A stretch of 64,000 bases of DNA from contig CAZMAT010000004.1 of assembly GCA_964564435.1 (NCBI GenBank), forward strand, positions 8,928-72,927. The letters run 5' to 3'. The position numbers and the translations under genes were made by a program. The notes below the pieces were generated by a model. The model was not told the DNA's origin. It saw only the letters and a list, made by a program, of their open reading frames with translations, and did no database searches. Origin of the DNA: an uncultured bacterium. GTDB lineage: Bacteria; Fermentibacterota; Fermentibacteria; Fermentibacterales; Fermentibacteraceae. Positions 1-64,000 of the stretch are shown in pieces (within the stretch, counting starts at the first letter, position 1; every line of letters starts with the position of its first letter).

Positions 1-526
1 GGGGGTGGACACCTCGGGCGCTCTCTGCAAGAGCGGCCGTGTTCTGGGGAACGGAACCCGCAGCGACATCGCCGACATCGTCTTCGTGAAGCCGGATACC
101 TTCCAGGCCGCGAACACGAAGCTCATAGCCCGGGAGATCGACTCGTTCAACGCGGCCCTCGCGAAGGAGGGCAGGCCGTACCTGCTGGCAGGTCCCGGCC
201 GCTGGGGATCGTCCGATCCGTGGCTGGGCGTCCCCGTGAACTGGAGCCAGATAAGCGGGGTGAAGGCGATCATCGAGGTCACTCTTCCCGGGATGAATGT
301 CGATCCGTCTCAGGGGTCGCACTTCTTCCAGAACATGACTTCGCTCCGGATAGGATATTTCACGGTGTCGCACTCCGACGCGTCGGAGACGATGGACTGG
401 CAGTGGCTCCTGTCCCTGCCCGCGGCGGGGGAGACCGCATCGGTGAGGCATGTAAGGCTCGAGAATCCCCTGACCGTCATGATAGACGGAAGGAGCGGGC
501 AGGGGCTGGTGCTCAAGCCGCGCTGA
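1..526 (+). CDS. hypothetical protein, 5'-truncated at window start (C-terminal 173 aa)
   Basis: The frame is open from the window edge to a stop at 524-526. Codon usage is GC3-rich like the neighbouring genes. I recognise no diagnostic motif. Confidence 0.4.
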   Translation, partial: GVDTSGALCKSGRVLGNGTRSDIADIVFVKPDTFQAANTKLIAREIDSFNAALAKEGRPYLLAGPGRWGSSDPWLGVPVNWSQISGVKAIIEVTLPGMNVDPSQGSHFFQNMTSLRIGYFTVSHSDASETMDWQWLLSLPAAGETASVRHVRLENPLTVMIDGRSGQGLVLKPR

Positions 527-550
527 GGGAAAGGCGGAGAATCTCCGGAG

Positions 551-1423
551 GTGTCAGTGGAACCCGGCAGGATCGTATCGAAGAAGCCGGCAGGCCCCGA
601 CGTGACGATGTACACGGTGTTCGCGCCCGACATCGCGCGTCGTCGCAGACCCGGCCAGTTCGTGATAGTGAGGATCTCGGAACCCGGCGAGCGCATCCCG
701 CTCACGATCGCGGACGCCGATCCCGGAGCCGGGACCGTGAGCCTCGTCGTGCAGTCCGTGGGCAAGTCCACCAGGCAGATGGCGATGCTCGAGGAGGGCT
801 CGGGCCTGCAGGACATCGCAGGCCCCCTGGGCACGCCGACTCGCATCGAGAAGTTCGGTACCGTGATCTGCTGCGGCGGCGGCATAGGCACGGCGCCTCT
901 GTATCCCATCACGCAGGCGCTTCACGAGGCCGGCAACAGGGTCCTGACCGTGCTGTGCGCCAGGACCGCCGGACTCCTGGTGATGGTGGAGGAGATGGAG
1001 AAGGTCAGCGACGAGGTGCTGGTGATGACCGACGACGGCTCCAGGGGCACGAAGGGGCTTGCCACTGACGGGATCAGGATCGTCGCGGGGCGCGAACCCG
1101 TCGACCATGCCTTCGCCATCGGCCCCCCCGTCATGATGAAGTTCGCGAGCGCCGTCACCAGGGAGCTCGGCATACCCACGACCGTCAGCCTGAACCCGAT
1201 AATGATAGACGGCACCGGGATGTGCGGTTGCTGCCGGGTGACGGTCGGAGGCAGGACTCGGTTCGCCTGCGTCGACGGACCGGAGTTCGACGGGCACCTG
1301 GTGGACTTCGACGAGCTGATGAGGCGGCTTTCTGCGTACAGGGACCACGAGCGCTCGGCCATGGAGCATTTCGAGGGCGGTTGCAGGCTCACCGGATCGG
1401 GGGGACATGGAAGCGAAGGATAG
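551..1423 (+). CDS. nfnA: NfnA/SudB-like subunit (FAD/NAD(P)-binding, C-terminal CGCCR [2Fe-2S] motif; PyrK-like fold)
   Basis: GTG start at 551. Length is 290 aa. It has a GGGIGxAP dinucleotide-binding motif and a C-x-C-C cluster motif near the C-terminus. It overlaps the downstream GltD-like gene by 17 nt. Confidence 0.8.
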   Translation: MSVEPGRIVSKKPAGPDVTMYTVFAPDIARRRRPGQFVIVRISEPGERIPLTIADADPGAGTVSLVVQSVGKSTRQMAMLEEGSGLQDIAGPLGTPTRIEKFGTVICCGGGIGTAPLYPITQALHEAGNRVLTVLCARTAGLLVMVEEMEKVSDEVLVMTDDGSRGTKGLATDGIRIVAGREPVDHAFAIGPPVMMKFASAVTRELGIPTTVSLNPIMIDGTGMCGCCRVTVGGRTRFACVDGPEFDGHLVDFDELMRRLSAYRDHERSAMEHFEGGCRLTGSGGHGSEG

Positions 1424-2867
1424 GCTCGCGATACCGCCCCAGCCCATGCCGGAGCAGGCTCCTTCGGAGAGGGTCGGGAACCTGCGCGAGGTCCCCCTCG
1501 GCTTCACGCCTGAGACGGCGATGGTCGAGGCGAGGCGCTGCCTGCAGTGCAAAAAGGCGTTCTGCACCGAGGGATGCCCCGTGGGAGTGGACATCCCGGG
1601 CTTCCTCGAGGCCGTGGAGAGGGGCGATTTCGCGTCGGGCATCGGGATCATCAGGCGGAGGAACGCGCTCCCCGCCGTCTGCGGCAGGGTCTGCCCGCAG
1701 GAGCAGCAATGCCAGCTCGCCTGCACGGTGGGCAAGTTCCACCACGACCCCGGGAAGTCCGTGAGCATAGGCAGGATCGAGCGCTTCCTCGCGGACTGGG
1801 AGAGGGAGGCCGGGGCGGCCCAGGCTTCCGTCAAGGCTCCGCCCACCGGCAGGAGGGTCGCCGTCATCGGGAGCGGCCCGGCGGGGCTCACCGTGGCGGG
1901 CGACCTCATCCTCCTCGGGCATTCCGTGACTGTGTTCGAGGCCCTCCACAAGGCCGGAGGCGTACTCGTCTACGGCATCCCGGAGTTCAGGCTCCCCAAG
2001 GCCATCGTCAGGCGCGAGGTGGAGCTGCTCGAGAATCTCGGGGTCGAGTTCAGGCTCGACACCATCGCGGGCAGGACCCGCCCCGTGGACGAGCTGGTGC
2101 GCGAGTACGACGCCATGTTCATCGGGTCGGGCGCCGGGCTCCCCAAGTTCCAGGGGATCCCGGGAGAGAACCTCCTGGGGGTCTATTCGGCCAACGAATA
2201 CCTGACCAGGGCCAACCTGATGAAGGCTTACGACTTCCCGGCGGCGGACACCCCGATCCAGAGGGGGAGGACAGTGGTGACGGTCGGGGGGGGCAACGTG
2301 GCGATGGACTGCGCCAGGACGGCCCTCAGGATGGGCGCCGAACGATCCCTCGTCGTCTACAGGAGGTCCGAGGCCGAGATGCCGGCCCGCCGCGAGGAGG
2401 TGCACCACGCCCGGGAGGAGGGCGTCGAGTTCCACCTGCTGGAGAATCCCGTCGAGATCACCGGAGGGCCGAAGGGCTGGGTGGAGGGCGTCAGGATCGT
2501 GCGCATGACCCTCGGCGAGCCTGACTCCTCCGGGCGCCGCAGATCCATCCCGATCGAAGGTTCGGAATTCGTGCAGGAGGCCGACGAGGTGCTGGTGGCG
2601 ATAGGGAACAGCCCGAATCCGCTAGTCCCGTCGTCGTTCCCCGAACTGGAGACCACACGGTGGGGCGGCATAGTCGTGAACGAGGCGACCGGGCAGACCT
2701 CGGTCAGGGGGGTCTTCGCCGGCGGAGACATAGTCCTCGGCGCGGCCACCGTGATCCTCGCGATGGGGCAGGGCCGCATAGCCGCGCGCGCGATGCATGC
2801 ATACCTCTCCACCGGAAGGTGGGAGGGGCTGGAAGAGATAACCGGAGCGGAGGGGGGCCAGAGTTGA
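1407..2867 (+). CDS. nfnB: NfnB/SudA-like, glutamate synthase small-subunit-type NADPH oxidoreductase (2x[4Fe-4S] + FAD + NADPH)
   Basis: 486 aa. Two Cys clusters are present (CLQCKKAFCTEGCP and AVCGRVCPQEQQCQLAC). GSGPAGL and GGGNVAMD Rossmann motifs and a GGDIV motif match GltD/NfnB. Confidence 0.85.
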   Translation: MEAKDRLAIPPQPMPEQAPSERVGNLREVPLGFTPETAMVEARRCLQCKKAFCTEGCPVGVDIPGFLEAVERGDFASGIGIIRRRNALPAVCGRVCPQEQQCQLACTVGKFHHDPGKSVSIGRIERFLADWEREAGAAQASVKAPPTGRRVAVIGSGPAGLTVAGDLILLGHSVTVFEALHKAGGVLVYGIPEFRLPKAIVRREVELLENLGVEFRLDTIAGRTRPVDELVREYDAMFIGSGAGLPKFQGIPGENLLGVYSANEYLTRANLMKAYDFPAADTPIQRGRTVVTVGGGNVAMDCARTALRMGAERSLVVYRRSEAEMPARREEVHHAREEGVEFHLLENPVEITGGPKGWVEGVRIVRMTLGEPDSSGRRRSIPIEGSEFVQEADEVLVAIGNSPNPLVPSSFPELETTRWGGIVVNEATGQTSVRGVFAGGDIVLGAATVILAMGQGRIAARAMHAYLSTGRWEGLEEITGAEGGQS

Positions 2868-3856
2868 AGGGCAGGGTGCTGATAATCGACGACGAAGCCG
2901 AGATAAGGCGCAACCTGACTGTGGGTCTGACCCAGGAGGGGTATGGCGCCACCGCCTGCCCCGACGGCATCTCCGCCATACATGAGCTGAACAGGGCGGG
3001 CACCGCCGGCGAGGGATACGACTTCCTCGTCACGGACATATTCATGCCCGACATCGACGGGATGAAGATCCTCAAGGTCATCAAGAACCAGTACCCCGAC
3101 CTGCCGGTGCTCGTGATCACGGGCTTCGGCGACGACAGGCTGAAGTACACCGCCCTCTCCGAGGCCAACACCGCCTATCTGGACAAGCCCTTCGAGATCG
3201 ACGACCTGGTGCGGGCGCTGGAGTCGCTGTCCCCGGGGGCGGCCACAGGGGCGCCCGAGGCGTCGGCGCACGGGGGCGAACCGGTCGTCAGGGAGTCCGT
3301 GAGCGCCTATCTGACGGTGAGGATCACCGAGCCGGACAGGAGCATGGAGATCTTCAACGACCTGAGGTCCCTGGAGGGCGTCCAGTCATGCGACGCGGTG
3401 CGGGGCGACGTTGACATCATCCTGCTGGGGCAGGCCTCCTCCGAGGAGGGGATCAGGGCGATCTTCTCCCGGGTGGGCGCGGTGCGCGGCGTGGAGGTCG
3501 TCTCCGTCTCGCCCGTCGAGAGACCCAGGCTGGACAGGGACGTCAGCGAGTTCATCGAATCCTACCGCAGGACAGTCAAGGTCCAGACCGGGGCCGAGGC
3601 CAGGAGGCAGCCGGGGACCACCAGCTACATCATAGCGGACATAGACCCGGGCTCGATCCAGAAGATCTTCACCACGGTCTTCTTCATCGACGAGGTGATC
3701 TTCTGCGACGTGATAGACGGCGGCAGGAGGCTGGTCGGGATGATCACGGGGCAGGGGGCCGTGGGCAGGACTCCGAGGATCGTCGAGAAGCTGAGCCAGA
3801 TCGACGGCGTTCTCAGGGTGCGCGAGGCCAGAGTCATCCGACTCGTCGACGAGTAA
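2864..3856 (+). CDS. response regulator with N-terminal receiver domain and two C-terminal RAM (Lrp/AsnC-type ligand-binding) domains, no DNA-binding domain
   Basis: TTG start overlaps the nfnB stop. The receiver motif reads LIIDDE...D...FMPDIDG...KP. The C-terminal half carries two repeats with the AsnC-C-terminal pattern (hydrophobic strand, then GxxDiil, then VxxV). Confidence 0.7.
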   Translation: MKGRVLIIDDEAEIRRNLTVGLTQEGYGATACPDGISAIHELNRAGTAGEGYDFLVTDIFMPDIDGMKILKVIKNQYPDLPVLVITGFGDDRLKYTALSEANTAYLDKPFEIDDLVRALESLSPGAATGAPEASAHGGEPVVRESVSAYLTVRITEPDRSMEIFNDLRSLEGVQSCDAVRGDVDIILLGQASSEEGIRAIFSRVGAVRGVEVVSVSPVERPRLDRDVSEFIESYRRTVKVQTGAEARRQPGTTSYIIADIDPGSIQKIFTTVFFIDEVIFCDVIDGGRRLVGMITGQGAVGRTPRIVEKLSQIDGVLRVREARVIRLVDE

Positions 3857-3872
3857 AGGACCGGGAGCACCT

Positions 3873-4382
3873 ATGGCCCAGGAATCGTTCAACTACAGGC
3901 TGTGGCGGTACGACGGCGCTCCGGGCGAGCTGATCCCGCTGCTCCAGTCGGCCCAGGAGCACTTCGGGTACATCCCCAGGGGCGCGATAAGGCACATCTC
4001 CTCCGTGACGGGGGTGCCCGAGGCGACGATCTACGGCGTCATCACGTTCTACAGCCAGTTCAGGCTGCAGCCGATGGGCCGGTTCGTCATCCGGATCTGC
4101 GACGGGACGGCGTGTCACGTCTCGGCCTCGAGGCAGCTCCTCGACGCTATCAGGGACGAGCTCTCCATCGAGATAGGCGAGACCGACTCCGAGAGCCTCT
4201 TCACGCTCACCACGGTGGCCTGCCTCGGATGCTGCTCCCTCGCTCCGGTGATGATGATCAACGACGAGACATTCGGCAGGCTCACACCGGCCGCCGTGAG
4301 GAAGATCCTGAAGGACTTCCGCCGCCGCCGCGACGCCGAAGGGAACGGATCTGCCGCAACCGGATGCGGGGTGGAGGCATGA
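3873..4382 (+). CDS. NuoE/HydC/StnA-like thioredoxin-fold [2Fe-2S] subunit
   Basis: 169 aa. The CDGTACH and CLGCC cluster motifs are typical of the NuoE 24-kDa family. An ATGA overlap couples it to the next gene. Confidence 0.85.
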   Translation: MAQESFNYRLWRYDGAPGELIPLLQSAQEHFGYIPRGAIRHISSVTGVPEATIYGVITFYSQFRLQPMGRFVIRICDGTACHVSASRQLLDAIRDELSIEIGETDSESLFTLTTVACLGCCSLAPVMMINDETFGRLTPAAVRKILKDFRRRRDAEGNGSAATGCGVEA

Positions 4383-6151
4383 AGAGGATAATCGTCGGAA
4401 TGGGGACATGCGGGCTCTCCGCGGGGGCGCAGGCATCGTACGATGCGCTGAAGCCGCTCGCGGAGGGTTCCGGATGCGAGCTCTCGATCTCCGGCTGCAT
4501 CGGGATGTGCTTCAGGGAGCCGCTGGTCGAGGTGCGCGACGGAGACAGGTGCTTCGTGTACGGAGAGGTCACCCCGGAGAGGGCTGCCGAGATCTGGAGG
4601 CGTCATGTGCAGGGCGGCGAGGTCGTCTCCGACTGGGTGATCCATTCCCGCGGTCCGGGATGCGTGGACGGCGGTACGGAGAAGGACTTCCTCTCGCTCC
4701 AGAAGAGGATCGTCCTGCGCAACTGCGGCATCATCAACCCCGAGTCCATCGCGGAGTACGAGGAGGCCGGCGGCTATGCCGCCCTCCGCAGGGCGCTTTC
4801 CGCGATGACACCCGAATCGATCATCCAGGAGATCAAGGATTCCGGGCTCAGGGGCAGGGGAGGCGGAGGGTTCCCGACCGGGCTCAAGTGGTCCCTCGCC
4901 GCGGCGAACCCCGGTGACGTCAAGTACCTGGTCTGCAACGCGGACGAGGGCGATCCGGGCGCCTTCATGGACAGGTCGGTGCTGGAGAGCGACCCCCACT
5001 CGGTGCTGGAGGGGATGATGATCGCCGCGCGGGCGATCGGGACGGCGACCGGCTACATCTACTGCCGGGCCGAGTATCCGCTCGCGATCAGGCGCCTCGA
5101 GAAGGCGCTCGCCGACGCCCGCGGCCGGGGATACCTGGGCCGGAACATACTGGGCTCCGGCATGGATTTCGACATCACGATAAAGCAGGGTGCCGGGGCC
5201 TTCGTCTGCGGGGAGGAGACCGCCCTCTTCGCGTCGATCGAGGGCGAGCGCGGGATGCCGAGGATCAGGCCGCCGTTCCCGGCGGAGAAGGGCCTCTGGC
5301 GCAAGCCGACGAACAACAACAACGTGGAGACGTACGCCAACGTCCCGTGGATCATCGCGAACGGATCGGCGGCCTTCGCTGCGATAGGCACCGAGAAGAG
5401 CAGGGGGACGAAGGTCTTCGCTCTCGCCGGAAGGGTCGCGAAGGGCGGCCTCGCCGAGGTCCCCATGGGGATGAGCATCAACGACCTGGTCTTCAGGATA
5501 GGCGGAGGCATCAAGCAGGGCAGGGCGTTCAAGGCCGTCCAGATGGGCGGGCCCTCCGGCGGATGCATACCCGCCTCGCTCGGCGACACGCCGGTGGACT
5601 TCGAGAACATCCCCAGGACGGGCGCGATCATGGGCTCGGGCGGGATGGTCGTGCTCGACGACACAACCTGCATGGTGGAGATCGCAAGGTTCTTCCTCGA
5701 GTTCACCCAGAACGAGTCGTGCGGCAAGTGCACGTTCTGCAGGATAGGCACTCTCAGGATGCTGGAGGTTCTCCAGCGCATCACCAGGGGCGAGGGCACG
5801 CCCGAAGACCTGGGCCGGCTGGACGAGCTGGCGAGGAGGATCAAGGAGGCGAGCCTCTGCGCGCTGGGGCAGACCGCACCCAACCCGGTCCTCAGCACGA
5901 TGAGGTACTTCAGGGAGGAGTACGAGGCGCACATAGAGCGCCACTCCTGCCCGGCGGGCAACTGCCTGGCGCTCGTCGAGTTCTCGATCGATCCCGCTCT
6001 CTGCACGGGCTGCACCCTCTGCGCCAGGAACTGCCCGGTGGGCGCGATCGCGGGCGAGAGGAAGCAGCCGCACAGGATCGACAAAGACAAGTGCGTGAAG
6101 TGCGGCAGGTGCATATCCAGCTGCAACTTCGGCGCCGTGAAGAAAGCGTAG
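4379..6151 (+). CDS. NuoF/HydB/StnB-like flavoprotein subunit (N-terminal Trx-like 2Fe-2S domain, FMN/NAD(H) site, C-terminal 2x[4Fe-4S] ferredoxin domain)
   Basis: It has GRGGGGFPTG (FMN), the 51-kDa signature ESCGKCTFCR and a C-terminal CTGCTLCARNCP...CVKCGRCISSC. The longer upstream in-frame extension of the 3902 ORF is Arg/Pro-rich junk. Confidence 0.9.
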   Translation: MKRIIVGMGTCGLSAGAQASYDALKPLAEGSGCELSISGCIGMCFREPLVEVRDGDRCFVYGEVTPERAAEIWRRHVQGGEVVSDWVIHSRGPGCVDGGTEKDFLSLQKRIVLRNCGIINPESIAEYEEAGGYAALRRALSAMTPESIIQEIKDSGLRGRGGGGFPTGLKWSLAAANPGDVKYLVCNADEGDPGAFMDRSVLESDPHSVLEGMMIAARAIGTATGYIYCRAEYPLAIRRLEKALADARGRGYLGRNILGSGMDFDITIKQGAGAFVCGEETALFASIEGERGMPRIRPPFPAEKGLWRKPTNNNNVETYANVPWIIANGSAAFAAIGTEKSRGTKVFALAGRVAKGGLAEVPMGMSINDLVFRIGGGIKQGRAFKAVQMGGPSGGCIPASLGDTPVDFENIPRTGAIMGSGGMVVLDDTTCMVEIARFFLEFTQNESCGKCTFCRIGTLRMLEVLQRITRGEGTPEDLGRLDELARRIKEASLCALGQTAPNPVLSTMRYFREEYEAHIERHSCPAGNCLALVEFSIDPALCTGCTLCARNCPVGAIAGERKQPHRIDKDKCVKCGRCISSCNFGAVKKA

Positions 6152-6157
6152 GCCCTG

Positions 6158-9100
6158 ATGGACACCGTCAAGCTGATCGTCAACGGGACGGAGGTCGAGG
6201 CCCGGCCGGGGCAGACGATTCTGGAAGTGGTCCGCGAGCACGGGCTGGACGACATCCCCACCCTGTGCCACTCCCCGGAGCTGGAACCGTACGGCTCGTG
6301 CTTCGTCTGCGTGGTCGAGGTGAAGGGGAGGCCCGTTCTGGTGCCGTCCTGCGCCACGCGCGTCACCGCGGGGATGGAGGTCGAGACCCGCAACGAGCGT
6401 GTCAGGGCCTCGCGGAAGACGGCCCTGGAGCTCCTCCTGTCCAACCACTACGCCGACTGCGTTTCGCCCTGCAAGCTCGGATGCCCCGCGGGGGTTGACG
6501 TCCAGGGCTATCTGGCCCTCGCCTCGATGGGAGAGACCAGGAAGGCCGTCGACCTGATACGCGAGAGCAACCCCCTCCCCGCCGTGTGCGGCAGGGTCTG
6601 CGTGCGCAAGTGCGAGGCGGTCTGCCGCAGGGCGGACGTGGACAGCCCGGTGGGAATCAATGCGGTGAAGCGCTACCTGACGGATGCGCCAGGCGTCTAT
6701 GACGGCCAGGTCGAGCGCGGGCCGCTCAACGGGAAGAGCGTCGGGATAGTCGGCGGGGGCCCCGCGGGGCTCTCGGCGGCCTGGTTCCTCGGCCGGCGCG
6801 GGTATGCCGTCACGGTCTACGAAGCGATGGAGAAGGCCGGCGGGATGGTGAGGTACGGCATCCCCGAGTACCGGCTGCCCGACGAGGTGCTCGACCGGGA
6901 GATCGACTTCGTGGCCCGCGCGGGCGTCGAGATCAGAACCGGCGTGAAGGTCGGCAGGGACATCCCGTTCGACGAACTGAGACATCTCCACGACGCCGTC
7001 TTCGTCGCGGCAGGGGCATGGGCGAGCAACCCCATGAAGGTCGAAGGCGAGTTCACGACCGCCGGGGTCGTGGGAGGCATCGAGTTCCTGCGCGAGAAGT
7101 ACCACGACAGGTCGCCCATCTCGGGCACCGTCGTCGTCGTGGGCGGCGGGAACACCGCCATGGACGTGGCGAGGACCGCATGGCGCCTCGGAGCCGACAA
7201 GGTGATCCTCCTCTACCGCAGGACGAAGGCTGAGATGCCGGCCGATCCCATGGAGATCGAGGATGCGCTGCACGAGGGGGTGGAGATCATGGAGCTCGCC
7301 GCCCCGGTGGGCATCGGGGCCGTGGACGGAAGGCTCTCCTCCCTGCGCTGCATCAGGATGAAGCTCGGCGAGCCCGACTCCTCGGGGCGAAGGAGACCGG
7401 TGCCGATGGAGGGCTCCGAGTTCGACCTGCCATGCGATCTCGCCGTGGCCGCCATAGGCCAGTCGCCTCTGCTGGAAGGGCTCGCCGGTGCCGGGGGGCT
7501 CCCCGGTACCACGAAGTGGGGCACGGTGAGCGTGGATACGGCCACCATGAAAACCGACGTCGAAGGGGTCTTCGCGGGCGGAGATGCCGCCGACGACGGC
7601 CCGACCGTGGTGATAGACGCGATAGCGGACGGGCGCACGGCCGCCCTGTCGATCCATGCGTTCCTCGGGGGCGGCGATCCGCCGCATCCGTTCATAGTCC
7701 GCAAGGACATGTGGTCCAAACCCGGCAAGGCCGAACTGGGCGACATCGCCGAGAGCCCCCGCCACGAGGTCCACATGCTGCCCGTAGCCGAGAGGGAGGG
7801 CAGCTTCTGCGAGGTGGCGACCGGGTTCGAATGGGAGGATGTCCTCCACGAAGGGGCCAAGTGCCTCTCCTGCGGCTGCCTGAGGTACGACGACTGCGAG
7901 CTGAGGCTGCGCGCGGAGGAATACGGGGCGGATGTGGCCCACTACGCCGGGCATGTCCGGAGGCACAGGCCGGACGACAGGCACCCCCACATCCTCTACG
8001 ATCCCAACAAGTGCGTGCTATGCGGGCGGTGCATAAGGACATGCGCCAGGGTGCTGCCCGTCGCCGCCCTGGGTCTGGTAGGGCGGGGCTTCCGCACGGA
8101 GATGCGGCCCGCGATGAACGACCCGCTGGTGGAGACCAACTGCGTGAGCTGCGGGAACTGCGTCGACGCCTGCCCCACGGGTGCGCTCACGGTCAGGCTC
8201 CCGTATCCCGGTAGGGCGTGCCTCGAGGTCGTAGAGCGGGCGACGCGATGCTCCGTATGTTCGATCCAGTGCCCGGTGAGGGTGATGTCGCACGGATCCG
8301 CCCGCTACTACATCACATCCTCGGGCGTGCCGGGCGACTACCTCTGCAGGTCCGGGCGCTTCGCGAACGAGCTCTACATCTCGAGCAGGCGCATTTCGGC
8401 CCCCTCGGTCAGGCGCGGAGTCGAAACCGTCGTGACCGATGCCTGTTCCGCCGTCCGGGAGGCAGTCACAGGGCTCCGGAAGGCGGCAGCGGAATACGGC
8501 CCCGGAGCCGTGGCGGTCTTCGTGTCGGCCGAATCCACGATCGAGGAGATGCACCTGGCCTCGCGGATCGCCAGGGAGGGCCTCGGGACGGGGAATATCG
8601 GCTCGATCGCCGCGTCGTGCTCGTCATACGACCCGGCTGCCCTGGACGGGATGCTCGGGTTCACCGCCTCGACCGCCGGCCGGGAGGCCCTGGCGCAGGC
8701 CGACCTCGTGATCTGCAGCAACACGAGCCTGGAGGGCGACCATCCCGTGCTGGCCGTCGACATCCTCGAGGCCGTCCGGAAGAGGGGGGCCGGACTCGTC
8801 GTGGTCAACTCGGCCCTGGACGACGCCGACCGCATCCTCTCGCACGCGGTGCTCGACCCCGTAAGAGGTACGGCCTCCGTCCTCTGGGCCGGCATCGTTC
8901 GCAGGCTCGCCGAGACGGGCTCAGTCACGAAGGAGGCGGTCGCGTCCGTCCCAGGCGGGGGAGAGTTCCTATCGAGCCTGGGGCGAACGTTCGAGGAGGC
9001 CTGTGCCACGGCCGGGGTCGATCCCGGCTCTGCCCTGGCGGCAGTCGAGGCGATAGCCGGCGCGTCCCGAATCGTGATCATACACACGCCGGACAGGGCG

Positions 9101-9856
9101 CGCGACAGGGCCAGGGGCGACCTGGAGATCCTGGCCGGGCTCGCCGTGCTCGCCAACGCATCGGGCAGGCGGGCGGACATCCTGCTCCCGAGAGTGCTCC
9201 CGAACGGCGCCGCCCTGGAGGTGGCCGGAGCGTCTCCAGCATTCCTGCCCGGGCGCAGGCAGGCCGGGGAGAGGGAGGGGCATCCGGATCTCGCCCGGGC
9301 TCTCGAGGACGGCTCCATCAGGGCCGCTCTCGTGATTGGAGAGGATCCTCTCGGCAGCGACCGTACGGCCACCTGGTTCAGGAATGTCGAATTCCTCGCG
9401 GCCCTGGACTGGGCCTCCACCGAGACCACCCGCGCCGCCGGCGTCGTGCTCCCCGGATCGACCGGGCTCGAAGGATCGGGCACGAGGCTCGACTTCACCG
9501 GCTCTGCAAAGGCTTTCAGCAGGGCGGTAGCGCCGCCCGCCGGAATCGGAACGGCCGGCATGCTTGCGATGATAGCCGGGGAATGCGGCATCTCAGCCGA
9601 CTTGGAGACGATCGGTACGACCGTGAGGAAAGCGCTGGAAGCCGGATCCCCGGGGGTGGCGGGCTTCTACTGGAACGATGGAGTTCATCCCGTCTGGGAC
9701 GGAAAGGGCAGGCTCGGGCCGGTCGAGACGGGGCTCGAGCCCGGCAGGTTCTGCCCCCCGCTGACGGTGACTGCGCAGTACAGGGCCGGGATCGCAGAGG
9801 TCGGCAATGCCCGCTACCGCGTCCAGTCCGGTGTCAGAGGAAAAAATGTCAAGTAA
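6158..9856 (+). CDS. StnC-like large subunit: NuoG-type N-terminal [2Fe-2S] + inserted GltD-type FAD/NADPH oxidoreductase module + His/Cys [4Fe-4S] cluster domain + C-terminal molybdopterin-oxidoreductase-like (degenerate) domain
   Basis: 1232 aa. Residues ~1-80 read CHSPELEPYGSCFVCVVEV. Residues ~90-520 carry GGGPAGL, VVVGGGNTAMD and GGDAADD, like GltD/NfnB. HILYDPNKCVLCGRCIRTC and CVSCGNCVDACPTG follow. I see no TSCCP, MPCxxK or ExMACxxGC H-cluster motifs. Confidence 0.8.
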   Translation: MDTVKLIVNGTEVEARPGQTILEVVREHGLDDIPTLCHSPELEPYGSCFVCVVEVKGRPVLVPSCATRVTAGMEVETRNERVRASRKTALELLLSNHYADCVSPCKLGCPAGVDVQGYLALASMGETRKAVDLIRESNPLPAVCGRVCVRKCEAVCRRADVDSPVGINAVKRYLTDAPGVYDGQVERGPLNGKSVGIVGGGPAGLSAAWFLGRRGYAVTVYEAMEKAGGMVRYGIPEYRLPDEVLDREIDFVARAGVEIRTGVKVGRDIPFDELRHLHDAVFVAAGAWASNPMKVEGEFTTAGVVGGIEFLREKYHDRSPISGTVVVVGGGNTAMDVARTAWRLGADKVILLYRRTKAEMPADPMEIEDALHEGVEIMELAAPVGIGAVDGRLSSLRCIRMKLGEPDSSGRRRPVPMEGSEFDLPCDLAVAAIGQSPLLEGLAGAGGLPGTTKWGTVSVDTATMKTDVEGVFAGGDAADDGPTVVIDAIADGRTAALSIHAFLGGGDPPHPFIVRKDMWSKPGKAELGDIAESPRHEVHMLPVAEREGSFCEVATGFEWEDVLHEGAKCLSCGCLRYDDCELRLRAEEYGADVAHYAGHVRRHRPDDRHPHILYDPNKCVLCGRCIRTCARVLPVAALGLVGRGFRTEMRPAMNDPLVETNCVSCGNCVDACPTGALTVRLPYPGRACLEVVERATRCSVCSIQCPVRVMSHGSARYYITSSGVPGDYLCRSGRFANELYISSRRISAPSVRRGVETVVTDACSAVREAVTGLRKAAAEYGPGAVAVFVSAESTIEEMHLASRIAREGLGTGNIGSIAASCSSYDPAALDGMLGFTASTAGREALAQADLVICSNTSLEGDHPVLAVDILEAVRKRGAGLVVVNSALDDADRILSHAVLDPVRGTASVLWAGIVRRLAETGSVTKEAVASVPGGGEFLSSLGRTFEEACATAGVDPGSALAAVEAIAGASRIVIIHTPDRARDRARGDLEILAGLAVLANASGRRADILLPRVLPNGAALEVAGASPAFLPGRRQAGEREGHPDLARALEDGSIRAALVIGEDPLGSDRTATWFRNVEFLAALDWASTETTRAAGVVLPGSTGLEGSGTRLDFTGSAKAFSRAVAPPAGIGTAGMLAMIAGECGISADLETIGTTVRKALEAGSPGVAGFYWNDGVHPVWDGKGRLGPVETGLEPGRFCPPLTVTAQYRAGIAEVGNARYRVQSGVRGKNVK

Positions 9857-9955
9857 TCGGATTGGAGTCATGGATCGCCGGAACACTCGGGAGAACTGAA
9901 TACCAGTACGAGCATAAACATAAGTACAGCAACATTATATGCTCTGTGAGCATTC

Positions 9956-9984
9956 TTGACGCGCAATCATATGGCGGGCATATT
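9956..9984 (+). promoter_or_regulatory. candidate sigma70-type promoter for the TonB-receptor gene (TTGACG-17-CATATT) in an AT-rich 190-bp intergenic island
   Basis: This is the only AT-rich stretch between 9857 and 10044. The -35 element matches 6/6 and the -10 element 4/6. An RBS (AAAGGGGGGA) follows before the ATG at 10045. Confidence 0.35.
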
Positions 9985-10044
9985 GGAAATGGGTGAGTAC
10001 AGTGCATTTTATCCTCTGACACCGGACGGAAAGGGGGGGACGAG

Positions 10045-12414
10045 ATGATGGTTGTTCTTTTCTGCGCCGTACTTGCGTCGTCACAGGCGGATCAAGGTGT
10101 GACTTCCGCCGTCGTACCACGTGACTCCGGTACTGCTGTCGCCGGTCTTCCGGCGCTCGCAGAGGACAACCCCGGGCCCCTGCCCGGGCTGGTGACGGCC
10201 CTCGACGGAATGCACCACCGCGGCTGCCAGGCCGGAGGCATCGCGTCGCTGCTCGATGGATTCCCCGCCTGGTCGGCGCTCACGGGAGAGCCCTTCCTGA
10301 TAGCCCCTTCGGCCGCCGTCGAGAAGGAGGCCATCCTGACAGGCGGCCGGGCAGCAGGCGTCTTCTCCGGCCTGTCGGGTGCGACCGCCATCGTCACCAG
10401 AGCGCCCGAAACCCCGGGGCTTTCGGGTGAGGCCAGCTTCGGGATGGGTTCCATGGAGACCGGCGACATGACGCCTCTCTGGCACCCCCTCGTCCCCTCG
10501 CACGAGACGCGCCCCCTGCTCGAGGACTGCCTCACCGCCTCAGCAGCGGTCGAGGGGGCCGCGGAAGGCGTGATGCCTGGCCTGACCACGGTGCTCGTCT
10601 CCGGGGAGTTCGTCACATCCGGACCCGCCGACGCCGATGACGGCTCCTGGCGCGAGAACTGGGACAACAACGGCTACGAGAGATGGGAAGGCCTCGCGAG
10701 GCTCGGCTGGATCAAATCCGAATCCTTCGATGCGGACATCACCTTCGCCCTTCACGAGAGGGAGAGGGGCTGGTCGGACTGGTCCTGGAGCAGGTTCGAG
10801 GATCTCTACGTCGACCCCGAACCGTCGTCGCCGACGTACGGAGACACTCTCGGCGGTGGAGTCGGCATCGACTGCTCCCTCCCCACCCGCTACGACGAGG
10901 GATCGCTCGTCGGGCTCGATGCGAGCTTCGGCCTCGGTTCCTCCGGGACCCTCGGCGCCTCCCTGGCTGTGACCGGATCACGGATCTACACGAGGATCGA
11001 CGACCCCGCGGGGGGATATCTGGGCGAAGGCCTCGACGAGGAGTGGGAGTGGGCGGGCTACACACCTCCGGAACTCATCCTCGATTCTGACGGATTCGTC
11101 CGCAGCGGCGTGAGCGACCTCCTCTGGTACGACTCCGAGGACGATGCGCTCTCCGCAGGGCTCGACTGGAGCCTCGCCGCGGGGCGGCATTCCATCTCCG
11201 CCGCTTCAGGTCTGATACTGCACGACATGGAGGAGACCTGCGTCACCCTGCTCGACTCCCAGACAACCGTGGCCTTCCAGGAATGGGAGGCCTCCCCGAA
11301 GGAGGGCTTCCTCTCGGCAAGCGACGCGATCGACCTCTCCGGCGGTCTCGCAGTGACCCCCGGGCTGCGGCTGGGCTTCTTCGATCCCGCGTTCGACTTC
11401 ACGGAACTACCCATGCCCATTCCGCCGGGAGCGAACACCGGCGGCCCGTTGCCCGGCGGGAGCCTCTCGACCGAAGCCTCCGCGAAGACCTGGCTGGACA
11501 TGTCCCTGGCTGTCGTCCAGAGGCTCGACGCCCATCATTCCGTCACCGTCGAGTACTCGCGCGTTTCCAGGATGCCCCGCCCGGTCTTCCTCTACCCCGG
11601 CACGGATTCGATCCTCGTGAGCGAAGGCCAGTTCGTGGGCAACCCCGATCTCGACCCCGAGCGATGCTCCGATTTCTCGCTAGGTCTCTCCCGGACATGC
11701 CCCGGCCGCGGCGAGATGGGAGCATCCGTCTTCTACCGCACCATGGACGACCTGGTGAGGACCGAGCTGCGGGAGGACCCCGGCCAGGGCTCGTACCGCC
11801 AGTTCGACAACGGGGCGACAGCCACCGTGCAGGGTCTCGAGGTCTCCCATCGTGCAGGCCTGTCCGACTGGCTGGCCTGGTCCGCCACATACACGCTGAG
11901 CAAGGCCGAGGGCACCTGGTCGGTCCTCCAGCGGCCCTCGGACTATCAGTGGGCGACGCCCTGGATCTCCGAAGCGGACGAGTTCCCCCTGGAATGGGAC
12001 CGCAGGCACTCCCTGGACCTGTCGCTGACCAGTGAGTTCCCCGCCGGCTACGGCGCCCTGGGAGGGCTCGGAGCCGGGCTCGACTGGAGCTACGCGAGCG
12101 GATTCCCGCTGGATACGTCGTATTACGGCGAGGCTCCGGCGACCAGGAACGCGGAGCGGTACCCAGACATGACCAGGCTCGATGCATCCGTCTGGAAGCG
12201 GCACAGGCTGGGAGGCCTGGATCTGACCCTGAGGCTCGACGTCGTGAACGTTTCACAGGAGCGGAACATCGCCTGGGTGGTCGACCCGGAGTGGTACTTC
12301 GCCGAGCTGGGGGGTGACGGGGATCCGGAACTCGATCCGACGGGAGCCATGCATAACAGCCACGCCTTCGCCTCCCCGAGGCACTTCATGCTGGGGCTCT
12401 CGATAGGCTGGTAG
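10045..12414 (+). CDS. TonB-dependent receptor-like outer-membrane beta-barrel protein
   Basis: It has a signal peptide (MMVVLFCAVLASSQA). A plug-like N-terminal region reads SLLDGFPAWSALTG...GVFSGLSGATAIVTRAP. The C-terminal aromatic ending is ...GLSIGW. Confidence 0.6.
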   Translation: MMVVLFCAVLASSQADQGVTSAVVPRDSGTAVAGLPALAEDNPGPLPGLVTALDGMHHRGCQAGGIASLLDGFPAWSALTGEPFLIAPSAAVEKEAILTGGRAAGVFSGLSGATAIVTRAPETPGLSGEASFGMGSMETGDMTPLWHPLVPSHETRPLLEDCLTASAAVEGAAEGVMPGLTTVLVSGEFVTSGPADADDGSWRENWDNNGYERWEGLARLGWIKSESFDADITFALHERERGWSDWSWSRFEDLYVDPEPSSPTYGDTLGGGVGIDCSLPTRYDEGSLVGLDASFGLGSSGTLGASLAVTGSRIYTRIDDPAGGYLGEGLDEEWEWAGYTPPELILDSDGFVRSGVSDLLWYDSEDDALSAGLDWSLAAGRHSISAASGLILHDMEETCVTLLDSQTTVAFQEWEASPKEGFLSASDAIDLSGGLAVTPGLRLGFFDPAFDFTELPMPIPPGANTGGPLPGGSLSTEASAKTWLDMSLAVVQRLDAHHSVTVEYSRVSRMPRPVFLYPGTDSILVSEGQFVGNPDLDPERCSDFSLGLSRTCPGRGEMGASVFYRTMDDLVRTELREDPGQGSYRQFDNGATATVQGLEVSHRAGLSDWLAWSATYTLSKAEGTWSVLQRPSDYQWATPWISEADEFPLEWDRRHSLDLSLTSEFPAGYGALGGLGAGLDWSYASGFPLDTSYYGEAPATRNAERYPDMTRLDASVWKRHRLGGLDLTLRLDVVNVSQERNIAWVVDPEWYFAELGGDGDPELDPTGAMHNSHAFASPRHFMLGLSIGW

Positions 12415-12420
12415 CGGCGA

Positions 12421-13932
12421 TTACGTGTCGCGCGGAGCGGCGGGGCCGTCATGGCCCCGCCGCATGCGTCCTGCGAGGATCGCGGCGATGTGGTCAGGCA
12501 GGTCCCTGAGCTTCCTGTAGACCGTCATCTCGGTCTTCGTGCCGAAGCGGCCCTCGAGCAGCCTGACCGCCTGTGCGAGGACGGCGCCCGGCCGTCTGAC
12601 GAGCCTCGTGGCGTAGAATACGGCGTACACCGTCCACCTGTAGGCATCGAGCCTCCGGTAATCCGGGCGCCAGACCGGCGAGAAGCAGAGTTCGTCATAC
12701 TCCCGGAAGCCCTTGAGCGCCTCCTCCTCCATCGCGGGGGTGGCCGGGAAGGGCGTGACGACCGGCATGACGACCTCGTCCGCCCCGGACGAGGCCAGGC
12801 GGCCGACGTAGCGCCTCGTCATCCTCCTGTCCGCAGGCGTCTCGCCGGGATAGCCCGTGGCCATGAAGGCGCAGGTCTTCATGCCCAGCGAGGAGGCCTT
12901 CCTGAACAGGTGCGGCACCCTGTCGATGTCGGCCACCTTGTTCATCAGGGCCAGCACACGTGGAGAGCCGGTCTCCGGGCTGAGCGAGATGTACCTGCAT
13001 CCGGCCTTCGCCAGGAGTTCGAGCAGCTCGTCGTCCAGCGTCTCCATCTTGAGGCCCGAGGGGAAGCAGAACGTGAAGCCCGGATCGTGGCCTGCGAGCA
13101 TGCGGCATATCGAGACGGCACGGTCCCTGTCGATCGCGAAGTTCTCGTCCTGGATGTGGAAGTCGGTAAGCCCCCACAGCCTGTTGTGCCACTCCATCTC
13201 CTCCACGACCTTCGCCGCGCTCCGCGAGGTCCATTTCCCGCCTGACATGAGCGGCGCCTGGCAGAACGAGCACTTGTACGGGCATCCGCGGGAGGTGACG
13301 ATGTTCATGTACTTCCCCGCGAACGGACCGTGTCCGTATCGGAGCCGCCAGTAGTTCTCGAGCGGAAGCAGGTCGACCGCCCCGAAAGGCTGATGTTCGA
13401 GTTCGACCGGTCCTGCCGATCTAGGCGATATCCCCCTTGCGGAGGCGAGCCCGTCCTGCCCGTCGGGATTTTCGCCGCGCTCGAGCGCGTCCAGGAGGCG
13501 CGGGAGGCGCTCCTCTCCCTCGCCCATGACCACGTAGTCGGCTCCGGCAGCGATGAAGGCCTCGGGGACGAACGTCGCGTGATATCCCCCGACCACGGTG
13601 ACGATGCCAGGATGACCGGCCTTCACCGCGGCGAGTATCTCGCAGGCCATGGAGTGCTCGCCCGCGCAGTGGACGCTAACGCCGGCGACGGGGGTCGACG
13701 GATCGATCCTCCCTGAGATGCCGGCCGGGGTCAGCCCGCGGGCCGTGTACCTCGACCGGAACCTGTAGAAGTCGTGCGGTCTTTCGCCATATCCGTCGAC
13801 GATCGAGACCTCGTGGCCGCGGGCCCGGACCGAAGCTGCGAGATACGCTATCCCCGATGGGATGCCCGGGATGCTCCCGTACAGGTCTGCCGAGAGATGG
13901 ACGACCGGCGTCCTGACGAGGGCAATCCTCAT
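12421..13932 (-). CDS. cobalamin-binding (class B) radical SAM enzyme
   Basis: 503 aa. The N-terminal B12-binding fold reads MRIALV...GHEVSIVDG. The radical SAM CxxxCxxC reads SRGCPYKCSFCQ. A 4-nt overlap joins it to the upstream rSAM gene. Confidence 0.85.
   Translation of the reverse strand: MRIALVRTPVVHLSADLYGSIPGIPSGIAYLAASVRARGHEVSIVDGYGERPHDFYRFRSRYTARGLTPAGISGRIDPSTPVAGVSVHCAGEHSMACEILAAVKAGHPGIVTVVGGYHATFVPEAFIAAGADYVVMGEGEERLPRLLDALERGENPDGQDGLASARGISPRSAGPVELEHQPFGAVDLLPLENYWRLRYGHGPFAGKYMNIVTSRGCPYKCSFCQAPLMSGGKWTSRSAAKVVEEMEWHNRLWGLTDFHIQDENFAIDRDRAVSICRMLAGHDPGFTFCFPSGLKMETLDDELLELLAKAGCRYISLSPETGSPRVLALMNKVADIDRVPHLFRKASSLGMKTCAFMATGYPGETPADRRMTRRYVGRLASSGADEVVMPVVTPFPATPAMEEEALKGFREYDELCFSPVWRPDYRRLDAYRWTVYAVFYATRLVRRPGAVLAQAVRLLEGRFGTKTEMTVYRKLRDLPDHIAAILAGRMRRGHDGPAAPRDT
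12437..12463. terminator. GC-rich 11-bp-stem hairpin (gcggcggggcc-gtcat-ggccccgccgc) about 23 nt after the TonB-receptor stop, lying inside the 3' end of the convergent rSAM CDS
   Basis: A perfect inverted repeat is seen. There is no U-tract, so it may be a factor-dependent or bidirectional stop signal. Confidence 0.3.
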
Positions 13933-15437
13933 GCGGAGCTGTCGTTCCCGGTCGGCATCGCCGGTTTGCCGGAGTCATCGGGGTTTCCGGCCGCCGGTTC
14001 GGCGGAGTAGCTCGCAGTGGCGAGCAGGAGGAATCCCTTGAGGTACTTGGCGAGATCGTAGAAGCTGCGGATCGAGAGCACCTTCCGGATCACCATGCGC
14101 GGGTTCACGTAGAATCTCCTGTGCCCGGCCTGTATCAGGAACCGGATCTGCTCCTCGGTCATCCCCTCGGGCACGAACGACACGTTCTTGAAGTTGAACC
14201 TGTTCTCGGTGAACTTGGCGGGCTTGAGCCTCCCGCTCGTCAGGTCCTCGTACACGCTCGTCCCCGGAAGGGGCGTCAGGTTGACGAAGACGGCGTAGTC
14301 CAGGCCTATGGAGCACGCGAAGTCTATGGTCTCGAGACCCTCCTGGAACGTCTCGCCCGGGATGCCGAACATGAACGTGCCGTAGGCCTCGATCCCGGCC
14401 TTCGTCGTCATCCCGACGGCATTCCTGATCTGTTCGAGGGTGGTTCCCTTGCGGAGCGTATCCAGGTTCTTCTGCACGCCGGATTCGATCCCGTACAGGA
14501 TCCTCCAGCAGCCGGCCCTCTTCATCAGGCGGAGAAGCCGTTCGTTCACCCTGTCCACCCGGGCGTTGACCGCCCAGTAGACCCCCAGCCTCCGCCGGAT
14601 CATCTCCTCGCAGAAGGCGGTGGCCCTCTCCTCGGACAGGGTGAAGGTGTCGTCCCAGAAGGCGATGTCCCGCACGCCGTGCTCCCGTCTGAGCATCTCG
14701 ATCTCGTCGACGATGTTGACGGCGGACCGCATCCTGACCCTGGTGTCGGTATGGCAGAAGATGCAGTGGAACGGGCAGCCTCTGGCCCCGATGATGTTCG
14801 CGTGCGGGAGCCTCTTGTAGAAGGTCGGTGAGGGGAGGTAGTCCCTGACGTCGACGAGGCCGTGGGCAGGGAAGGGCAGCGTGTCGATGTCCGCAACCTG
14901 TGCCCTGGGCTCCGTCCGGACCAGTGCGCCCGACCCGTCCCTGCAGATCAGTCCCCGTATCCCCCCCGTCGGAGAACCTGAAGCCAGGGCTGCCGCCAGC
15001 TCCCTCATCGTGTGTTCGCCTTCTCCGTAGATCAGGAAGTCGATGGCGGGACACTCCTCGAAGCAGCGCTCCATCCAGAGCGTGGGATGGATGCCCCCGA
15101 CTACGATGCGGACTGATGGGAGCCGCTTCTTCAGCTCGGCTATCATCCACCGGGAGACCTCCCAGTCGACGCTGGTGATGGTGATGCCCACCAGGTCCGG
15201 AGAGATCGCGCCGAGCTTCTCGACCATCCGCTCGAACGGGTTGAACAGACCTTCGAGGTAGACGACCTCGTGCCCGTCCTGCATCAGGAAAGGCGCCAGA
15301 TAGAGAAGGGAGGGTGACGGGACGACGTTCACCAGCGGCTTGATGTGGAGCCAGCCGAACAGGCGCCTGCGCCGGTTCATGAAGTCATGCTGGTCCTGCT
15401 CCCAGGACGCCGGCATCGTAAGCAGAACTATCTTCAA
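13929..15437 (-). CDS. cobalamin-binding (class B) radical SAM enzyme
   Basis: Likely TTG start at 15437 (LKIVLLTMP...), preceded by AAGGA. The cluster motif reads ARGCPFHCIFCH. The upstream in-frame extension to 15947 is low-complexity junk. Confidence 0.8.
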   Translation of the reverse strand: MKIVLLTMPASWEQDQHDFMNRRRRLFGWLHIKPLVNVVPSPSLLYLAPFLMQDGHEVVYLEGLFNPFERMVEKLGAISPDLVGITITSVDWEVSRWMIAELKKRLPSVRIVVGGIHPTLWMERCFEECPAIDFLIYGEGEHTMRELAAALASGSPTGGIRGLICRDGSGALVRTEPRAQVADIDTLPFPAHGLVDVRDYLPSPTFYKRLPHANIIGARGCPFHCIFCHTDTRVRMRSAVNIVDEIEMLRREHGVRDIAFWDDTFTLSEERATAFCEEMIRRRLGVYWAVNARVDRVNERLLRLMKRAGCWRILYGIESGVQKNLDTLRKGTTLEQIRNAVGMTTKAGIEAYGTFMFGIPGETFQEGLETIDFACSIGLDYAVFVNLTPLPGTSVYEDLTSGRLKPAKFTENRFNFKNVSFVPEGMTEEQIRFLIQAGHRRFYVNPRMVIRKVLSIRSFYDLAKYLKGFLLLATASYSAEPAAGNPDDSGKPAMPTGNDSSA

Positions 15438-15600
15438 GGAGGAATCCTTCACGATCGGGTGGTCCGTACCGCTGCGGATTATAGGACCGCCTGCGCCGGC
15501 CGAGCAAGCAAGAAGGGGCGCGGGAACCCGGTCGAAACCCGTCCCCCCGCGCTCCTGCGGAGCTATAATGCCCGCAGCCCGCAGAACCGGAAGGAATCGC

Positions 15601-16614
15601 ATGCCGCCCGGAGTATCGATCGTCATACCTGCATGGAAGGCATCCAGGACCATCGTGGACTGCCTCGCCTCGATCTCCGCCCAGACCCTCCCCCCTGTCG
15701 AGGTGGTGGTGGTCGACGATGATTCGCCTGACGACACCGCCTCGATGGCCGAGGCGCTCGGTGCGAGGGTGGTCAGGCTGCCGCGCAACATGGGCCCCGC
15801 CAGGGCCAGGAACGAGGGGGTGGCGGCAGCCTCGGGAGATGTGATCCTGTTCGTGGATTCCGACGTGGCCGTTCCCGAGGGCCTCGTGGAAGCGATCCAC
15901 GCACGTTTCGAGGATCCGGCCGTTTCGGCGGTCCAGACCCTGTACACCCCTTCCTGCCCCGCCTCCGGTCTGGTCTCCCGCTACCAGAACTTCTACTACC
16001 ACCATGCCCTGGCGCGCGTCAGGGAGGAGAGCACCGCCATCTTCGCGACCTGGTGCGCGGCGGTGAGGAAGGACCTGTTCGAGAGGCTCGGCGGCTTCAA
16101 CACCGACATCCCCGAACCCACGGTCGAGGACGAGGAGTTCGGGTACGCGATCGCCGATGCCGGAGGCAGGATCATACTCGACAAGTCCCTGCAGGTCATT
16201 CACATGGCCTCATATGACCTCCGCGGGTTCGCGAGGCGCCGGATGAGGATGGCCAGGGCCCAGGCCAAGAGCGGACTCCGGCAGATACGCGACAGGCTCC
16301 TCGCCCGGTACATCAACGTGCACGAGACCGGGACCCACCACAGCAGGCTCGTCGTTGCGTCCATCCTGATGATGCCCCTCTCCCTGGCGTTCGCCGCATC
16401 CGCGATCCCCTGCGGGCCCTCCATGCTGGCTCCGTCCTCGCTTCTCTTCGCATCCGCGATGCTGTGCCACCTGGACTTCTTCAGGAAGGCCTCGAGGCAG
16501 TTCGGCCCGGAAATACTGCCGGGCTTCGCACTCATGTGCGCGGCCGACATGCTGATCCTGGCCTGGGGCATCATGCGCGGTACTGCGAGCTTCGTACTCG
16601 GGAGGCGCTACTAG
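15601..16614 (+). CDS. family-2 glycosyltransferase with C-terminal membrane anchor (GtrB/polyprenyl-phosphate sugar synthase-like)
   Basis: ATG at 15601 follows GGAAGGAA. It has the GT2 motifs VSIVIPA, VVVDDDS and FVDSDV. It is paralogous to the 19180-20175 gene; both contain NFYYHH/HY and both end ...GRRY. Confidence 0.8.
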   Translation: MPPGVSIVIPAWKASRTIVDCLASISAQTLPPVEVVVVDDDSPDDTASMAEALGARVVRLPRNMGPARARNEGVAAASGDVILFVDSDVAVPEGLVEAIHARFEDPAVSAVQTLYTPSCPASGLVSRYQNFYYHHALARVREESTAIFATWCAAVRKDLFERLGGFNTDIPEPTVEDEEFGYAIADAGGRIILDKSLQVIHMASYDLRGFARRRMRMARAQAKSGLRQIRDRLLARYINVHETGTHHSRLVVASILMMPLSLAFAASAIPCGPSMLAPSSLLFASAMLCHLDFFRKASRQFGPEILPGFALMCAADMLILAWGIMRGTASFVLGRRY

Positions 16615-16642
16615 CCGATGCCCGGCGTGCCGTCGGGCGGGG

Positions 16643-17356
16643 TCAGATCCTCCCTGCGATGAACTTGAGCATCGTGTGCAGCACCGTGAATCCGTACGGG
16701 ATGGGCTTCAGGCTGGAGTAGCCCTCCCCGTGGAGCGTGGGGATGGGCACCTCTCGTATCGACAGCTTCTTGCGTATCGCTCCGGCGAGCATCTCGGAAT
16801 CGAAGTTGAACGTGTCGGAATAACCGTGGTAGGGGATCGTTTCCAGCGCCTTCCTGCTGTAGGCCTTGTACCCGCTGTGATAGCTCGACAGATCGGCCCT
16901 GAAGACGAAGTTCTCGAGCCGGTTGAGCACGATCGTCCCCCAGTACCGGGTCTGGGACATCCCGCCCTCTCGCATGTCGCCGTACATCGTCCTGCTCCCG
17001 CCGACCACGTCGACGCCCTCGTGCAGCGGTGCGAGCATGGCCAGCAGGAAGCCGGGCGGGTACTGGCCGTCGGAGTGCAGCATGACCGCCCCGCTCGCTC
17101 CGTTCTCCAGCGACCAGTCGAAGGCTGTCTTCTGCGCGGCTCCGTACCCCCTGTTCACGGGGTGGTCGACGACGACGACCTTTGGGAACTCCGCCGACAG
17201 ATCCCGGGCCCTGTCTCCCGTGCCGTCGCTGGAGCCGTCGTTCACCACGAGCAGGGCGTCGACTGCATCCCAGGCCTCGGAAGGGATGTTCCTGAGAACT
17301 CCTTCTATGAACCTGCCCGTGTTGTATGCGGGCATGAAGCAGATGTGATCCATCAC
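16643..17356 (-). CDS. family-2 glycosyltransferase, DPM1/ArnC-like polyprenyl-phosphate sugar synthase
   Basis: 237 aa. The motifs are PAYN, VVNDGSSDGT and HSDGQY. It is the last gene of the minus-strand operon. Confidence 0.85.
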   Translation of the reverse strand: MMDHICFMPAYNTGRFIEGVLRNIPSEAWDAVDALLVVNDGSSDGTGDRARDLSAEFPKVVVVDHPVNRGYGAAQKTAFDWSLENGASGAVMLHSDGQYPPGFLLAMLAPLHEGVDVVGGSRTMYGDMREGGMSQTRYWGTIVLNRLENFVFRADLSSYHSGYKAYSRKALETIPYHGYSDTFNFDSEMLAGAIRKKLSIREVPIPTLHGEGYSSLKPIPYGFTVLHTMLKFIAGRI

Positions 17357-17429
17357 CCGGGCCTTCCTGTCTCTCGGTAAGAATGCGGGAAGCTACTCCA
17401 GTCCCTCCCGCGGCGCAAGGATCCGACGC

Positions 17430-19178
17430 TCACGGATCGTCGGTCGAGGAGTTCGACGGAGCCCAACCTGGTCTGAGATCCCTTTCCGCCGTCAGCTCGG
17501 ACGCTTTCGAGTACGTCCAGGGCTCGATCCTTGCCACGCCTGCCTCCATCCAGAACAGGTAGGCGTTCCTGCCCGGGAAGACCGACTCCATGGCCGCCAG
17601 ATCGTCCCCGGGCGACTGGTGGGCGCAGAAGACGAAGTTGCCGTCGAGGAAGGGGTCCGTGGCCAGGAGACCGCTCACGATGTTCGGATAGCCGTGCTCC
17701 GATGCCTCCATGAAGATGACCGCGGGCGGTTCGGCCGCTCTTTCCGCCGCTTCGACCGGGATCGTGTCGATGGCCTGCCAGGGGCCGCTCCGGAGCGCGA
17801 TCCCGTCCGGCAGGTACACCGGCAGCGTCGTGAACGCGAACAGGCCGGCCGCCGCATACACGGCGCGGCACCCCCAGCGGCCTGCAGCCTTCGACAGGCC
17901 GGCGGCGCAGAGCAGGGCGAAGCACGGGAGCGCCGTGTAGTAGTGCCTGGGCCCGTAGTCTATCGAGGCGGAATAGTGCAGGATCATGAACGGGGCGAAC
18001 ACTGCGATGGAGCCCGCGACAAGCGCCCATCTCCCCCTGTCGCGGCCGTCGATGAACGCGAACAGGGGCGGCAGGAGGGACAGGAACGGCCAGCCCAGGA
18101 GGATCGTGCTCCCCGCCCCCGCCTGCTTCGCGAGGTTCATCAGACCTCTGAGCGGCGTATGCGCCCGGTCGCCGTACTCGGGGAACCAGGCCCTGTCCGG
18201 GCCGAATCCTATGAGCCCGCCACCCCTTGCGAGATCGTAGGCCGGCGTGAAGGGGTCGCCGGTGTAGAACCGGTTGGCCGCCAGCAGGAACAGGACGGGC
18301 GGGATCGCGCCGGCCGCTATCCTGGCCAGGGCCGGGAAGGCCCCGGACCGGAGCGTGAAGAGCAGGGCGACCGTGATGGTGACGGCCCAGGGAAGGACAG
18401 TGTACGGCTTCGTGCAGAGCGAGAGCCCGAGGAGGAATCCCGCGGCTGCCTGTAGCCATCCGCTCCTCCCCGCCCCCCGGACGCTCCGCACGATCAGACA
18501 GAGGGCCCAGACCACGAGCGCGAGCTCCGTGTTGTGGGCCATGTGGGTGGGTGCCATGAAGAGGAGGAAGGGAGAAAGGGCCATGATGACAAGGGCGGTC
18601 CTGGCCACCGTCCTGCCTGCGAGGCTCCTGAAGAGAAGGAATGCGCCGGCAAGGGCGAGGACGCCCTCGAGGGGGCCCAGCAGCGGGCTGATGCCCGCAC
18701 GGGTGAACGGGGCCATCACGAGTGCGTGCAGCGGGGTGTACATCGTGAACCACATGCCGTCGTGGAACACGAAGTGCCTGAAGGGGAAGAGGTCCCTGGG
18801 GCTGTCTACGCCGGGGGCGGGGGCGGCGGCCTCTCCTCTGGCGTAGATCGTGCTCTGGATGTAGTAGGCCGCCTCGTCCCCGCCCCTGGGCATCCCCTCG
18901 AGCGGCCCGAAGGCCATCCAGGCAGTAAAGGCGAACACCGGGACCGAGACAGCAGCGAAGAACACGGCATCGCCCGGGCCGTCGACCATCCTCCTGGCAA
19001 GGTCCATCGGCCTGCGCTCGCCTCGCAGCGAGGCTGCGAACAGCAGCGCCGCCGGGACGAGTGTGACGAGCTGGACCGCCTTGTCGGCAGGACCCGACAG
19101 CCTCGAGCCCGAGCCGGCATAGACTGCGAAGGCCGCGAGGAGCACGACGCAGGCGAGGAGGAGAGGAACCGGCCTCAA
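17430..19178 (-). CDS. GT-C fold membrane glycosyltransferase (PMT/ArnT-like, polyprenyl-phosphate-sugar dependent)
   Basis: 582 aa with more than 10 predicted TM segments. An acidic loop motif (PRGGDEAAYY) sits near the first loop, as in the GT39/GT83 families. It is flanked by GT2 synthases. Confidence 0.65.
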   Translation of the reverse strand: MRPVPLLLACVVLLAAFAVYAGSGSRLSGPADKAVQLVTLVPAALLFAASLRGERRPMDLARRMVDGPGDAVFFAAVSVPVFAFTAWMAFGPLEGMPRGGDEAAYYIQSTIYARGEAAAPAPGVDSPRDLFPFRHFVFHDGMWFTMYTPLHALVMAPFTRAGISPLLGPLEGVLALAGAFLLFRSLAGRTVARTALVIMALSPFLLFMAPTHMAHNTELALVVWALCLIVRSVRGAGRSGWLQAAAGFLLGLSLCTKPYTVLPWAVTITVALLFTLRSGAFPALARIAAGAIPPVLFLLAANRFYTGDPFTPAYDLARGGGLIGFGPDRAWFPEYGDRAHTPLRGLMNLAKQAGAGSTILLGWPFLSLLPPLFAFIDGRDRGRWALVAGSIAVFAPFMILHYSASIDYGPRHYYTALPCFALLCAAGLSKAAGRWGCRAVYAAAGLFAFTTLPVYLPDGIALRSGPWQAIDTIPVEAAERAAEPPAVIFMEASEHGYPNIVSGLLATDPFLDGNFVFCAHQSPGDDLAAMESVFPGRNAYLFWMEAGVARIEPWTYSKASELTAERDLRPGWAPSNSSTDDP

Positions 19179-19179
19179 A

Positions 19180-20175
19180 TCAGTATCTCCTGCCGGCGAG
19201 GGCGGCCGCGGCCGCCGAGAGCGAGGCCGGGACTATCAGCGCGAGATCGGGCCAGAGCAGGAAGCCGGCCCTGAATCCGCGGAAGCCGCCTGCCTTCGTC
19301 ATGGCCGACAGGAACGGGACGTTCACCGCGATCAGGGCCGCCAGGCTGCCCATGGCGGCAGGAAGCCCCCATCCGGCCCCGAAGGAGTAGAGGGCCCCGC
19401 AGGCCGCCGCGAGCCACGGCAGCACCGCGCCGGTGATCACCGGAAGCATCTCGCCGAAGCCCGCCACGCTGATCGAGGGGGCTCCCCTGTCCCGCCCGCG
19501 GCGCATGATGTAGAGGGCCTTCGCCCGCATCATCCTCCACTCGTAGGCGAGGAGCGATGGCACGTCGTACTCCCTGAGATGACAGACCTCGATCTCCGGG
19601 GCGATGGCGATCCTCCCGCCGAGGGCCCACAGCCTCTCCGAGAAGTCCGCATCCTCGATGGTGGCACCCCTGATCCTCTCGTCGAAGCCGCCCAGCTCTG
19701 CGAAACGCTCGCGGGTGACGGCGAAGAAGAAGGTGCCGCATCCCTTGATATGAGGGCCCCTGATCCTCCGGGTGAAGGTGTAGTGGTAGTAGAAGTTCTT
19801 GTAGAACGTCGCGGCGCCTCTGCCCGGAGCATCCGGGCCGTACACCGCCTGGACCGCGTCGGCTACATCCATCCTGTCCTCGAGCATCCCCCTCCAGCCG
19901 GCAGGGGGCACCGCATCCGCGTCGAGGAAGAGGATCCAGGCTGTCTCCGCAAGTCTCCCGCCCGTGTTCCTGGCGCATGCAGCGCCGGGGCCGCCCGCGG
20001 ACGGGACCGTCTCGATCCCCATGGAGTCGAGCAGTTCCCGGGACCCATCGGAAGACCTGTCGTCCACGGCGATGATCCGGTCTCCCGGGAGCAGGCCCTC
20101 CCGGGCGGCGCGTGCGACTCTGCCGAGGGTCGATGCTCCATCGTGGACAGGCATTACGACAGTGACCGAAGGCAC
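19180..20175 (-). CDS. family-2 glycosyltransferase with C-terminal membrane anchor (paralog of 15601-16614)
   Basis: The motifs are VTVVMPVHDG, IIAVDDRSSDGS and LDADAV. A hydrophobic C-terminal tail ends ...GRRY. Confidence 0.8.
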   Translation of the reverse strand: MPSVTVVMPVHDGASTLGRVARAAREGLLPGDRIIAVDDRSSDGSRELLDSMGIETVPSAGGPGAACARNTGGRLAETAWILFLDADAVPPAGWRGMLEDRMDVADAVQAVYGPDAPGRGAATFYKNFYYHYTFTRRIRGPHIKGCGTFFFAVTRERFAELGGFDERIRGATIEDADFSERLWALGGRIAIAPEIEVCHLREYDVPSLLAYEWRMMRAKALYIMRRGRDRGAPSISVAGFGEMLPVITGAVLPWLAAACGALYSFGAGWGLPAAMGSLAALIAVNVPFLSAMTKAGGFRGFRAGFLLWPDLALIVPASLSAAAAALAGRRY

Positions 20176-20176
20176 G

Positions 20177-21616
20177 CTACTTCTTCCGACGGCTCTTCTC
20201 GAACTGCTCCGACGCCATCATGAGCAGGCTCTTCGCTCCGTGCCACACGGCGCGGAGCTGGAAGGGCGACGAGATGTTCCTGAACCTGTAGAGGAGGAAC
20301 GATGGCCTGAAGAAGTACCTGATGTAGGCCAGGCGCCGCAGCTCCATGATCTGGTCGCCGGTCATGGTGAAGGGTACGAAGCAGGGCCTGTCGAGCAGCA
20401 TGCCCTGGTCGTTCAGGCGGCTGCTCATCGAACCGTACTTGCCCTGCTCGACACCCCGGTACAGGGCTGTTCCCGGGAAGGGGGTGATGGGGAAGAACTC
20501 GACGGTGAAGCTGCCGAGCCTCTTCGCGAACTCGATCGTCCGGAGCCCCTCCTCGAAAGTCTCGCCGGGGATCCCGAAGATGTAGGTCGTGTGGGTCTTG
20601 ATCCCCACGCTGTGGGCCATGCGCACGGCGAGCTCTATCCGCTCGATCTTCTCCCTCTTCACCAGCGTGTCGAGGTTCTTCTGCACTCCGCTCTCCACGC
20701 CGAAGTTGATGCACCAGCATCCAGAGTCCTTCATGGCGCGAAGTATCTTCCTGTCCACCGCATCCGCACGGCACGAGCACCACCAGCGGACGTTCAGGTC
20801 GCGCTTCGTGAGTTCCTCGCAGAATGCGTACGTGTGTGCGTGGCTGTAGGTGAAGTGCTCGTCCCAGAACTTGATCTCCCGGGCGCCGTATCTCTTCACA
20901 TAGTATTCGATCTCGTCCACGACCCGCTTCGGGTCCCTCAGGCGTATCCTCCTGCCGTACATCTTGTAGCAGTAGAGGCAGGTGCCGCTGCAGCCGCGGC
21001 TGGCGAGCGTCTGCATGACCGGTAGGGTGGAAACCTGCTCGAAGCTCGGGTAATACCTGTCCATCTCGCAGAGATCGACAGCGGGGAAGGGAAGGGAGTC
21101 GAGATCCTCCACAAGCGGCCTGTTCGCAGTGCGCACCATCCCGCCGGACGGATTCCTGAAGGCGAGGCCTGCGACTCCGTCCAGAGGCCTTCCGCACGCG
21201 ACTGCATCGATCATCTCGCCCGCGGTGGCTTCGCCTTCGCCGATCACAACCGCGTCGAGATCAGCGCACTCCGACAGCATCCTCTCGGGCATGGCCGTTG
21301 CTCCGTGGCCGCCTATGAACGTGAAGATCGAGGGGTTGTCGCGCCTCGCGGCCTCGATGAACGGGGAGGCCTTGTGCCACAACAGGCTGATGACGTAGAC
21401 CCCGAGGGCCTCGGCACCGAACTCCGCCACCCGCTTCCGCATGTCCTCGCTGGAATGGAAGAAGCCCTCGAGGTAGATGACCTCGTGACCGCGTTCCCGG
21501 AGCACCGCAGCTATGTACTGCATGCCCGGGGTCGGCCAGCATCCCGCTATCCCCCTGGTATCGTTCGCCCTGATGTCATCGGGTCCCCAGGGCGGGACTA
21601 CAAGCGCGACACGCAT
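20177..21616 (-). CDS. cobalamin-binding (class B) radical SAM enzyme
   Basis: Start at ATG 21616 (MRVALVVPPWG) follows GAGG. The cluster motif reads SRGCSGTCLYCY. The upstream in-frame residues of the 21736 ORF look non-coding. Confidence 0.85.
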   Translation of the reverse strand: MRVALVVPPWGPDDIRANDTRGIAGCWPTPGMQYIAAVLRERGHEVIYLEGFFHSSEDMRKRVAEFGAEALGVYVISLLWHKASPFIEAARRDNPSIFTFIGGHGATAMPERMLSECADLDAVVIGEGEATAGEMIDAVACGRPLDGVAGLAFRNPSGGMVRTANRPLVEDLDSLPFPAVDLCEMDRYYPSFEQVSTLPVMQTLASRGCSGTCLYCYKMYGRRIRLRDPKRVVDEIEYYVKRYGAREIKFWDEHFTYSHAHTYAFCEELTKRDLNVRWWCSCRADAVDRKILRAMKDSGCWCINFGVESGVQKNLDTLVKREKIERIELAVRMAHSVGIKTHTTYIFGIPGETFEEGLRTIEFAKRLGSFTVEFFPITPFPGTALYRGVEQGKYGSMSSRLNDQGMLLDRPCFVPFTMTGDQIMELRRLAYIRYFFRPSFLLYRFRNISSPFQLRAVWHGAKSLLMMASEQFEKSRRKK

Positions 21617-21750
21617 CGGCCGACCTCTTTCGCAAATGGTTGCAGAATATGGCAGCCCCCGCCCGGCCGTGCCAACGCGGTTCTGCCCGGGAGAACCGGG
21701 ATATGTCCGGGCTCGTGCTTGTACACGACTCCACATGGGGCTATACTGAT

Positions 21751-22197
21751 ATGGAAGGTTCCCCGGCCCCTGGCGGCACTGACCGGAGGTGGGACGTGAT
21801 CGCCGAAGGATTCTGGGAATTCGCGAAGACCACGGTCATCGCCGTCGCCGCTCTGTTCGCCCTGCTCGTGGTGATGCTGGCGCTGCCTCACTCGCCCTTC
21901 CGGAGGGTCTTCCTCAGGGCTGCCGCATGGCTGCTGGGCGCCACGACCCTGGTGGCGCTGGTCTACATCATCAGCCCCGCCGACCTTCTGCCGGACGTCA
22001 TCCCCCTGCTCGGGCAGATCGACGATCTGGGCGCGCTGGTGAGTGCCGTGACGACGGGTGTCGCGGCAGCTGCTGCTGCGGTCGGTTCGAGGAAGGTCCC
22101 GCCCTCGCCCGATGGTTCGAGAGAGATAGTGATCGAACCTTCGGACGGGGAGACGGACGCGGCCGACCGGCCGGGGGGCATCGACACGGGGAGATAG
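21751..22197 (+). CDS. DUF1232 (YkvA-like) small membrane protein
   Basis: The signature ISPADLLPDVIPLLGQIDDLGAL precedes a TM helix. It is divergent from the rSAM/GT operon. Confidence 0.55.
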   Translation: MEGSPAPGGTDRRWDVIAEGFWEFAKTTVIAVAALFALLVVMLALPHSPFRRVFLRAAAWLLGATTLVALVYIISPADLLPDVIPLLGQIDDLGALVSAVTTGVAAAAAAVGSRKVPPSPDGSREIVIEPSDGETDAADRPGGIDTGR

Positions 22198-22211
22198 CGG
22201 AGGGAGTCCCC

Positions 22212-22352
22212 ATGAGATTCTGTATCGGATCCAGGTGGAACCTGGCGGCAATCCTCGTCCTCTCCACCGCGGGACCCGCAGCCGCCGGGTCGCAGGGCGG
22301 GCAGCAGGCCCGCGACATCCCGTCCGACGGAGAGCGCTTCGTCTTCACCTGA
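22212..22352 (+). CDS. short signal-peptide ORF, possibly the N-terminus of a frameshifted secreted protein continuing in the +1 frame to 22807
   Basis: A strong RBS (GGAGGGAG) precedes ATG 22212 and a clean signal peptide (MRFCIGSRWNLAAILVLSTAGPAAAGSQ). A stop comes after 47 aa. The adjacent frame stays open with Thr/Ser/Gly-rich, beta-strand-like sequence as far as 22807. Confidence 0.3.
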   Translation: MRFCIGSRWNLAAILVLSTAGPAAAGSQGGQQARDIPSDGERFVFT

Positions 22353-22841
22353 ACTTCTTCTACGAATGGCAGGGTCCCGACGGTTCGCAGATCGCATGGA
22401 GCGCCGACCAGAACTCCTGCAGCATATTGCTCACCGCGATGCACAATTCCCTGACGGATACGTGGGGGATCGGAGGGGACGGCGACATCCCCGTGATTGT
22501 CACCATCGTCACTCCCGACGGGGCCATGACCGGTGCGGGTTCGACCTCGGTGGACGTGGGAGGGTCGATTCGAAACGGGCTCGTCACCCTGACGGTCCTC
22601 GAGACGACGGGCGGCTTCTACACGATTACGGTCTACGAGTATTCCATGACCCTCTTCACCACCGAGAACACCAGCAGCCACGAGGTCGTCTTCACGTGGG
22701 AGGCCGCATCCACCACCGGCGACATGGTGAGTATCGGCACTGAAAACGGGTACATATCGGCGACCCTGGAACCCTACGACGCCTGGGACCCCGGGTTGCA
22801 GCCCTGATCCCCCGGCTGGGGCGGCGGAGGAAGGAGAGGAG

Positions 22842-23111
22842 ATGGCGAGATCCTACAGGTACAGGTTCGGCGGTTCGGCAGCGACGCTCGTCCTCAACAT
22901 GAAGAGGATGGCCGATGCCAACCACGTCGACTTCTCCGGTGACGACAAGGCCGGCGAGGTCGAGGGCATGGGCGCCAAGGGCTCCTATGCCATCGAAGGC
23001 GACGAGGTCACCGTCACCATCCACAGAATCCCCTTCATCATCTCCTGGGGTACCGTGGAGGAGCAGCTCGACAGCACGGCGAGAACCTGGGGCGCCACCC
23101 GGATGACATGA
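22842..23111 (+). CDS. small hypothetical protein (89 aa)
   Basis: A strong RBS (GGAAGGAGAGGAG) precedes the ATG. The sequence is acidic and non-repetitive. Confidence 0.5.
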   Translation: MARSYRYRFGGSAATLVLNMKRMADANHVDFSGDDKAGEVEGMGAKGSYAIEGDEVTVTIHRIPFIISWGTVEEQLDSTARTWGATRMT

Positions 23112-23213
23112 AGCCCTGCGGGGCTGCCGCTGCCCCGGGAGCCTTGCACACAGGCCCCCGATGGAATAAACTCGCAGAAAGGAGGCAGGGAGGGGTTCCG
23201 GCATGGCAGAACC

Positions 23214-23243
23214 TTGACCTTGATGGAGCATTATCGAAATAAT
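23214..23243 (+). promoter_or_regulatory. candidate sigma70 promoter (TTGACC-18-AATAAT) for the OmpA-family gene
   Basis: Good hexamers lie 37 nt upstream of the RBS AGGAGGAA and the ATG at 23280. Confidence 0.4.
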
Positions 23244-23279
23244 CCGTGTCCACCAACCATTCGCCAGAAGGAGGAATCG

Positions 23280-25196
23280 ATGAAGTATCGTCTTATGGCA
23301 GTTGTGCTTGTCCTCGCGGGAGCAGCCTCGGCACTCCCTTCCTGGTGGGGCACCAGAGGCCTCAACAGGGTGGTCGATGCGCGCACCGTAGGGGCCGGCA
23401 AGTACAATGTCGGGCTCTTCGCGAACCTCGGGCTGTCGGGTGACGAGCGCACCGCCGTCATCGGCAACGAGGAGATGGAGATCACGAACACCGAGTACGA
23501 CGGCACCGGCTACATCGTTGCCGGCTTCGGCCTCGGGCGCGCTGCAGAACTCGGTCTCCGCGTCAACTACCTCGTCAACCAGATGAAGAGGGACGGCGAC
23601 AGCGCCGAGATCTCGGGCGACTGGGAGGGCGACGACGGCTTCAGCGAGGCTACCGCCTCCCTGAAGTGGAACATCAACCCGAACGCGAACTCCGTCTGGT
23701 TCGGCATCATGCCCTGGGCGTCCTTCGCTCTCTACGACGGCGGCAACAGCAGCTACGTGGTGAACGGCGACGGCTGGGACGGCATCTGGCTGAACGACGA
23801 GGGCATCTTCGAGCTCCGCAGGCCCATGATCAGCGCCGGCAGCTTCAGCTACGGCGCCAACCTGCTCACCACGTTCAACCTCGATCCCGCCGCCCTGCAC
23901 GTCAACCTGGGCTACCACAAGTTCAACCAGTCCTTCGAGTACACCGACCTCCGCTACAACGCCGCCCACGAGGTCACCGCCACCCAGGACGTCGACATCG
24001 AAGTCGAGGATGCGGTCCTCTACACCGGCGCCGGCATCGAGTACCCGGTCGGCACCACGACCCTCTTCGCCGAGGTCGAGTGGCGCCACTTCATGGACAG
24101 GAACTACGACCACGGCGACGGCGAGGATTATGACGACATAATCCAGGTCGCCCCCGGTGTCCGCTTCAACAACGACGGCCTCGCCATCGACGTCACCGGC
24201 TCCTTCGCCCTGACCGACTTCAGCCCCGAGTGGAGCGACCTCGGCCATGGCATCTACCAGTCCGGCGGCACCCCCACCGAGCAGGAAAGGGCAGACCGCT
24301 CGCCCTTCCCGCAGGGCTACGCCCCCAAGATGGGCCTCGGGATAGGCCTCTCCTACACCGGCACGTTCCGCAACCCTCCCGCCGAGATCGGCGGCAGGGT
24401 CTACGACTCCGCGACGGGCGAAGCCCTCTACGGCACCGTCACCGCCTCCAGGGACGACGTGGAGCCGGTCAGCACGACCCAGGAGGGTTCCTACGCGATG
24501 GAAGCCTCCAGGGGCGAGATCACCCTCACGGGTTCCGCCGAGGGCTACCTCCCCTCGAGCGAGACTGTCGATCTGGCTTCGGGCGGCACCTACACGGTCG
24601 ACTTCCCGCTTACCCGGATCGAGACCTCGGGTGTCGTCACCGGCACCGTCACGGACATCGCCACCGGCCAGCCCCTGGACGCCATCGTGTCCAGCGGCTC
24701 GGTCCAGTCCCAGACCGCTTCCGACGGCTCCTACTCCATCGAGCTGCCCTCGGGCAACAGGAACCTCACCGCGACGGCCTCCGCCTACGGGCCCGAGTCG
24801 GCGATGGTCAGCGTGCCCGCCGGCGCTTCGGCCGAGCACGACTTCCAGCTCGGCCTCGTGGTCGACTTCGACAAGGTCTACTTCGACCTCGACAGCTCCG
24901 TCCTGAGGCGTGACGCCAAGGAGGCCCTCGACGAGATCGCGGCCTTCCTCGCGGCCAACCCCGGCGTGAGCGTCACGATCACCGGCAACACCTGCGACCT
25001 CGGCGAGGAGGCCTACAACCAGGCCCTCGCGGAGCGCAGGGCCGAAGCCGTCCGCTCCTACCTCATCTCCAAGGGCGTCAGCGAGTCCAGGCTCCAGACC
25101 GTGAGCTACGGCGAGTCCAGGCCCGATGCCCCGAACACCGACGAGGAGCACAGGGCCCTCAACCGCAGAGCCGAGTTCGTCATCCTCGGCCGCTAG
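23280..25196 (+). CDS. OmpA-family outer-membrane protein (N-terminal beta-barrel, Thr/Ser-rich Ig-like/carboxypeptidase-regulatory-like repeats, C-terminal OmpA peptidoglycan-binding domain)
   Basis: It has a signal peptide (MKYRLMAVVLVLAGAASA). The C-terminal OmpA_C motif reads VYFDLDSSVL...TGNTCDLGEEAYNQALAERRAEAV...NRRAEF. Confidence 0.85.
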   Translation: MKYRLMAVVLVLAGAASALPSWWGTRGLNRVVDARTVGAGKYNVGLFANLGLSGDERTAVIGNEEMEITNTEYDGTGYIVAGFGLGRAAELGLRVNYLVNQMKRDGDSAEISGDWEGDDGFSEATASLKWNINPNANSVWFGIMPWASFALYDGGNSSYVVNGDGWDGIWLNDEGIFELRRPMISAGSFSYGANLLTTFNLDPAALHVNLGYHKFNQSFEYTDLRYNAAHEVTATQDVDIEVEDAVLYTGAGIEYPVGTTTLFAEVEWRHFMDRNYDHGDGEDYDDIIQVAPGVRFNNDGLAIDVTGSFALTDFSPEWSDLGHGIYQSGGTPTEQERADRSPFPQGYAPKMGLGIGLSYTGTFRNPPAEIGGRVYDSATGEALYGTVTASRDDVEPVSTTQEGSYAMEASRGEITLTGSAEGYLPSSETVDLASGGTYTVDFPLTRIETSGVVTGTVTDIATGQPLDAIVSSGSVQSQTASDGSYSIELPSGNRNLTATASAYGPESAMVSVPAGASAEHDFQLGLVVDFDKVYFDLDSSVLRRDAKEALDEIAAFLAANPGVSVTITGNTCDLGEEAYNQALAERRAEAVRSYLISKGVSESRLQTVSYGESRPDAPNTDEEHRALNRRAEFVILGR

Positions 25197-25213
25197 CGGC
25201 ACATGTCCGCAGG

Positions 25214-25245
25214 GGGGGCGGGAGCGATCCCGCCCCCTTTCCTTT
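25214..25245 (+). terminator. Rho-independent terminator (gggggcggga-gcga-tcccgccccc followed by TTTCCTTT)
   Basis: A 10-bp GC stem and a T-rich tail lie 18 nt after the OmpA-family stop. Confidence 0.55.
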
Positions 25246-25323
25246 GCCGTTGCCCCCGGCATCTCCCTGTGCGAGATTCGACCCAGCCGGTCTTGCCGGT
25301 CCCCTGTCCGGCCGGAGGGTGGG

Positions 25324-27330
25324 ATGATCAGGACTTCCGACCTCTACTCGTTCATCGAGAGCAACTACGAGTTCCTCATGGCGGTCGACTCGAGCGAGAC
25401 CGTTGTGCATTCGAGCCGCCTCCTCCTCCGCGCCTGCGGACCCGGCGAGCTGTCCCACGAGGGGCGGAGGCTCGAACAGATCCTCTCCGCGGCTTCGCTC
25501 AGGAGCATGCGTTCGGGGATGGCCCTGGCTAAGGAGGGGCAGAGGAGGCTCGCGGTCTTCTCGCCCGTCGAGTTCCCCTCGTGCGAGATCCCGCTCAAGA
25601 CCGGCTATGTCGGAAGCTCCGAGGGTGACGGCGTCTGGGTCTTCTTCGGCTCCCAGCTCGACGGGATCAACAGGCAGACGGACTTCGACCGCGAGGAGAG
25701 GATCAAGGAGCTCGCCTGCCTGTATGCAGTGGCCGAATGGATCGAGATCTCCAGCGATGTCCCGGAGTTCTTCACGAAACTGCCCGACTACCTCGGCAAG
25801 GGGATGCTCTATCCCGGGCAGGTGATGGTCTTTTCATCATATCAGGGCCGCGAGTACGGACAGATGCCCCCGGGCGAGGGCTACATCTCCACCAAGCTGC
25901 TGTCGAACCAGCAGATAGCGGGCGAGATAAGGGTGGGGTACGCCAATCCGGCGCTGGAGCTCCTCCCCGAGGAACAGAGGATGCTGAGCGAGATAGGAAG
26001 GATGCTCAACCTCGCCCTGGAGCGCAAGGAGCTGCGCGACAGGATGATCCTCAGGCAGGAGGAGGAGGCGGCCTTCACCCGCCGGTTCGCCGAGATGCAG
26101 TCCGAGATCGAGGCGCGCACCGGTGAGCTCGAGCTGCAGAAGACCAGGCTGGACATGGTGAACATGTACCTGGAGAACGTCGACAGGGGGTGGAACGAGT
26201 CATCGGCGCAGCTCGCCTCGATGTTCCAGGCCATCCCGGACGACGTTGCCGTCGTTGATCTGGACAGGAACATCGTGATGACGAACCGGGAGGGCACCTC
26301 CAGCGGGAAGTGCCATGCCCAGTTCTTCGGCAGCGACACGCCGTGCACCGACTGCCGCCTTTCGAGGATCAGGAGGGACAAGACCCCGATCGTCCACACC
26401 ATCAGGTCGGGCAGCCGCTTCCTCGAAGTCCACGCCATCCCCGTTTTCGACCGTGACCGGGAGGTCGAGGGCATCATCGAGTTCTACAGGGACGTCACCC
26501 TCGAGAAGACCTACGAGCAGCAGATCCAGCAGGCGGACAAGCTGGCCTCGCTGGGTCAGCTCGTGAGCGGTATCGGCCACGAGATCAACAATCCGAACCA
26601 GTTCATACGCGGCAACATAAAGATCATCCGTCAGGCGCTCGAGGACATCCTCCCGATAGTGGACGACTACGCGGCGGCCCATCCGGACCTGAAGGTGGCG
26701 AAGCTCAGGTACGACTTCTTCAGGAGCAACATCCTCACGCTTGTGGACGACATGGCGCACGGCTCCGAGAGGATAAGGGGCATAGTCGAGGGCCTCCGGA
26801 ACTTCGCCCGGAAGGACGAGGGGCTCCTGGTGGACAGGGTCGACGTCAACACCCTGATCCAGGCCGCATCCCGGCTGGTGGCCAACGAGATCCACAAGCA
26901 TGCCGACATCGTGATGGACCTGGACCCCGGAATCCCCACCTTCGAAGGGAATGCCCAGAAGATCGAGCAGGTCATTGTGAACCTTCTGGTCAACGCAGCC
27001 CAGGCGATGCCCGACGACAGGCGGGGAACCGTCTCGGTGAGGACGGGAGCATCCGACGACGCCGTGGTCATCGAGGTGAAGGACGACGGCAGGGGCATGA
27101 ACGAGAAGACGCTCAGGCAGATCTTCGATCCCTTCTTCACCACCAAGAGGGCGAAGGGCGGGACGGGACTGGGGCTGCCCATAGCGTACAGGATCGTCGA
27201 GGAGCACGGGGGAACCATCTCCGTGAACTCCACGCCCGGAGTGGGCACGGTCTTCACCGTCTCCATCCCGGCGGGTCCGGCGGCGCCCGGAGCGGCAGTC
27301 CGCGCCGAGACCCGCACCCCGGAGGCATGA
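25324..27330 (+). CDS. cytoplasmic sensor histidine kinase (PAS/GAF-like sensory region, HisKA + HATPase_c)
   Basis: An SD (GGAGGGTGGG) precedes ATG 25324. It has the H-box GHEINNP and the N, G1 and G2 boxes (NLLVNAAQA, DDGRGM, GGTGLGL). There are no TM segments. Confidence 0.85.
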   Translation: MIRTSDLYSFIESNYEFLMAVDSSETVVHSSRLLLRACGPGELSHEGRRLEQILSAASLRSMRSGMALAKEGQRRLAVFSPVEFPSCEIPLKTGYVGSSEGDGVWVFFGSQLDGINRQTDFDREERIKELACLYAVAEWIEISSDVPEFFTKLPDYLGKGMLYPGQVMVFSSYQGREYGQMPPGEGYISTKLLSNQQIAGEIRVGYANPALELLPEEQRMLSEIGRMLNLALERKELRDRMILRQEEEAAFTRRFAEMQSEIEARTGELELQKTRLDMVNMYLENVDRGWNESSAQLASMFQAIPDDVAVVDLDRNIVMTNREGTSSGKCHAQFFGSDTPCTDCRLSRIRRDKTPIVHTIRSGSRFLEVHAIPVFDRDREVEGIIEFYRDVTLEKTYEQQIQQADKLASLGQLVSGIGHEINNPNQFIRGNIKIIRQALEDILPIVDDYAAAHPDLKVAKLRYDFFRSNILTLVDDMAHGSERIRGIVEGLRNFARKDEGLLVDRVDVNTLIQAASRLVANEIHKHADIVMDLDPGIPTFEGNAQKIEQVIVNLLVNAAQAMPDDRRGTVSVRTGASDDAVVIEVKDDGRGMNEKTLRQIFDPFFTTKRAKGGTGLGLPIAYRIVEEHGGTISVNSTPGVGTVFTVSIPAGPAAPGAAVRAETRTPEA

Positions 27331-28718
27331 TGGGCGATCCTGCGAGGATTCTGATAGTCGACGACGACGCGGCGGTGACCAACTTCCTCACCGTGTTCCT
27401 CATGCAGACGGAGAGATACGAGCCCGTCGTGACCAACGACTCGAGGAGGGTCCCGGCCCTCCTGGAATCGGAGAGGCCCGATCTGGTCCTGCTCGACATG
27501 GACATGCCCGGGCTGAGCGGGATCGACATCCTGAGGCACATCCACGACAGGGAGGTCGGAGTGCCGGTGATCGTCCTCACCGGTGTCAGCGACATCGACC
27601 TCGCCGTGAAGGCCATGAAGCTCGGCGCGTTCGACTATCTCACGAAACCCGCCGACGACGGGATGCTCCTCGACACCATGGACAGGGCGCTGGAGCACGG
27701 CGCCCTGAGCAGGTCCCTGGAACGGCTGCCGGATGATACCAGCCGCGAGGAGCTGTCGGATCCCGAGGCCTTCGAGCCGCTGATCTCGAACCAGCCTTCG
27801 CTCCGGAATCTCTTCCTCAGAGCCGGGATGATCGCCGCGGGCGACTCGCCCGTCCTTATCCACGGCGAGCACGGGACGGGCAAGGAGGCGCTGGCCAGGG
27901 CGATCCACAGGGCCAGCAGGCGGAGGGAGGGCCCTTTCACCTCCTTCGATGCTGCTGCAGTCCCTTCGGAAGCGCTGCCCGGAGAGCTCTTCGGGATGGT
28001 GAGGGACTTCAGCGGCAGCCAGGATGACAGACCCGGCTTCCTCGAAGCCGCCTCCGGGGGCACACTCTTCCTCGACAGCATCGAGCTCCTGTCCCCCCAG
28101 GTGCAGACCCGCCTGCGCAGGGTCATGCAGAACGGCGAGTTCTACAGGGAGAGATCGGCTGAGATCAGGGGGATCGACCTGAGGCTGGTCGTCTCCACCG
28201 CGGTCGATCTCGACTCGGACGAGTACAGGGAATCCTTCTCGCGGGACCTGCTGTACCATCTCATGGTCAACTCCCTTGCGATCCCACCACTGAGGGAGCA
28301 TCCCTCCGACATCCCGCTGCTGGCGGTCCACTTCGCGAGGCAGGCGGCGGAGAAGGCGGGGAGGGCTCCGGTGAACCTTTCGGCCCCTCTGCTGGCTGCG
28401 CTCTCCCAGTACGACTTCCCCGGCAACGTCGAGGAGCTGGAGTCCATCGTCGGGCACTGCATCCTGAACACGCGGCCCGGCGTCGAACCCGGGCCTGAGA
28501 GCCTCCCGCCGTTCACACTGGTGAGGATGATGGGGGCGGGTGCGCGAACGTCGTTCGTCCCCTCGAGGCTCGATGAAGTCATATCGCAGTACGTGGCCCG
28601 GACGCTCGCGCATTTCGGCGGCGACGCGGAGCGGGCGTCGGCTGCACTCGGACTCACGGTCGAGGAACTCGGCAGACTGCTCGCGAACGGCGGGGGGGAG
28701 CCGGTCACTCCCCCCTGA
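27327..28718 (+). CDS. NtrC-family response regulator (receiver + AAA+ sigma54-interaction-like domain + C-terminal HTH) with degenerate GAFTGA loop
   Basis: ATGA overlaps the kinase gene. Walker A (GEHGTGKE) and Walker B (GTLFLD) are present. The ELFGHEKGAFTGA position reads ELFGMVRDFSGS. Confidence 0.85.
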   Translation: MMGDPARILIVDDDAAVTNFLTVFLMQTERYEPVVTNDSRRVPALLESERPDLVLLDMDMPGLSGIDILRHIHDREVGVPVIVLTGVSDIDLAVKAMKLGAFDYLTKPADDGMLLDTMDRALEHGALSRSLERLPDDTSREELSDPEAFEPLISNQPSLRNLFLRAGMIAAGDSPVLIHGEHGTGKEALARAIHRASRRREGPFTSFDAAAVPSEALPGELFGMVRDFSGSQDDRPGFLEAASGGTLFLDSIELLSPQVQTRLRRVMQNGEFYRERSAEIRGIDLRLVVSTAVDLDSDEYRESFSRDLLYHLMVNSLAIPPLREHPSDIPLLAVHFARQAAEKAGRAPVNLSAPLLAALSQYDFPGNVEELESIVGHCILNTRPGVEPGPESLPPFTLVRMMGAGARTSFVPSRLDEVISQYVARTLAHFGGDAERASAALGLTVEELGRLLANGGGEPVTPP

Positions 28719-28907
28719 AGGCGATCTCCGTGACGCACACGGATCATCTGCCCGCAATGCGAACGTGGAGCCTGTCGGGCGCCGGAGCTTCACTCCCCCC
28801 TGAAGGCGATCTCCGTGACGCACACGGATCATCTGCCCGCAATGCGAACGTGGAGCCTGTCGGGCGCCGGAGCTTCACTCCCCCCTGAAGGCGATCTCCG
28901 TGACGCA
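28707..28907. repeat. 85-bp direct tandem repeat, about 2.4 copies (two identical full copies plus a 31-nt partial)
   Basis: The unit actcccccctgaaggcgatctccgtgacgcacacggatcatctgcccgcaatgcgaacgtggagcctgtcgggcgccggagcttc occurs at 28707 and 28792, and partially at 28877. The first copy contains the stop of the 27327 gene. The last partial copy encodes the C-terminus of the convergent 28875 gene. Confidence 0.8.
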
Positions 28908-29810
28908 GAGGATGAACCTGTCGTACTCGACCGTATAGCCTTCATCCGTTTCGAGTTCGAGCCTGCTTATGCCCTCGAGGATCGTTTCCGGCACTGGATA
29001 GACCACCAGGGCCCTTCCCGATTCCGGTGAAGGCAGGCCGTCCGCGGTGAGCGTCCTCCGCCACGTGCCCCAGAGGGCGTCCACCTCCTCGATGTCGACG
29101 ATGTCGCGCGACCACTCGTAGAGGATCGGCAGGAGATCACCGCTCGCCAGGGCTGAGTTTCTCATGAGTTCGACGGGATTCTCGAGCACCGAGGCATGCA
29201 GAGGCATCACCGTCACCCCGGCGCAGGACGGGATGATCAGGGCCACGGGCATGTCCTCGAAGCCCTCGGCTATGTCGACGCCGACCTCCTCCGGCTGCAG
29301 GGGCAGCAGGCCGGGGTCGACGGTGCACTCGTAGTACAGGAACTTGTCGACGTATCCCTCGCCCGTCACCAGGGTCATGCTCTGCGGCACCCTCCACCCG
29401 GTCGCATCCCATCCGTCGATGACGGAGGGATGGACCCTGCCCGAGAGCACGTCGACCGGTGCGTAGTCCCTCTCCGCCCAGTCTGCCGAGATCCGCCAGG
29501 TTGCAGGGCCGGTGGAGGGAACCGGCCAGGTCGTGGTGATCCCGCCGGATACGGCCTCCACGGTGAAGCGGCCCGTGAAGGGAGGGCCGTAGAAGTACAC
29601 GACCGGCGCCCTGTCGACAAGCACGTCACCGGGCATCTGGAGAGTCGACGGGTCGGCCTCTCCCGCGGGATGCACGGCCATGACCCCGCCGGAGTCTCCG
29701 GTGATGATCACGCCCCATTCGTGGACTTCGACCACCGGCATCTCGCGGCCCTCTGCCGCGGGCTGCGCGGTCAGCAGTGCTGCTGCCATTGAAAAGAGGA
29801 TGTGGATCAC
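28875..29810 (-). CDS. secreted hypothetical protein (311 aa)
   Basis: A GTG start follows GGAGG. It has a signal peptide (MIHILFSMAAALLTAQPAA). I recognise no family. Confidence 0.55.
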   Translation of the reverse strand: MIHILFSMAAALLTAQPAAEGREMPVVEVHEWGVIITGDSGGVMAVHPAGEADPSTLQMPGDVLVDRAPVVYFYGPPFTGRFTVEAVSGGITTTWPVPSTGPATWRISADWAERDYAPVDVLSGRVHPSVIDGWDATGWRVPQSMTLVTGEGYVDKFLYYECTVDPGLLPLQPEEVGVDIAEGFEDMPVALIIPSCAGVTVMPLHASVLENPVELMRNSALASGDLLPILYEWSRDIVDIEEVDALWGTWRRTLTADGLPSPESGRALVVYPVPETILEGISRLELETDEGYTVEYDRFILCVTEIAFRGE

Positions 29811-29856
29811 TGGCTACCTCCATGTTCGTCATACGTTCTACAGAGTGCCGCGGTCA

Positions 29857-30642
29857 TTATTCCGTGCCGGGCGGATCGAATACTGCTACCACTGGTGCAT
29901 GGTCGGAAGGTTTCTCCCATCCCCTCGGCTCCATGTCTATCCCGCACGAGACGGCGGCGCCGGCGAGGTCCGGCGAGGCCAGGAGGTGATCCAGCCGCAT
30001 TCCGGCATTCCGCCTGAAGGATCCCTCCCTGTAGTCCCACCAGCTGAACGCCCTGCCCGCAGGGTTGAACGCCCTGAAGAGGTCTGTCAGTCCGGCGTCG
30101 AGTATGCCCCCGAACCGTACCCTCTCTTCCGGATGGAAGCAGATGTGCCCGTCCAGGGCTACAGGGTCGTAGACGTCCTCCACTCCGGGCGCCACGTTGA
30201 AGTCGCCTGCCATCAGGAAGGGGCCTCTGCCGGCCTCCTCCGAGGCCTCGATGGCGAGCTCGTCGAGGAAGGCGAGCTTTTCGGCGAACCTCGCGAGCGA
30301 AGGATCACCTCCGTTGGGCACATAGACGGACATCACGGTGATCCCCGCGGTCCTGGCGAGCAGTACGCGCTTCTGGTCGTCGAGGAGCCGTGACGCGAGC
30401 CCTGTCCGGACCACTTCGAGCCCCTGCCGGGATGCCACCGCCACTCCGTTGAGGGTCTTCTGCCCCGAGAAGGCCACCTTGTAGCCGCGCTCGGCGAAGG
30501 GCTCCACGGGGAACAGTGCGTCGACCACCTTGGTCTCCTGTATGAGGAGGACGTCGGGGTGCCTGGAGTCGATCCAGGAGAGCACCTGTTCCATCCTGGC
30601 CCTAATGGAGTTGACGTTCCAGGTCGCCACCGTCAGTCCCAT
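29857..30642 (-). CDS. xth: exodeoxyribonuclease III
   Basis: 261 aa from ATG 30642 (RBS GGAAGGAGA). Motifs are MGLTVATWNVNS, LLIQETK, DFNVAP and a C-terminal SDHAPV. The rest of the 801-aa ORF upstream is junk. Confidence 0.9.
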   Translation of the reverse strand: MGLTVATWNVNSIRARMEQVLSWIDSRHPDVLLIQETKVVDALFPVEPFAERGYKVAFSGQKTLNGVAVASRQGLEVVRTGLASRLLDDQKRVLLARTAGITVMSVYVPNGGDPSLARFAEKLAFLDELAIEASEEAGRGPFLMAGDFNVAPGVEDVYDPVALDGHICFHPEERVRFGGILDAGLTDLFRAFNPAGRAFSWWDYREGSFRRNAGMRLDHLLASPDLAGAAVSCGIDMEPRGWEKPSDHAPVVAVFDPPGTE

Positions 30643-30738
30643 CCCGTCTCCTTCCGCTCCGCCGACTATAACCATCGTGGATTCCCCCGCCCGGTGCCCG
30701 GGCTGCCCTGCCTCCCCCACCGCCTGTATGTTCCGCCC

Positions 30739-32376
30739 ATGCCTGAGATGTCCATGAGAAACGAAGTCCTGGCTGCGGCTGCGATTCTGGCCCTCGCCGC
30801 CCTGGTGCGCACCGGCGTCGCGGCGAGGAACCCCATGCCCGCCGGGGATGGCGTGGCCTCCGAGCTCGAGATGGCCAGGAACCTGCTCGACGGAAGAGGA
30901 TGGTCCACTCAGAGGAAATGGACCCTCTACGATCCCTCGACTGCCTCGCTGAGGCCGGAGGGGAACAGGCAGCCGGCCATGTCGACCCTGCTGGCGCTGG
31001 CCTTCCTGGTGGCGGGGATCTCCTTCCGCACCGCCCAGGCCGTCTCCCTGCTCCTGGGGATCGGGGCACTGCTCGCGGCCTGGTGGTGGGCCAGAAGGAC
31101 GTTCGGCCGCGCCGTGGCGCTCGCTTCGCTGGTGTGGCTCTCGCTCGATCCGGCCATGGTCTGGTTCTCCACCCAGCCCGACAGCCTCCTCCTCTTCACG
31201 GCGCTGTTCTTCGTGATACTGGCCAGCTTCCCGGGCTCCGAGCCCACGATCAGGATCTCCATCCTGGCAGGCCTCCTGTCGGGTGTCTCCTACCTCGCGA
31301 GGACGCAGGGGCTCGTGCTGGGCATGTCTCTCGGCCTGTGGGTGCTGCTGCGGGGAGGCAGGGGCAGGCTGGTCAGGGCGTCGGTCTTCGCATGCGCCTT
31401 CCTGGCCGTGGCACTGCCGTGGTTCCTCCGCAACGCGGATGCTTTCGGATCGCCCCTCTACTCGCAGAACGGCCAGTTCCTCCTCAACGAGAACCACTGG
31501 GCGGCCTGGGAGGTGCGCGACACTGCGCCGGGGCCCACGGACCTGCTCAGGCACGGCGGCGCTCCTGCGGTGGCCCGGGCCCTGGCCGCAGGGTTGTTCA
31601 GGGTGATCGAGCCCCTGACGATCGGCACCCTGCACAGGGGAGAGGTGTTCGGCTGGCCTCCGCTGATCCTCTTCACTGCATGCGCCCTGTTCGCGCTGAG
31701 GAGCCGTGCGGTCAGGCGGCGGATGATCCTCCCGGCATTCGCCTCCATACCCATGGCAGCGAGCCTCGTGCTGCACGAGCACGCCTCCAGGTACCTGCTG
31801 TTCATGACGACGGCCGTGATCTGCCTGGGGATCGCCGGTGCCATGGAGATGACCGGAACCCCCGGACCCGGCCGCCGGTGGCGGACCGCCCTGGCGGCCC
31901 TGGCCGTACTGCTGCTGGTCCGCCCTGCGGCTGCCCTCCTGGGGAGCGACACGCGCGCCCGCGCAGCCGAGGCGGCGGAGATGTCCCGGTGGATCTCTGA
32001 GAACACGGAGCCGGACGACTGGGTCGTCACCTTCCCCGGCGTCGAGCTGATGATCTGGGACTACAGGAGACCGACGCTCACGATGCCCAACGACTACGAG
32101 ATGCTGCTCTGGCCCTGCCTCGAGGAGCACGGGGTCCGGTACGTGGTGGTCGATCCCGACATGCCGGCGATGCGCCCGCGCCTTTCGTCGAGATGGAGGA
32201 TGGCCCCGGACGGATCGGGCTGGGAGGTCGTCGATCCGCCTCCGTTCCTGACGGAGGTCCACCGGAGCCGGTCGGGGCGGATTCTGGTCTACGAGTGGAC
32301 CGGGAGCGTGCCCGAGCGTTTCATGTACGAGGAGAACCTGCCGAGGGACAACTGCAGGGCGCTGCCGCCGGGATAG
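30739..32376 (+). CDS. second GT-C fold membrane glycosyltransferase (PMT/ArnT-like)
   Basis: It has about 11 TM helices. An early periplasmic loop has acidic/aromatic residues. The start is uncertain, since ATGs lie at 30739, 30748 and 30754. Confidence 0.6.
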   Translation: MPEMSMRNEVLAAAAILALAALVRTGVAARNPMPAGDGVASELEMARNLLDGRGWSTQRKWTLYDPSTASLRPEGNRQPAMSTLLALAFLVAGISFRTAQAVSLLLGIGALLAAWWWARRTFGRAVALASLVWLSLDPAMVWFSTQPDSLLLFTALFFVILASFPGSEPTIRISILAGLLSGVSYLARTQGLVLGMSLGLWVLLRGGRGRLVRASVFACAFLAVALPWFLRNADAFGSPLYSQNGQFLLNENHWAAWEVRDTAPGPTDLLRHGGAPAVARALAAGLFRVIEPLTIGTLHRGEVFGWPPLILFTACALFALRSRAVRRRMILPAFASIPMAASLVLHEHASRYLLFMTTAVICLGIAGAMEMTGTPGPGRRWRTALAALAVLLLVRPAAALLGSDTRARAAEAAEMSRWISENTEPDDWVVTFPGVELMIWDYRRPTLTMPNDYEMLLWPCLEEHGVRYVVVDPDMPAMRPRLSSRWRMAPDGSGWEVVDPPPFLTEVHRSRSGRILVYEWTGSVPERFMYEENLPRDNCRALPPG

Positions 32377-32382
32377 ACGGGC

Positions 32383-34287
32383 TCAGCCCAGCACGCGCCT
32401 GGCCTGCCTGTAGAGCTGTTCCCGCTGGGCCGCGATGATCTGCATCACGTCGGCCCTCGTCATGCCGGCGGCCTCTCCGAAGCCGGCCAGCATCTCCACC
32501 TCTCCGTCCGTCATCCTGCCGTCGGCCAGCACCATCCTGGCCATGGCCCCCGCGAGCTCCACCGACTCCTCCCGGGTCGAGGGCGCAGGCATGGTCTGAC
32601 CGCCTGCACGGACCGACGCGATGATCTCGGTCACGGCTGACTGCGCTATGCCGCGGTCGCGGGCGAAGTCGCCCAGGAGCTTCTCCTCGGCGGGGTCGAT
32701 CACCCCGTCCGCGAACATGACGCCCGCCATCGCGCCCATCAGAAGGTCGGGCGGGACGAGGGAGGCCCTGGAGAAGGCTTCCACGGCGGAAGGCCTCATG
32801 GCGGAGGCCTCGAACCTGCCGGTCGAAGCGAGGACCCAGTCCTGAGAGCCGTCGTTGAGCACCCTGCCGCAGTATTCGCAGTTGCCCGACTCGCCGCCCT
32901 CGTAGGGGGCCCCGCATGCCTGGCAGTGCGAGGACAGGAACGACTTCCCGCCCTGCGTGGCCACGCCGTGGTTCCTGACGAGGTGGTAGACGACCGGCCT
33001 CACCGTCCTGTCGCCGGCGTTCCTGATCCTGCCGTCGGAGTTCCTCCTCGCGTTGCGCGCGGACCAGCGTATGAGGACCTCGATATGATCCTGCCCGCCA
33101 TCGGACCCGGCGGGTTCGACCCGCTGCACCTCGACAGCCCCCACGGCCGCGTCCTTGAAGAAGAGCCACCAGCCGTCCTCCGTCGAGAGGCGCATGCTCT
33201 CGGAGAAGGACTGGCGGAAGGACTGCAGGGACACCTTGGAGAGCGGCCCGGGATCGCCCTCGAAGTGGGCCCTCATGATCCTCCAGAAGATCACCGAAGC
33301 CCTGTCCTCGATGTGCTGGAGGTTGAAGGCGGGGTCCTTCGCGAGCATCAGGGAGTATCCCGGGATGACCGAGGGGTCGGAGGCCGTGCCCCACTCGGCG
33401 GACTGCGTGATCTCGGCCAGGACCCAGTCGTATTCGCCGCTGGTGACGACCGAATCGCAGTTCTCGCAGGTGCCGGCGTCGCTCAGCGAGAGAGGCGCCC
33501 CGCAGTTGGGGCAGAAGCCCTCGAGCAGCCCGCCCGAGGCCAGAGTGACCGCACCGGGCTTCCTCAGGAAGCTCCAGTATTCGGTGAACTGGTCGGAGCC
33601 GTTCTCGCGGAGGACCTTCCCGGTCGATGCGTCGAGGTCCCTGTCCCTCCCGCGCGCCGTGATCTCTACATGGATGCAGTCAAAGACTGCGTCCGAATCG
33701 ATCGCGACCATCCGCGAACCCACTATCGCGGCATTCTCGAGGACGTTGCGCACGCCCTCCTCGCGCAGCATTGCGGCCTGCATCGAGAACCGCTCCCTGA
33801 CGCCGTCCGAGAGGAACCTGACCACTCCTGTGAAGTCCTGTGCCGACCAGGCCGCCTGTACTTCGAGGAAGCCCTTCCCGGTCCTCCTCAGGAAGGCGTC
33901 GGGATCGAAGGCCGGATCGCGCCTGCGAAGGGCTTCGAGCCGCTGCGACAGATCCTCCTGGCGGCGCACCGCGGCTACCCTGCCGGCCCTTTCGATGGTG
34001 CGGTACTGGTTGCCTGTGCGCGCGGCCCGGCCCATCCTCGAGACGGCTATGACCCCGACCACCAGCAGGGGCACGCCTATCAGGGGCTGTCTGAAGGCAA
34101 GCTGGACGAGCCAGAAAACGAGGTAGCCGAGGCCGTCGCCTCCTCCTCCTCCTCCTCCTCCTCCTCCTCCTCCATCGCCTCCGAAGCTCTGGCCACCCCC
34201 CGCCCTTGCGTGGGCAGGTGACGGCAGCGCGAAGAGAAGAACCAGCATTGCTGCGAGCAGGACGATCCGGGCGGTGTGCGACTTCAT
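32383..34287 (-). CDS. membrane-anchored protein with two Tim44-like domains, each followed by a CxxC...CxxC zinc ribbon, plus two C-terminal TerB-like domains; N-terminal poly-Gly tract
   Basis: A signal/TM helix is followed by G14. The repeated segments read DFTGVVRFLSD...FCPNCGA...CENCD...DWVL and HCQACGA...CEYCG...DWVL. The C-terminal pairs are LLMGAMAGVMFADGVIDPAEE and LAGAMARMVLADGRMTDGE. Confidence 0.65.
   Translation of the reverse strand: MKSHTARIVLLAAMLVLLFALPSPAHARAGGGQSFGGDGGGGGGGGGGGGDGLGYLVFWLVQLAFRQPLIGVPLLVVGVIAVSRMGRAARTGNQYRTIERAGRVAAVRRQEDLSQRLEALRRRDPAFDPDAFLRRTGKGFLEVQAAWSAQDFTGVVRFLSDGVRERFSMQAAMLREEGVRNVLENAAIVGSRMVAIDSDAVFDCIHVEITARGRDRDLDASTGKVLRENGSDQFTEYWSFLRKPGAVTLASGGLLEGFCPNCGAPLSLSDAGTCENCDSVVTSGEYDWVLAEITQSAEWGTASDPSVIPGYSLMLAKDPAFNLQHIEDRASVIFWRIMRAHFEGDPGPLSKVSLQSFRQSFSESMRLSTEDGWWLFFKDAAVGAVEVQRVEPAGSDGGQDHIEVLIRWSARNARRNSDGRIRNAGDRTVRPVVYHLVRNHGVATQGGKSFLSSHCQACGAPYEGGESGNCEYCGRVLNDGSQDWVLASTGRFEASAMRPSAVEAFSRASLVPPDLLMGAMAGVMFADGVIDPAEEKLLGDFARDRGIAQSAVTEIIASVRAGGQTMPAPSTREESVELAGAMARMVLADGRMTDGEVEMLAGFGEAAGMTRADVMQIIAAQREQLYRQARRVLG
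34141..34173. repeat. (TCC)11 / (GGA)11 trinucleotide microsatellite encoding the poly-Gly tract of the Tim44-like protein
   Basis: Perfect triplet repeat. It is a potential slipped-strand length-variable site that stays in frame. Confidence 0.8.
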
Positions 34288-34379
34288 GGGTGCTCCCTCC
34301 GGAGCGTGAAGCTAGCGGAGGGGCGGCGTGCTGTCCATATCCACTAGTCTGCCTTCCCCTCCCTGCTATAATCACGCCT

Positions 34380-35525
34380 ATGCCTGACATGGAGTTGCCT
34401 GCACAGCCAGTGTTCCCGGAGGGGATGGCGCGTTCGGCCTGGGAGCCCTTCCGCGATGCCGGCCACGGCGGGCGGGTGACAGTCGTCATGAACGACGCCA
34501 CGAGGCCCGCCGTCGCGCACACCCTCCTGGAGCCCGTGGCGGGCGATCTCGAGGGGCGCGTGAGGATCATGGTCGCCACCGGAACCCACGAGGACGTTCC
34601 CGGGCCGGTGAAGGACAGGCTCCTCGGAGGCCTGTTCGCCTGTGCGGACTGGACGTGCAACGACCGCGGCGGAGGGGAGAGGGTGCGCCTGGGGAAAACA
34701 TCTTCAGGAACCGAGGTGAGTGTGCATCCCTGGCTCGTGGAGTCGGATACGGTCATCCTCGCCGGCTCGGTCGAGCCGCACTACTTCGCGGGCTTCACCG
34801 GGGGCCGGAAGGCCGTTCTGCCAGGGTGCGCGTCCTTCGAGTCCATAGAGGCGAACCATTCCCTCGCCTGTCTGGATGGGTCCGCCCCTGCCGTGCTGGA
34901 GGGCAATCCTGTGCACGAGGACATGGCGGAGGCCGCGGGGATGCTGGAGAGACGCGTGCCCGTGGTCATGGCCGGCGCGGTCGTCCTCGGGAACCGGGGC
35001 CTGCACGTAGCGGTCGGAAGCCTTGCGGAGGCCTTCGCCTCGTGCGTCGGGTCGGCCCGCGATCATCTCTGTGTGGAGATGGAGCGCCCCGTGTCGAGGC
35101 TCGTGCTGAAACCCGGGGGAGGTCTCGAGACTAACCTCTACCAGTCGATGAAGGCGGTCTACAACTTCGAGGCGGCCGTCGCCGAGGGCGGGGCCGTCCT
35201 GCTCGACAGCGACTGCCCCGGGGGGCTCGGCGCCGCGCACATGGAGGATGTCCTGAAGGCATCGATGGAGCCGGGCGTCATCGAGGGGGCTGGAAAGCAG
35301 TATTTCCTGGGCTGGCATTCCGTGTCCAGGCTGGCGAGGATCAGGCGCAGGGCTTCACTCGCACTGAGGTCCGGCCTGGATCCTGCTCTCGTCAGGAGCC
35401 TGGGGTTCGAGCCCGTCAGGGATGCCGTGGAATGGGCCGGAGGACGTGCAGTTCTGGTTCCCGACGCCGGGAGCACTGCGCCGGTCCTCCACCGCCCGGG
35501 TGCGTCCGGAGCGGATGGAGGATGA
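34380..35525 (+). CDS. LarA-family (lactate racemase N-terminal domain, DUF2088) protein
   Basis: The motif VEPHYFAGFTGGRKAVLPG and conserved His residues are present. ATG 34380 lies 9 nt after a TATAAT box at 34366-34371, suggesting a leaderless or short-leader transcript. The upstream in-frame region of the 34206 ORF overlaps the convergent gene and looks non-coding. Confidence 0.7.
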   Translation: MPDMELPAQPVFPEGMARSAWEPFRDAGHGGRVTVVMNDATRPAVAHTLLEPVAGDLEGRVRIMVATGTHEDVPGPVKDRLLGGLFACADWTCNDRGGGERVRLGKTSSGTEVSVHPWLVESDTVILAGSVEPHYFAGFTGGRKAVLPGCASFESIEANHSLACLDGSAPAVLEGNPVHEDMAEAAGMLERRVPVVMAGAVVLGNRGLHVAVGSLAEAFASCVGSARDHLCVEMERPVSRLVLKPGGGLETNLYQSMKAVYNFEAAVAEGGAVLLDSDCPGGLGAAHMEDVLKASMEPGVIEGAGKQYFLGWHSVSRLARIRRRASLALRSGLDPALVRSLGFEPVRDAVEWAGGRAVLVPDAGSTAPVLHRPGASGADGG

Positions 35526-35529
35526 CTGA

Positions 35530-36927
35530 ATGAGGGTTTCCAGCTACCGCCTCGTCATCCTGGTGCTGGCCGGGGTGCTGGCCTACCTTTTCCTCATCTA
35601 CAGCCACGACCTGGTGAGCCGGCTCGAGGAGACCAACCGCCTCGCCAACGAGACGATCGCCAGGTTCTGGGCGGGCACTCAGATCCCCCTCTCCCTCATA
35701 ATGGAGGAGAGGCGGATCTCGGTCTGCTCGAACTGCGGAGACGCCGTCGGAAGCTCGGCGGAGACCGACGGGTACAGGAGCTTCTGCAAGACCTGCGGCG
35801 AGGTGACCTGGCACAACGTCGTCGACAGGTGGACCGAGGACGAGCGGGAGAGGATCCTCTCCCACACTCGGCTGCTGTTCAGGGATCTGGTCGGCAGGCT
35901 CGGGTACACCACCATCCTCGCCGATCTGAACAGCGTACCCCAGATCGTGAACGGCGAGCCGCTCCCCGACTCCATTTCGGAAGACGACCTCGTGGCCTGG
36001 CACGAGGTGATGCACAAGCTGAGCGAGTTCAACCCGCCGATCCCCGTCGTCACGATGGAGTCGGACACGATCGGGTGGCTCTTCTACGGAGTCGACAACC
36101 TCAGCAGGGAGCTCACCGTGGTGCCTTTCGTCGAACTGGGGATGCTGTTCCTCCTCGGGGGGCTCCTCCTGCTGGTGATCCGTATCGAGCTGCGCAGGGA
36201 GAAGGAGATGTCCTGGGTGGGTTTCGCCAAGGAGACGGCGCATCAGCTCAGCACGCCCATCTCCTCCCTGATGGGCTGGGTGGAGATCCTCAGGCAGAGG
36301 AACGGGATCGAGGGGCCGGAGGATCCCGAGATCCTGGAGGCGGCGGTCTCGATGGAGGCCGACATCGCCAGGCTGAACCAGATCGTGCAGCGATACGGGG
36401 AGATGGGCAAGAAGCCCCGGCTGGCACCGGCAGATATCAACTCCGAGATCGTCTCGGCCATGGACTATTTCAGGAACCGTCCGGGCCTCGTGTTCGAGGG
36501 GGTGTCCTTCGAGACATCCCTGGAGGCGACCCGCAGAGTGATGCTCAACCGTGTCCTGTTCGGATGGGTGCTGGAGAACCTCGTCAAGAACTCCCTCAGC
36601 GCCCTCTCGGACACTCCGTCGGGCGTCGTTTCGATCAGCACCGCCGACAAGCTCGAGAAGGGCGGCATGGTCGAGGTGCAGGTAACCGACAACGGCCGCG
36701 GGATATCCCACGGGGACCATGGCAGGATCTTCCAGCCGGGCTTCACCACGCGGCGCGGCGGATGGGGGCTGGGGCTCACCCTCTCACGAAGGATAATCCA
36801 GGAGTACCATTCCGGGAGCCTCAGGCTGGTAGCGAGCAGTCCCGGCAAGGGGAGCACGTTCTCGATCATGCTCCCGGCGGTGGAGGAGGCGGGCGATGCA
36901 GGGGCGGACGACGATACTGTGGGTTGA
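35530..36927 (+). CDS. membrane sensor histidine kinase (N-terminal TM, periplasmic-side CxxC...CxxC zinc ribbon, second TM, HisKA + HATPase_c)
   Basis: Motifs are CSNCGD...CKTCGE, the H-box AHQLSTPISSL, and LVKNSL, DNGRGI and GGWGLGL. Confidence 0.85.
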   Translation: MRVSSYRLVILVLAGVLAYLFLIYSHDLVSRLEETNRLANETIARFWAGTQIPLSLIMEERRISVCSNCGDAVGSSAETDGYRSFCKTCGEVTWHNVVDRWTEDERERILSHTRLLFRDLVGRLGYTTILADLNSVPQIVNGEPLPDSISEDDLVAWHEVMHKLSEFNPPIPVVTMESDTIGWLFYGVDNLSRELTVVPFVELGMLFLLGGLLLLVIRIELRREKEMSWVGFAKETAHQLSTPISSLMGWVEILRQRNGIEGPEDPEILEAAVSMEADIARLNQIVQRYGEMGKKPRLAPADINSEIVSAMDYFRNRPGLVFEGVSFETSLEATRRVMLNRVLFGWVLENLVKNSLSALSDTPSGVVSISTADKLEKGGMVEVQVTDNGRGISHGDHGRIFQPGFTTRRGGWGLGLTLSRRIIQEYHSGSLRLVASSPGKGSTFSIMLPAVEEAGDAGADDDTVG

Positions 36928-38461
36928 TGACGAGATAGACCACCTCCAGAGCCACGTCAGATTCCTCGAGAAGCTCGGGTACAGGGTCCTGACCGCCATG
37001 AACGCCCTGTCGGCGATCGACATGCTCCGGACCGAGAGGGTCGACCTCGTCCTCATGGATCAGATGATGGTGGGGATGGACGGCCTCGAGGCCGTCGCCA
37101 GGATAAGGGCCGACTACCACGGCCTCCCCATCGTCATGGTGACCCAGAGCGAGGAGGAGGAGCTGATGGACAAGGCCCTGGGCGGGGAGGCGGACGACTA
37201 TCTCACCAAGCCTGTGAACCCCAGCCAGATACAGATCGTAATCAAGCGGCTCCTCAAGTCCACCGAACTCAGGACCAGGCAGGCGGCCGAGATCGTGTGG
37301 GGAGAGACTTCGAGGATACTCGAGATGCGTGGTTCGGACATGGCCTGGGAGGACTGGGCGGCAGTCTACCGCATATGGGCCGTGAGGGACGTCAGCCTCG
37401 GGGGGCAGCTCAGCGAGGAGCTCAGGAGCATCCAGAGAGTCAGGTTCGAGGACCTCGCGATGGATTTCTCGCGATTCATCGAGCGCAACTTCCCGGACTG
37501 GATCCAGGGCAGGAACACGCCCCTCATGCCCCACAACCTGCTCGAACGGGTGGTCGTGCCCTGCATGAAGAACTCCCGCGAGACCGTCCTCATCGTCATG
37601 GACTGCATGCGCTTCGACCAGTGGCTGACCATGACCCCGTCCCTCGAGCAGTTCTTCCACATGGACACGAGCTTCATGTGCACATGCCTGCCCTCGGCGA
37701 CCCCGTACAGCAGGAACTCGCTCTTCGCTGGGCTCCTGCCGAGGGACATATGGCGCTTCTACAGGTCCGACTGGATAGAGGAGTACGGCGTGCCGGGCCT
37801 GAACAGGTCCGAGCACGCCTTCCTCCGCGACGCCCTCAGGCGCCTGGGGGGCTTCGAGAGGCCGGAAGGCGTCGGCTATGTGAAGATATCGAACCAGAGG
37901 GAGGGGGAGTCGCTCAAGCGCTCGCTCTCCCAGCATCTCGAAGGCGGATTCCTGGCCATCATCATCAACTACCTCGACCACCTGACCCACGGCAGGTCCG
38001 AGCTGGACGTGCTGAGGGACCTGGCGCCCGATGTGGCGAGCTTCCGCAAGCTCGCGTCGACATGGTACGAATCCTCGTACCTGAAGGACCTCCTGCGAAC
38101 GCTCGCCGCCCGCGGGGCCACCGTGATCGTCACGAGCGACCACGGATCGGTGCTGTGCAGGAGACAGACGCCGATCAGGGGCGCCAGGGGGATGTCGAGC
38201 AGCATCAGATACCGGCTGGGCCACGCCCTCAACGCCGACCCCAAGGCATCCGTGACTGTGCGCGAGCCCGCACGGTGGGGGCTGCCCGACGACAGCCCCA
38301 GCAAGACATACGTCTTCGCCAGGGCCGACTATCTCCTGGTGCATCCCGGCATGGCGCGCGAAGAGGTCTACAAGTTCGAGGACACCTTCCAGCATGGCGG
38401 CATCTCGATCGAGGAGATGGTCGTGCCCTGCACCGTGCTCACTCCCAAGAAGGGCTTCTAG
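36896..38461 (+). CDS. response regulator with receiver domain fused to a PglZ (alkaline-phosphatase-superfamily) domain
   Basis: It overlaps the kinase gene. The receiver reads ILWVDDE...D...LVLMDQMMVGMDG...TKP. The C-terminal ~380 aa carry TVLIVMDCMRFDQW...TPYSRNSLFAGLLP...IINYLDHLTHG...TSDHG motifs typical of PglZ. Confidence 0.8.
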   Translation: MQGRTTILWVDDEIDHLQSHVRFLEKLGYRVLTAMNALSAIDMLRTERVDLVLMDQMMVGMDGLEAVARIRADYHGLPIVMVTQSEEEELMDKALGGEADDYLTKPVNPSQIQIVIKRLLKSTELRTRQAAEIVWGETSRILEMRGSDMAWEDWAAVYRIWAVRDVSLGGQLSEELRSIQRVRFEDLAMDFSRFIERNFPDWIQGRNTPLMPHNLLERVVVPCMKNSRETVLIVMDCMRFDQWLTMTPSLEQFFHMDTSFMCTCLPSATPYSRNSLFAGLLPRDIWRFYRSDWIEEYGVPGLNRSEHAFLRDALRRLGGFERPEGVGYVKISNQREGESLKRSLSQHLEGGFLAIIINYLDHLTHGRSELDVLRDLAPDVASFRKLASTWYESSYLKDLLRTLAARGATVIVTSDHGSVLCRRQTPIRGARGMSSSIRYRLGHALNADPKASVTVREPARWGLPDDSPSKTYVFARADYLLVHPGMAREEVYKFEDTFQHGGISIEEMVVPCTVLTPKKGF

Positions 38462-38464
38462 CAG

Positions 38465-38935
38465 GTGCTGCTCGATCTCGGGGGCCTCGAGGAGCTGGCG
38501 CGGAGAACCGCCGGGATGGTCCGTCCCGGCGATACCGTGCTTTTGGTGGGCGATCTGGGGGCGGGGAAGTCGGTCTTCGCGAGGGCGCTGCTCAGGGAGC
38601 TGGGAGTGGAGGGCGACATCCCCTCGCCCAGCTTCATCGTGGACGCGGAGTACTCCTCCCGCGGCCTCTCGATCCACCACGTGGATCTCTACAGGCTCGG
38701 CGGGAGCGCCGGGGAGCTGGAGGCATTCGGCATACTGGACCTCCTGGCTTCGGATTCCGTAGCCGTCGTGGAGTGGGCCGACAGGCTGCCCGAAGGGGCC
38801 GCCTGCTCGGGTTTCAGGGTGGTCCTGGGTTTCACCGGTGATCCGCACGTGAGGGAGGTCGGGTTTGAGCGGTTCGGTCTGGCTGGGGATCGACACGACC
38901 CAGAGGCCGGGTTCCGTGGCACTCCTGGAGGATGA
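38465..38935 (+). CDS. tsaE: tRNA threonylcarbamoyladenosine biosynthesis ATPase TsaE (YjeE); 3' end uncertain, overlaps tsaB
   Basis: It has the P-loop GDLGAGKS, plus FIVDAEYSS and HVDLYRL. Confidence 0.7.
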   Translation: MLLDLGGLEELARRTAGMVRPGDTVLLVGDLGAGKSVFARALLRELGVEGDIPSPSFIVDAEYSSRGLSIHHVDLYRLGGSAGELEAFGILDLLASDSVAVVEWADRLPEGAACSGFRVVLGFTGDPHVREVGFERFGLAGDRHDPEAGFRGTPGG

Positions 38936-39527
38936 CGGGAGAACCGTCCAGATCGATCTCCGGGATGACCTGTCCACGTCCGAGTCCCTGCTTCCTGCGA
39001 TTCTCGATCTGCTGGAGAAGGCCGGCATAGAAGGGAGCGGGCTCTCGGGCATAGGCGCCTGCCTCGGACCGGGGTCCTACACCGGCCTGCGGATATGCGC
39101 CGCGACGGCCTCCGGGCTTTCATCCGGCTGGGGGGTGCCCGCGAAGGGCGTGCCAGTGCTGCGCGCCATCGCCTGCTCCTCCGGGTCGGACGCCCCTGTC
39201 CTGGCCGTCGTGAGGGCGAGGGAGGGCGAAGTGTTCGCTGCCGCCTTCGGATCCGGCGATCCCTTCTCGCTGGAGCTGCTGCCTCAGGGGGTCTATACCT
39301 GCGAGGCCGCCGCGGCCTGGCTCGATGCCCGCCCGGGCTCGGCCTGCGAGGGCCCCGGAGCCCCGATGATCCGCCCCGGGATCGATCCCTCGCGCTGCCT
39401 GGCACCTGGCGCGTCGGTCACGGCCCGGCTGGCCGCGGCGTACTGCGCCGCCTCGGGCCCGGACAGGTCCCTGAGGCCTCTCTATCTGAGGAGCTTCAGA
39501 CAGAAGGCGGCGACCGGTGTATCCTGA
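38865..39527 (+). CDS. tsaB: tRNA threonylcarbamoyladenosine biosynthesis protein TsaB (YeaZ)
   Basis: Motifs are WLGIDTT, GPGSYTGLRI and a C-terminal ...PLYLR. The start is TTG. Confidence 0.75.
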   Translation: MSGSVWLGIDTTQRPGSVALLEDDGRTVQIDLRDDLSTSESLLPAILDLLEKAGIEGSGLSGIGACLGPGSYTGLRICAATASGLSSGWGVPAKGVPVLRAIACSSGSDAPVLAVVRAREGEVFAAAFGSGDPFSLELLPQGVYTCEAAAAWLDARPGSACEGPGAPMIRPGIDPSRCLAPGASVTARLAAAYCAASGPDRSLRPLYLRSFRQKAATGVS

Positions 39528-40755
39528 GACGAGGCGCGGACGCCCCGGCGATGCCGCTGCGATTGCGAAGATAGAACGCGCATCCTTCCCGGATCCCTGG
39601 CCGCCCGACGTTTTCGAGGAGTGCCTCGAGCCCTGGTCGGGCATCTCCACCTGGATCGCGGCGGACGCCGGCAGGATAGTCGGATACGTCTGCGCCGCGA
39701 TCCCCTCTCCCGGAGTCCTTCACATCGCGAACCTCTGCGTCACACGGTCCGCGAGGCGGATGGGCGTCGGCAGGCTCCTGCTCGAGACCGCCGAGGACTG
39801 GGGGACGGCCTCGGGCTGCAGGGCCTGCTTCCTCGAAGTCAGGTGCACCAACAGGGCGGCAGTAGGTCTCTATATCCGGAAAGGCTATGCGCCATGCGGG
39901 CATCTGCCCGAGTATTACGGTCCCAGAAGGCACGGGCTGCGCCTCGTGAGGGGGCTCGAGGCCCTGGATCCCGGGAAGGCGGCGCTGGCCGCAGCCCTGG
40001 CCGGCCGGCTGGGAGCAGCCCCGCCGGTCGGGATCGTGCTTGGTTCGGGCCTCTCGTGGGTAGCCGGCCTCTTCGGGGAAGGAGAGACGATCTCCTGGGA
40101 GGACCTGCCCGGCATGTCGGGTGACGCCCTGCCCGGGCACCCGGGCCGGATCGTGACCAGCTCATGCGGCAGGTTCGTGTTCCTCCTCGGCAGGAGGCAT
40201 CACTATCAGGGCTTTTCCGGGAACGGGATCGCGATGCTGCCTGAAGCGCTGACGAACCTGGGGGTCTCGACCTGGATCCTCACCAGCTCGGCCGGGGCGG
40301 TATCTCGGAACCTCGCCGTGGGTGACGCCGTGGTTTTCCGCGACCACGTGAACCTCTCGGGATGCGTGCCGGATGTGCGTTCGCGCATACCGTCACCGCT
40401 GTACTCGAAGCCGCTCAGGAGTATCGCAGCCGAAGCGGCGGGGCGCACCGGGGCGCGCGTGTCCGAAGGGCTCTTCGCCTGCGTCTCGGGTCCTGCGTAC
40501 GAGACGGTCGCCGAACTCGACCTGCTGCGTCGGATGGGGGTCGACGCCGTGTCCATGTCCACGGCGCCCGAGGCGCTGGCGCTGGCCGCCCGCGGATGCG
40601 ATGTTCTCGGCCTCGCTTTCGTTACGAACACCTGCGGGCCGGGCGAGGAGGTCACCCACCAGGCCGTCCTGGATGCGCAGGGAACCATACGATCGAGCCT
40701 CGGGCCCTTCCTCGAGGCTCTTCTCGGGGGGGCCGCCGCACATGCGCTACGCTGA
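39517..40755 (+). CDS. fusion of RimI-type GNAT acetyltransferase (N-terminus) and PunA/XapA-type purine nucleoside phosphorylase (C-terminus)
   Basis: Residues ~1-150 read HIANLCVTRSARRMGVGRLLL...YIRKGY, a GNAT fold in the tsaB-rimI context. Residues ~160-412 read IVLGSGL...GRFVFLLGRRHHYQG...SMSTAPEA, the PNP family 1 pattern. Confidence 0.8.
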   Translation: MYPETRRGRPGDAAAIAKIERASFPDPWPPDVFEECLEPWSGISTWIAADAGRIVGYVCAAIPSPGVLHIANLCVTRSARRMGVGRLLLETAEDWGTASGCRACFLEVRCTNRAAVGLYIRKGYAPCGHLPEYYGPRRHGLRLVRGLEALDPGKAALAAALAGRLGAAPPVGIVLGSGLSWVAGLFGEGETISWEDLPGMSGDALPGHPGRIVTSSCGRFVFLLGRRHHYQGFSGNGIAMLPEALTNLGVSTWILTSSAGAVSRNLAVGDAVVFRDHVNLSGCVPDVRSRIPSPLYSKPLRSIAAEAAGRTGARVSEGLFACVSGPAYETVAELDLLRRMGVDAVSMSTAPEALALAARGCDVLGLAFVTNTCGPGEEVTHQAVLDAQGTIRSSLGPFLEALLGGAAAHALR

Positions 40756-42004
40756 AGCTCTCGAATACCTTTTCGGCCGCCGCAGGCTGGGGATGAAGTA
40801 CGGGCTTCCCCGCATGAAGGCCCTGATGCGCGATCTGGGATCCCCTCAGGACGCATTCCGCACCATCCACGTAGTCGGGACCAACGGGAAGGGCAGCACC
40901 ACCGCCCTCCTGGCGGAGACGGCCAGGCTGCTGGGATTCCGCACCGGGCGCAACACTTCTCCCCACCTCCTGGATTTCCGCGAGAGGATCGCGGTGGATG
41001 CGGCGTGGATACCGCCCGATTCCGTGACCGAGTTCATACGCGACAAGCGGGGACTCATAGAGAGGCACGAAGCCACATTCTTCGAGATAACCACGGCGAT
41101 GGCGGCCTGGCACTTCGCGAGGACAGGCGTGGAGTGGGCGATCGTGGAGGCCGGACTCGGAGGGCGGCTCGACGCCACGAGGACTTTCGGCGGCAGGTGC
41201 ACCGTCTTCACCGGCGTGGACATAGAGCACCGGAGGATACTCGGCCCGACGAGGTCCGCCATAGCAGGCGAGAAGCTCGCAATCGCCCCCCGTGGCACCG
41301 TGCTGGTCTGCCACAGGCAGCACGGGCCGGTCGAGCGGATGGTTCGCGATGCCGTGACAGCCCGCGGCCTGGACAGGATAGTGCCGTCACCGACCTCCCT
41401 TGCGCCTCTTCCCGGCGGGCATCAGCTCTCGAACGCGGCTCTTGCCCTCGCGGCGGCCGGGGCGGCGTTCGGCAGGCCCGCAGGGGAGGTGGCGGATGCC
41501 TTCGCCCGGGCATGCCGGACCCTGAGATGGCCGGGCAGGCTCGACCTTCGCAGAGGGAAGCCGGACGTGCTCTTCGACGTCTCCCACAATCCCCAGTCCG
41601 TTTCCAGGCTCTGCGAACACCTGTCCGCACTCGGCCGCCGGTCAGCCGGGGTGGTGGGCTTCCTGGCCGACAAGCCGTGGAGGCGGATGGCATCGATGCT
41701 GAGCGGGTACGTCGACCCTGTGGTATCCACCACCCCGCTTTCGGACAGGCTGCTCCCGGCCGGCCGGCTCGACGCGGAGTTCAGGCGGCTGGGCTTCGAC
41801 TCGAGGCCGGTGGATCCGGTGGAGGCCGCGGTGGCCGCGGGGAGGGGGCTGGCTCCCGATCTCCTCGTCGTGGCCGGATCCTTTTATGTTGTAGGAGACG
41901 CGATGCTTTCCGCCTGGCGGAACGGCTGGACCGAGGGGCCGTCGGGCGAGGAGAGCCAGATCCTCGACACCCCTCCGGACGCTGTCGCCGCGGGACTGCA
42001 CTAG
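40742..42004 (+). CDS. folC: dihydrofolate synthase / folylpolyglutamate synthase
   Basis: ATG 40742 overlaps the previous gene. Motifs are HVVGTNGKGST and VEAGLGGRLDAT. Confidence 0.85.
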   Translation: MRYAEALEYLFGRRRLGMKYGLPRMKALMRDLGSPQDAFRTIHVVGTNGKGSTTALLAETARLLGFRTGRNTSPHLLDFRERIAVDAAWIPPDSVTEFIRDKRGLIERHEATFFEITTAMAAWHFARTGVEWAIVEAGLGGRLDATRTFGGRCTVFTGVDIEHRRILGPTRSAIAGEKLAIAPRGTVLVCHRQHGPVERMVRDAVTARGLDRIVPSPTSLAPLPGGHQLSNAALALAAAGAAFGRPAGEVADAFARACRTLRWPGRLDLRRGKPDVLFDVSHNPQSVSRLCEHLSALGRRSAGVVGFLADKPWRRMASMLSGYVDPVVSTTPLSDRLLPAGRLDAEFRRLGFDSRPVDPVEAAVAAGRGLAPDLLVVAGSFYVVGDAMLSAWRNGWTEGPSGEESQILDTPPDAVAAGLH

Positions 42005-42016
42005 GAAGGAACTGAC

Positions 42017-42244
42017 ATGGCCGCTACCGAGACTGCAGAGACGAAGAAGCCCAGGACAGGCGCCGCTCCGGCCGACCTCGAGCGGAATCCCTTCAGGATG
42101 CGCAACTACATCCTGTTCGCGGCGGGGCTCGCGATCATCGTGGGCGGGTGGTTTCTCCTCCGGGCCGGCAACATAACGCTCGCGCCCATCATGCTGGTGC
42201 TGGGCTACTGCGCCGTTCTCCCTCTCGCGATCGTCCTGAAGTAG
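42017..42244 (+). CDS. small membrane protein (75 aa, two TM helices)
   Basis: It is tightly packed between folC and the lipoprotein gene. It has two hydrophobic segments. Confidence 0.45.
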   Translation: MAATETAETKKPRTGAAPADLERNPFRMRNYILFAAGLAIIVGGWFLLRAGNITLAPIMLVLGYCAVLPLAIVLK

Positions 42245-42245
42245 G

Positions 42246-43004
42246 ATGAAGCCCCCGGCTCCGCTCTGCGCGGTTGCGGCCGCACTCGCACTGCTGGCTG
42301 TCCTGCAGTCGGCGGGCTGCGGCGGCGGCACGGCCGCCGGGCCGGCGGGTTCCGATCCGGTCGAGTCCGACACCGTCTTCATACAGCTCGAGGGCGGCGA
42401 GTTCGTCACTTCCGCTGGCGATACCGTGCTGATCCAGCCCTTCGAGCTGATGGAGACCGAGGTGTCGAACCGCCTCTATGTCTGGCTCACGGACGAGGCA
42501 GACCTCGATCTTCCGCCCGACCCCGGGTTCCCGGCGATGGAGCACTACCTGACCGCCATGCCGGACTATCCCGTGGTCAACGTCTCCGCCCTGGAGGCGG
42601 AACAGGCGTGCGCCGTGCTCGGAGGCAGGCTCCCGACTCCGGCGGAGATGGAGTACGCTGCGTCCATCGGCCTTTCCGGGCCGTCGGCGGGGCTCTTCCC
42701 GTGGGGGACGCTTGATCCGGAGGATGCGGAGTTCCCCGCCAACTACCTCGCATCCGACGACTGGGACCTGAGGAACCAGGACGGCTACCTCTTCACCGCG
42801 CCGGTGGGTTCGTTCCCGCGGAACCCGGCCGGCCTGGCGGACCTCGCCGGCAACGTGGCGGAGCTCACCAGGCCATCCGACAGCACGAGCGCGGTTTTCG
42901 GCGGTTCGTGGCTCTCTCCGTCGGACGACCTGAGGATCGGTGCCTGGTCGACCGTCTACGAGGGCGACAGGGCCCGCCACATCGGCTTCCGCATCGCCCG
43001 CTAA
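42246..43004 (+). CDS. formylglycine-generating-enzyme (SUMF1/FGE) domain lipoprotein
   Basis: Lipobox LLAVLQSAGC. Motifs are ETEVSNRLYVWL, NVAELT and FGGSW...RIGF, the FGE-sulfatase fold. Confidence 0.75.
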   Translation: MKPPAPLCAVAAALALLAVLQSAGCGGGTAAGPAGSDPVESDTVFIQLEGGEFVTSAGDTVLIQPFELMETEVSNRLYVWLTDEADLDLPPDPGFPAMEHYLTAMPDYPVVNVSALEAEQACAVLGGRLPTPAEMEYAASIGLSGPSAGLFPWGTLDPEDAEFPANYLASDDWDLRNQDGYLFTAPVGSFPRNPAGLADLAGNVAELTRPSDSTSAVFGGSWLSPSDDLRIGAWSTVYEGDRARHIGFRIAR

Positions 43005-43005
43005 A

Positions 43006-43054
43006 CCCCCGGCCCCTTTCCCGGCCCCTTTCTGGTTTGATATGCTTGACTTGC
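43006..43054 (+). promoter_or_regulatory. conserved intergenic element, copy 1 (cccccggcccctttc[ccggcccctttc]tggtttgaTatgcTTGACTtgca); second copy at 52491-52529
   Basis: A near-identical ~38-nt core is seen twice in the window, each time immediately after a stop codon and followed by AT-rich DNA. It contains a TTGACT -35-like hexamer. Confidence 0.4.
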
Positions 43055-43175
43055 ATTTTCGCTGCGTTGTCTCATCACCACAAATACGATAGTACTGTAA
43101 ATATCATCGCATTCCGGCCGTCCCCGGGGTGTCCGGGGAACCAGCCGGAGCCGGCAGGAATGTGCACTGCGACCT

Positions 43176-43451
43176 TCCTCTGCCCCCCGGACGTGTTTCA
43201 TCGGGATAATGGCGGGCATCTGTCAGGCCAGCTTGTTCCTGCGGACGTCTGAGGAGGTGCGCTCCGGGCCCTCTCGCGGTTCGCCAAGCCTCTTTGACCG
43301 GATCGGTGGCGAACCACTGCCGGGCCAGCTTGTTCCTGCGGACGTCTGAGGAGGTGCGCTCCGGCCTTCTCGCTGCCCGCCAGACGTGTTTCATCGGGAT
43401 AATGGCGGGCATCTGTCAGGCCAGCTTGTTCCTGCGGACGCAGGAACAAGC
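43176..43451. repeat. degenerate ~92-bp repeat array (2 full copies plus a partial; core ccagcttgttcctgcggacg x3) ending in a perfect 12-bp-stem hairpin abutting the tRNA-Val 3' end
   Basis: acgtgtttcatcgggataatggcgggcatctgtcagg lies at 43191 and 43383. ccagcttgttcctgcggacgtctgaggaggtgcgctccgg lies at 43228 and 43325. The hairpin gcttgttcctgc-ggac-gcaggaacaagc lies at 43424-43451. Confidence 0.7.
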
Positions 43452-43452
43452 G

Positions 43453-43532
43453 TGGTGGGCGAAGAGGGATTCGAACCCCCGACTTCCTGCGTGTAAGGCA
43501 GGCGCTCTAACCAGCTGAGCTATTCGCCCACC
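43453..43532 (-). tRNA. tRNA-Val (anticodon TAC), CCA encoded
   Basis: The reverse complement gives GGTGGGCGAATAGCTCAGCTGGTTAGAGCGCCTGCCTTACACGCAGGAAGTCGGGGGTTCGAATCCCTCTTCGCCCACCA, with a cloverleaf and a GTTCGAATC T-loop. Confidence 0.85.
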
Positions 43533-43544
43533 GCGGCCCGAAGG

Positions 43545-43550
43545 TATAAT
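43545..43550 (+). promoter_or_regulatory. TATAAT -10 hexamer upstream of the 43595 gene, back-to-back with the tRNA-Val 5' end
   Basis: ggtataatcg. A weak -35 (TTCGCC) would overlap the tRNA gene. Confidence 0.3.
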
Positions 43551-43594
43551 CGTCACCTGTGGTGTGTGGCAACAGCAAGCCCCGGAGGCCAGCG

Positions 43595-45403
43595 ATGTCC
43601 GGTCAGGGTTCTATGTGCGAGATGGATCAGCTTCTGGGCGGAGCCTGCCCGGGGAACGTCATCTCGTCCGAGAGACGGGCCCGGCTGTATGCCCGGCTCC
43701 TGGAGGAGAGCAGGAGAGCGGGGAACATGCCCCGCGTCGTCGTCGAAACCGACGAGGACGACCTTTCGATACTCGCCGTCACCGCCACTGACTGGCCTGG
43801 CCTCGCCGCGATATGTCTGAGCGCGATGCAGTTCCACGGATGGAACCTCGATTTCGCAGAAGCCTTTGCTGTAGCCGACGGCGACATGCGCAGGGGCTTC
43901 CTGATCACCGGGATACGTGACACCGACCCCGAACGGCGGCGCGAGTTCGGGGCGGACTCCCTCAAGATGCAGAGCCTCCTCGAGAATCTGGCCGAAGGCC
44001 GATCGGACACGATGTCGCTCATGGCCAGAGCCTCCGAGAGGCTCGAGATCTTCGAGCGGATCAAGACCCAGCTCAAGGCGCACTACAAGGACAGGCCCGT
44101 GCCGGAGGTGCTGATGGGGCCCGCCGGGGAGCTGATCCTCTTCGTCTCCTCGCGCTCCGACGAGTATCTGAGGGAGCGCCGGCCGGAGGACCTCGCCCAC
44201 ATGGTCGTCACGAACCACGACCTGATCGAGGGGGTGAGGGCCAGGCGCGGAAGGGCCCTGTTCAAGATCCGCAACATACGAACGACCAGGGAGCATCTCA
44301 CCGGAATAAACATCGCCGGATACGAGAGGGACATCTCCTTCCAGGACAGCCTCACCGCGCTGAGCTTCGCCTGGCCGGGAGCGACGATAAGGCATCAGAG
44401 GCGGTACACGACCGGAGACGGGATCATCTCCATCCGGGTCGAGATGTCCGGCCCGTCGGGCCTGGCAGCCAGCCGCGAGGAGATCCGGAGGATGACGGAC
44501 ACGCTCCGGCGCCTCCTCGTGAAGAACGAGCTCGAGAGGCTCAAGAAGATCAGGCGCTATGGCGGGCGGGAACACTACGCGAGGGCTCTCATCCCGCTGC
44601 TGCTGAAGGAATGCGACACGACCGGGATGAGCCAGGCCTACATCGCGCTCGATTCCTCCTCCACCTTCTTCGCCGAACTGAAGATCCTCCTCGTCACCGC
44701 CGCGGATGGGATGGAGGATCACGACAGGAAGGTGCTCGCCCTGGTGGGCGCCATCGACAGGCTTGCCGGGATGGCCGTGGTGTCGTTCAAGTCTCCGTCG
44801 AACTACGGGCAGAGGTGGGTCGATCTTCTCGACGTAACCGTCCAGAAGGATGCCTATCACGATCTCGAGGAGGCCTACGAGGCTATCAAGCGCTGCATGG
44901 AGGAGACGATAGGGCAGTTCCGCGACTTCGACATGGGCATGCGGCTGAACGATGTGAAGCAGCTCCGCGAGATACGCGACATCCTCCCCGACATCCCCGA
45001 CAGCGCCGTGACCGACTTCTACTACTGTCTGGAGGACTTCCTCAGGGCGAGTTCACCAGTGGAGGAGCTGGGCCTCCACATCAGACTCGCATTCGAGACG
45101 CTCAGCGATGCGCTGAGAACCGGCGGTGACTGCGTACCGCCCACATCGGCCGTCGTGGTCACTGAAGGCAAGAAGGTCGCCACCCTCTTCTGCTGCATCC
45201 TGCCCGAGCACGCCCACACCTTCCAGGATCTGCTCGACGCTGTCAAGGAATACAAAGTGACGGCCAGCCTCATCGACTGGTCGGGGCTGCACTCGGTTCT
45301 CCTGAGGGTCAACGACAGGAGCGGGGCACTCTCCGATGCCGACTCGGCAAGGGTGCTCGGCATCCTGACCGGAGTCTGCAGTCGGATTCCCTCGAACGAC
45401 TGA
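43595..45403 (+). CDS. hypothetical regulatory protein with several ACT-like domains
   Basis: ATG 43595 follows GGAGG. Recurrent ACT-like units read ILAVTATDWPGLAAICLSAMQ, ISIRVEMSGPSGLAASREEI and ATLFCCILPEHAHTFQDLL. I see no catalytic motif. Confidence 0.45.
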   Translation: MSGQGSMCEMDQLLGGACPGNVISSERRARLYARLLEESRRAGNMPRVVVETDEDDLSILAVTATDWPGLAAICLSAMQFHGWNLDFAEAFAVADGDMRRGFLITGIRDTDPERRREFGADSLKMQSLLENLAEGRSDTMSLMARASERLEIFERIKTQLKAHYKDRPVPEVLMGPAGELILFVSSRSDEYLRERRPEDLAHMVVTNHDLIEGVRARRGRALFKIRNIRTTREHLTGINIAGYERDISFQDSLTALSFAWPGATIRHQRRYTTGDGIISIRVEMSGPSGLAASREEIRRMTDTLRRLLVKNELERLKKIRRYGGREHYARALIPLLLKECDTTGMSQAYIALDSSSTFFAELKILLVTAADGMEDHDRKVLALVGAIDRLAGMAVVSFKSPSNYGQRWVDLLDVTVQKDAYHDLEEAYEAIKRCMEETIGQFRDFDMGMRLNDVKQLREIRDILPDIPDSAVTDFYYCLEDFLRASSPVEELGLHIRLAFETLSDALRTGGDCVPPTSAVVVTEGKKVATLFCCILPEHAHTFQDLLDAVKEYKVTASLIDWSGLHSVLLRVNDRSGALSDADSARVLGILTGVCSRIPSND

Positions 45404-45427
45404 TCCTCGGCCGGCAGCGCGTTCTTC

Positions 45428-45456
45428 TTGACAGCGGGCGGAGCGTTTAGCTAGTT
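45428..45456 (+). promoter_or_regulatory. candidate promoter for tRNA(CAT): TTGACA-18-TAGTTT
   Basis: A perfect -35 is present. The tRNA starts about 10 nt after the -10. Confidence 0.4.
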
Positions 45457-45467
45457 TCACGCCCCGT

Positions 45468-45543
45468 GGCGGCGTAGCTCAGTTGGTAGAGCAGAGGAAT
45501 CATAATCCTCGGGTCAGGGGTTCAAGTCCCTTCGCCGCTACCA
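45468..45543 (+). tRNA. tRNA with CAT anticodon (elongator Met or, given adjacent tilS, possibly tRNA-Ile2/lysidine), CCA encoded
   Basis: Sequence GGCGGCGTAGCTCAGTTGGTAGAGCAGAGGAATCATAATCCTCGGGTCAGGGGTTCAAGTCCCTTCGCCGCTACCA. The anticodon stem GAGGA/TCCTC is not initiator-type. Confidence 0.85.
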
Positions 45544-45679
45544 GGTCTTGAAGGGGGGCTTAGTGCCCCCTTTCGCATCTCTGCCCTCGATCGATGCATC
45601 CGGTTGTCGAACATGCCATCATGCGCACATCCGTCGGGGTCCGGCCATGTGGCTGGCGCGGGAGGCATATAATAGGCGG

Positions 45680-46636
45680 ATGAAACGGGCTCTGGAGCTG
45701 CGCTTCATCGATACCGTCAAGCGGGAGGGGCTGCTCCCCCGCGGGCACTCCGTGATCGCCGCGGTCTCCGGAGGCGCCGATTCGATCTGCCTCCTCGACA
45801 TGCTGCTCCGGTTCCGCCGACACATGGCCTGGAAGCTCTCGGTGCTCCACGTCGACCATTCCTACAGGAAAGCCAGCGTTTCGGACGCATCCTTCGTCGA
45901 GGATATGGCGAAGGCAGCGGGGCTGCCCTTCATCCTGCGGAAGCTCCCGGTCAGGGGCAGGAGCTCCTCTCCGGAGGCGGACTTCAGCACGGCGCGACAG
46001 ATCATCTACGAGGAGGCCGCCGGCGACGGGCTGGTCGCAGTAGGCCACACCGCGTCCGACCGCGCCGAAACCCTCCTGATGAGGCTCGTCGAAGGTGCAG
46101 GGCTCAGGGGCCTCGGCGGGATGGACTACTTCGGCGTCGGTCCCGTCAGACGACCTCTTCTCGACATGACTGCGCGCGAGACGAGAGCTTATCTGCGCGA
46201 AAGGGGCGAGGTCTGGATCGAGGACGAGACCAATTCGGACCCGGGATTCCTCCGGAACAGGATCAGGCGTGATATTCTCGAGCCTCTCGAGGACGCCCTG
46301 CCCGGAGTGTCGAGGAGGATCGCATCCTCTTCGGCCAGCCTCGGTTCCTGGCGCCGGGTCGCCGAAGGCCTGACGACGGCGGCCGTCGGCAGGCTGGGCG
46401 GAGAGGGGAACGTGCTCGACAGGCGCGTATTCGTGAGATATGAGAAGGCGCTGAGGCAGTCTGTCCTCTGGGAGCTGTGCGGCAGGCCGAGGTCGGGTTC
46501 GGCCGAGATCGACAAGACCGATGCCTGGCTGCTCGCAGGCGGCTGTGGAGAGAGGCTCCTCCCCGGGGGCGCCGTATTGACCGCCGGGCCTGAAACACTG
46601 CTCTTCTCGCGGAAGGGAGGCGGGCGATGGAGATGA
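45680..46636 (+). CDS. tilS: tRNA(Ile)-lysidine synthetase
   Basis: It has the PP-loop SGGADS. The start could alternatively be ATG 45647. Confidence 0.8.
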   Translation: MKRALELRFIDTVKREGLLPRGHSVIAAVSGGADSICLLDMLLRFRRHMAWKLSVLHVDHSYRKASVSDASFVEDMAKAAGLPFILRKLPVRGRSSSPEADFSTARQIIYEEAAGDGLVAVGHTASDRAETLLMRLVEGAGLRGLGGMDYFGVGPVRRPLLDMTARETRAYLRERGEVWIEDETNSDPGFLRNRIRRDILEPLEDALPGVSRRIASSSASLGSWRRVAEGLTTAAVGRLGGEGNVLDRRVFVRYEKALRQSVLWELCGRPRSGSAEIDKTDAWLLAGGCGERLLPGGAVLTAGPETLLFSRKGGGRWR

Positions 46637-47163
46637 ACGCGGAATGCCACGAGATACTGATCCACCGGGAGGAGATAGCCCGCCGGACCGGGATGATCGC
46701 TCGCGAGATCACCGAGCTTTACCGCGGAGAGACTCCGGTCCTCATGCCTCTCCTGAAGGGTGCCTTCGTCTTCGCCGCCGATCTGGCGAGGCGGATCGAA
46801 CTCGACGTGGAAGTGGAGTTCCTGGGGGCTTCCAGCTACGGAGGAGCGACCGAGACCTCGGGCGAGATAAGGCTGACCCTGGATACCTCCACCCCCCTCT
46901 CGGGCCGCCATGTGCTTATCGTGGAGGATATTGTGGACACGGGCCTCACCCTGGCGTATATTCAGAAGCTCGTCCGCTCTCGCGGCGTCGCGTCCCTTCG
47001 CACGGCCGTCCTGCTGGACAAGCGCTGCCGGAGGAGGGTGGAGGTCGACCTGGACTGGGTCGGCTTCGTCATCCCGGACAGATTCGTCTTCGGATACGGG
47101 CTGGACGGCCCGGGCGGCCTGTACAGGAACCTGCCGGACATCACGGCCCTTCCAGCGGAGTGA
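46627..47163 (+). CDS. hpt: hypoxanthine-guanine phosphoribosyltransferase
   Basis: It has the PRPP-binding motif VLIVEDIVDTGLT. The tilS-hpt-ftsH order is conserved. Confidence 0.85.
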   Translation: MEMNAECHEILIHREEIARRTGMIAREITELYRGETPVLMPLLKGAFVFAADLARRIELDVEVEFLGASSYGGATETSGEIRLTLDTSTPLSGRHVLIVEDIVDTGLTLAYIQKLVRSRGVASLRTAVLLDKRCRRRVEVDLDWVGFVIPDRFVFGYGLDGPGGLYRNLPDITALPAE

Positions 47164-47167
47164 ATAG

Positions 47168-49150
47168 ATGACCGACAACAAGCAGCCCGAGAAGCCAGGC
47201 CTTCCGCCGGTCCAGTTCGGCTGTTCCTTCCGCACCCTGACTCTCTGGATCCTGATCGTCCTCCTGGTCTACACGGTCTTCTCGATCTTCTCGGGCGCCT
47301 CCGGCGCCATAGATCTGCCCTACACGAGCTTCCTCGACCTCGTATCCACCGGGCACGTAGAGAAGGTGGTCATCGAGACAGGGGGATCGTTGTCGGGCGA
47401 CTTCTACGAGCCCGTCACGGTCGAGGGCGTGGAGTACGAGAGATTCACGAGCTTCGTCCCGCTCGAGGACCGCGCCGTGATCGACTCTCTTCAGGCACAC
47501 GGAGTCCGCATCGAGGCCAGGCCTCCGAGCATGGACTTCCTCCAGATAATGCTCAGCATCGCCCCCATCCTTCTCCTCATCGGGTTCTGGGTGTACTTCA
47601 TGCGCAACGCGGGAGGCGGCGGTAAGGCCTTCTCCTTCGGCCGCAGCCGGGCCCGCCTCTTCAGCGCCGACAGGCCCAAGACCACCTTCACCGACGTCGC
47701 CGGGGTGGACGAGGCCAAGGAGGAGCTGAAGGAAGTCATAGAATTCCTCAAGTCCCCCAAGAAGTTCCAGCGCCTGGGCGGCAAGGTGCCCAGGGGCGTT
47801 CTGCTGGTTGGCCCTCCGGGCACCGGCAAGACGCTGCTCGCCAAGGCCGTGGCCGGCGAGGCCGACGTCCCGTTCTTCTCCATGAGCGGTTCCGATTTCG
47901 TCGAGATGTTCGTGGGAGTGGGCGCCAGCCGCGTGAGGGACCTGTTCGCGCAGGGCAAGGCCAAGGCCCCCTGCATCATCTTCATCGACGAGATCGACGC
48001 GGTGGGCAGGCACAGGGGCGCCGGGCTCGGCGGGGGGCACGACGAGCGCGAGCAGACCCTGAACGCCCTCCTCGTGGAGATGGACGGCTTCGAGTCCAAC
48101 GAGGGCGTCATAGTCATGGCTGCCACCAACAGGCCGGACGTGCTCGATCCCGCCCTGCTCCGGCCCGGCAGGTTCGACAGGAACGTGATGGTCTCGATGC
48201 CCGACGTGAAGGGGCGGGAGGCCATTCTAAAGGTGCACACCCGCAAGATGCCCCTCGAACAGGGCGTCACCCTGGAGAAGATCGCGAGGGCCACACCGGG
48301 TTTCAGCGGCGCAGACCTCGAGAGCCTGGCGAACGAGGCCGCGCTCAGGGCGGCTCGCAGGAACGCCAAGAAGATCGAGCAGGAGGACTTCGAGTACGCG
48401 ATCGACAGGATCGTGATGGGCATAGAGCGCCGCAGCATGGTGATAAGCCCCGAGGAGAAGAAGCTGACGGCCATCCACGAGACGGGCCATGCGCTGGTCA
48501 GCCGCTTCACCCCCAACATGGACCCCGTGCACAAGGTTACGATCGTGCCCCGCGGGCGCGCCCTCGGCGTGACGAGCTTCCTGCCTCTCGACGACAGGCA
48601 CAACTACTCGCTCGAATACTGCAGGGGCGTCCTGGCGAGGCTCCTGGGAGGCCGGGCCGCGGAGACCATCTTCCTCGACACACTGAGTACCGGGGCCGGG
48701 AACGACCTCGAGAAGGCCACCGCACTCGCCAGGCGGATGATCTGCGAGTGGGGCATGAGCGAGGTGCTCGGCCCGGTGACGCTGGGCGAGACGGGCGAGC
48801 CGATCTTCCTCGGCAGGGACATGGGCAGGATGCGCAACTACAGCGAGCACACCGCCCAGGTGATAGACGAGGAGATCAAGCGCCTGGTGGACGAGGCCTA
48901 TGTCGCCGCGGAACGCATCCTGGGCGCGCACAGGGAGCTAGCGCTGAAGATGACCGACGTGCTCCTCGAGCAGGAGACCATGTCCAGCGAGGAGATCGAC
49001 GCTCTCGTCGACGGCGGGGAGCCCGGCGGGGCGGTGCAGCAGGAGCCGGAACCCGAACCGGTGCCGGAGCATGAACCGGGCGAGGAGCCGCAGGCTCCTT
49101 CGCAGGAGGACGATCCGGATGGATCTGGGGAAGATCGAGCAGGGAGTTAG
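47168..49150 (+). CDS. ftsH: ATP-dependent zinc metalloprotease FtsH
   Basis: Two TM helices are followed by the AAA motifs GPPGTGKT and DEIDA, the SRH, the HEXGH zinc site HETGHAL and an acidic C-terminal tail. Confidence 0.95.
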
Positions 49151-49688
49151 ACTCATCCTCGAGGGGATAGGCGAGGACCTCCAGCGCGAGGGCCTGGTGG
49201 ACACCCCCTGCAGGACCGCGAAATCGTTCGCCGAGCTCTGCAGGGGCATGGATCCCGCCAGCGCCAGGTCGATCAGGACCTTCCACGCCGAGGGCCACAA
49301 CGAGCTGGTCATAGTGAAGGACATCAGCTTCTCGTCCATGTGCGAGCACCACCTGCTGCCCTACGTGGGCAGATGCGACGTGATCTACCTGCCCGCCGAC
49401 GACAGGATCGCGGGCCTGAGCGCGATCGTGGAGACCGTCGAGACGATGGCCGCCAGGCTCACCACCCAGGAGAGGCTCACCACCGAGATCGCGGACAGGC
49501 TGATGCAGGAGATCCAGGCCAGGGGCGTGATGGTCGTGATGGAGGCCGAGCACATGTGCCTCGCGATCAGGGGCGTGCGCAAGCGCGACTCGCGGATCGT
49601 CACGTCCGCCATGAGGGGCTATCTCCGCAGGCTGACCACCCGCAGCGAAGCCCTCGCGCTCATCGGCCGATCGACGAGCGTGAGATGA
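49119..49688 (+). CDS. folE: GTP cyclohydrolase I
   Basis: ATG 49119 follows GGAGGA. Motifs are SMCEHHLLP and [10 protein letters not shown]. Confidence 0.9.
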
Positions 49689-50884
49689 TCAGGCGCCTCC
49701 GCCTCGCCTCCCCCTCGGACTGGAGGTTCGAGCTGGAGCAGGTCGAGGCGGACCCCGGCTGCTGGGACAGGGTCGCCGCCCGGGCTGCCGTCGAGGTCTT
49801 GAAGGCGGGCCCGCTCCGGACTCCCGCCGCCAACATCCTCAAGCAGTGCATGCTCGCCGCCGGAGCCGACGCCATCGTAGCCCGCGGCTGCATCGACGCC
49901 TCCGTCGCCAGCAGCATGGCCCTGGTCCTGGGCACACCCAGACAGCTCAGGCTGGCCGCGGCCTCCCTGGAGGGCCAGCCCTTCGGCCTCCCGGAACTGG
50001 GCCGCTCCATCCTCGGACTCCTTCTTCCATGTCACCACAGGGACTGTCTGGCCCTTCGCTCGGGTACTCTCTCGTTCACCGACCGTCCTGCCGTCATGGG
50101 CATTCTCAACATCACCCCGGACTCGTTCTCCGACGGCGGGCTCTACCTCGACCCGCAGGCGGCCTCGGACAGAGCGGTGGAGATGCGGGCGCAGGGTGCC
50201 TCGATCGTCGACGTGGGTGCCGAATCCACCCGCCCCGGGTCCCTTCGCGTGCCGTCGGCGATCCAGAGGGAGAGGATCATCCCCGTCGTCAGGGAGATCA
50301 GGCGGCGCGACCCAGGCCTCCCCCTCTCGGTGGACACCTCCGACCCCGACACCGCCAGGGCCGCGGTCGACGAGGGAGTGGACATGATCAACGATGTCAC
50401 AGCCCTCTCGGAGCCGGGCATGGCCGAGCTCGCCACCTCGACCGGGACCCCCGTGGTCCTGATGCACATGAAGGGCCGCCCGCGCGACATGCAGGCCTCC
50501 CCATCCTACGACGACGTGATCGGGGAGATTGTCTCCTTCCTCGAGGAGCGCATCGCCTATGCGTGCGCCGCCGGGGTCCCGCGCTCGCACATCCTGGTCG
50601 ACCCGGGCATCGGGTTCGGCAAGAGGCTCCAGGACAACCTAGCGATCGTGAGGAGGCTCGGGGAGTTCAGATGCCTCGGCGTCCCCGTGGTGCTCGGGCA
50701 TTCGCGCAAGAGCTTCCTCGGAACCGTCACCGGAGAGGGCGGGGCCTCGGACAGGGATCCGGCGACCGCCGCGCTGTCCGCCCTGGCCGCCCGTGACGCC
50801 GACATGCTCAGGGTGCATGATGTCGCCGCCACGGTGCAGGCAGTGAAAGTGGCCATGGCAGTCCACGGAGGTCCGCCGGAGTGA
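49685..50884 (+). CDS. folP: dihydropteroate synthase with ~130-aa N-terminal extension of unknown function
   Basis: ATGA overlaps folE. The C-terminal ~270 aa are pterin-binding (GILNITPDSFSDGG, DVGAESTRPG, SVDT, GIGFGK). The N-terminal 130 aa have no DHPS homology. Confidence 0.85.
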   Translation: MIRRLRLASPSDWRFELEQVEADPGCWDRVAARAAVEVLKAGPLRTPAANILKQCMLAAGADAIVARGCIDASVASSMALVLGTPRQLRLAAASLEGQPFGLPELGRSILGLLLPCHHRDCLALRSGTLSFTDRPAVMGILNITPDSFSDGGLYLDPQAASDRAVEMRAQGASIVDVGAESTRPGSLRVPSAIQRERIIPVVREIRRRDPGLPLSVDTSDPDTARAAVDEGVDMINDVTALSEPGMAELATSTGTPVVLMHMKGRPRDMQASPSYDDVIGEIVSFLEERIAYACAAGVPRSHILVDPGIGFGKRLQDNLAIVRRLGEFRCLGVPVVLGHSRKSFLGTVTGEGGASDRDPATAALSALAARDADMLRVHDVAATVQAVKVAMAVHGGPPE

Positions 50885-51663
50885 TCATCGAGCCCCTGGG
50901 CCACCCGATCCTGAGCGGTTTCTGGCTCGCCCAGCTCGCCGACATCACGATAGTCGCCATCGTCGCCAGGGCGGTCATCAGGTCGATCTGGCGAACGCCC
51001 GCCATGTCCATCGTGCTCGTCTTCCTCGGGGTCCTGGTGAGCGGCATCGTTCTTCGGGAGCTCCAGTTCTTCACCGTCGGCTACCTCCTCGAGAGCCTGA
51101 GCGGCGTGCTCTTCATCACTTCGGTCGTCATCTTCCACGAGGACATCAGGAACATCCTGCTCGAACAGGGGCGGAAGCTGTCGGCCAGGCTGCGAAGCCG
51201 CCCGGCCCTCACCGGGCGCGAGACCGTCGAGGCCGTTGTCAGCTCCTGCGTCGTCCTCAGGCGCAGGAAGCTCGGCGCCATCATCGTCATCGAGAGGAAC
51301 GACCTGCTCGACAACTACTATCGCGAGGGCCTCGAGCTCGACAATCTGCGTGTCGTCCCCGAGGTGGTGGCCTCGATGCTCCAGCCGCCAGGCCCTCTGC
51401 ACGACGGCGCGCTAGTGATCAGGAACGACAGGCTGGTAAGGGCGTCCACGTTCCTCCCCCTGGCCGAGTACACGCGCTTCAAGCTCAAGCTCGGCGCGAG
51501 GCACAGGGCCGCCCTTGGGCTGGCCGAGCGCTCGGATGCCGTTGTAGTGATAGTCAGCGAAGAGTCGGGCGACTTCAGGATCGCCCACGACGGGCTCCTC
51601 GACGGACCCCACAGCGAAGAGGTCCTCCGCGAGGAACTCCTCGCGCTGACAGGGAACGCATGA
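50881..51663 (+). CDS. cdaA: diadenylate cyclase CdaA (DisA_N/DAC domain, N-terminal TM helices)
   Basis: It has three TM segments. The DAC motifs are DGALVIR and RHRAALGL. Confidence 0.85.
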   Translation: MIIEPLGHPILSGFWLAQLADITIVAIVARAVIRSIWRTPAMSIVLVFLGVLVSGIVLRELQFFTVGYLLESLSGVLFITSVVIFHEDIRNILLEQGRKLSARLRSRPALTGRETVEAVVSSCVVLRRRKLGAIIVIERNDLLDNYYREGLELDNLRVVPEVVASMLQPPGPLHDGALVIRNDRLVRASTFLPLAEYTRFKLKLGARHRAALGLAERSDAVVVIVSEESGDFRIAHDGLLDGPHSEEVLREELLALTGNA

Positions 51664-52487
51664 CGCCCACGGACCGCATCGACGCCCTTTCTGCGACAGT
51701 CTCCGCAGAGGCCCGCGCGGCAGTTGCCGAAGCCGCTGCCCTGGCCGAGCCGGAGTTCTCCGCCATCCTTTCTAGGTCTCTGGATGCCGCCTCGGTCGGC
51801 CTCGATCTGTGCCTCGTATCCTGCGCCTCGGCGAGATGGGCCGGGGGAGAACCGGAGGAGGGCATTCCCGGAGCCGTCGCCGCCCACATCCTCGACGCAG
51901 CAGTGGCCAGCCACCTGACGCTCCCCGGGTTCATGCTCGACATGCCAGTGGAATCGATGTGGTCGGAGTGCGGCGAGGCCTCGGCGATCCTTGCCGGAGA
52001 CGCCCTGGTCCCGGCCGCGATGGGCTATCTCGCCTCGAAGGGCGGGCTGAACGCGAACAGGCTCGTAGGAGCCGCAGCAACGCTCCTTTGCGGGAGCATC
52101 CTGCCGGGTTTCTCATCCGAGCTCTCCCTGCGCGACAAGCGGAAGACCGACCTGCAGGAGCGCGAGAACGCCTGGCGCAGGCACTCCGGAGGGCTTGCGA
52201 GATTCGCTGCAGAGGCAGGTGCGGTACTTGCCGGCGCCGACGGGCGGACTGCTGACGGGGCGGCCCGCACGGGGCTGGAGCTGGGCCGTGCTGTTGATCT
52301 GGTCAGGCTTCCGGGATGCCCCTCGCGCCACGGCTCGCCGGTGGCGGAGAGGGTGGCCGACGCACGCTCAGCGCTCTCGGCTCTGGCCGACTCACTCGCC
52401 GGCGACTCCCGCGCCGACCTCCTCGTCGAACTCATCGCCCGCATCGACTCGTCGTTCGAGGGCGCCGACCTCTTCTCACAGAACTGA
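51660..52487 (+). CDS. hypothetical protein with isoprenyl-diphosphate-synthase-like helical pattern but no DDxxD motifs; occupies the position usually held by cdaR
   Basis: ATGA couples it to cdaA. The sequence AILAGDALVPAAMGYLA resembles polyprenyl synthase helices, but both Asp-rich motifs are absent. Confidence 0.4.
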   Translation: MTPTDRIDALSATVSAEARAAVAEAAALAEPEFSAILSRSLDAASVGLDLCLVSCASARWAGGEPEEGIPGAVAAHILDAAVASHLTLPGFMLDMPVESMWSECGEASAILAGDALVPAAMGYLASKGGLNANRLVGAAATLLCGSILPGFSSELSLRDKRKTDLQERENAWRRHSGGLARFAAEAGAVLAGADGRTADGAARTGLELGRAVDLVRLPGCPSRHGSPVAERVADARSALSALADSLAGDSRADLLVELIARIDSSFEGADLFSQN

Positions 52488-52490
52488 GCC

Positions 52491-52529
52491 CCCCCGGCCC
52501 CTTTCTGGTTTGAAATGCTTGACTTGCAC
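52491..52529 (+). promoter_or_regulatory. conserved intergenic element, copy 2 (cccccccggcccctttctggtttgaAatgcTTGACTtgca)
   Basis: It matches 43006-43054. It sits directly after the stop of the 51660 gene and starts a 290-bp AT-richer leader before the radical-SAM-like gene. Confidence 0.4.
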
Positions 52530-52601
52530 CACCATCTTATTTCATCGCACTGATATTACCGTTGCTCTGCTCGCCGGTCGGGTCCGCTCGATCCGAAGTT
52601 C

Positions 52602-52784
52602 ATGCCAGGTTCGGGTTGCTCAGATGCAAAGGTCTGTTTGGCAGAGCCATTGCTTGACGGCTGTTCCCTGCGGCCACATTGTAAAAGTGTTCAATTCCTG
52701 ATCCGTTCGAATCGCGGAATAGCCGGTTTCCGACCGGCCGATCCGGCCCGGAACGGTGAAGCATCAGAGGGAAGGCTGCCATGA
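52602..52784 (+). CDS. possible 60-aa Cys-containing small ORF translationally coupled (ATGA) to the downstream radical-SAM-like gene; coding status uncertain
   Basis: MPGSGCSDAKVCLAEPLLDGCSLRPHCKSVQF... has 4 Cys. Its stop overlaps ATG 52781. The SD is weak and GC3 is lower than in neighbouring genes. Confidence 0.25.
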   Translation: MPGSGCSDAKVCLAEPLLDGCSLRPHCKSVQFLIRSNRGIAGFRPADPARNGEASEGRLP

Positions 52785-53803
52785 TCTTCGTCCGCATCCA
52801 TGCCATGCCATGCGTCAACAGATGCTGGCACTGCTTCTGCTGCGGAAGCCCGGATGATCCGTCCATGGAGGGCGCGACCGTACTCCGCATACTCGACGAA
52901 CTCGCCGCCTTGAAGCGGGAGAGCGGCGAGACTGTATTCCCTCTGTTCTACGACGAACCCACGGTTCACCCTGACTTCGTCCGGATCATGGGCCGCCAGC
53001 TCGACCTCGGCCTGATCATGGACGATTGGTGGTTCCCCACCAACGGATACGGCCTCGCCAGGCTCCCGGACGAGGGGTGGAGTGAGCTTGCTGAGAAGGG
53101 TTTCGAGGGTATCCGGCTCCACTTCCACGGGGTTGGGGAGCGACACGACCGTCGCGTGGGTAGAAGGGGCGCCTACGATGACCTCGTGGAGACCATAAGG
53201 CGTGCCGAGCAGTTCAGCGTGGAGTGGTTAGCGGGCATGGTCCTGAGCGCGGACAACGCCGCCGAGTACGATGAGACGAAGTCGGAGGTCGAAAAGCTGG
53301 GATCGCCCTGTGTGAAGTTCGGCTGGATGCTTCCGCAGTCGCAGGGCAGGGCAGATGGAACAGGGAACAGGGTCAGACTGCAGCACATCGCACATCTCCT
53401 TCGTGCGAACGGCGGATGGAAGACCGAAGCCGACCACATCCGGGCCATCCTTTCCGACGAAACGCTCGGCGGGAGGAAGGCACTCGATCCGGACTGCGGG
53501 ACGATGTGGCTGGATATCAGCCACGATCTGACGGTCACCTTCGGAGGCGGCTGCGACGGAGACCCGTACGACGGGATGAAATCGCTCGTTACACTCGGGA
53601 ACCTGGAGAGCGGCAGCATCCTGGAGTGCTATCGACGGTATCTAGAGAATCCGCCCGCTCCCGTCAGGAAACTGTCCGCGGTGACCTGGGGAGAGCTGGC
53701 CGGGCGGTATGGAGACCCCGGGAGCGACTTCGTCTACCACATCACGGATCTCACGGGGAGGATGTGGGCTTCGCGGTACCTGCGGGACGCCTTCCCGGAA
53801 TAG
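52781..53803 (+). CDS. radical-SAM-like protein (N-terminal CVNRCWHC = CX3CX2C; FYDEPTVHPDF resembles the GGEP/SAM-binding motif)
   Basis: 340 aa. RBS GAGGGAAGG. The cluster motif is at residues 11-18. I recognise no SPASM/twitch Cys pattern. Confidence 0.5.
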   Translation: MIFVRIHAMPCVNRCWHCFCCGSPDDPSMEGATVLRILDELAALKRESGETVFPLFYDEPTVHPDFVRIMGRQLDLGLIMDDWWFPTNGYGLARLPDEGWSELAEKGFEGIRLHFHGVGERHDRRVGRRGAYDDLVETIRRAEQFSVEWLAGMVLSADNAAEYDETKSEVEKLGSPCVKFGWMLPQSQGRADGTGNRVRLQHIAHLLRANGGWKTEADHIRAILSDETLGGRKALDPDCGTMWLDISHDLTVTFGGGCDGDPYDGMKSLVTLGNLESGSILECYRRYLENPPAPVRKLSAVTWGELAGRYGDPGSDFVYHITDLTGRMWASRYLRDAFPE

Positions 53804-54041
53804 CCCAGCCGGTACCAGCCGGTGTCCAGCCGGTGTCTGGCTACTCTTGAAAGGCCGCATTCATCAGCGTTACAGCGCGATTCGCCCGTTTCCCCATTAA
53901 TTCTGCACGAAGAAGATGTCGGTCTGGAGAGCGTTTGCGAAGTCGCTTTTCTTCACTGGATAACCTGTAAAATGACTATGGCTGCAAGAGACAGGGCCGC
54001 AGGATCTTGCGAGGGCAGTTTTGGGAGTAGTCTGACCCCGG

Positions 54042-56414
54042 TTACAACAGGTCGGTGGGGTCGACGTCGACGTCGAGCAGGACGCCCTTCGAGCCGGCGG
54101 CTTCGAAGGACGACAGGGCGTTCTGGACGAGCCGCCGCAGCGACGTGCGGCTGTCCGAGCGAGCCAGGGCACTGTAGCGCCACTTCCCGCGCAGCCTGGG
54201 GAGGATGGCCGGAGCCGGCGGAAAGACGCGAGCACCGGGCGGTGGCTCCAGAGCGTCCATGCAGGCCTTCGCGGCGGCCGCGACCCTCGCTTCGACGGGA
54301 CCCGACCAGACGAACCGGACGATCCGGCCGTAGGGCGGGTACCCGAGGAGCCTCCTGGCAGGCAGCTCCGATTCGAGGAATGCTTCGTAGTCCTGCGCCA
54401 TGGCGGCGGCGAGTGAGTCGGGCCTGAGGGTCTCCACGAGCACGGTGCCGGGCGCAGAGCCCCTCCCGGCGCGGCCAGCGGCCTGCATCACGAGCTGGAA
54501 GGCCCTCTCCGACGCGCGAAAGTCCGGTATAGCCAGGGCCATGTCGGCCGAGAGGATGCATACGAGCGTGACGCCCGGGAAGTCGTGCCCCTTCGCGACC
54601 ATCTGCGTGCCGAGGAGGACGTCGGCCCCGCCTTCGGCGAACCGCCCGAGGATCTCCCAGATGGCGCCTGCCGAGGAGGACGTGTCCCTGTCGAGCCTGA
54701 GGATGCGGATCCCCGGCAGGGCGCCCGAGAGGAACGCCTCGACCTTCTGGACACCCGGACCCTCCGTGACGAACCTCGTGCAGCCGCACGAGGGGCAGTC
54801 CCTCGGCGCCCTCGTCCACCAGCCGCAGTGGTGGCACCTCAGTATCCCGCCGCGCGCGTGATAGGTGGGAGCGACGGCGCATTCCGGGCATTCCTCGCGG
54901 TGGCCGCACCCCGCGCAGATCCGGGTGGGCGCGAAACCCCTGCGGTTGAGGAGCAGTATCGACTGTTCGCCACGGCGCCAGGTTTCTGCGATCGCGGAAA
55001 GCATCTCGGGGGGCACGACGCTGCCGTATTCCCCGGGCCTGACGGGCTTCACCGAAGGCATCGGCCTGCCGCCCGCACGTCCAGGCAGCGTGAGGATCCC
55101 GTACTTGCCCGAGTCAGCGTTGCCCCGGCTCTCGAGTGAAGGCGTAGCCGAGCCCAGAACGACTGGGACTCCCTCGATGGAGCCGCGCACCACGGCCAGG
55201 TCCCGAGCGTTGTAGCGGGGCTGCTCCTGCTGCTTGTAGCTCGAATCGTGCTCCTCGTCCACGATGATGATCCCAGTGCGTGCTAGAGGGGCGAAGACGG
55301 CGCTCCTGGGCCCTATCGCAATGCACTTTTCACCCGCTGCCAGGGCGCTCCAGGCCCGCAGCCTCTCGCCGGTGGAGAGTGCGCTGTGCATGACGGCGAC
55401 CATGCCGGGGAACCGCCGCTCGAACCGAGCGGTGAGCTGGGGCGTGAGAGATATCTCCGGCACGAGGACGACGGCCTGGAGCCCGTGGGCGACGACTGCG
55501 GCGATGGCCCTCAGATAGACCTCCGTCTTGCCGCTTCCTGTGACGCCGTGCAGCAGGAAGACGCCGCCCTCCGCGCCCGAGATGCGCGAGACGGCCTCCT
55601 CCTGCCCTGGTTCGAGGTCCGCGACCTCCGCGCCTGCGAGCGAGCCCCCGGTACCCGCAGCCTCCGCAGGCGAGACCGCAGCGGCTCCCGCCTTCACCAC
55701 GGCATCGAGGGAAGACCGCGAGGCACCGGCCTCCCGGAGGAGGGCTCCGATCGTGATCCTCTCGTCGCTCCGGGAGAGGATCTCGAGGATCGATGCCTGC
55801 GCGGGCGCCTTCCTGCGCAGCCTTTCGGCCATGCCCGCGAGAGCAGCAGGGGGCAGGCAGGGTGTGACGGCCATCCCCGCGGATGTCCTGCGGGTCGGCG
55901 CGGGGGAGAGCCTGCACTCTACGGCGCCCGACGCTGCCAGGGATGACAGGTGCGACATAAGGACCGACCGGGAGGAGAAGCCGTGGGCCAGGCCGTCCAC
56001 CGGAACGAACGACGAACCGTCCAGCCCTTCCAGAACAGGATCACCAGCCGCTGCCCGCCCCGCCGCACGGCGGATCTCCTGCCGGAGCCCGGCCCCCGCT
56101 CCGGGAGGCGAAGCAGAAGCCATCATCATCCCCGGCGGCGCCGAATAGTAGTCTGCCGCCCATCTCACCAGTTCGAGAACGGGGCGCGGTAGCGCGGAAA
56201 CGCAGTCGAGGCGGGACTCCACCGTCTTCACGCCGTCCGCGGGAAGGGAGGTGGAACGCCCCCAGATCCAGCCCGTCAGCCTCTCGCGGCCGAAGGGCAC
56301 CTCCACACGGCATCCCTCGAGCACGCCACCGGCCATCCCCGAAGGAAGCAGGTAAGTGAACGTCCTCCAGACCGGCCTCGGGACGGCTACCTCGACGGCT
56401 GTCGCATCAGGCAT
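54042..56414 (-). CDS. priA: primosomal protein N' (replication restart helicase PriA)
   Basis: It has the helicase motifs GVTGSGKTEVYL and DEEHD. Zinc-binding CxxC repeats read CAGCGH...CPEC...CHHCG...CPSCG. Confidence 0.9.
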   Translation of the reverse strand: MPDATAVEVAVPRPVWRTFTYLLPSGMAGGVLEGCRVEVPFGRERLTGWIWGRSTSLPADGVKTVESRLDCVSALPRPVLELVRWAADYYSAPPGMMMASASPPGAGAGLRQEIRRAAGRAAAGDPVLEGLDGSSFVPVDGLAHGFSSRSVLMSHLSSLAASGAVECRLSPAPTRRTSAGMAVTPCLPPAALAGMAERLRRKAPAQASILEILSRSDERITIGALLREAGASRSSLDAVVKAGAAAVSPAEAAGTGGSLAGAEVADLEPGQEEAVSRISGAEGGVFLLHGVTGSGKTEVYLRAIAAVVAHGLQAVVLVPEISLTPQLTARFERRFPGMVAVMHSALSTGERLRAWSALAAGEKCIAIGPRSAVFAPLARTGIIIVDEEHDSSYKQQEQPRYNARDLAVVRGSIEGVPVVLGSATPSLESRGNADSGKYGILTLPGRAGGRPMPSVKPVRPGEYGSVVPPEMLSAIAETWRRGEQSILLLNRRGFAPTRICAGCGHREECPECAVAPTYHARGGILRCHHCGWWTRAPRDCPSCGCTRFVTEGPGVQKVEAFLSGALPGIRILRLDRDTSSSAGAIWEILGRFAEGGADVLLGTQMVAKGHDFPGVTLVCILSADMALAIPDFRASERAFQLVMQAAGRAGRGSAPGTVLVETLRPDSLAAAMAQDYEAFLESELPARRLLGYPPYGRIVRFVWSGPVEARVAAAAKACMDALEPPPGARVFPPAPAILPRLRGKWRYSALARSDSRTSLRRLVQNALSSFEAAGSKGVLLDVDVDPTDLL

Positions 56415-57681
56415 CCGCGCCGGCCCTTTCGAGCGTTTCCCGCCTTGCGGCCGCGATGTCCATCGGGAGCGGTGGAAGGGTCGGGAAGGCCCCGTCCTCG
56501 TAAAGGACCTTGCCGTGCACCATCACGAGGCGCACCCGCGCGGGCCAGTCGAGCTCGAGGACGTATCTGACCGGGTCCTCGGCCATCTCCAGTTCCTCCG
56601 ACTCCTCCTCGGAAGGTTCGAGGAGGACGATGTCGGCCTGCATCCCCGCGTCGATCCTGCCGTGGCCGGTGTCGAGGATGCGCCCGGCCCCCTCCGTGGC
56701 GGCCCTGAGCCATATCCTGCCCGCGACCGACGCGGGCGAGTGCTTCAACGCCGCCAGGGACATGGCGAGCCTGATGTCGGAGGCTAGGTCGAGGCTGTTG
56801 TTGCACGCCGCCCCGTCGCTGGCGGGGAAGACCCCGACACCCGCCGCGAGCAGAGCTGGTACGTCGGCGATGCCGCTGCCCAGCCTCAGGTTGGTCCACG
56901 GGCAGTGGACGACCGACGTGCCGGATGAAGCCAGCAGATCAGCCTCCCCCTGAGCGAGATGGACGCAGTGTGCCAGCAGGGTGCGGGCGCCCGGGAAGCC
57001 CCTTGCAGCCAGATATCTGACGTTTCCGCCCGCCTCCGCGATCGCAGGGAGGGCGACCTCGGCCGGGCTCTCGGCGCAGTGCGTGGTCCTGACTAAGTCG
57101 CCGCGTACCCCGCGCACGAAGCTCCACAGGGAGTCCGAGCAGGACAGCGCGAACCTGGGCGCGAGGGCGTGCCTCACGAGCCCTCCGCACGAGGCGCGGA
57201 CCCTCCCTGTCTCCTCCATGAGCCAGGCCAGGTCCCTCGCGAGGCCGTCCGGCCCCTCGTCCATCAGCGCATTGGCCGCGTGGGCCCTGATGCCCGAGCG
57301 CCTGAGGATGTCCACCGTGACGGTCGAGTGCTCGACGCTGCCCATGTCGAGGAGGCAGGTGCAGCCGGAGGAGATCAGCTCCCGGAGGGACACGATCACC
57401 GAAGTGGCGAGGGTGTCGGGTGTGTGCGCGGCCTCGAGGGGCCAGATCCTCTCCCGGAGCCAGTCGAGCAGGGTCCTGCCCTCGGCCGTTCCCCGGAACA
57501 GGGTCTGACAGAGGTGGACGTGGGGCTGGACCAGGCCGGGGATGGCGATGCAGCGGGCGTGCGACCCCGCGGGTACAGCCCTGCGGACCGAGGCAATAAT
57601 CCCGTTCTCCTCGGTTATCGAGAACCCTCCGGGCACGAGCCCGGAGCTCCAGTCCATCACGTATCCAGGCCTGAGTTCCAT
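56407..57681 (-). CDS. metal-dependent amidohydrolase (cytosine/guanine/MTA-deaminase family)
   Basis: It has PGLVQPHVHLCQT (HxH), HALAPRF, HCAESPAE and HCVHL. The start is ATG 57681 (MELRPGYV). It overlaps priA by 8 nt. Confidence 0.7.
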   Translation of the reverse strand: MELRPGYVMDWSSGLVPGGFSITEENGIIASVRRAVPAGSHARCIAIPGLVQPHVHLCQTLFRGTAEGRTLLDWLRERIWPLEAAHTPDTLATSVIVSLRELISSGCTCLLDMGSVEHSTVTVDILRRSGIRAHAANALMDEGPDGLARDLAWLMEETGRVRASCGGLVRHALAPRFALSCSDSLWSFVRGVRGDLVRTTHCAESPAEVALPAIAEAGGNVRYLAARGFPGARTLLAHCVHLAQGEADLLASSGTSVVHCPWTNLRLGSGIADVPALLAAGVGVFPASDGAACNNSLDLASDIRLAMSLAALKHSPASVAGRIWLRAATEGAGRILDTGHGRIDAGMQADIVLLEPSEEESEELEMAEDPVRYVLELDWPARVRLVMVHGKVLYEDGAFPTLPPLPMDIAAARRETLERAGADA

Positions 57682-57822
57682 GGCGCCTCCCGGGCGGCTG
57701 GTCTGCTTTGAACATAAGCGGCCGCCCGTGGGCTGGAAATTGACCGGAGGAGGCCGGAAAGGCGATAATCGCGGGACGTCCCGCATCGGGCGGAACGCAT
57801 CTTCGATCCGGACGGGGACCCC

Positions 57823-59136
57823 ATGAAAATCGCACCGGTGCTCTGCCTCGCGGTCGCATCAATCGCGACGTCGGCGGCATACTCCCTGAAGACCCTCGAC
57901 AACGGCCTGACGGTGATCGTCTCGCGCGACGAGTCGGCGCCGGTGGTGACTATCTGCATCGCGGTGAAGACCGGCTCCACCTGCCAGACCGAGGCGGACT
58001 GCGGCCTGGCGCATTTCTACGAGCACATGTTCTTCAAGGGCAACGCGCAGATACCCGACCAGACCGCCTACAACGCCCGCATGGGCGAACTGGGCATCGT
58101 GCAGAACGGATCCACTTCCGACGAGATCGTCAGGTACCACATAACGCTCCCGTCCGAGCGCCTTTCCGAGGGGCTCGAGTTCATGTACTACGCCATCGCC
58201 ACGCCCCTCTTCGATGAGAACGAGATGGCCGTCGAGCGAAGCGTGATCCTCAACGAGTACCAGCGCGACACCACGCATCCCTACTGGGACTACTGGAAGG
58301 CAAGGGAAGACGTGCTGCACCCCTCGGCGCCCTGGAGGGCCAACGGCATAGGCCTGCCCGAGGTGATCACGAGCGCCGACCGCAGCGTGATGGATGCCTT
58401 CAGGGCGACCTACTACACGCCCGACAACTGCGCGCTCATCATCGCGGGCAGCGTGGACGAGGACAGCGCCTTCGCCCTGGCGGAGCGCTGGATGTCCGCC
58501 TGGGAGTACGGCGGGAGGAGCGACTACGACGAGCTCCCCATGCTTGTCGAGATCGCCCGGGACACGACCGTGACCATCCCCTCCATTCCCGGCGTCGAAC
58601 TGGTGTCCATCGACTACGCGGGCCCGTCGCTCGTCACCGATCCCTCGGCCACCTACGCAGCCGATGTGTGGGGAACCTGCCTCGACATGATGAACGGCGA
58701 GTTCTACCGCGACCTGGTGACCAACGGGCCCTTCATGGATGTCTCCGCCGGCTTCTACACGCAGCGGTACGCCCCCGTCATCTCCTTCTCGGGCACGCCG
58801 AGGCCCGGCAGGTCTACCGAGGCCGTGCAGGCTCTCGAGCAGGAGATCGACCAGCTCCTCTCCCCGTCCTACTACGACGGATACGACCTGCACGCCGCCA
58901 CCGAGAGCCTCAGGAGGCACAGGCTCCTCGCGGAGGAGACGTCCTACGACGTCGCCGTCGAGTCCCTGGCGTTCTGGTGGGTTGTCGGCGGCGGGCTGGG
59001 ATACTACGACACCTACCCCGACAGCCTGGCCCTCGTCACGGTCGACGACGTGGCCGCCTTCCTCGACGAATACGTGGCGGGCAGGCCGTCCGTCACGTTC
59101 GTCATGTCTCCCGCGGAGGGGGGTGGTGCCGAGTGA
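57823..59136 (+). CDS. M16-family zinc peptidase (catalytic subunit, HxxEH)
   Basis: Signal peptide, then HFYEHMFFKG, and EN/E downstream. Confidence 0.85.
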   Translation: MKIAPVLCLAVASIATSAAYSLKTLDNGLTVIVSRDESAPVVTICIAVKTGSTCQTEADCGLAHFYEHMFFKGNAQIPDQTAYNARMGELGIVQNGSTSDEIVRYHITLPSERLSEGLEFMYYAIATPLFDENEMAVERSVILNEYQRDTTHPYWDYWKAREDVLHPSAPWRANGIGLPEVITSADRSVMDAFRATYYTPDNCALIIAGSVDEDSAFALAERWMSAWEYGGRSDYDELPMLVEIARDTTVTIPSIPGVELVSIDYAGPSLVTDPSATYAADVWGTCLDMMNGEFYRDLVTNGPFMDVSAGFYTQRYAPVISFSGTPRPGRSTEAVQALEQEIDQLLSPSYYDGYDLHAATESLRRHRLLAEETSYDVAVESLAFWWVVGGGLGYYDTYPDSLALVTVDDVAAFLDEYVAGRPSVTFVMSPAEGGGAE

Positions 59137-60440
59137 GGACGATACCTGCCATCCTGCTCGCCGCTTCGGCGGCCTTCGCCTCCGTGCCCTCCGACGTCGT
59201 GGAATTCGAGCTCGGGAACGGCATAAGGGTCATCTCCAGGGAGATGCCCTCCACGAACGAGGGACTCGCCGTCTTCCTCGAGGGCGGTTCGAGAACGCTC
59301 GACGAGGGCACCGCCGGGATCGAGAACCTCGCATTCGAGGCCTGCCTGATGGGTTCCTCGCGCTATCCCGGCGAGGCATGGCGCTCGCTGATGGACGTCA
59401 CCCAGGCCAGGATCGAGGGAGTGTACGGGTACGACTTCAGCGCCCTCCGCCTGATGTGCCTGGAGGAGGACCTGCCGGTCCTTCTCGACGCCATGTCCGA
59501 CTGCCTCATCGATCCAGAACTGGAGGCCTCGGCCTTCGAGCGCACCCGGGACGGCCTCCTGCAGGCGCTGCTAGTCGAGGAGAGCGATCCCGACGAAAGG
59601 GTCTGGCGGGTGGCCAACGAGGGCCTCTTCGCGGGCCATCCCTACAGGTTCGACCCCTCCGGGACGGTGGAGACCATGGAAGGCTTCACTGCCGCCGACG
59701 TCAGGGCCAGGCTCTCGGAGAGGATGCTCGCTGGGAACATGCTGATAGCCCACGTCGGGCCGACCGGGACCGATGACCTGAGGGAGATGCTCGAGGGCAC
59801 CTTCGGGCGGATCGCGCCGGGAGGCGGCGATCTGACGCCGCCCCCGCCGTTCGTGTTCTCGCGTGACACGGTGGTCTTCCAGCCCGAGTCGACCCTGACG
59901 GCCTACATCGTCGGCAAGTTCCCCGCGCCGTCCCCGTCCGACCCTGACTATCCGCTATTCACGGCTGCGATGGACGCCGTGAGCGACCGGTTCTGGCAGG
60001 TGCTCCGCACCGAGCGGGGCCTTACCTATGCACCCTTCGCCGGTGCCGCATCGTCGATGCGCAACTGGGCCTATCTATACGCGAGCACCCCCGAAGCCGC
60101 GGAAGCCTGCTCGCTGATGGCTGCCATAGTGCTAGAGGGCGCTTCGGGCGGCTTCTCGGACGAGAACCTCCGGGGCAGCCTCGAGGTCGCGAGGACCGGC
60201 CGGATGATGTCCCTGTCGTCCCCGTTCAATCAGGCCTACATGCTGGGGATGTACGGGATAGAGACCGGCGACTGGCGCAACCTCTGGCTGTACAGCGATA
60301 TTGCCCGCGACATGGACCCCGCGATGCTCGGAGAGGTCCTCACGAGATGGCTGGGCCCGATCTCATGGGGCCTGGTGGGCGATCCGGGGATATGCTCCCC
60401 GGTGACGTCCTCCCCGCCGACGATAACGGAGGGAAGATGA
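59133..60440 (+). CDS. M16-family peptidase partner subunit (no HxxEH)
   Basis: A GTGA overlap joins it to the previous gene. It has a signal peptide and an M16 fold, and lacks the zinc motif. Confidence 0.8.
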   Translation: MRTIPAILLAASAAFASVPSDVVEFELGNGIRVISREMPSTNEGLAVFLEGGSRTLDEGTAGIENLAFEACLMGSSRYPGEAWRSLMDVTQARIEGVYGYDFSALRLMCLEEDLPVLLDAMSDCLIDPELEASAFERTRDGLLQALLVEESDPDERVWRVANEGLFAGHPYRFDPSGTVETMEGFTAADVRARLSERMLAGNMLIAHVGPTGTDDLREMLEGTFGRIAPGGGDLTPPPPFVFSRDTVVFQPESTLTAYIVGKFPAPSPSDPDYPLFTAAMDAVSDRFWQVLRTERGLTYAPFAGAASSMRNWAYLYASTPEAAEACSLMAAIVLEGASGGFSDENLRGSLEVARTGRMMSLSSPFNQAYMLGMYGIETGDWRNLWLYSDIARDMDPAMLGEVLTRWLGPISWGLVGDPGICSPVTSSPPTITEGR

Positions 60441-60799
60441 GGACAATTCTTGCAGCGGCCGCCCTGCTGATCACGGCATCGTGCTCCACCTCGTCGTCCG
60501 CGCCCCCGGATCCGGCGACGGCCCGTGACGGGGCCGTGACCCTCTCCGGCACCGTCGAGGTCCTGGCCCCCGGATCCAGATCCGAGACGATCATCCTCCA
60601 GGTCGACGCCACCGGCGAGGTGGTCGCCCTTGTGGGCGAGGGGGCTTCCGCTCTCAGGGGGATGCCGGGCGTCACTGTCACCGTGACCGGGCTCTTCACC
60701 GAGGCGGGCTGGTCGGTCGATCCCGACATCAGGAAGCTGGAGGTCACGGACGTGACCGCCGGCGAAGGCCCCGAATCCTCCGACAGGTTCGACGACTGA
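60437..60799 (+). CDS. small lipoprotein (120 aa)
   Basis: RBS GGAGGGAAG. Lipobox LLITASC. Confidence 0.5.
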   Translation: MRTILAAAALLITASCSTSSSAPPDPATARDGAVTLSGTVEVLAPGSRSETIILQVDATGEVVALVGEGASALRGMPGVTVTVTGLFTEAGWSVDPDIRKLEVTDVTAGEGPESSDRFDD

Positions 60800-60845
60800 C
60801 AGGTACTGGCGGCCGCCGCTCATGCGGCGCCCCGGAACGGCATAG

Positions 60846-62642
60846 ATGGAAGACCACGAAGAGAAGCGCCCCCGCATCGACCGATCGAGCCTGAAGGCCA
60901 TATTCCGCCTGCTCTGGTCCCACAGGAGATCCATAGCCTTCGGCCTGGTTGCGCTCGTTTTCGTCGACGGGCTCCAGCTGATCATCCCCAAGATCACCCA
61001 GCACGTCGTGGACGACCTGGCGCAGGGCTCGGCCACCCAGCACAGGCTGATCCTTGCCGGCATCGCCATCGTCGTGGTCTCCGTCCTCATGGGCGGGTGC
61101 AGGTTCATCTGGCGCTACTTCATAGTCGGCTCGAGCCAGCGGATCGAGCGGGACCTCCGGCAGGACCTGTACGACCACCTCCAGAAGCTGTCCCCTCAGT
61201 TCTACGACAGGACCAAGGTCGGCGACCTGATGGCCCATGCCACGAACGACCTCCAGGCCGTGCGCATGGCCTGCGGCATGGCGACCCTGGCCGCGTTCGA
61301 CTCGCTGATCCTCGCCATAGCAAGCCTCTCGGTGATGATGGTGATGAACGTCAGGCTGACGCTCCTCACCCTCCTGCCCCTGCCCATACTCGCACTCGTG
61401 ATGTTCCGGTTCGGCTCGCTCGTTCACAGGCGCTTCATGTCCGTGCAGGAATCCTTCTCCGCACTCACCGAGCGCGTCCAGGAGAGCCTTTCCGGCATCA
61501 GGGTGGTGAAGGCCTACGGCGACGAGGAGTCGGAGCAGAGGTTCTTCGACGCGAGGGCGCGTGACTGCGCGCAGCAGAACATCAGGCTGGGCATGATAGG
61601 CGGCGTGTTCGACCCCATGATCGGCGCCCTCGCCATGGCGAGCATGGTGATACTCCTCAGCGAGGGCGGCTCGATGGTCATCTCGGGCGAGGTTTCGCTC
61701 GGCGAGTTCGTGGCCTTCTCGAGCTACCTCCACACCCTGATCTGGCCGATGATGGCCGTGGGCTGGGTGGTCAACCTGCTCCAGCGCGGCACTGCCAGCA
61801 TGGAAAGGCTCGAGAGGATCTTCACCACCCCTCCGGACATCGTCGGCGGCCCCTGCGAGGCTCCCGCGGACACATCCATCGAGGTCAGGGGCCTGAGCTT
61901 CGCGTACCCCGGCACCGGGACGCCGGTTCTCGACGATGTCTCGTTCAGCCTTCCCGCCGGTTCGACGCTCGGGATAGTCGGCAGGACGGGATCTGGCAAG
62001 ACCACGCTCGTCGAGCTGATGATGCGCCTCTACGACCCGCCGGCGGGCACGATCCTGATAGGCGGGACGGACATCCGCGACATGTCGCTCGAGGCTCTCA
62101 GGGGCTTCTTCGCCTACGTCCCCCAGGAGACCTTCCTCTTCGCCATGAACGTGGCCGACAACATCGCGTTCGGGACCGGCGGGCTCTCCCGCGGGCAGGT
62201 CGAGGACCTGGCCCGGAAGGTCCAGATCCACTCCGAGATAGAGTCGTTCCCCGAAGGCTACGACACCCTGGTGGGCGAGAGGGGCGTGACCCTCTCCGGG
62301 GGACAGAAGCAGAGAGTGGCGATCGCGAGGGCCCTGGCCACCGATCCGTCCATCCTGGTTCTGGACGACGCCCTCTCCAGCGTTGACACCGAGACGGAGG
62401 CCGCGATCCTCTCGACCCTGTCCGAGAGCCTCGGCCAGAGGACCGGCGTCGTGATAGCCCACAGGATAAGCACCGTGAAGAGGGCCGATCTGATCATCGT
62501 CCTGGACGGAGGCAGGCTCGCAGAGTCAGGAACTCACGACGGACTGCTGGCCCTGGGCGGCATCTACGCGGACCTCCACAGGATGCAGCAGCTCGAGGAG
62601 GAGGCCAGGCGGATGCCCCCGGCAGGCGGAGGCGAGGACTGA
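60846..62642 (+). CDS. ABC exporter, fused permease-ATPase (MsbA/ABCB-type), first half of heterodimer
   Basis: Six TM helices are followed by Walker A (GRTGSGKTT), LSGGQKQRVAIARAL and Walker B (ILVLDDALS). Confidence 0.9.
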   Translation: MEDHEEKRPRIDRSSLKAIFRLLWSHRRSIAFGLVALVFVDGLQLIIPKITQHVVDDLAQGSATQHRLILAGIAIVVVSVLMGGCRFIWRYFIVGSSQRIERDLRQDLYDHLQKLSPQFYDRTKVGDLMAHATNDLQAVRMACGMATLAAFDSLILAIASLSVMMVMNVRLTLLTLLPLPILALVMFRFGSLVHRRFMSVQESFSALTERVQESLSGIRVVKAYGDEESEQRFFDARARDCAQQNIRLGMIGGVFDPMIGALAMASMVILLSEGGSMVISGEVSLGEFVAFSSYLHTLIWPMMAVGWVVNLLQRGTASMERLERIFTTPPDIVGGPCEAPADTSIEVRGLSFAYPGTGTPVLDDVSFSLPAGSTLGIVGRTGSGKTTLVELMMRLYDPPAGTILIGGTDIRDMSLEALRGFFAYVPQETFLFAMNVADNIAFGTGGLSRGQVEDLARKVQIHSEIESFPEGYDTLVGERGVTLSGGQKQRVAIARALATDPSILVLDDALSSVDTETEAAILSTLSESLGQRTGVVIAHRISTVKRADLIIVLDGGRLAESGTHDGLLALGGIYADLHRMQQLEEEARRMPPAGGGED

Positions 62643-62768
62643 CGTGAACGGTCATTCCGACTGGGATGCCGACACGGTTGTCGGAGGAGGCCATGCGGAT
62701 GCCCCCGGCAGGCGGAGGCTAGGACTGACGTGAACGGCCATTCCGACTGGGATGCAGATCTGATCGAA
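62597..62768. repeat. 86-bp direct tandem duplication (2 copies, ~95% identical) spanning the junction of the two ABC-exporter genes
   Basis: Copy 1 carries the stop of gene 1 followed by a GTGAACGG... start-like segment. Copy 2 carries the apparent real start (GTG about 62729, VNGHSDWDADLIEG...) of gene 2. Confidence 0.75.
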
Positions 62769-64000
62769 GGCAGGGCCTACGACGGCAGGCTCGTGAAGAG
62801 GCTTCTTGCGTTCGTGAAGCCCCACCGCTGGCTGGTCGTGCTCGCCTTTCTCTTCATGGTGGTCTCCACCGGGGTCGACCTGATCATCCCCTACATCACG
62901 AAGATCGGCATAGACAGATATCTCGCTCGCCTCTACCAGATCTACGAGGGGACCTCCGGCGCATGCGACTCGCTCATGGCGCTGTCCCCCTCCGAGGGCG
63001 ACTTCGTAAGGCTCGACGGGAATACCGTCCTCGTGCGCAAGGCCTCCCTCGAATCCCTCGACCCTGCCGACAGGGAGGCCCTCGTCGGCGGCAGAGGCCT
63101 GGGGACTCAGACCTACTACAGGTTCCCGGCAGACGGGGTGCCGGCCGACGTGGCCGACAGGGTGGAGGACGCGGTAGTTGCCGGAGGGGAGTGGCTGGTC
63201 CCCGAGGCGGGCATGTCCTCTGTGCCCCCGGACATCCTGCTTCGCATGAGGGGGGCCGACCGCGACGGCATCAGGCGGCTCGCCCTGACCGCCGCGGTGA
63301 TAGTGCTCCTGGGGCTCGCGATCGGGTACGGCCACGCCGTCACCCTGGCCGTTGCCGGCCAGAGATCGATGTACGACCTCCGCTCTGCGCTCTTCTCGCA
63401 CATACAGAAGCTCTCCCTCTCGTTCTTCGACAGGAATGCAGTCGGGAGGCTGGTCACCAGGGTGACGAACGACATCGAGGCCCTGAACGAGATGTTCGCC
63501 GCCGTGCTCGTCAACATGTTCAAGGACATCCTCCTGCTCACCGGCACCGTGGCCATACTCTTCTTCATGAACCCCCGCCTGGCCCTTGTGGCGCTGGCGG
63601 TGGCTCCGTTCTTCGCCTTCGTGTCCATGGTGTTCCGGCGTAAGGTCAGGGGGGCCTTCAGGGACGCCAGGCGCCTGCTTTCCTCCCTGAACTCGAGGCT
63701 CGCCGAGGACCTCTCGGGCATCAAGGTCGTGCAGATCTTCAGGAGGGAGCCGGTCCGCAGGGAGAGGTACAGCGCGACCAACGAGGACTACTTCGCCGCC
63801 AACATGAGGCAGCTCGTGATATTCGGCATCTTCAGGCCCGCCATCGAGATACTGGCATCGACCGGAGTCGCGCTGGTGCTCGTCACGGGCGGCGTGAGCG
63901 TCCTGGGCGGGGCGCTGACCATCGGCGCGCTCGTGGCGTTCGTCAGCTACGTCAGGCAGATGTTCCAGCCCATAGCCGACATGAGCGAGAAGTTCAACAT
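62729..64000 (+). CDS. ABC exporter, fused permease-ATPase, second half of heterodimer; 3'-truncated at window end
   Basis: GTG start inside repeat copy 2. TM domain motifs are present. The frame is open to the window end. Confidence 0.8.

Follow-up and report, generated by a model that had tools for sequence, protein, structure and literature searches.

Canonical Nfn and a REC-RAM-linked Stn transhydrogenase in one gene string of an uncultured Fermentibacter

The window analysed here, 64,000 nucleotides of DNA from an uncultured Fermentibacter, carries, within a single gene string, one enzyme of each of the two known types of ferredoxin-dependent NADH/NADPH transhydrogenase. Six genes on the + strand fill positions 551-9856, and every junction between them is an overlap or gap of 17 nt or less. 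The features are listed below, with the basis of each assignment in brackets.

5..526, + strand: 3′ end of a receiver and PPDK_N (ATP-grasp) gene (full protein 989 aa, truncated by the window edge)
551..1423, + strand: nfnS (nfnA), NfnSL small subunit (PDB matches, Asp and three-Cys motif, NF004862)
1407..2867, + strand: nfnL (nfnB), NfnSL large subunit (PDB matches, NfnB criteria)
2864 (TTG start)..3856, + strand: REC and tandem RAM gene, 330 aa (Pfam, RAM profile matches, locus conservation)
3873..4382, + strand: stnA / nfnC (BfuC), NuoE-like [2Fe-2S] subunit (PDB matches)
4379..6151, + strand: stnB / nfnB (BfuB), NuoF-like bifurcating core subunit (end-to-end PDB alignments)
6158..9856, + strand: stnC / nfnA (BfuA), large subunit, 1232 aa (PDB alignments, Pfam, cysteine conservation)
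25324..27330, + strand: cytoplasmic PAS histidine kinase (tblastn, Pfam)
27327..28718, + strand: sigma-54-dependent (NtrC-type) response regulator, sharing 4 nt with the kinase gene (tblastn, Pfam)

The nfnS and nfnL genes overlap by 17 nt (a 22-nt gap instead if nfnL starts at Met14), nfnL and the receiver-RAM gene by 4 nt (TTGA) and the NuoE-like and NuoF-like genes by 4 nt (ATGA). Gaps of 16 nt and 6 nt separate the receiver-RAM gene from the NuoE-like gene and the NuoF-like gene from the large-subunit gene, respectively. Gene calls on independent metagenome contigs that encode an identical protein agree with those of the window. Open reading frames and junctions confirm the six-gene, one-strand layout of a preliminary description of this DNA; its single operon at 551-9856 stands as a gene string but probably not in its extent. 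On contig L001 the receiver and PPDK_N gene is complete (Response_reg at residues 68-139, PPDK_N at 435-804 of the 989-aa protein; Pfam) and ends only 24-30 nt 5′ of nfnS, so the transcription unit probably starts left of the window with this as its first gene. Relatives have a conserved promoter-like sequence (TTGACC-N17-TATnnT) 5′ of the same gene.

Judged by sequence, genes 1 and 2 encode a canonical NfnSL (NfnAB), the identity originally proposed for them. The nfnS product, with FAD/NAD(H) and one [2Fe-2S] cluster as predicted cofactors, has its best PDB matches in T. maritima NfnA (4ylf_A, E 3e-90) and P. furiosus NfnI-S (5jca_S, E 1e-89), at 303-306 bits, and matches NfnII more weakly (5vj7_B, E 1e-60, 208 bits). 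It keeps the Asp and three-Cys motif (MIDGTGMCGCCR...C) and passes the cut-off of NCBIfam NF004862. The nfnL product (bifurcating FAD, NADP(H) site, two [4Fe-4S] clusters) best matches 4ylf_B (E 2e-166) and 5jca_L (E 1e-144), and it has the long N-terminus and the equivalents of Glu126 (IERF) and Arg333 (EMPARREE) that are the published sequence criteria for NfnB (PMC12221290).

Genes 4-6 encode an orthodox Bfu-type NfnABC/Stn enzyme, and the closest solved relative of each product is the corresponding Stn/NfnABC subunit. StnA is best matched by T. sibiricus NfnC (9n5u_C), S. ovata StnA (8oh5_A) and Caldicellulosiruptor NfnC (9bov_C), at E 1e-47 to 1e-50 and with cluster cysteines aligned. StnB has FMN, an NAD(H) site, a [2Fe-2S] domain at its N-terminus and, at its C-terminus, a 2x[4Fe-4S] ferredoxin site. 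It matches 9bov_B (E 6e-250) and 8oh5_B (E 8e-246) over its full length, and all its cysteine motifs line up. StnC runs from a [2Fe-2S] N-terminus through an inserted NfnL/GltD-like FAD-NADPH module and a NuoG-type Fe-S region to an inactive FdhF-like C-terminal domain (Pfam order Fer2_4 3-79, Fer4_20 101-177, Pyr_redox_2 194-492, Fer4_Nqo3 610-678, Molybdopterin 772-1127). Residues 4-1156 are collinear with residues 4-1116 of Caldicellulosiruptor NfnA (9bov_A, E 4e-222), and S. ovata StnC is the second-best match (8oh5_C, E 1e-200). Both nucleotide-binding motifs, GGGPAGL for FAD and GGGNTAMD with YRR for NADPH, are intact and aligned with those of Caldicellulosiruptor NfnA, and Asp occupies the position of NfnL Arg333. 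Every one of the 28 cysteines in the seven cluster motifs is kept throughout the orthologues (57 of 57). Only four of the 57 have Cys821, the residue aligned with the active-site Cys of formate dehydrogenase. Pfam finds no H-cluster domain in the 1232-aa subunit. By tblastn, StnB is 59-62% identical to related Firmicute homologues, and StnC ~35% identical to its large-subunit counterparts at the three Firmicute loci checked.

The alignments and Pfam domains bear out what the preliminary description had said of this module: Stn-type identity, a complete GltD-type FAD/NADPH module and no hydrogenase active site. There is no formate dehydrogenase active site either, and the GltD insertion point is shared with Stn-type large subunits. 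The description had also taken the C-terminal molybdopterin-like domain as a difference from StnC, and the Pfam Molybdopterin match could suggest a novel Stn variant with an extra domain of NuoG type. S. ovata StnC (1172 aa), however, has the same catalytically inactive, FdhF-like domain at residues 683-1172 (PMC10482914), as does Caldicellulosiruptor NfnA; the collinear alignment rules the variant out as a candidate, and we attach next to no probability to it.

Another reading is that the two enzymes are not redundant, one of them having a different physiological reaction. Although both subunits are present in P. furiosus NfnII, it does not carry out the Nfn reaction (PMC12221290); the NfnSL pair of the window might similarly be NfnII/Xfn-like or a plain ferredoxin:NADP+ reductase. 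Alternatively, the Stn-like complex might pass electrons to a different acceptor, as has been suggested for the Nso sulfur reductase, a close relative of StnC (PMC10482914, PMC7483475). Co-location in three arrangements (see below) would likewise suggest complementary rather than duplicate roles. We consider this improbable, given the gap between the NfnI and NfnII scores, the full set of NfnB hallmarks, the match of StnB to characterised StnB/NfnB in every Cys motif (E about 1e-246 to 1e-250) and to its Firmicute homologues, and the complete cluster set of StnC.

Gene 3 is the new part of the system. It encodes a receiver (REC) domain and two tandem Lrp/AsnC-type RAM domains, each matching the stand-alone RAM proteins 2zbc/2cvi/2e1a and each β-α-β-β-α-β by sequence profile and predicted secondary structure. 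AsnC_trans_reg is present in 24 of 24 family members, and the AlphaFold2 model has a pLDDT of 83. Neither Pfam nor comparison with PDB profiles revealed a DNA-binding domain or helix-turn-helix. With only 125 clusters at 50% identity among 1.84 billion representatives, tandem-RAM proteins form a small family; the clusters mostly share the REC + RAM + RAM architecture, and we found no solved structure or paper with that architecture. Residues D9, D10, D58, T86 and K108 are invariant within the clade of the window protein; a distant clade has Glu or Ala at the Asp58 position. The 'embedded regulator' noticed earlier is indeed a receiver-RAM protein, but it lacks a DNA-binding domain and is not incidental: its gene consistently heads a four-gene cassette.

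This cassette, REC-RAM plus stnABC, is conserved across several uncultured phyla. The linkage is obligate: the REC-RAM gene lies directly 5′ of stnA-stnB-stnC in 81 of 81 evaluable loci (species-level genomes), at least 350 species-level genomes from uncultured phyla have it ahead of stnABC, and the order is kept even in relatives with 28-34% REC-RAM identity. Such an invariant position would suit a stoichiometric fourth subunit of Stn, a built-in allosteric gate rather than a free signalling protein, as would the absence of a DNA-binding output and the retention of stnABC beside Asp-less members. Within the clade, median identity is 70% for REC-RAM, equal to StnA (69%) and StnB (72%) and above StnC (59%), although the REC-RAM figure is partly a selection effect since loci were chosen by rank on that protein. 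Between the two clades REC-RAM is only ~30% identical, against 46-67% for the enzyme subunits (StnB 65%), and this faster divergence is easier to reconcile with a regulator than with a fixed subunit. It also shows that phosphorylation input is dispensable. As the native complex of both S. ovata and Caldicellulosiruptor is a heterotrimer with no REC-RAM-like subunit, a fourth subunit seems to us a poor prospect.

A PAS kinase lies directly 3′ of stnC in 36 of 52 evaluable loci, with a sigma-54 regulator after it. The clade with intact Asp58 has the kinase; none follows stnC in the two distant-clade loci that extend past that gene (L091, L092). The window kinase (PAS_4, HisKA, HATPase_c; Pfam), in which no hydrophobic segment was found, is 55-59% identical by tblastn to the kinases of L008 and L010, and the window regulator (Response_reg, Sigma54_activat, AAA_lid_14; Pfam) matches the relatives' post-kinase regulator by tblastn. 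In the window the pair sits at 25.3-28.7 kb, the kinase 15 kb from the cassette, a distance that speaks against a kinase link there.

Stand-alone RAM proteins are thought to form mixed oligomers with full-length Lrp/AsnC regulators. REC-RAM, whose RAM domains are nearest to these proteins, might do the same, or serve as a phosphate sink or connector, and so act on transcription only; the linked kinase and sigma-54 regulator and the intact phospho-acceptor set of the kinase-bearing clade would fit. This is nonetheless unlikely, since the cassette promoter is sigma-70-like in appearance, a sigma-54 -24/-12 element was looked for 5′ of the cassette and not found, Asp-less members could not be phosphate sinks yet keep the Stn linkage, and none of the loci listed showed an Lrp/AsnC gene.

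In 60 of 83 loci the promoter-like sequence in question, TTGAC(T/A)-N17-TAnnnT, stands at a fixed distance 5′ of the REC-RAM start codon (chance expectation ~0.01 per locus, our own estimate rather than the outcome of a computed control). It is absent where nfnL abuts the REC-RAM gene (the window, L001, L011-L013). The one-operon state is a derived, lineage-specific fusion, the two units being separate in most relatives; the preliminary description was right about the present state but missed the fusion. Ca. Fermentibacter has lost the promoter before REC-RAM, and nfnSL and the cassette thereby form a single operon with translational coupling.

The nfnSL genes repeatedly lie close to stnABC, in three arrangements. 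Of 70 evaluable loci, 39 have nfnSL-REC/RAM-stnABC, among them every locus labelled Fermentibacterota (26 of 26); L091 and L092 have a convergent nfnLS 3′ of stnC; and the cultured Clostridium carboxidivorans P7 (L096) has rex-nfnS-nfnL-(split nfnS′)-stnA-stnB-stnC. Against published distributions, in which the two types are 'almost mutually exclusive' (PMC7483475) or 'not both' (PMC9304861), their co-encoding is as unusual as first supposed. Both enzymes are ordinary; the pairing and the REC-RAM partner are undescribed.

We propose, with a probability of roughly 0.6, that the locus combines canonical NfnSL with a REC-RAM/Stn cassette in which REC-RAM is a dedicated signalling partner of Stn, and that the enzymes are differently regulated isoenzymes. 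Both would catalyse 2 NADPH + NAD+ + Fd(ox) <-> 2 NADP+ + NADH + Fd(red). NfnSL would bifurcate at the large-subunit FAD. The NfnL-like module in the 1232-aa subunit of Stn, by contrast, would only accept electrons from NADPH, and these would pass through Fe-S clusters to an FMN/Fe-S bifurcation site in the NuoF/NuoE-like core. REC-RAM would be phosphorylated at Asp58 by the linked cytoplasmic PAS kinase, the probable phospho-donor; its RAM pair would bind a small ligand, probably an amino acid, and its output would be a protein-protein contact with the Stn complex or with the kinase and sigma-54 regulator pair. In a lineage fermenting amino acids and sugars, NfnSL could be the simple, fast enzyme and Stn the signal-controlled one, jointly setting the NADPH : NADH : ferredoxin balance. 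The isoenzyme proposal is an argument from context; against it, two enzymes of equal stoichiometry bring no evident thermodynamic gain. The failure to find a sigma-54 element 5′ of the cassette likewise counts against a part for the sigma-54 regulator.

Comparison with known systems places the novelty. Like T. maritima (4ylf) and P. furiosus NfnI (5jca), the window has an overlapping nfnSL pair, small subunit first, with all cofactor ligands, including the NfnS Asp; unlike them, it has the pair in one operon with a second, unrelated transhydrogenase. With StnABC/NfnABC of S. ovata (8oh5), Caldicellulosiruptor saccharolyticus (9bov) and Thermococcus sibiricus (9n5u) it shares the order of genes (NuoE-like first, then NuoF-like, then the large subunit), the sequence of domains and the site of the GltD insertion in the large subunit, one [2Fe-2S] and six [4Fe-4S] cysteine motifs, the FAD/NADPH motifs, the inactive FdhF-like domain, the lack of Arg at the NfnL Arg333 position and an StnB conserved end to end. 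The REC-RAM gene comes first in the window and in uncultured phyla, where stnABC is usually followed by the PAS kinase and sigma-54 regulator; at the three Firmicute loci checked (Sporomusa, Caldicellulosiruptor, C. carboxidivorans) neither the REC-RAM gene nor the kinase and regulator is present. Both C-terminal domains of REC-RAM are RAM folds, as in Lrp/AsnC and stand-alone RAM proteins (2zbc, 2cvi, 2e1a, 1ri7), but REC-RAM joins two on one chain with a receiver and has no helix-turn-helix. The nearest parallel in layout, C. carboxidivorans P7, likewise has nfnSL directly 5′ of stnABC, both on one strand, and its cluster also includes a gene for a redox-linked regulator; there, however, the regulator is Rex, a DNA-binding NADH sensor encoded at the cluster head, and a second, split nfnS-like gene stands where the window has REC-RAM.

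The six genes at 551-9856 specify two transhydrogenases of unrelated type, NfnSL (NfnAB) and Stn (NfnABC), with the gene for a receiver-RAM protein (REC-RAM) between them.

551-1423 (+), nfnS
1407-2867 (+), nfnL
2864-3856 (+), REC-RAM gene, TTG start
3873-4382 (+), stnA, NuoE-like
4379-6151 (+), stnB, NuoF-like
6158-9856 (+), stnC, 1232-residue large subunit

Successive junctions are -17, -4, +16, -4 and +6 nt. The preliminary description had placed six genes on one strand; this layout is correct, as judged from the ORF coordinates and from independent metagenome contigs, which encode an identical 1232-residue protein and on which the gene calls agree with those in the window. G+C content is 64-69% across the initial 16 kb of the window.

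The naming of the first two genes as NfnAB is borne out by solved structures. NfnL best matches T. maritima NfnB (4ylf_B, E 2e-166) and also P. furiosus NfnI-L. NfnS scores 303-306 bits against 5jca_S and 4ylf_A versus 208 bits against the NfnII protein 5vj7_B, and is thus closer to NfnI; its Asp plus three Cys [2Fe-2S] ligand motif is present (MIDGTGMCGCCR...C). Three features are reported to set true NfnB apart from look-alike ferredoxin:NADP+ reductases: an nfnA that overlaps it on the 5' side, an extended N-terminus and Arg333 (PMC12221290). Here, the nfnA-like gene lies directly 5' of the Fer4_20 + Pyr_redox_2 gene with a 17-nt overlap, the NfnL N-terminus is extended (alignment to 5jca_L begins at residue 8 of 5jca_L), and both the Glu126 ligand (IERF) and the Arg333 near the bifurcating FAD (EMPARREE) are found. 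These three published features rule out a plain ferredoxin:NADP+ reductase of the Cac_0764 type, and NfnSL is, by its sequence, an orthodox transhydrogenase of known kind.

The NuoE-like, NuoF-like and GltD/NuoG-fusion genes are adjacent and share their order with SOV_1c07740-60 and with the related loci L094 and L095. All three proteins have as their closest solved relatives their counterparts in the T. sibiricus, S. ovata and Caldicellulosiruptor enzymes. With all Cys motifs aligned, the stnB product runs end-to-end with 9bov_B and 8oh5_B, and the stnA product (the BfuC [2Fe-2S] subunit) with 9n5u_C and 8oh5_A. The BfuB features (N-terminal [2Fe-2S] domain, FMN/NADH site, [4Fe-4S], C-terminal 2x[4Fe-4S]) are all recognisable. 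Residues 4-1156 of the large subunit are collinear with residues 4-1116 of Caldicellulosiruptor NfnA (9bov_A, E 4e-222), and S. ovata StnC follows (8oh5_C, E 1e-200). The Pfam order is Fer2_4, Fer4_20, Pyr_redox_2, Fer4_Nqo3, Molybdopterin, in agreement with the domain order and lack of an H-cluster first described. The C-terminal molybdopterin-like domain had been taken to distinguish this protein from StnC; there is no such difference. S. ovata StnC (1172 aa) is described as a [2Fe-2S] head (1-101), a GltD-like module (102-565) and a catalytically inactive FdhF-like domain (683-1172) by Kumar et al. (PMC10482914); Caldicellulosiruptor NfnA has likewise been reported to hold one [2Fe-2S], six [4Fe-4S] and one FAD. 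The window protein resembles both in its [2Fe-2S] N-terminus, in the NfnL-like insertion at the same point, in its NuoG Fe-S domains and in its inactive FdhF-like C-terminal domain.

The Cys motifs 37/48/51/65, 101/105/109, 144/148/152/156, 569/572/574/580, 619-629, 662-672 and 698/701/705/730 are invariant in all 57 orthologues; they align with Caldicellulosiruptor NfnA from residue 101 and also with S. ovata StnC from residue 569. They supply the Cys ligands for one [2Fe-2S] and six [4Fe-4S] clusters, the match of each motif to its cluster being inferred. The FAD/NADPH motifs of the GltD-like segment (GGGPAGL, GGGNTAMD, YRR) are intact. Where NfnL carries Arg333, the large subunit carries Asp (EMPADPME) and its Caldicellulosiruptor counterpart Glu; this agrees with the published picture of a non-bifurcating flavin in the large subunit. 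The preliminary description asked whether an active-site Cys or SeCys survives in the C-terminal domain. Cys821 is the counterpart of the active-site Cys in R. capsulatus FdsA (6tg9_A) by alignment, but it is kept in only 4 of the 57 orthologues and is followed by Ser rather than His; a surviving formate dehydrogenase active site is therefore rejected and the domain is taken to be inactive, as in StnC. The large subunit has no Molydop_binding or Fe_hyd_lg_C (H-cluster) Pfam match, and with active-site pair and domains absent it is neither a Mo/W formate dehydrogenase nor an [FeFe] hydrogenase catalytic subunit. Genes 4-6 thus encode an orthodox Bfu-type NfnABC/Stn, predicted to catalyse NAD+- and ferredoxin-dependent oxidation of NADPH. 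As far as sequence can tell, both enzymes carry every feature of characterised transhydrogenases.

The REC-RAM receiver has an acidic pocket with phospho-acceptor D58, which together with D9, D10, T86 and K108 is invariant in 38 clade members. Its C-terminal part consists of two RAM domains (Pfam, and profile comparison with the PDB), AsnC_trans_reg being detected in 24 of 24 family members. An AlphaFold2 model showed a REC fold and two beta-alpha-beta-beta-alpha-beta units; pLDDT was 60 with close homologues only and 83 once distant members were included. Lrp/AsnC regulators have an N-terminal helix-turn-helix and one RAM, whereas REC-RAM has two RAM and no helix-turn-helix, and its likeness is restricted to the stand-alone RAM subgroup. 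Pfam and PDB profiles find only RAM domains after the receiver and no DNA-binding or enzymatic output, and transcription factor is therefore the wrong name for it. Homologues in a large protein collection share 68-98% identity across their full length; those of named source come from Fermentibacterota, Eisenbacteria, Krumholzibacteriota and some 'Deltaproteobacteria' bins. One copy with 98% identity to REC-RAM bears the NCBI name Candidatus Fermentibacter sp., which places the window in an uncultured member of the Fermentibacterota. An exhaustive search of 1.84 billion representatives with the tandem-RAM part returned only 125 clusters at 50% identity, most with the REC + RAM + RAM layout.

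Among genomes scanned at one per species, at least 350 carry a REC-RAM relative, and the best 80 of them are all uncultured bins. In the relatives' loci, searched with the window proteins, stnA directly follows the REC-RAM gene in 81 of 81 evaluable cases, with stnB and stnC behind it wherever the contig continues. Relatives only 28-34% identical to the window REC-RAM also lie directly 5' of NuoE-NuoF-StnC-like genes. For the REC-RAM gene, stnABC is an obligate neighbour. A rival reading is that REC-RAM might be a fourth subunit of Stn. The gene is absent from the stn loci of Sporomusa silvacetica (MTHFR-stnABC) and Caldicellulosiruptor (stnABC alone), Firmicute genomes that were reached with the S. 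ovata StnB sequence from the PDB alignment. Immediately 5' of the REC-RAM gene, nfnSL is found in 39 of 70 evaluable loci (26/26 labelled Fermentibacterota, 1/8 Krumholzibacteriota, 0/3 Eisenbacteria).

A further neighbour is a conserved cytoplasmic PAS histidine kinase. Its gene comes straight after stnC in 36 of 52 evaluable loci, and most often a sigma-54-dependent regulator accompanies it. In the window, what lies between stnC and this pair is mainly a cluster on the minus strand (12421-25262), rich in B12/radical-SAM genes.

10045-12414 (+), TonB-dependent-receptor-like beta-barrel protein, 789 aa, just 3' of the operon
12421-13932 (-), B12-binding radical SAM enzyme
13929-15947 (-), B12-binding radical SAM enzyme
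16643-17356 (-), family-2 glycosyltransferase
17430-19178 (-), large protein without Pfam match
20177-21736 (-), B12-binding radical SAM enzyme
22692-25262 (-), large protein without Pfam match
25324-27330 (+), PAS kinase
27327-28718 (+), sigma-54-dependent regulator

The window kinase has no hydrophobic segment; within or close to its PAS domain it carries a CH-x10-C-x2-C Cys/His motif, which may be a site for metal or for redox sensing. The beta-barrel gene is preceded by an AT-richer spacer of 188 nt with a promoter-like site at 9956-9984. A distant REC-RAM clade has Glu or Ala in place of the phospho-acceptor Asp, and in its loci L091 and L092 (9001-18900) no kinase lies 3' of stnC; a convergent nfnL-nfnS pair is found immediately there instead. 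A glycogen-phosphorylase-like gene is divergent upstream of the cassette in both. That Asp58 occurs with the kinase and is missing without it supports the PAS kinase as phospho-donor to REC-RAM. Because the Asp-less clade keeps its stnABC linkage without the kinase, the family's core role does not depend on phosphorylation. The Eisenbacteria locus L008 (1-9332) has an rnfCDGEA cluster, headed by a multihaem cytochrome gene, divergent from REC-RAM + stnABC. Two fusions close the cluster, one of RnfB-like + Fer4_20 + Pyr_redox_2 type (691 aa) and one of NuoG/Fdh-like + NuoE-like type (982 aa).

A promoter-like TTGAC(T/A)-N17-TAnnnT site stands at fixed spacing 5' of the REC-RAM start in 60 of 83 loci. 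It is strongly conserved as TTGACTTT-N15-TAGCGT in Fermentibacterota (L015-L033 and others), ~70 nt from the start, and as TTGACAA-N16-TATnnT in Krumholzibacteriota (L055-L090), ~118 nt from it. A 60-110-nt leader comes after the element. Most nfnSL-bearing relatives have an nfnL/REC-RAM gap of 116-123 nt with the site inside it. In the window lineage (L001, L011-L013) the site is missing and the two genes overlap or lie 5 nt apart, so that the single nfnSL + REC-RAM-stnABC operon is a derived fusion.

A further gene ends 24-30 nt ahead of nfnS.

5-526 (+), 3' end of the gene for a 989-aa receiver + PPDK_N protein (full gene 1400-4369 (+) in the related locus L001; receiver 68-139, PPDK_N ATP-grasp 435-804)

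Relatives conserve a TTGACC-N17-TATnnT site 5' of this gene, and the transcription unit here probably comprises seven genes and starts left of the window. The gene adjoins nfnS in several Fermentibacterota loci, and its product is a second receiver protein of the same probable operon. No Rfam family was found in window 1-10200, nor any intrinsic terminator within the region or downstream of stnC. A strict pattern in the window and scored searches 5' of the REC-RAM, nfnS and PPDK_N genes gave no convincing sigma-54 -24/-12 site, Krumholzibacteriota yielding a few GG-N10-GC candidates. A further rival reading is that REC-RAM would be a purely transcriptional connector.

We infer a signalling role for REC-RAM and an isoenzyme role for the two transhydrogenases. 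REC-RAM would be a signalling partner that does not bind DNA; it would combine input from the kinase with that of a small ligand and act on either Stn or the kinase/regulator pair through protein-protein contact. NfnSL and Stn would be isoenzymes under different control. Alternatively, the two enzymes may catalyse non-identical reactions. A bolder form of the signalling proposal is that REC-RAM binds Stn directly and turns it on or off, or changes its direction, on sensing a ligand of amino-acid type and, where Asp58 is present, phosphorylation, with NfnSL as the unregulated partner. We give this roughly one chance in five; if true, REC-RAM would be the first post-translational regulator dedicated to an enzyme that bifurcates electrons. 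In L001 a glutamate dehydrogenase gene is divergent upstream of the receiver + PPDK_N gene, and metatranscriptomic work reports amino-acid fermentation, glutamate included, for Fermentibacterota; together these are suggestive of a role in NADPH disposal or supply. Control of Stn by REC-RAM would offer a handle on the regulation of bifurcating enzymes and on the need for two transhydrogenases, and would make for better metabolic models of how these phyla ferment amino acids and sugars. Should REC-RAM prove an ordinary regulator, the recognisable REC-RAM + stnABC cassette is still a useful annotation.

NfnSL and NfnABC/Stn have been described as unrelated solutions to one reaction, with one or other per organism: published work calls Nfn and Stn 'almost mutually exclusive' in acetogens (PMC7483475) and 'not both' in Thermococcaceae (PMC9304861). 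The cultured Clostridium carboxidivorans P7 has rex, nfnS, nfnL, a split nfnS-like gene (two ORFs, 5516-5974 and 5958-6407), stnA, stnB and stnC on one strand (L096 2984-12369), a cluster not mentioned in excerpts of the literature on the enzymes. The pairing itself is thereby less novel, and since three different arrangements are seen, the case for functional proximity of NfnSL and Stn is stronger. Nor was the cassette described in the literature found on receiver + RAM regulators or on Nfn/Stn in Fermentibacteria. In the present case, entire uncultured lineages that are frequent in sediments and anaerobic digesters retain both types next to each other, and add to the Stn type a signalling protein not previously described, most often together with a kinase. 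The enzyme identities of the preliminary description thus stand, its extra StnC domain does not, and both enzymes are of known kinds; what is new relative to them is the REC + tandem-RAM partner, its linkage to a kinase and the recurrent pairing of Nfn with Stn.

Follow-up and report, generated by a model that had tools for sequence, protein, structure and literature searches.

A receiver–tandem-RAM response regulator as a candidate regulatory partner of a Stn-type electron-bifurcating transhydrogenase in Fermentibacterota

The gene at positions 2864–3856 of the window (the 64,000-nucleotide stretch of DNA analysed here, from an uncultured member of the Fermentibacteraceae; all genes described below lie on its forward strand) encodes a response regulator, REC-RAM2, in which a receiver (REC) domain is followed by two RAM domains. 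Its domain architecture and gene neighbourhood suggest, with a probability that we put at roughly one in two, that this protein is a regulatory partner of the Stn transhydrogenase encoded just downstream, which would be under two-component and possibly also ligand control, and would bind to the enzyme at its StnA subunit and thereby affect its activity.

The reading frame from 2864 to 3856 is real. The longest frame around the gene spans 2660–3856; the start was placed at a TTG codon at 2864 because the N-terminus common to all homologues (MKGRVL...) matches there. This TTG shares bases with the stop codon of the preceding gene nfnB (gTTGA), a GGAG-rich stretch lies in front of it, and translation from this position yields a protein of 330 amino acids.

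The receiver domain occupies residues 5–119 (2876–3220), where the Pfam family Response_reg (PF00072) was matched with an E-value of 1.1e-21 and a score of 77.5 bits (cutoff: 30.2). In an alignment of 42 homologues, the phospho-acceptor D58, the acidic pair D9/D10, T86, Y105 and K108 (followed by P109) were invariant. Similarly, the predicted model of this domain showed the (beta-alpha)5 fold, with five strands alternating with five helices, and a Foldseek search placed it within an rmsd of 1.5–2 Å of the receivers of RR468, Spo0F and PhoP. Comparison with NCBIfam revealed a generic receiver similarity, the best matches being the receivers of CpdR, FixJ and NtrC, all of them far below the respective family cutoffs (68.8 versus 180 in the case of CpdR). 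This intact receiver chemistry points to a genuine phospho-accepting response regulator, which would probably take part in phosphotransfer.

The first RAM domain covers residues ~143–218 (3290–3517). The match to PF01037, the Lrp/AsnC ligand-binding family, at residues 162–218 (E=1.7e-5) reached 25.0 bits, which is exactly the gathering cutoff; this borderline score is, however, backed by several further observations. Firstly, PF01037 was matched by 66 of 68 diverse family members, with a best E-value of 1.5e-25, and certain relatives showed it at both domain positions (P0141 at residues 256–319, P0151 and P0186 in two stretches each). Secondly, a profile of the C-terminal half retrieved, among solved structures, Lrp/AsnC RAM domains with E-values of about 2e-4, including those of Mycobacterium tuberculosis LrpA (2w25) and Pyrococcus DM1 (2e1a). 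Thirdly, AlphaFold2 (mean pLDDT 75, pTM 0.76) predicted two beta-alpha-beta-beta-alpha-beta units, at residues 146–215 and 252–324. In addition, RAM domain 1 retains the 'G-x-x-D' hairpin typical of RAM domains, in which G181 and D184 are invariant and correspond, in the alignment, to the G-x-x-D found in both DM1 and LrpA.

The second RAM domain (residues ~250–326; 3611–3841) is the best-conserved section of the whole protein. Within the window protein, this region gave no Pfam match, since the scan found residues 162–218 alone, and a BLASTP comparison of one part of the C-terminal half with the other was marginal (E=0.023). Its assignment is based on the PF01037 matches of the relatives, on the predicted fold and on an hhalign comparison of RAM1 with RAM2 using family-wide profiles, in which both domains were aligned over 75 columns with a probability of 99.5% and an E-value of 3.4e-22. 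The hairpin of RAM2 reads G287-x-x-L290, and therefore the aspartate of the RAM hairpin is absent from this domain. Both domains are joined by a near-invariant segment (residues ~219–240; 3518–3583) with the consensus ERPxLDRDVxxFIxxYxxxVK, in which R220, P221, D224, R225, D226, F230, Y234 and V238 are invariant in the homologue alignment, and which represents a candidate docking motif. It was modelled at a pLDDT of ~35–55 and contains one helix (227–238), the sole additional element in the AlphaFold2 model beyond the receiver and the two RAM domains. The C-terminal half as a whole was modelled with moderate confidence only (pLDDT 68), and the Foldseek matches of this model include the RAM pairs of NirDL as well as LrpA.

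Taken together, the output of REC-RAM2 is a tandem-RAM module, an intramolecular pseudo-dimer of two Lrp/AsnC-type domains. Thus, the composition foreseen in the original prediction, a receiver plus two RAM domains in a folded C-terminal half, was borne out by the PF00072 and PF01037 matches, the comparison of both RAM profiles and the AlphaFold2 model. In the same way, the expected lack of a DNA-binding or catalytic output agrees with the searches of Pfam and NCBIfam, where neither a helix-turn-helix (HTH) nor an enzymatic domain was found in the window protein. A full-length Lrp/AsnC transcription factor was discarded given that no HTH family was matched and the N-terminus is taken by the receiver; an ACT-domain regulatory protein was also rejected, with ACT being matched in one of the 68 members (E=0.0098) and not in the window protein. 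RAM domains work as dimers or oligomers with amino acids bound at their interfaces, and it is by analogy with the RAM domains of Lrp/AsnC proteins that an amino-acid-type ligand may be considered here.

REC-RAM2 lies within a tightly spaced array of genes for redox enzymes. Upstream of it are nfnA (551–1423; DHODB_Fe-S_bind match), which encodes the small subunit of NfnAB, and nfnB (1407–2867; Fer4_20 and Pyr_redox_2 matches), which encodes its GltD-like large subunit. Downstream are stnA (3873–4382; PF01257, E=5e-49), coding for a NuoE-like [2Fe-2S] subunit and predicted docking partner, stnB (4379–6151; Complex1_51K, NADH_4Fe-4S and Fer4 matches), coding for a NuoF-like FMN/NAD subunit, and stnC (6158–9856; Pfam, phmmer), whose product combines 2Fe-2S, GltD-like and NuoG/FdhF-like parts and bears a molybdopterin-oxidoreductase-like domain according to Pfam. 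In phmmer searches, StnC matched 9bov_A with an E-value of 3.5e-222 and Sporomusa ovata StnC (8oh5_C) with 1.3e-200. Judging from their sequences, these three genes clearly encode a homologue of the Stn/NfnABC (Bfu-family) electron-bifurcating transhydrogenases. In line with the location between nfnB and Stn-like genes that had been proposed, REC-RAM2 overlaps nfnB by 4 nt and is separated from stnA by 16 nt, and no terminator-like site was detected anywhere in positions 1–10500 of the window.

All sequences compared here stem from metagenome-assembled genomes. A comparison of orthologous loci revealed the order REC-RAM2, stnA, stnB, stnC in 81 out of 81 informative cases, which are labelled as Fermentibacterota, Eisenbacteria, Krumholzibacteriota, Latescibacterota and others, including several candidate phyla. 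By contrast, only ~43 of the 81 loci had nfnAB in front of REC-RAM2, and these belonged exclusively to Fermentibacterota. Hence, the REC-RAM2 gene belongs with stnABC downstream of it and not with nfnAB, and the association with bifurcation genes that had been claimed for it holds for the Stn/NfnABC trio, but not for NfnAB outside that phylum. Across loci, the median identity to the window protein was 70% for REC-RAM2, compared with 68%, 72% and 59% for StnA, StnB and StnC, respectively, and with 57% and 48% for a histidine kinase and a sigma54-type regulator described below. REC-RAM2 thus evolves in the manner of a catalytic subunit and not in that of a signalling protein.

The linkage to stn was also kept in distant relatives with 21–36% identity, which were found next to stnABC in 11 of 12 informative loci, leaving aside four loci with StnA fusions. 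Among them, the forms fused to a receiver (L085, L087) are linked to stn, and stand-alone double-RAM genes devoid of a receiver (L086, L088, L089 and L090–L095) were located directly 5' of stnABC in all nine informative loci; a metagenome scan with the narrower alignment A5 comprised eight loci, six of them informative. Furthermore, the double-RAM module was fused to the N-terminus of StnA in at least nine divergent proteins, with 31–86% identity to P0216. In the four fusion loci examined (P0216 in L098 and L099, P0264 in L100, P0260 in L101), stnB and stnC come next and a separate stnA is absent, and the N-terminal parts of the fusions align to the whole RAM module of the window protein (98.8%, E=1.2e-16; 93%, E=3e-7). 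The proposal that REC-RAM2 would act on the redox complex instead of on transcription is strengthened by these fusions, by the double-RAM genes without receiver and by the synteny with stnABC.

On these grounds, we propose that the tandem-RAM module may be a dedicated partner of the Stn/NfnABC transhydrogenase encoded just downstream, most likely docking on StnA. The N-terminal receiver would have been gained in the lineage of the window, and its D58 would be phosphorylated by a Cys-rich PAS kinase of the conserved cluster, which in turn would alter the engagement of the RAM module with the enzyme; RAM domain 1 may also bind a small metabolite. The net effect would be a post-translational tuning of the exchange between NADH, NADPH and ferredoxin, with transcription left to the sigma54-type regulator. 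According to published work, the NuoE-like StnA controls bifurcation through a mobile [2Fe-2S] domain: this thioredoxin-like domain moves inward and outward and so acts as a kinetic gate, and bifurcation is lost when its cluster is deleted (PMC10482914). As purified from S. ovata, the Stn enzyme consists of three subunits only (PMC7483475), and therefore the RAM module is lineage-specific and dispensable for catalysis.

The probable cognate histidine kinase of the window (PAS/HisKA/HATPase by Pfam) is encoded at 25324–27330, with an uncertain start at 25126, 25267 or 25324, and its stop codon is overlapped by the gene for a sigma54-type enhancer-binding response regulator (REC plus AAA+ by Pfam; 27327–28718). 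Both genes are located 15 kb downstream of stnC, unlike their usual place right after it. The window kinase is 74% identical to the one found directly 3' of stnC in L007; a kinase lies within 4.5 kb past stnC in 39 of 51 loci, and the sigma54 regulator comes after it in 29 orthologous loci. The motif C330-x10-C341-x2-C344 and H419 of the kinase were invariant in an alignment of 32 orthologues.

That the kinase and the sigma54 regulator are conserved in the stn cluster would also fit an alternative that we consider rather unlikely, in which REC-RAM2 makes no contact with the enzyme and serves as a signalling or transcriptional accessory controlling stn expression, either as a second phospho-acceptor, phosphate sink or ligand-sensing connector acting on the kinase or the sigma54 regulator, or by forming RAM hetero-oligomers with a full-length Lrp/AsnC-type factor. 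In archaea, full-length Lrp-like factors have stand-alone RAM proteins among their partners, and DM1 is among the PDB relatives of REC-RAM2. The paralogue P0141 resides in a locus (L084) where a related kinase and a sigma54 regulator are its neighbours and stn genes are missing from the vicinity, and thus the REC-RAM2 architecture can serve other outputs or act within the signalling pathway. L084 alone harbors a sigma54-like -24/-12 element, 60 nt upstream of the paralogue; in contrast, in a test of whether the operon is driven by the sigma54 regulator, 78 of 79 loci had no TGGCAC-N5-TTGC-like element in the 400 nt preceding the gene. Moreover, the accessory role is at odds with the double-RAM proteins without receiver, which are still encoded upstream of stnA with no kinase seen among the loci examined, and with the covalent fusion of the module to StnA in several lineages. 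Also against it are the conservation of REC-RAM2, which is far above that of the kinase and the regulator, and its location at one end of the operon, with this pair at the other.

Both the subunit-like conservation of REC-RAM2 and the StnA fusion of some lineages would be expected as well from an assembly or structural factor. Such a factor could be a constitutive fourth subunit or a helper of the NapD or chaperone type, on which folding, cofactor loading or tetramer formation of this Stn clade would depend, with the receiver only timing its availability. A helper of this kind could be linked to the molybdopterin-oxidoreductase-like domain of StnC and to matches to NapD (PF03927) in six of the 68 family members, but these matches were weak and sub-threshold, the window protein showed none, and PF01037 dominates the family, so that a NapD-type chaperone was rejected. 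In addition, the N-terminus of StnC (MDTVKLIVNG) carries no twin-arginine signal for such a chaperone, the FdhF-like domain has no catalytic activity in Stn (PMC10482914), and three genes alone suffice to assemble S. ovata Stn in Escherichia coli (PMC7483475, PMC10482914). The intact receiver and the conserved cognate kinase also favour a switchable over a constitutive role, and we regard an assembly function as improbable. Finally, a cofactor-binding or enzyme-like module, i.e., a dimeric alpha+beta barrel for a tetrapyrrole or flavin as in the siroheme decarboxylase NirDL/AhbAB, coproheme decarboxylase or chlorite dismutase, appears very improbable: the top Foldseek matches of the C-terminal model were NirDL (4czc, 4ch7; E ~4e-6, TM 0.55) as well as coproheme decarboxylases and chlorite dismutases (E 1e-5 to 1e-3, TM 0.43–0.51), but all these matches show 8–15% identity and an rmsd of 6–12 Å, and come from a model of pLDDT 68. 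Besides, the NirDL match is explained by the two Lrp/AsnC RAM domains of NirDL itself, no Cld or HemQ family was matched by Pfam in the window protein or the family members, and the conserved neighbourhood showed no genes related to haem or tetrapyrroles.

The regulatory partner proposed here combines features of several known systems. With the RAM proteins of the Lrp/AsnC (FFRP) group, such as Pyrococcus DM1 (2e1a/2z4p) and M. tuberculosis LrpA (2w25, 2qz8), REC-RAM2 has in common the PF01037 family, the fold and the hairpin of RAM1; it differs from them in having no HTH, two RAM domains in one chain, an N-terminal receiver and a RAM2 without the hairpin aspartate, and in that its genomic partner is an enzyme complex and not a regulon. 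Acetohydroxyacid synthase (IlvN/IlvH) and aspartate kinase (beta subunit) possess small ACT/RAM-type regulatory subunits encoded beside their enzyme. By analogy, REC-RAM2 may resemble the IlvN/IlvH type, in which two ferredoxin-like ligand-binding domains are encoded in one operon with the catalytic subunits and bind and tune them; it belongs, however, to another family with ACT virtually absent, its target would be a bifurcating enzyme, and a phospho-switch has been added. A canonical receiver is likewise found in CheY, CpdR and RssB, response regulators that do not bind DNA, with output presumably by binding to a protein machine, but the output of REC-RAM2 is a ligand-binding-type module and its target would be a metabolic redox enzyme.

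In our literature searches, the only REC-RAM or REC-ACT architecture retrieved was the census entry REC-NitrOD1 of Thaumarchaeota, whose function is uncharacterised (Galperin et al. 2018, PMC5847659). This protein also consists of a receiver and an output domain that is related to PF01037 by HHpred and occurs stand-alone as well; in contrast to REC-RAM2, it has a single domain of ~70 amino acids, not a tandem, is confined to a narrow archaeal genus, and no link to a redox enzyme is reported (PMC5847659). Lastly, the StnABC/NfnABC enzymes of S. ovata and Caldicellulosiruptor saccharolyticus are homologous to the trio downstream of REC-RAM2 and comprise three subunits, whereas in the clade of the window a double-RAM component is present as a fourth one, either free, fused to a receiver or fused to StnA. 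Within the searchable Stn/Bfu literature, we found no description of REC-RAM2 or of any regulator for these enzymes, which are treated there as unregulated three-subunit machines.

Electron-bifurcating Bfu enzymes, among them the HydABC hydrogenases and the Stn/NfnABC transhydrogenases, set the redox balance in many anaerobes, and REC-RAM2 would, if the proposed role is true, be the first dedicated regulatory partner put forward for electron-bifurcating NADH/NADPH/ferredoxin transhydrogenases. The double-RAM module, whether free, receiver-fused or attached to StnA, is a concrete candidate allosteric regulator, and this role lends itself to direct tests, since production of Stn in E. coli and its structure by cryo-EM are already established (PMC10482914). 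More tentatively, bifurcation might come under two-component control, such that a phosphorylated and possibly metabolite-loaded double-RAM module would clamp or release StnA and switch the coupling of NADH, NADPH and ferredoxin within seconds; in that event, evolution would have deployed one allosteric module in three ways, as a free, a receiver-fused and a StnA-fused form. With the regulatory role proposed above, an unstudied class of response regulators, that of a receiver with RAM-type output, would also gain a characterised function. Near mutual exclusion of NfnAB and Stn has been reported in acetogens. Their co-occurrence in one operon in Fermentibacterota prompts one to ask how futile cycling between the two transhydrogenases is prevented.

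The REC-RAM2 open reading frame, which encodes a receiver (REC) followed by two Lrp/AsnC ligand-binding-type domains (RAM1 and RAM2), lies on the plus strand and ends at 3856. A TTG start at 2864, overlapping the nfnB stop codon (gTTGA) and preceded by a GGAG-rich stretch, gives a 330-aa product with the N-terminus MKGRVL... common to all homologues. Pfam placed the receiver at residues 5–119 (E = 1.1e-21), and D9, D10, D58, T86, Y105 and K108 were invariant across 42 aligned homologues; hence, the full residue set for phosphorylation is present. NCBIfam returned only generic receiver similarity, far under every family cutoff, and the best 120 database matches (68–98% identity, all ~328 aa) were named only 'response regulator' or 'CheY-like'.

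In the AlphaFold2 model (mean pLDDT 75, pTM 0.76), a (beta-alpha)5 receiver and a variable linker precede two beta-alpha-beta-beta-alpha-beta units at residues 146–215 and 252–324, with a helix at 227–238 between them. RAM1 matched PF01037 at residues 162–218 with 25.0 bits, exactly the gathering cutoff (E = 1.7e-5). While BLASTP similarity between the RAM1 and RAM2 halves was marginal (E = 0.023), their profiles matched with 99.5% probability (E = 3.4e-22). The family of this C-terminal half was small (125 clusters at 50% identity; HMMER, full library), and 66 of its 68 aligned members matched PF01037 (best E = 1.5e-25); the matches of relatives fell at the first RAM position, the second, or both. 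Furthermore, its profile retrieved solved RAM domains at E ~2e-4, including Mycobacterium tuberculosis LrpA and the Pyrococcus stand-alone RAM protein DM1, with whose G-x-x-D hairpin G181-x-x-D184 of RAM1 lines up; Foldseek with the C-terminal model matched two-domain ferredoxin-like proteins, and LrpA as well. Judged by sequence and modelling, both units are RAM domains, on which the four stronger tests concur, and no HTH or catalytic domain was found in REC-RAM2. The original prediction of a receiver–RAM–RAM protein devoid of DNA-binding or enzymatic output was correct, as Pfam (including the PF01037 search that it proposed), profile–profile comparison and structure prediction agree.

REC-RAM2 belongs to a run of six genes in one direction, separated by overlaps or tiny gaps, and no terminator-like site was found within positions 1–10500. 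It is preceded by nfnA (551–1423) and nfnB (1407–2867), encoding NfnAB, and followed by the genes for a NuoE-like subunit (stnA, 3873–4382), a NuoF-like subunit (stnB, 4379–6151) and a 1232-aa subunit with 2Fe-2S, GltD-like, Fe-S and molybdopterin-oxidoreductase-like regions (stnC, 6158–9856). Since StnC matched the solved NfnABC/Stn large subunits 9bov_A (E = 3.5e-222) and Sporomusa ovata StnC 8oh5_C (E = 1.3e-200), the downstream trio was assigned to the Stn/NfnABC (Bfu-family) electron-bifurcating transhydrogenases. StnC is longer than its solved homologues (1172–1178 aa); its phmmer alignment with 9bov_A ends at residue 1156, leaving the last ~75 aa unaligned. Both transhydrogenases are thus encoded in one co-directional cluster (551–9856), as in ~43 Fermentibacterota-type loci. 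NfnAB and Stn share the same net reaction, yet one operon encodes both; in an acetogen survey, Stn and Nfn were almost mutually exclusive (PMC7483475).

Directly upstream of nfnA, positions 2–526 encode the C-terminal part of a ~990-aa protein (full length at 4282–7251 of the homologous locus L005), which occupies this place in ~21 loci. Its N-terminus resembles a receiver weakly, below threshold, and it carries a PPDK_N domain (pyruvate phosphate dikinase, ATP-binding). Near stn clusters of distant lineages, PPDK_N proteins occur as well, upstream in L085 and downstream and convergent in L100. A recurrent neighbour in 23 loci (L005–L040 and L085) is a 450-aa glutamate dehydrogenase (ELFV_dehydrog) gene, on the opposite strand ~2.5–5.7 kb upstream of REC-RAM2 and hence beyond the 5' end of the window; its presence would be in keeping with a signal to the RAM domains that is related to amino acids or NADPH.

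In a genome scan with one genome per species, 152 loci were recovered, of which 80 were examined together with two metagenome loci. The order REC-RAM2, stnA, stnB, stnC was conserved in all 81 loci extending far enough, which answers the proposed search for the architecture beside nuoEF-like genes elsewhere. In contrast, nfnAB lay immediately upstream only in the ~43 Fermentibacterota-type loci, and where the labels were Eisenbacteria, Krumholzibacteriota, Latescibacterota and others, the cluster began with REC-RAM2. This distribution indicates that its partner is Stn and not NfnAB.

The position upstream of stn genes was also kept by relatives only 21–36% identical in the RAM half. These comprised two REC-fused proteins (L085, L087) and stand-alone double-RAM proteins of ~190 aa without a receiver (L086, L088, L089 and six metagenome loci, L090–L095), the latter directly upstream of a stnABC-like trio in 9/9 informative cases. 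Moreover, the family search yielded P0216 (342 aa), in which the double-RAM module (17–175) precedes a NuoE/StnA [2Fe-2S] domain (198–332). With P0216 as query, at least eight more fusions were found (31–86% identical to it), from metagenome-assembled genomes with labels including Myxococcota and Bacteriovoracaceae. In Pfam, all eight contained PF01257 and seven PF01037, P0261 matching PF01257 only. The N-terminal parts of P0260 and P0264 matched the RAM module of the window family over its whole length, with 98.8% (E = 1.2e-16, 174 columns) and 93% (E = 3e-7) probability, respectively. Four loci carried the module at the StnA N-terminus (L098:7001–8029, L099:218–1246, L100:7001–8074, L101:7001–8056), followed by stnB and stnC with no separate stnA. 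The sole database annotation of these fusions is 'NADH-quinone oxidoreductase subunit NuoE'. Rosetta-stone reasoning predicts that the module binds StnA when it is free or joined to a REC domain. A cryo-EM study of S. ovata Stn casts the thioredoxin-like domain of StnA as a mobile, redox-driven kinetic gate, and loss of its cluster abolished bifurcation (PMC10482914).

Clustering of flanking ORFs revealed, close behind stnC and in its orientation, a gene for a PAS/HisKA/HATPase kinase of ~660 aa. It was present in 39 of the 51 loci with enough DNA, mostly at ~200 nt or less, with a sigma54-type REC-AAA+ regulator gene directly 3' of it. In the window, the orthologous kinase (25324–27330; 74% identical to that of L007) and the regulator (27327–28718) lie ~15 kb from stnC. 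The interval contains a TonB-dependent-receptor-like beta-barrel (10045–12414) and, on the minus strand, three B12-binding radical-SAM proteins (12421–13932, 13929–15947, 20177–21736), a family-2 glycosyltransferase (16643–17356) and an 856-aa ORF (22692–25262), one of several without a Pfam match; positions 9900–25300 look like an insertion into a conserved stn–kinase cluster. Among 32 aligned kinase orthologues, H419 and, in the PAS region, C330-x10-C341-x2-C344 were invariant, and C132 was kept in 30; the cysteines may form a metal, Fe-S or redox-sensing site.

We consider the most likely reading, with a probability of about 0.5, to be that Stn has a regulatory partner in the tandem-RAM module, which would dock on StnA, that the receiver would bring it under the control of the cluster kinase, and that RAM1, which retains the RAM hairpin signature, might also bind a metabolite. 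Synteny and the StnA fusions support the earlier proposal of an action on the redox complex, with the predicted partner corrected to Stn. Candidate contact surfaces are the nearly invariant, poorly modelled segment 219–240 and the very conserved RAM2 domain. A role within a signalling or transcriptional pathway appears distinctly less probable. Its main support is P0141, a REC-fused paralogue (L084:8001–8990) that lacks stn neighbours and is encoded divergently to a related kinase and sigma54 regulator, which implies at least one further output for the family. A sigma54-like element (TGGCAACCCGATTGC, L084:7941–7955) lies 60 nt upstream of this paralogue, and a 445-aa protein (sub-threshold TPR matches only) and a TPR protein are encoded downstream. 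Upstream of REC-RAM2, a sigma54 -24/-12 element was absent in 78 of 79 loci. Furthermore, when the proteins of all loci were compared with those of the window, REC-RAM2 had a median identity of 70%, near StnA (68%) and StnB (72%), which indicates constraint like that of a catalytic subunit and unlike that of its signalling neighbours (kinase, 57%; regulator, 48%); the values were 59% for StnC, 70% for NfnB and 58% for NfnA. An assembly or structural role is doubtful. Characterised Stn enzymes are active with three subunits, which makes the RAM module an accessory rather than a core component. Cofactor binding, hinted at solely by fold-level similarity (the top Foldseek matches being the siroheme decarboxylase NirDL, with two Lrp/AsnC-like units, and coproheme decarboxylases), is very improbable.

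By sequence, the domains are ordinary REC and PF01037 members. ACT/RAM-type small regulatory subunits encoded beside their enzymes, and response regulators acting through protein contact, offer the best functional analogies for REC-RAM2, which belongs to neither family. The closest described architecture, REC-NitrOD1 of Thaumarchaeota, likewise joins a receiver to RAM-like output, but as a single domain of unknown function in a census (PMC5847659). No mention of such a gene was found in the Stn/Bfu literature (open-access papers and bioRxiv preprints). REC-RAM2 is thus a testable candidate for the regulation of an electron-bifurcating enzyme and merits experimental follow-up.

Follow-up and report, generated by a model that had tools for sequence, protein, structure and literature searches.

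ArnC and ArnT, the undecaprenyl-phosphate-Ara4FN synthase and the lipid A Ara4N transferase, work as a couple; other pairs of a polyprenyl-phosphate-sugar synthase with a GT-C transferase are GtrB/GtrC, PpgS/Rv3779, Ppm1/Pmt and CsbB/YfhO. Radical chemistry on lipid-bound sugars is also known. HpnI, HpnK and HpnJ make bacteriohopanetetrol cyclitol ether, and Cds is the archaeal calditol synthase; HpnI (a GT2 enzyme) with HpnJ (a radical SAM, or rSAM, protein), and Cds, are the known cases in which a lipid-bound sugar undergoes ring contraction by radical chemistry (PMC13459092). AprD4 (PDB 6fd2) is the rSAM 1,2-diol dehydratase of apramycin biosynthesis, whose substrate is a soluble aminoglycoside, in an antibiotic cluster. 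GenK, GenD1/GntE and MoeK5 tailor sugars in glycosyltransferase-rich actinomycete secondary-metabolite clusters, and GenK, GenD1 and MoeK5 are precedents for C-methylation of sugars by B12-rSAM enzymes (PMC12931638).

Here we describe a cassette of seven genes at 12421-21616 of a window of 64,000 nucleotides (the whole stretch of DNA analysed) from an uncultured member of the Fermentibacteraceae. Unlike the ArnC/ArnT-class pairs, its couple is surrounded by rSAM genes and two additional membrane GT2s, an arrangement for which we found no literature description in pairs of that class. Our preferred reading, with a probability of about 0.5, is that the cassette builds and tailors a cell-envelope glycoconjugate by a polyprenyl-phosphate-sugar/GT-C route, with rSAM tailoring of the sugar.

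Conservation of the cassette

Open-reading-frame calls and Pfam searches upheld the contents and coordinates that the initial annotation had assigned to the region: three rSAM genes, two paralogous membrane GT2 genes, a short DPM1/ArnC-like GT2 gene and a GT-C gene. Third-position GC of 0.83-0.87 across all seven supports their reading frames, and the genes are spaced by 1-nt gaps or 4-nt overlaps. The 163 nt between rSAM2 and GT2a (15438-15600), read directly, are presumed, from the divergent arrangement of these genes only, to be a bidirectional promoter region; a consensus scan gave no sigma-70-like match there. A promoter-like site on the minus strand (21646-21675; TTGGCA, an 18-nt spacer and CATATT, with TG upstream) lies 30 nt upstream of the rSAM3 start and, being a consensus-scan pattern match only, is a candidate and not evidence of function.

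We surveyed gene order at 37 related metagenome loci carrying GT-C1 at 40% identity or more, taking all counts over assessable loci. The block rSAM3>GT2b>GT-C>GT2dpm><GT2a recurred: rSAM3 and GT2b lay upstream of GT-C1 in 22 of 28 loci, and GT2dpm and GT2a downstream of it in 21 of 24, with GT2a kept on the opposite strand. One locus (L087) has all seven genes in unchanged order at 60-80% identity, and another (L088) a rearranged version with five rSAMs. The rSAM2>rSAM1 pair, present in 9 of 17 loci, is an optional add-on to this core. The two minus-strand operons first proposed are separate evolutionary modules; with rSAM3 in the conserved core and the other two optional, the three rSAMs are not equivalent.

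In relatives the cassette shares a slot between ClpB and a 263-aa gene followed by POR; ClpB abuts rSAM3 there, with none of the small ORFs that precede rSAM3 in the window. The slot is occupied by the cassette, either with or lacking the add-on module, or by an alternative set of GT-C, rSAM-SPASM, GT2 and methyltransferase genes. The outer-membrane genes that the initial annotation saw on both flanks are real in the window but are not conserved in relatives. Because this neighbourhood differs from the ClpB/POR slot, the cassette has moved as a unit.

Genes for GT2s and for class-B-like rSAMs are each common, and in a background control 8 of 55 unrelated rSAM loci had a GT2 within 10 kb; the same control is too insensitive to show an excess of GT-C adjacency over chance for class-B-like rSAMs in general. 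Even so, the probability that unrelated rSAM and glycosyltransferase genes simply lie side by side here is negligible. Order and orientation are kept at 43-80% protein identity over dozens of loci in two different chromosomal neighbourhoods, which makes the cassette more than chance, and the tight spacing argues the same way; the synteny survey effectively refutes a chance juxtaposition. The original observation is confirmed: the seven genes form a phylum-conserved, tightly packed set.

The glycosyltransferases

GT2dpm (16643-17356, minus strand, 237 aa) is of the polyprenyl-phosphate-sugar synthase type and matches PF00535 at 76.7 bits. Its top NCBIfam matches, all below cut-off, are AglJ, dolichyl-P-hexose transferase and PpgS, and its top PDB sequence matches are Pyrococcus DPMS (5mlz) and ArnC. 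No hydrophobic segments were found in it; in lacking C-terminal membrane helices it is unlike ArnC and GtrB. Its orthologues, 64-76% identical, lie in every case directly downstream of GT-C1.

GT-C1 (17430-19178, minus strand, 582 aa) is, from its fold and its hydrophobic segments (at least 10), a polytopic GT39/GT83-like protein with a C-terminal periplasmic domain. It had been the weakest call, with a PMT_2 score of 23.3 bits against a cut-off of 26.1, and a PDB sequence search gave no match; most orthologues carry PF13231, and their NCBI product name is GT39. An AlphaFold (AF2) model (pLDDT 88.6) bore the call out. In Foldseek it matched GT-C structures only, ArnT (5f15) best, followed by STT3, AglB, PglB, ALG9, Pmt4, Emb and Aft, so that the modelled fold is confirmed as GT-C although the Pfam score is below cut-off. 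The ArnT match, at TM 0.52/0.56 and 12% identity, carries no information on the acceptor. In GT-C enzymes the catalytic acidic motif lies after the third hydrophobic segment; Asp101, invariant in the GT-C1 family, and Glu102, at least 90% conserved, sit at this position, an acidic DE motif like that of the ArnC/ArnT class. A second GT-C gene lies in the window at 30559-32376 on the plus strand (PMT_2, 29.9 bits); nothing indicates that it is part of the cassette system.

The couple recognised in the initial annotation is thus present: as in ArnC/ArnT, a short DPM1/ArnC-type GT2 adjoins a polytopic GT-C. Unlike the Arn system, the cassette has no ArnA-, ArnB- or ArnD-type gene or other gene for nucleotide-sugar synthesis, and no flippase candidate.

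GT2a (15601-16614, plus strand, 337 aa; PF00535, 117 bits), convergent with GT2dpm, and GT2b (19180-20175, minus strand, 331 aa; PF00535, 63.3 bits), one nucleotide downstream of rSAM3 and probably translationally coupled to it, are membrane-anchored. Their proposed paralogy holds (32% identity): both end in GRRY and each has two to three C-terminal hydrophobic segments. The top PDB sequence match of GT2a (6yv7-9; E 1e-17 over residues 3-282) is PcManGT, an archaeal enzyme from Pyrobaculum that binds GDP-mannose (PMC12595478). Similarity is low, but in both proteins a GT-A domain is followed by membrane helices and the D, DxD and ED motifs are conserved; GT2a also has an RMxRAK-type motif. By sequence, GT2a and GT2b would be membrane-embedded GT2s of the PcManGT or minimal cellulose-synthase-like kind. 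GT2a further matches Glyco_transf_21 (44.6 bits), a ceramide-glucosyltransferase-type Pfam model, and has HpnI (44 against a cut-off of 310) and HpnB among its NCBIfam matches.

The radical SAM proteins and their substrate

The optional module begins with rSAM2 (13929-15437, minus strand, 502 aa from a TTG start, a call repeated on independent contigs; PF02310 72.9 bits, PF04055 81.9 bits) and ends with rSAM1 (12421-13932, minus strand, 503 aa; 56.8 and 79.5 bits), the two overlapping by 4 nt at the rSAM2 stop and the rSAM1 start. The core operon opens with rSAM3 (20177-21616, minus strand, 479 aa), in which a radical SAM core is combined with a B12-binding-type domain and, at the C terminus, a helical domain; it is paralogous to rSAM2 (37.5% identity). 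Orthologues of rSAM1 occur at 55-76% identity in Fermentibacterota-named MAGs. All three proteins match PF02310 N-terminally at 57-73 bits (cut-off 32.1) and PF04055 at 71-82 bits, and all have a CxxxCxxC motif (CPYKCSFC, CPFHCIFC, CSGTCLYC), the cysteines of which are invariant in family alignments of rSAM1 (C217, C221 and C224, across 21 homologues) and rSAM3.

The B12-binding domains and motifs ascribed to these proteins are therefore in place, and cobalamin use is predicted for all three from the domain only. AprD4 is the top PDB sequence match of each, and over its whole length rSAM3 has AprD4 as its closest solved structure (22% identity). AprD4 binds no cobalamin, and in this superfamily methylases and other chemistries are inseparable by sequence (PMC12931638), so that cobalamin use by rSAM3 is predicted only, and the suggestion that such enzymes typically C-methylate becomes a presumption. 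The cassette rSAMs do, however, exceed the Pfam B12-binding cut-off. None of them reached a curated NCBIfam equivalog cut-off (HpnJ, BchE, HpnR, TsrM and others); all fell far short, also for the AprD4 model (70-107 against 500), and by these scores none lies firmly inside a characterised clade.

The best NCBIfam match of rSAM1 is the RiPP enzyme ApyD, RiPP C-methyltransferase models give matches too, and the fold of rSAM3 has the protein glutamine methylase MgmA as its second-best match. These matches, with the PMT_2 family of GT-C1 and the GT39 name of its orthologues, would suit a protein-directed system, with O-glycosylation of envelope proteins by GT2dpm and GT-C1, on the pattern of actinobacterial Ppm1/Pmt, and a protein or peptide as the target of the rSAMs. 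We regard this as quite improbable: ApyD scores only 133 against 750, neither a conserved small ORF nor a precursor-like gene accompanies the cassette, the GT-C1 fold is closest to ArnT and not to PMT, and the two membrane GT2s would be left without a role.

The gene neighbourhoods of more distant homologues bear on the substrate. Some rSAM3 and rSAM1 homologues at 37-42% identity, in low-GC organisms, lie beside GT2 and PMT_2 GT-C genes. Around rSAM3 homologues at 41-42% identity (organisms of 38-45% GC) the order is a polytopic membrane protein or PMT_2 GT-C, then rSAM>GT2; a PMT_2 GT-C was detected in L174 and L175 and not in L094, and the rSAM>GT2 adjacency is repeated in L094 and L174. 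NTP-transferase and sugar epimerase/dehydratase genes are found in two of these loci, with an FdtA-type isomerase gene as well in L174, and additional GT2 genes in two. For rSAM1 homologues at 37-38% identity, the gene immediately upstream encodes a polytopic membrane protein of 874-882 aa, a PMT_2 call in L176 only, and the clusters around them have GT4, GT2 and methyltransferase genes. The association is not universal in either family, since the closest homologues outside the clade, for rSAM3 (L092, L093; about 50% identity) as for rSAM1 (L089, L090; 40-45%), have no adjoining glycosyltransferases. Nevertheless, these nucleotide-sugar/GT2/GT-C clusters point away from a lipid tail and towards a sugar as the substrate.

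Modification of a lipid tail had been raised by analogy with hopanoids, GDGTs and membrane-spanning lipids. The rSAMs would methylate, cyclise or cross-link a membrane-lipid hydrocarbon, as HpnP/HpnR, GrsA/B, Gmm, Tes and Mss do, and the product, once the glycosyltransferases had supplied head-group sugars, would be a modified glycolipid or membrane-spanning lipid. Several class-B-like rSAMs do modify lipid tails (PMC13459092), Glyco_transf_21 is a family that glycosylates lipids directly, and all three rSAMs match the HpnR and ladderane-lipid rSAM models. Those matches, however, are weak (63-96 against 650 and 95-116 against 360), and no tes, mss, shc, ether-lipid, isoprenoid or other lipid-synthesis gene was detected by Pfam in the whole window, where four ORFs gave no match; the analogy finds no footing there. 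Nor is there the co-clustering with tes or mss seen for bacterial gms genes (PMC11214058). The distant homologues sit amid nucleotide-sugar and glycosyltransferase genes, not lipid genes, although L094 has a ketoacyl-synthase gene about 9 kb away. We consider this scheme unlikely, and hopanoid- or tetraether-type lipid modification less likely than an envelope glycoconjugate with sugar tailoring.

One particular form of sugar tailoring, with defined chemistry, would follow HpnI/HpnJ or Cds, pathways that combine a membrane GT2 with a B12-binding-type rSAM that reshapes a lipid-bound sugar (PMC13459092). Here GT2b (and GT2a) would transfer a hexose directly to a membrane lipid alcohol and rSAM3 (and rSAM2) would contract the pyranose, yielding a carbocyclic cyclitol or calditol-type head group. 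HpnJ is the top NCBIfam match of rSAM3 and the second of rSAM2, HpnI and HpnB are among those of GT2a, and the cassette has two paralogous GT2-rSAM pairs (rSAM3>GT2b, and rSAM2 divergent from GT2a), the rSAM>GT2 adjacency recurring in L094 and L174. But at 177-183 against 577 for HpnJ, and about one-seventh of the cut-off for HpnI, these proteins are not members; the HpnJ scores, about a third of cut-off, are equalled by BchE (for rSAM2, 213 against 481, with HpnJ at 177), which indicates general superfamily similarity. Hopanoid and tetraether genes and an HpnK-type deacetylase are absent, and the conserved GT2dpm/GT-C1 couple, which the HpnI-HpnK-HpnJ and Cds pathways do not have, would be without a role. 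This route, too, seems to us unlikely.

A proposed route to a tailored envelope glycoconjugate

The earlier interpretation is thus partly supported, and its remark that no cyclase, PKS or NRPS gene is present holds within about 10 kb of the cassette. In our preferred reading, that of an envelope glycoconjugate with a tailored sugar, the product would be assembled through a lipid carrier in a diderm Fermentibacterota host. GT2dpm, to judge from family resemblance and its fixed position beside the GT-C, would move a sugar from a nucleotide sugar to polyprenyl phosphate at the cytoplasmic face. The lipid-linked sugar would be flipped by a protein for which the cassette has no candidate, and GT-C1 would pass it on the periplasmic side to an acceptor, perhaps lipid A or LPS, some other glycolipid of the outer membrane, or a protein. 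At the cytoplasmic face, GT2a and GT2b may draw on nucleotide donors to glycosylate a membrane-bound acceptor.

One of these sugars or sugar-lipid intermediates would be altered by rSAM3 through radical chemistry. C-methylation via methylcobalamin is the commonest reaction for the B12-binding and rSAM architecture, which by domain description the cassette rSAMs have in common with GenK, GenD1/GntE and MoeK5; a relationship between the two groups is putative, and those enzymes serve secondary metabolism rather than an envelope cassette with a GT-C. MoeK5 works in the assembly of a phosphoglycolipid. The sequence of rSAM3 is equally compatible with deoxygenation (AprD4-like), epimerisation or ring rearrangement (HpnJ/Cds-like), and AprD4, the closest structure to rSAM3, acts on a sugar ring. 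Tailoring of a sugar on polyprenyl phosphate before GT-C transfer has precedents in ArnD and DprE1/E2. Finally, rSAM2 and rSAM1 would supply extra, optional tailoring; their presence in about half of the related genomes resembles that of strain-variable glycan decorations.

Gene content of the cassette

With a G+C content of 63-70% across the window, frames with high third-position GC gave an unambiguous gene map between 12.4 and 21.6 kb. The radical SAM genes rSAM1 (12421-13932, 503 aa) and rSAM2 (13929-15437, 502 aa, with a TTG start) lie on the minus strand, the stop of rSAM2 overlapping the start of rSAM1 by 4 nt. They are followed on the plus strand by the glycosyltransferase gene GT2a (15601-16614, 337 aa) and then by a long minus-strand operon, which runs from rSAM3 (20177-21616, 479 aa) through GT2b (19180-20175, 331 aa) and GT-C1 (17430-19178, 582 aa) to the short DPM1/ArnC-like gene GT2dpm (16643-17356, 237 aa), with intergenic gaps of 1, 1 and 73 nt. 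A pattern scan placed a candidate sigma-70-like site 30 nt 5' of the rSAM3 start; no intrinsic-terminator-like sites were found in the cassette region, and an Rfam scan of the window returned two tRNAs only, with no cobalamin riboswitch or other family. Independent metagenome contigs with identical proteins gave the same gene calls. The seven genes proposed in the initial annotation, and their coordinates, are borne out by frames, domains, motifs and the predicted fold of GT-C1.

All three radical SAM (rSAM) proteins matched PF04055 (Radical_SAM) at 71-82 bits and contain CxxxCxxC; family alignments of rSAM1 and of rSAM3 show no substitution of its cysteines. Each also matched PF02310 (B12-binding) at 57-73 bits (cut-off 32), as expected of an N-terminal Rossmann-type domain. 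rSAM2 and rSAM3, at 37.5% identity, are paralogues; rSAM1 is more distant, at 26-29% identity to each of them. When the whole-length fold of rSAM3 was compared with solved structures, AprD4 was the best match, with the B12-binding methylases MgmA (30.5), CysS (30.2) and TsrM (29.5) close behind. In AprD4, which dehydrates the 1,2-diol of a sugar, the Rossmann-type domain is present and no cobalamin is bound, and a recent review reports no sequence or structural feature that separates methylases from the other chemistries of the superfamily (PMC12931638). For both reasons, "cobalamin-dependent" and "C-methylating" are predictions rather than findings: of the original description as cobalamin-dependent enzymes, the B12-binding-type domain is secure by its Pfam cut-off, but the use of cobalamin remains predicted.

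As a proxy for a phylogeny with HpnP, GrsA/B, Tes, Fom3 and GenK, the rSAM proteins were assigned by curated NCBIfam equivalog cut-offs and PDB comparisons. None of the three reached a single one of these cut-offs, including that of HpnJ (TIGR03471) at 577.6 bits (rSAM3 183, rSAM2 177, rSAM1 84). The best ratios were those of rSAM2 to BchE (213 against 481) and of rSAM1 to TIGR04013 (121 against 251), both below cut-off, as was rSAM1 for ApyD (133 against 750); for the HpnR, TsrM, PhpK, KedN5, BzaD, MgmA and ladderane-lipid rSAM equivalogs all three proteins fell short with ratios lower still. Most groups of this superfamily have no assigned reaction (PMC12931638). The window also encodes a fourth radical SAM protein (52781-53803, plus strand, 340 aa), which matches PF04055 only and has no B12-type domain; its gene lies between priA and a 275-aa ORF that has no Pfam match and is itself 3' of a DisA-type diadenylate cyclase gene.

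GT2a and GT2b are 32% identical and share a GRRY C terminus, D, DxD and ED motifs and an RMxRAK-type motif; each has 2-3 C-terminal hydrophobic segments. In a PDB sequence search the closest solved relative of GT2a was 6yv7-9, the GDP-mannose-binding membrane GT2 PcManGT (PMC12595478). GT2a and GT2b both missed the cut-offs for the mycofactocin glycosyltransferase MftF (280; GT2a 110, GT2b 76) and for the arsenosugar-type GT2 family TIGR04283 (182; GT2a 74, GT2b 64), and GT2a missed that for HpnI (44 against 310). GT2dpm matched PF00535 at 76.7 bits and has no membrane segment. Its top matches, AglJ, dolichyl-phosphate hexose transferase and PpgS in NCBIfam and Pyrococcus DPMS (5mlz) and ArnC in the PDB, place it by closest relatives within the polyprenyl-phosphate sugar synthase group (DPM1/ArnC/GtrB/PpgS-type), and it lies under every curated equivalog cut-off (AglJ 76 against 325, DPhHxTase 62 against 375, PpgS 56 against 370, ArnC 23 against 529).

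The weakest call was GT-C1, which scored 23.3 bits against PMT_2, short of the gathering score of 26.1, and had no match in a PDB sequence search at E<=1. Its family was therefore collected and aligned, and its structure then predicted. Most orthologues carry a precomputed PF13231 annotation. GT-C1 has at least 10 hydrophobic segments, and all 39 aligned members share D101, with E102 conserved in at least 90%; this acidic motif follows the third hydrophobic segment, in what would be the first extracytoplasmic loop. The AF2 model (pLDDT 88.6, pTM 0.90) was compared by Foldseek, and the top 37 matches all had the GT-C fold: ArnT came first (E 6e-6, TM 0.52/0.56), followed by STT3/AglB/PglB, ALG9, Pmt4, Emb and Aft proteins. 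Although the fold is like that of ArnT, GT-C1 is 12% identical to it and no ArnA/B/D-like genes occur in the cassette, so it does not qualify as ArnT proper. It is also lineage specific: 120 homologues have at least 42% identity, after which there is a drop to 28%.

A second GT-C protein, GT-C2 (30559-32376, plus strand; PMT_2 29.9 bits, about 9 hydrophobic segments), had been counted as added sugar-transfer capacity. It stands alone, with no adjoining partner GT2, and we left it out of the system because BLAST showed no similarity between it and GT-C1, regulatory genes separate it from the cassette, and it is missing from related loci. The region around GT-C2 encodes a 311-aa protein with no Pfam match (28875-29810, minus strand), a 634-aa Tim44-like-domain protein (32383-34287, minus strand), a LarA-N-domain protein (34206-35525), a histidine kinase (35530-36927) and, following it, a PglZ-domain response regulator (36896-38461, plus strand).

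Conservation and variation in Fermentibacterota

Named homologues of rSAM1, rSAM3 and GT-C1 come from Candidatus Fermentibacteria, Fermentibacteraceae, Sabulitectum and Aegiribacteria, all of which belong to Candidatus Fermentibacterota, an FCB-group phylum. We scanned metagenomes with the GT-C1 alignment, which gave 79 loci, and mapped the seven window proteins onto them by tblastn; synteny was counted in the 37 loci with a GT-C1 at least 40% identical, each denominator being the loci with enough flank. rSAM3 and GT2b lie directly upstream of GT-C1 in 22/28 loci, and GT2dpm, with GT2a on the opposite strand, lies downstream in 21/24, so that GT2dpm is found 3' of GT-C1 in 21 of the 24 assessable loci, as expected of a synthase and GT-C pair. 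rSAM2 and rSAM1 follow GT2a in 9/17; where they are missing, housekeeping genes (POR, a transporter) come next. In one relative, L087, all seven genes are present in the same order and orientation as in the window, with 60-80% protein identity. The recurrence of the gene order in related MAGs, a point raised by the initial annotation, is thus borne out, and this synteny excludes a chance juxtaposition of unrelated genes. The neighborhood is meaningful. Its core consists of five genes (rSAM3, GT2b, GT-C1, GT2dpm and the opposite-strand GT2a), with rSAM2-rSAM1 as an accessory module.

Between GT-C1 and GT2dpm, L087 carries a UbiE-type class-I SAM methyltransferase gene (5872-6573, minus strand) that runs on the strand opposite to theirs, and a methyltransferase occupies the equivalent position in most relatives (also L095-L102, L106, L107 and L112). 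The window has only a 73-nt gap there (17357-17429), so its lineage either lost the gene or never carried it. In many relatives the cassette sits in a single chromosomal slot, between ClpB and a 263-aa gene followed by POR. The slot holds rSAM2-rSAM1 in L087, L095-98, L106, L107 and L112, and lacks them in L100-L103. Two further loci have an alternative set in the same slot, in place of rSAM3/GT2b/GT2dpm/GT2a: L105 (9950-14829) and L109 (9947-13946) both encode a GT-C1 orthologue (56% and 49% identity, respectively), a GT2 of 382-386 aa (386 aa in L105) and a methyltransferase of class I, and in L105, where the ORF was scanned, there is also a 329-aa SPASM-type rSAM. A more distant locus, L088, has a shuffled cassette, as do L120 and L122. 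In L088 (GCA_900174595.1, FWPV01000187.1, 5387-16297) the genes run GT2dpm, one GT2a/b-like gene, rSAM2, an rSAM3-like gene, rSAM1, GT-C1 (33% identity) and two more rSAMs, giving five B12-type rSAM genes; across loci the number per cassette ranges from one to five. The changing contents of the slot (core, core plus module, alternative set, with or without the methyltransferase) are reminiscent of strain-level surface-glycan variability.

The window itself has none of ClpB, the 263-aa gene or POR as cassette flanks. Instead the cassette is bordered by a TonB-receptor-like barrel on one side and by DUF1232 and OmpA-family proteins on the other. The description of an island flanked by outer-membrane genes is therefore accurate for the window, but not for the relatives, in which ClpB and POR are the neighbors and the outer-membrane genes have no counterpart beside the cassette except in one near-identical contig; we do not count them as part of the system. 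Because the window lacks the relatives' flanks and the relatives lack the window's, the cassette has moved as a unit, and its outer-membrane flanks are incidental. The 789-aa barrel (10045-12414, plus strand) matched the TonB-dependent-receptor barrel model at 58 bits, and it is an atypical receptor-like protein, with no Plug-domain match in its first ~280 residues. On the other side, contig gene calls give the DUF1232 gene followed by small ORFs of 46, 122 and 89 aa (21703-23111, plus strand), which separate the cassette from the OmpA-family gene and occur in near-identical contigs only; a Pfam scan of the 122- and 89-aa ORFs matched neither. Upstream of the barrel lies a plus-strand run of Fe-S/flavin oxidoreductase genes (551-9856). 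Besides a DHODB-type Fe-S protein and one that resembles GltD, its products include a NuoF-like protein of 749 aa that has ferredoxin domains and a 1232-aa protein in which 2Fe-2S, GltD-like and NuoG/molybdopterin-like domains are fused; these may form an electron-bifurcating NAD(P)H-linked complex.

Sugars, lipids or proteins as targets

The contexts of distant rSAM homologues are mixed. The closest rSAM3 homologues outside the clade, at ~50% identity and including candidate division CSSED10-310 (L092 7852-11422, L093 1110-4683), share a neighborhood of peptidase M24, an opposite-strand DUF1189 gene (unrelated to DUF1232) and then the rSAM, with no glycosyltransferase beside it. Three others, 41-42% identical and from organisms of 38-45% GC, have glycan contexts. 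L174 has the order PMT_2 GT-C, rSAM, GT2, GT2 and a GT2 with a GT2_TM_C domain, together with an NTP-transferase, epimerase/dehydratases, an FdtA-type isomerase and two further PMT_2 genes; in L094 a 635-aa polytopic membrane protein is followed by rSAM, GT2, NTP-transferase, epimerase and GT2; and in L175 PMT_2, GT9 and amine-oxidase/GLF-like genes are nearby. rSAM1 homologues of 37-38% identity belong to GT4/GT2/methyltransferase clusters, in which the gene immediately 5' of the rSAM encodes a polytopic membrane protein of 874-882 aa (PMT_2 in L176). Within Fermentibacterota, rSAM1 paralogues of 45% and 40% identity (L089 8922-11506, L090 8602-11521) have a 360-368-aa non-B12 rSAM upstream, with a weak SPASM match in L090. 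Their source genomes probably carry the cassette too, with 61-63% GT-C1 orthologues (P0250, P0255), and the pairs look like a separate two-rSAM system.

As a background control we used tblastn and an HMM from the GT-C1 alignment on 55 unrelated class-B rSAM loci. GT2 was found in 8/55 and weak GT-C matches in 4/55, but the control was insensitive: its GT-C1 profile missed the known PMT_2 genes of L175 and L176. A genome-contig scan with the rSAM1 alignment returned homologues of 25-31% identity from unrelated phyla and none from Fermentibacterota; a generic rSAM motif drove these matches, which served only as a rough background set. The picture is mixed but informative: the recurring partners of distant homologues are glycosyltransferases and nucleotide-sugar enzymes rather than lipid enzymes, and we claim no statistical enrichment outside the phylum.

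These neighbors bear on the initial analogy with hopanoid, GDGT and membrane-spanning-lipid enzymes, which for the rSAMs would mean the modification of lipid tails. We found no lipid-pathway gene in the window, the remainder of which encodes redox enzymes, regulators, tRNA-modification and folate enzymes, FtsH, PriA, peptidases and ABC exporters, and none of its genes has domains of a hopanoid context (shc, hpnH, hpnI, hpnK). Bacterial genes for the lipid cross-linking rSAM, gms, cluster with tes or mss (PMC11214058). Here there is no further rSAM within 30 kb of the cassette, and no tes/mss-like neighbor was found there; the only other rSAM of the window is the 340-aa protein at 52781-53803. 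The lipid-tail explanation has no support from gene context.

A specific sub-case of sugar tailoring is that a lipid-bound sugar undergoes ring contraction, as in HpnI/HpnJ. A GT2 and an rSAM contract a lipid-bound sugar in HpnI/HpnJ and Cds (PMC13459092), and the two GT2-rSAM pairs of the cassette fit this pattern. However, the membership cut-offs were failed, HpnJ and HpnI scores lying far below threshold with no hopanoid context, and the GT2dpm/GT-C couple would be left unexplained. A third possibility, a PMT-like system directed at proteins with peptide-modifying rSAMs, lacks a conserved substrate gene. No conserved small ORF accompanies the cassette, and on that ground we rejected a RiPP or precursor-peptide explanation.

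A proposed radical tailoring of envelope sugars

Polyprenyl-phosphate-sugar/GT-C couples are the standard bacterial route of decoration for lipid A, teichoic acids, arabinogalactan and proteins of the envelope. Precedents for tailoring a sugar while it is still on polyprenyl phosphate, ahead of the GT-C step, are ArnD of the Arn pathway and DprE1/E2 for decaprenyl-phosphate arabinose; the known tailoring of lipid-linked sugars uses ordinary redox or hydrolytic enzymes. For B12-type rSAMs, sugar C-methylation is precedented by GenK, GenD1 and MoeK5 (PMC12931638).

Beyond domain and fold assignment we infer every step, including the most likely mechanism, whose computed parts are the GT-C1 fold, from the predicted model, and its acidic motif, from the alignment. 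GT2dpm would load a sugar onto polyprenyl phosphate, a further protein would flip the lipid-linked sugar, and GT-C1 would then pass it to a periplasm-facing acceptor. GT2a and GT2b may glycosylate a membrane-bound acceptor at the cytoplasmic face. rSAM3, encoded 1 nt upstream of GT2b and traveling with it, could carry out a radical modification of a sugar or sugar-lipid intermediate, with rSAM2 and rSAM1 adding optional extra steps.

The most far-reaching reading compatible with these data, to which we give a probability of roughly three in ten, is an unrecognised type of envelope glycosylation. The rSAMs would act on sugars linked to polyprenyl phosphate or a membrane lipid before the GT-C delivers them to the outer leaflet, yielding an outer-membrane glycoconjugate whose sugars are C-methylated, deoxygenated or carbocyclic (cyclitol-like). 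Variation between strains would come from the optional rSAM2-rSAM1 module, and the system would occur in Fermentibacterota and in some other uncultured anaerobes with an rSAM>GT2/GT-C arrangement. A search of the accessible literature found no description of this cassette, nor of any rSAM-containing polyprenyl-phosphate-sugar/GT-C system, and database names of the rSAM1, rSAM3 and GT-C1 homologues are generic. We rate the envelope-glycosylation logic as known, and what appears to be a radical-tailoring layer, undescribed and conserved across an uncultured phylum, as new: the couple is joined to up to three, and elsewhere five, B12-type rSAMs in one conserved cassette.

Relatives with and without the rSAM2-rSAM1 module already provide a natural comparison. 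If the reading of radical-tailored envelope sugars is true, three unassigned branches of the rSAM superfamily would gain functions, and radical sugar chemistry would extend beyond antibiotics and hopanoid or calditol head groups to cell envelopes across an entire phylum. Fermentibacterota are common in digesters and anoxic sediments, and such sugars could define a chemical marker for them.
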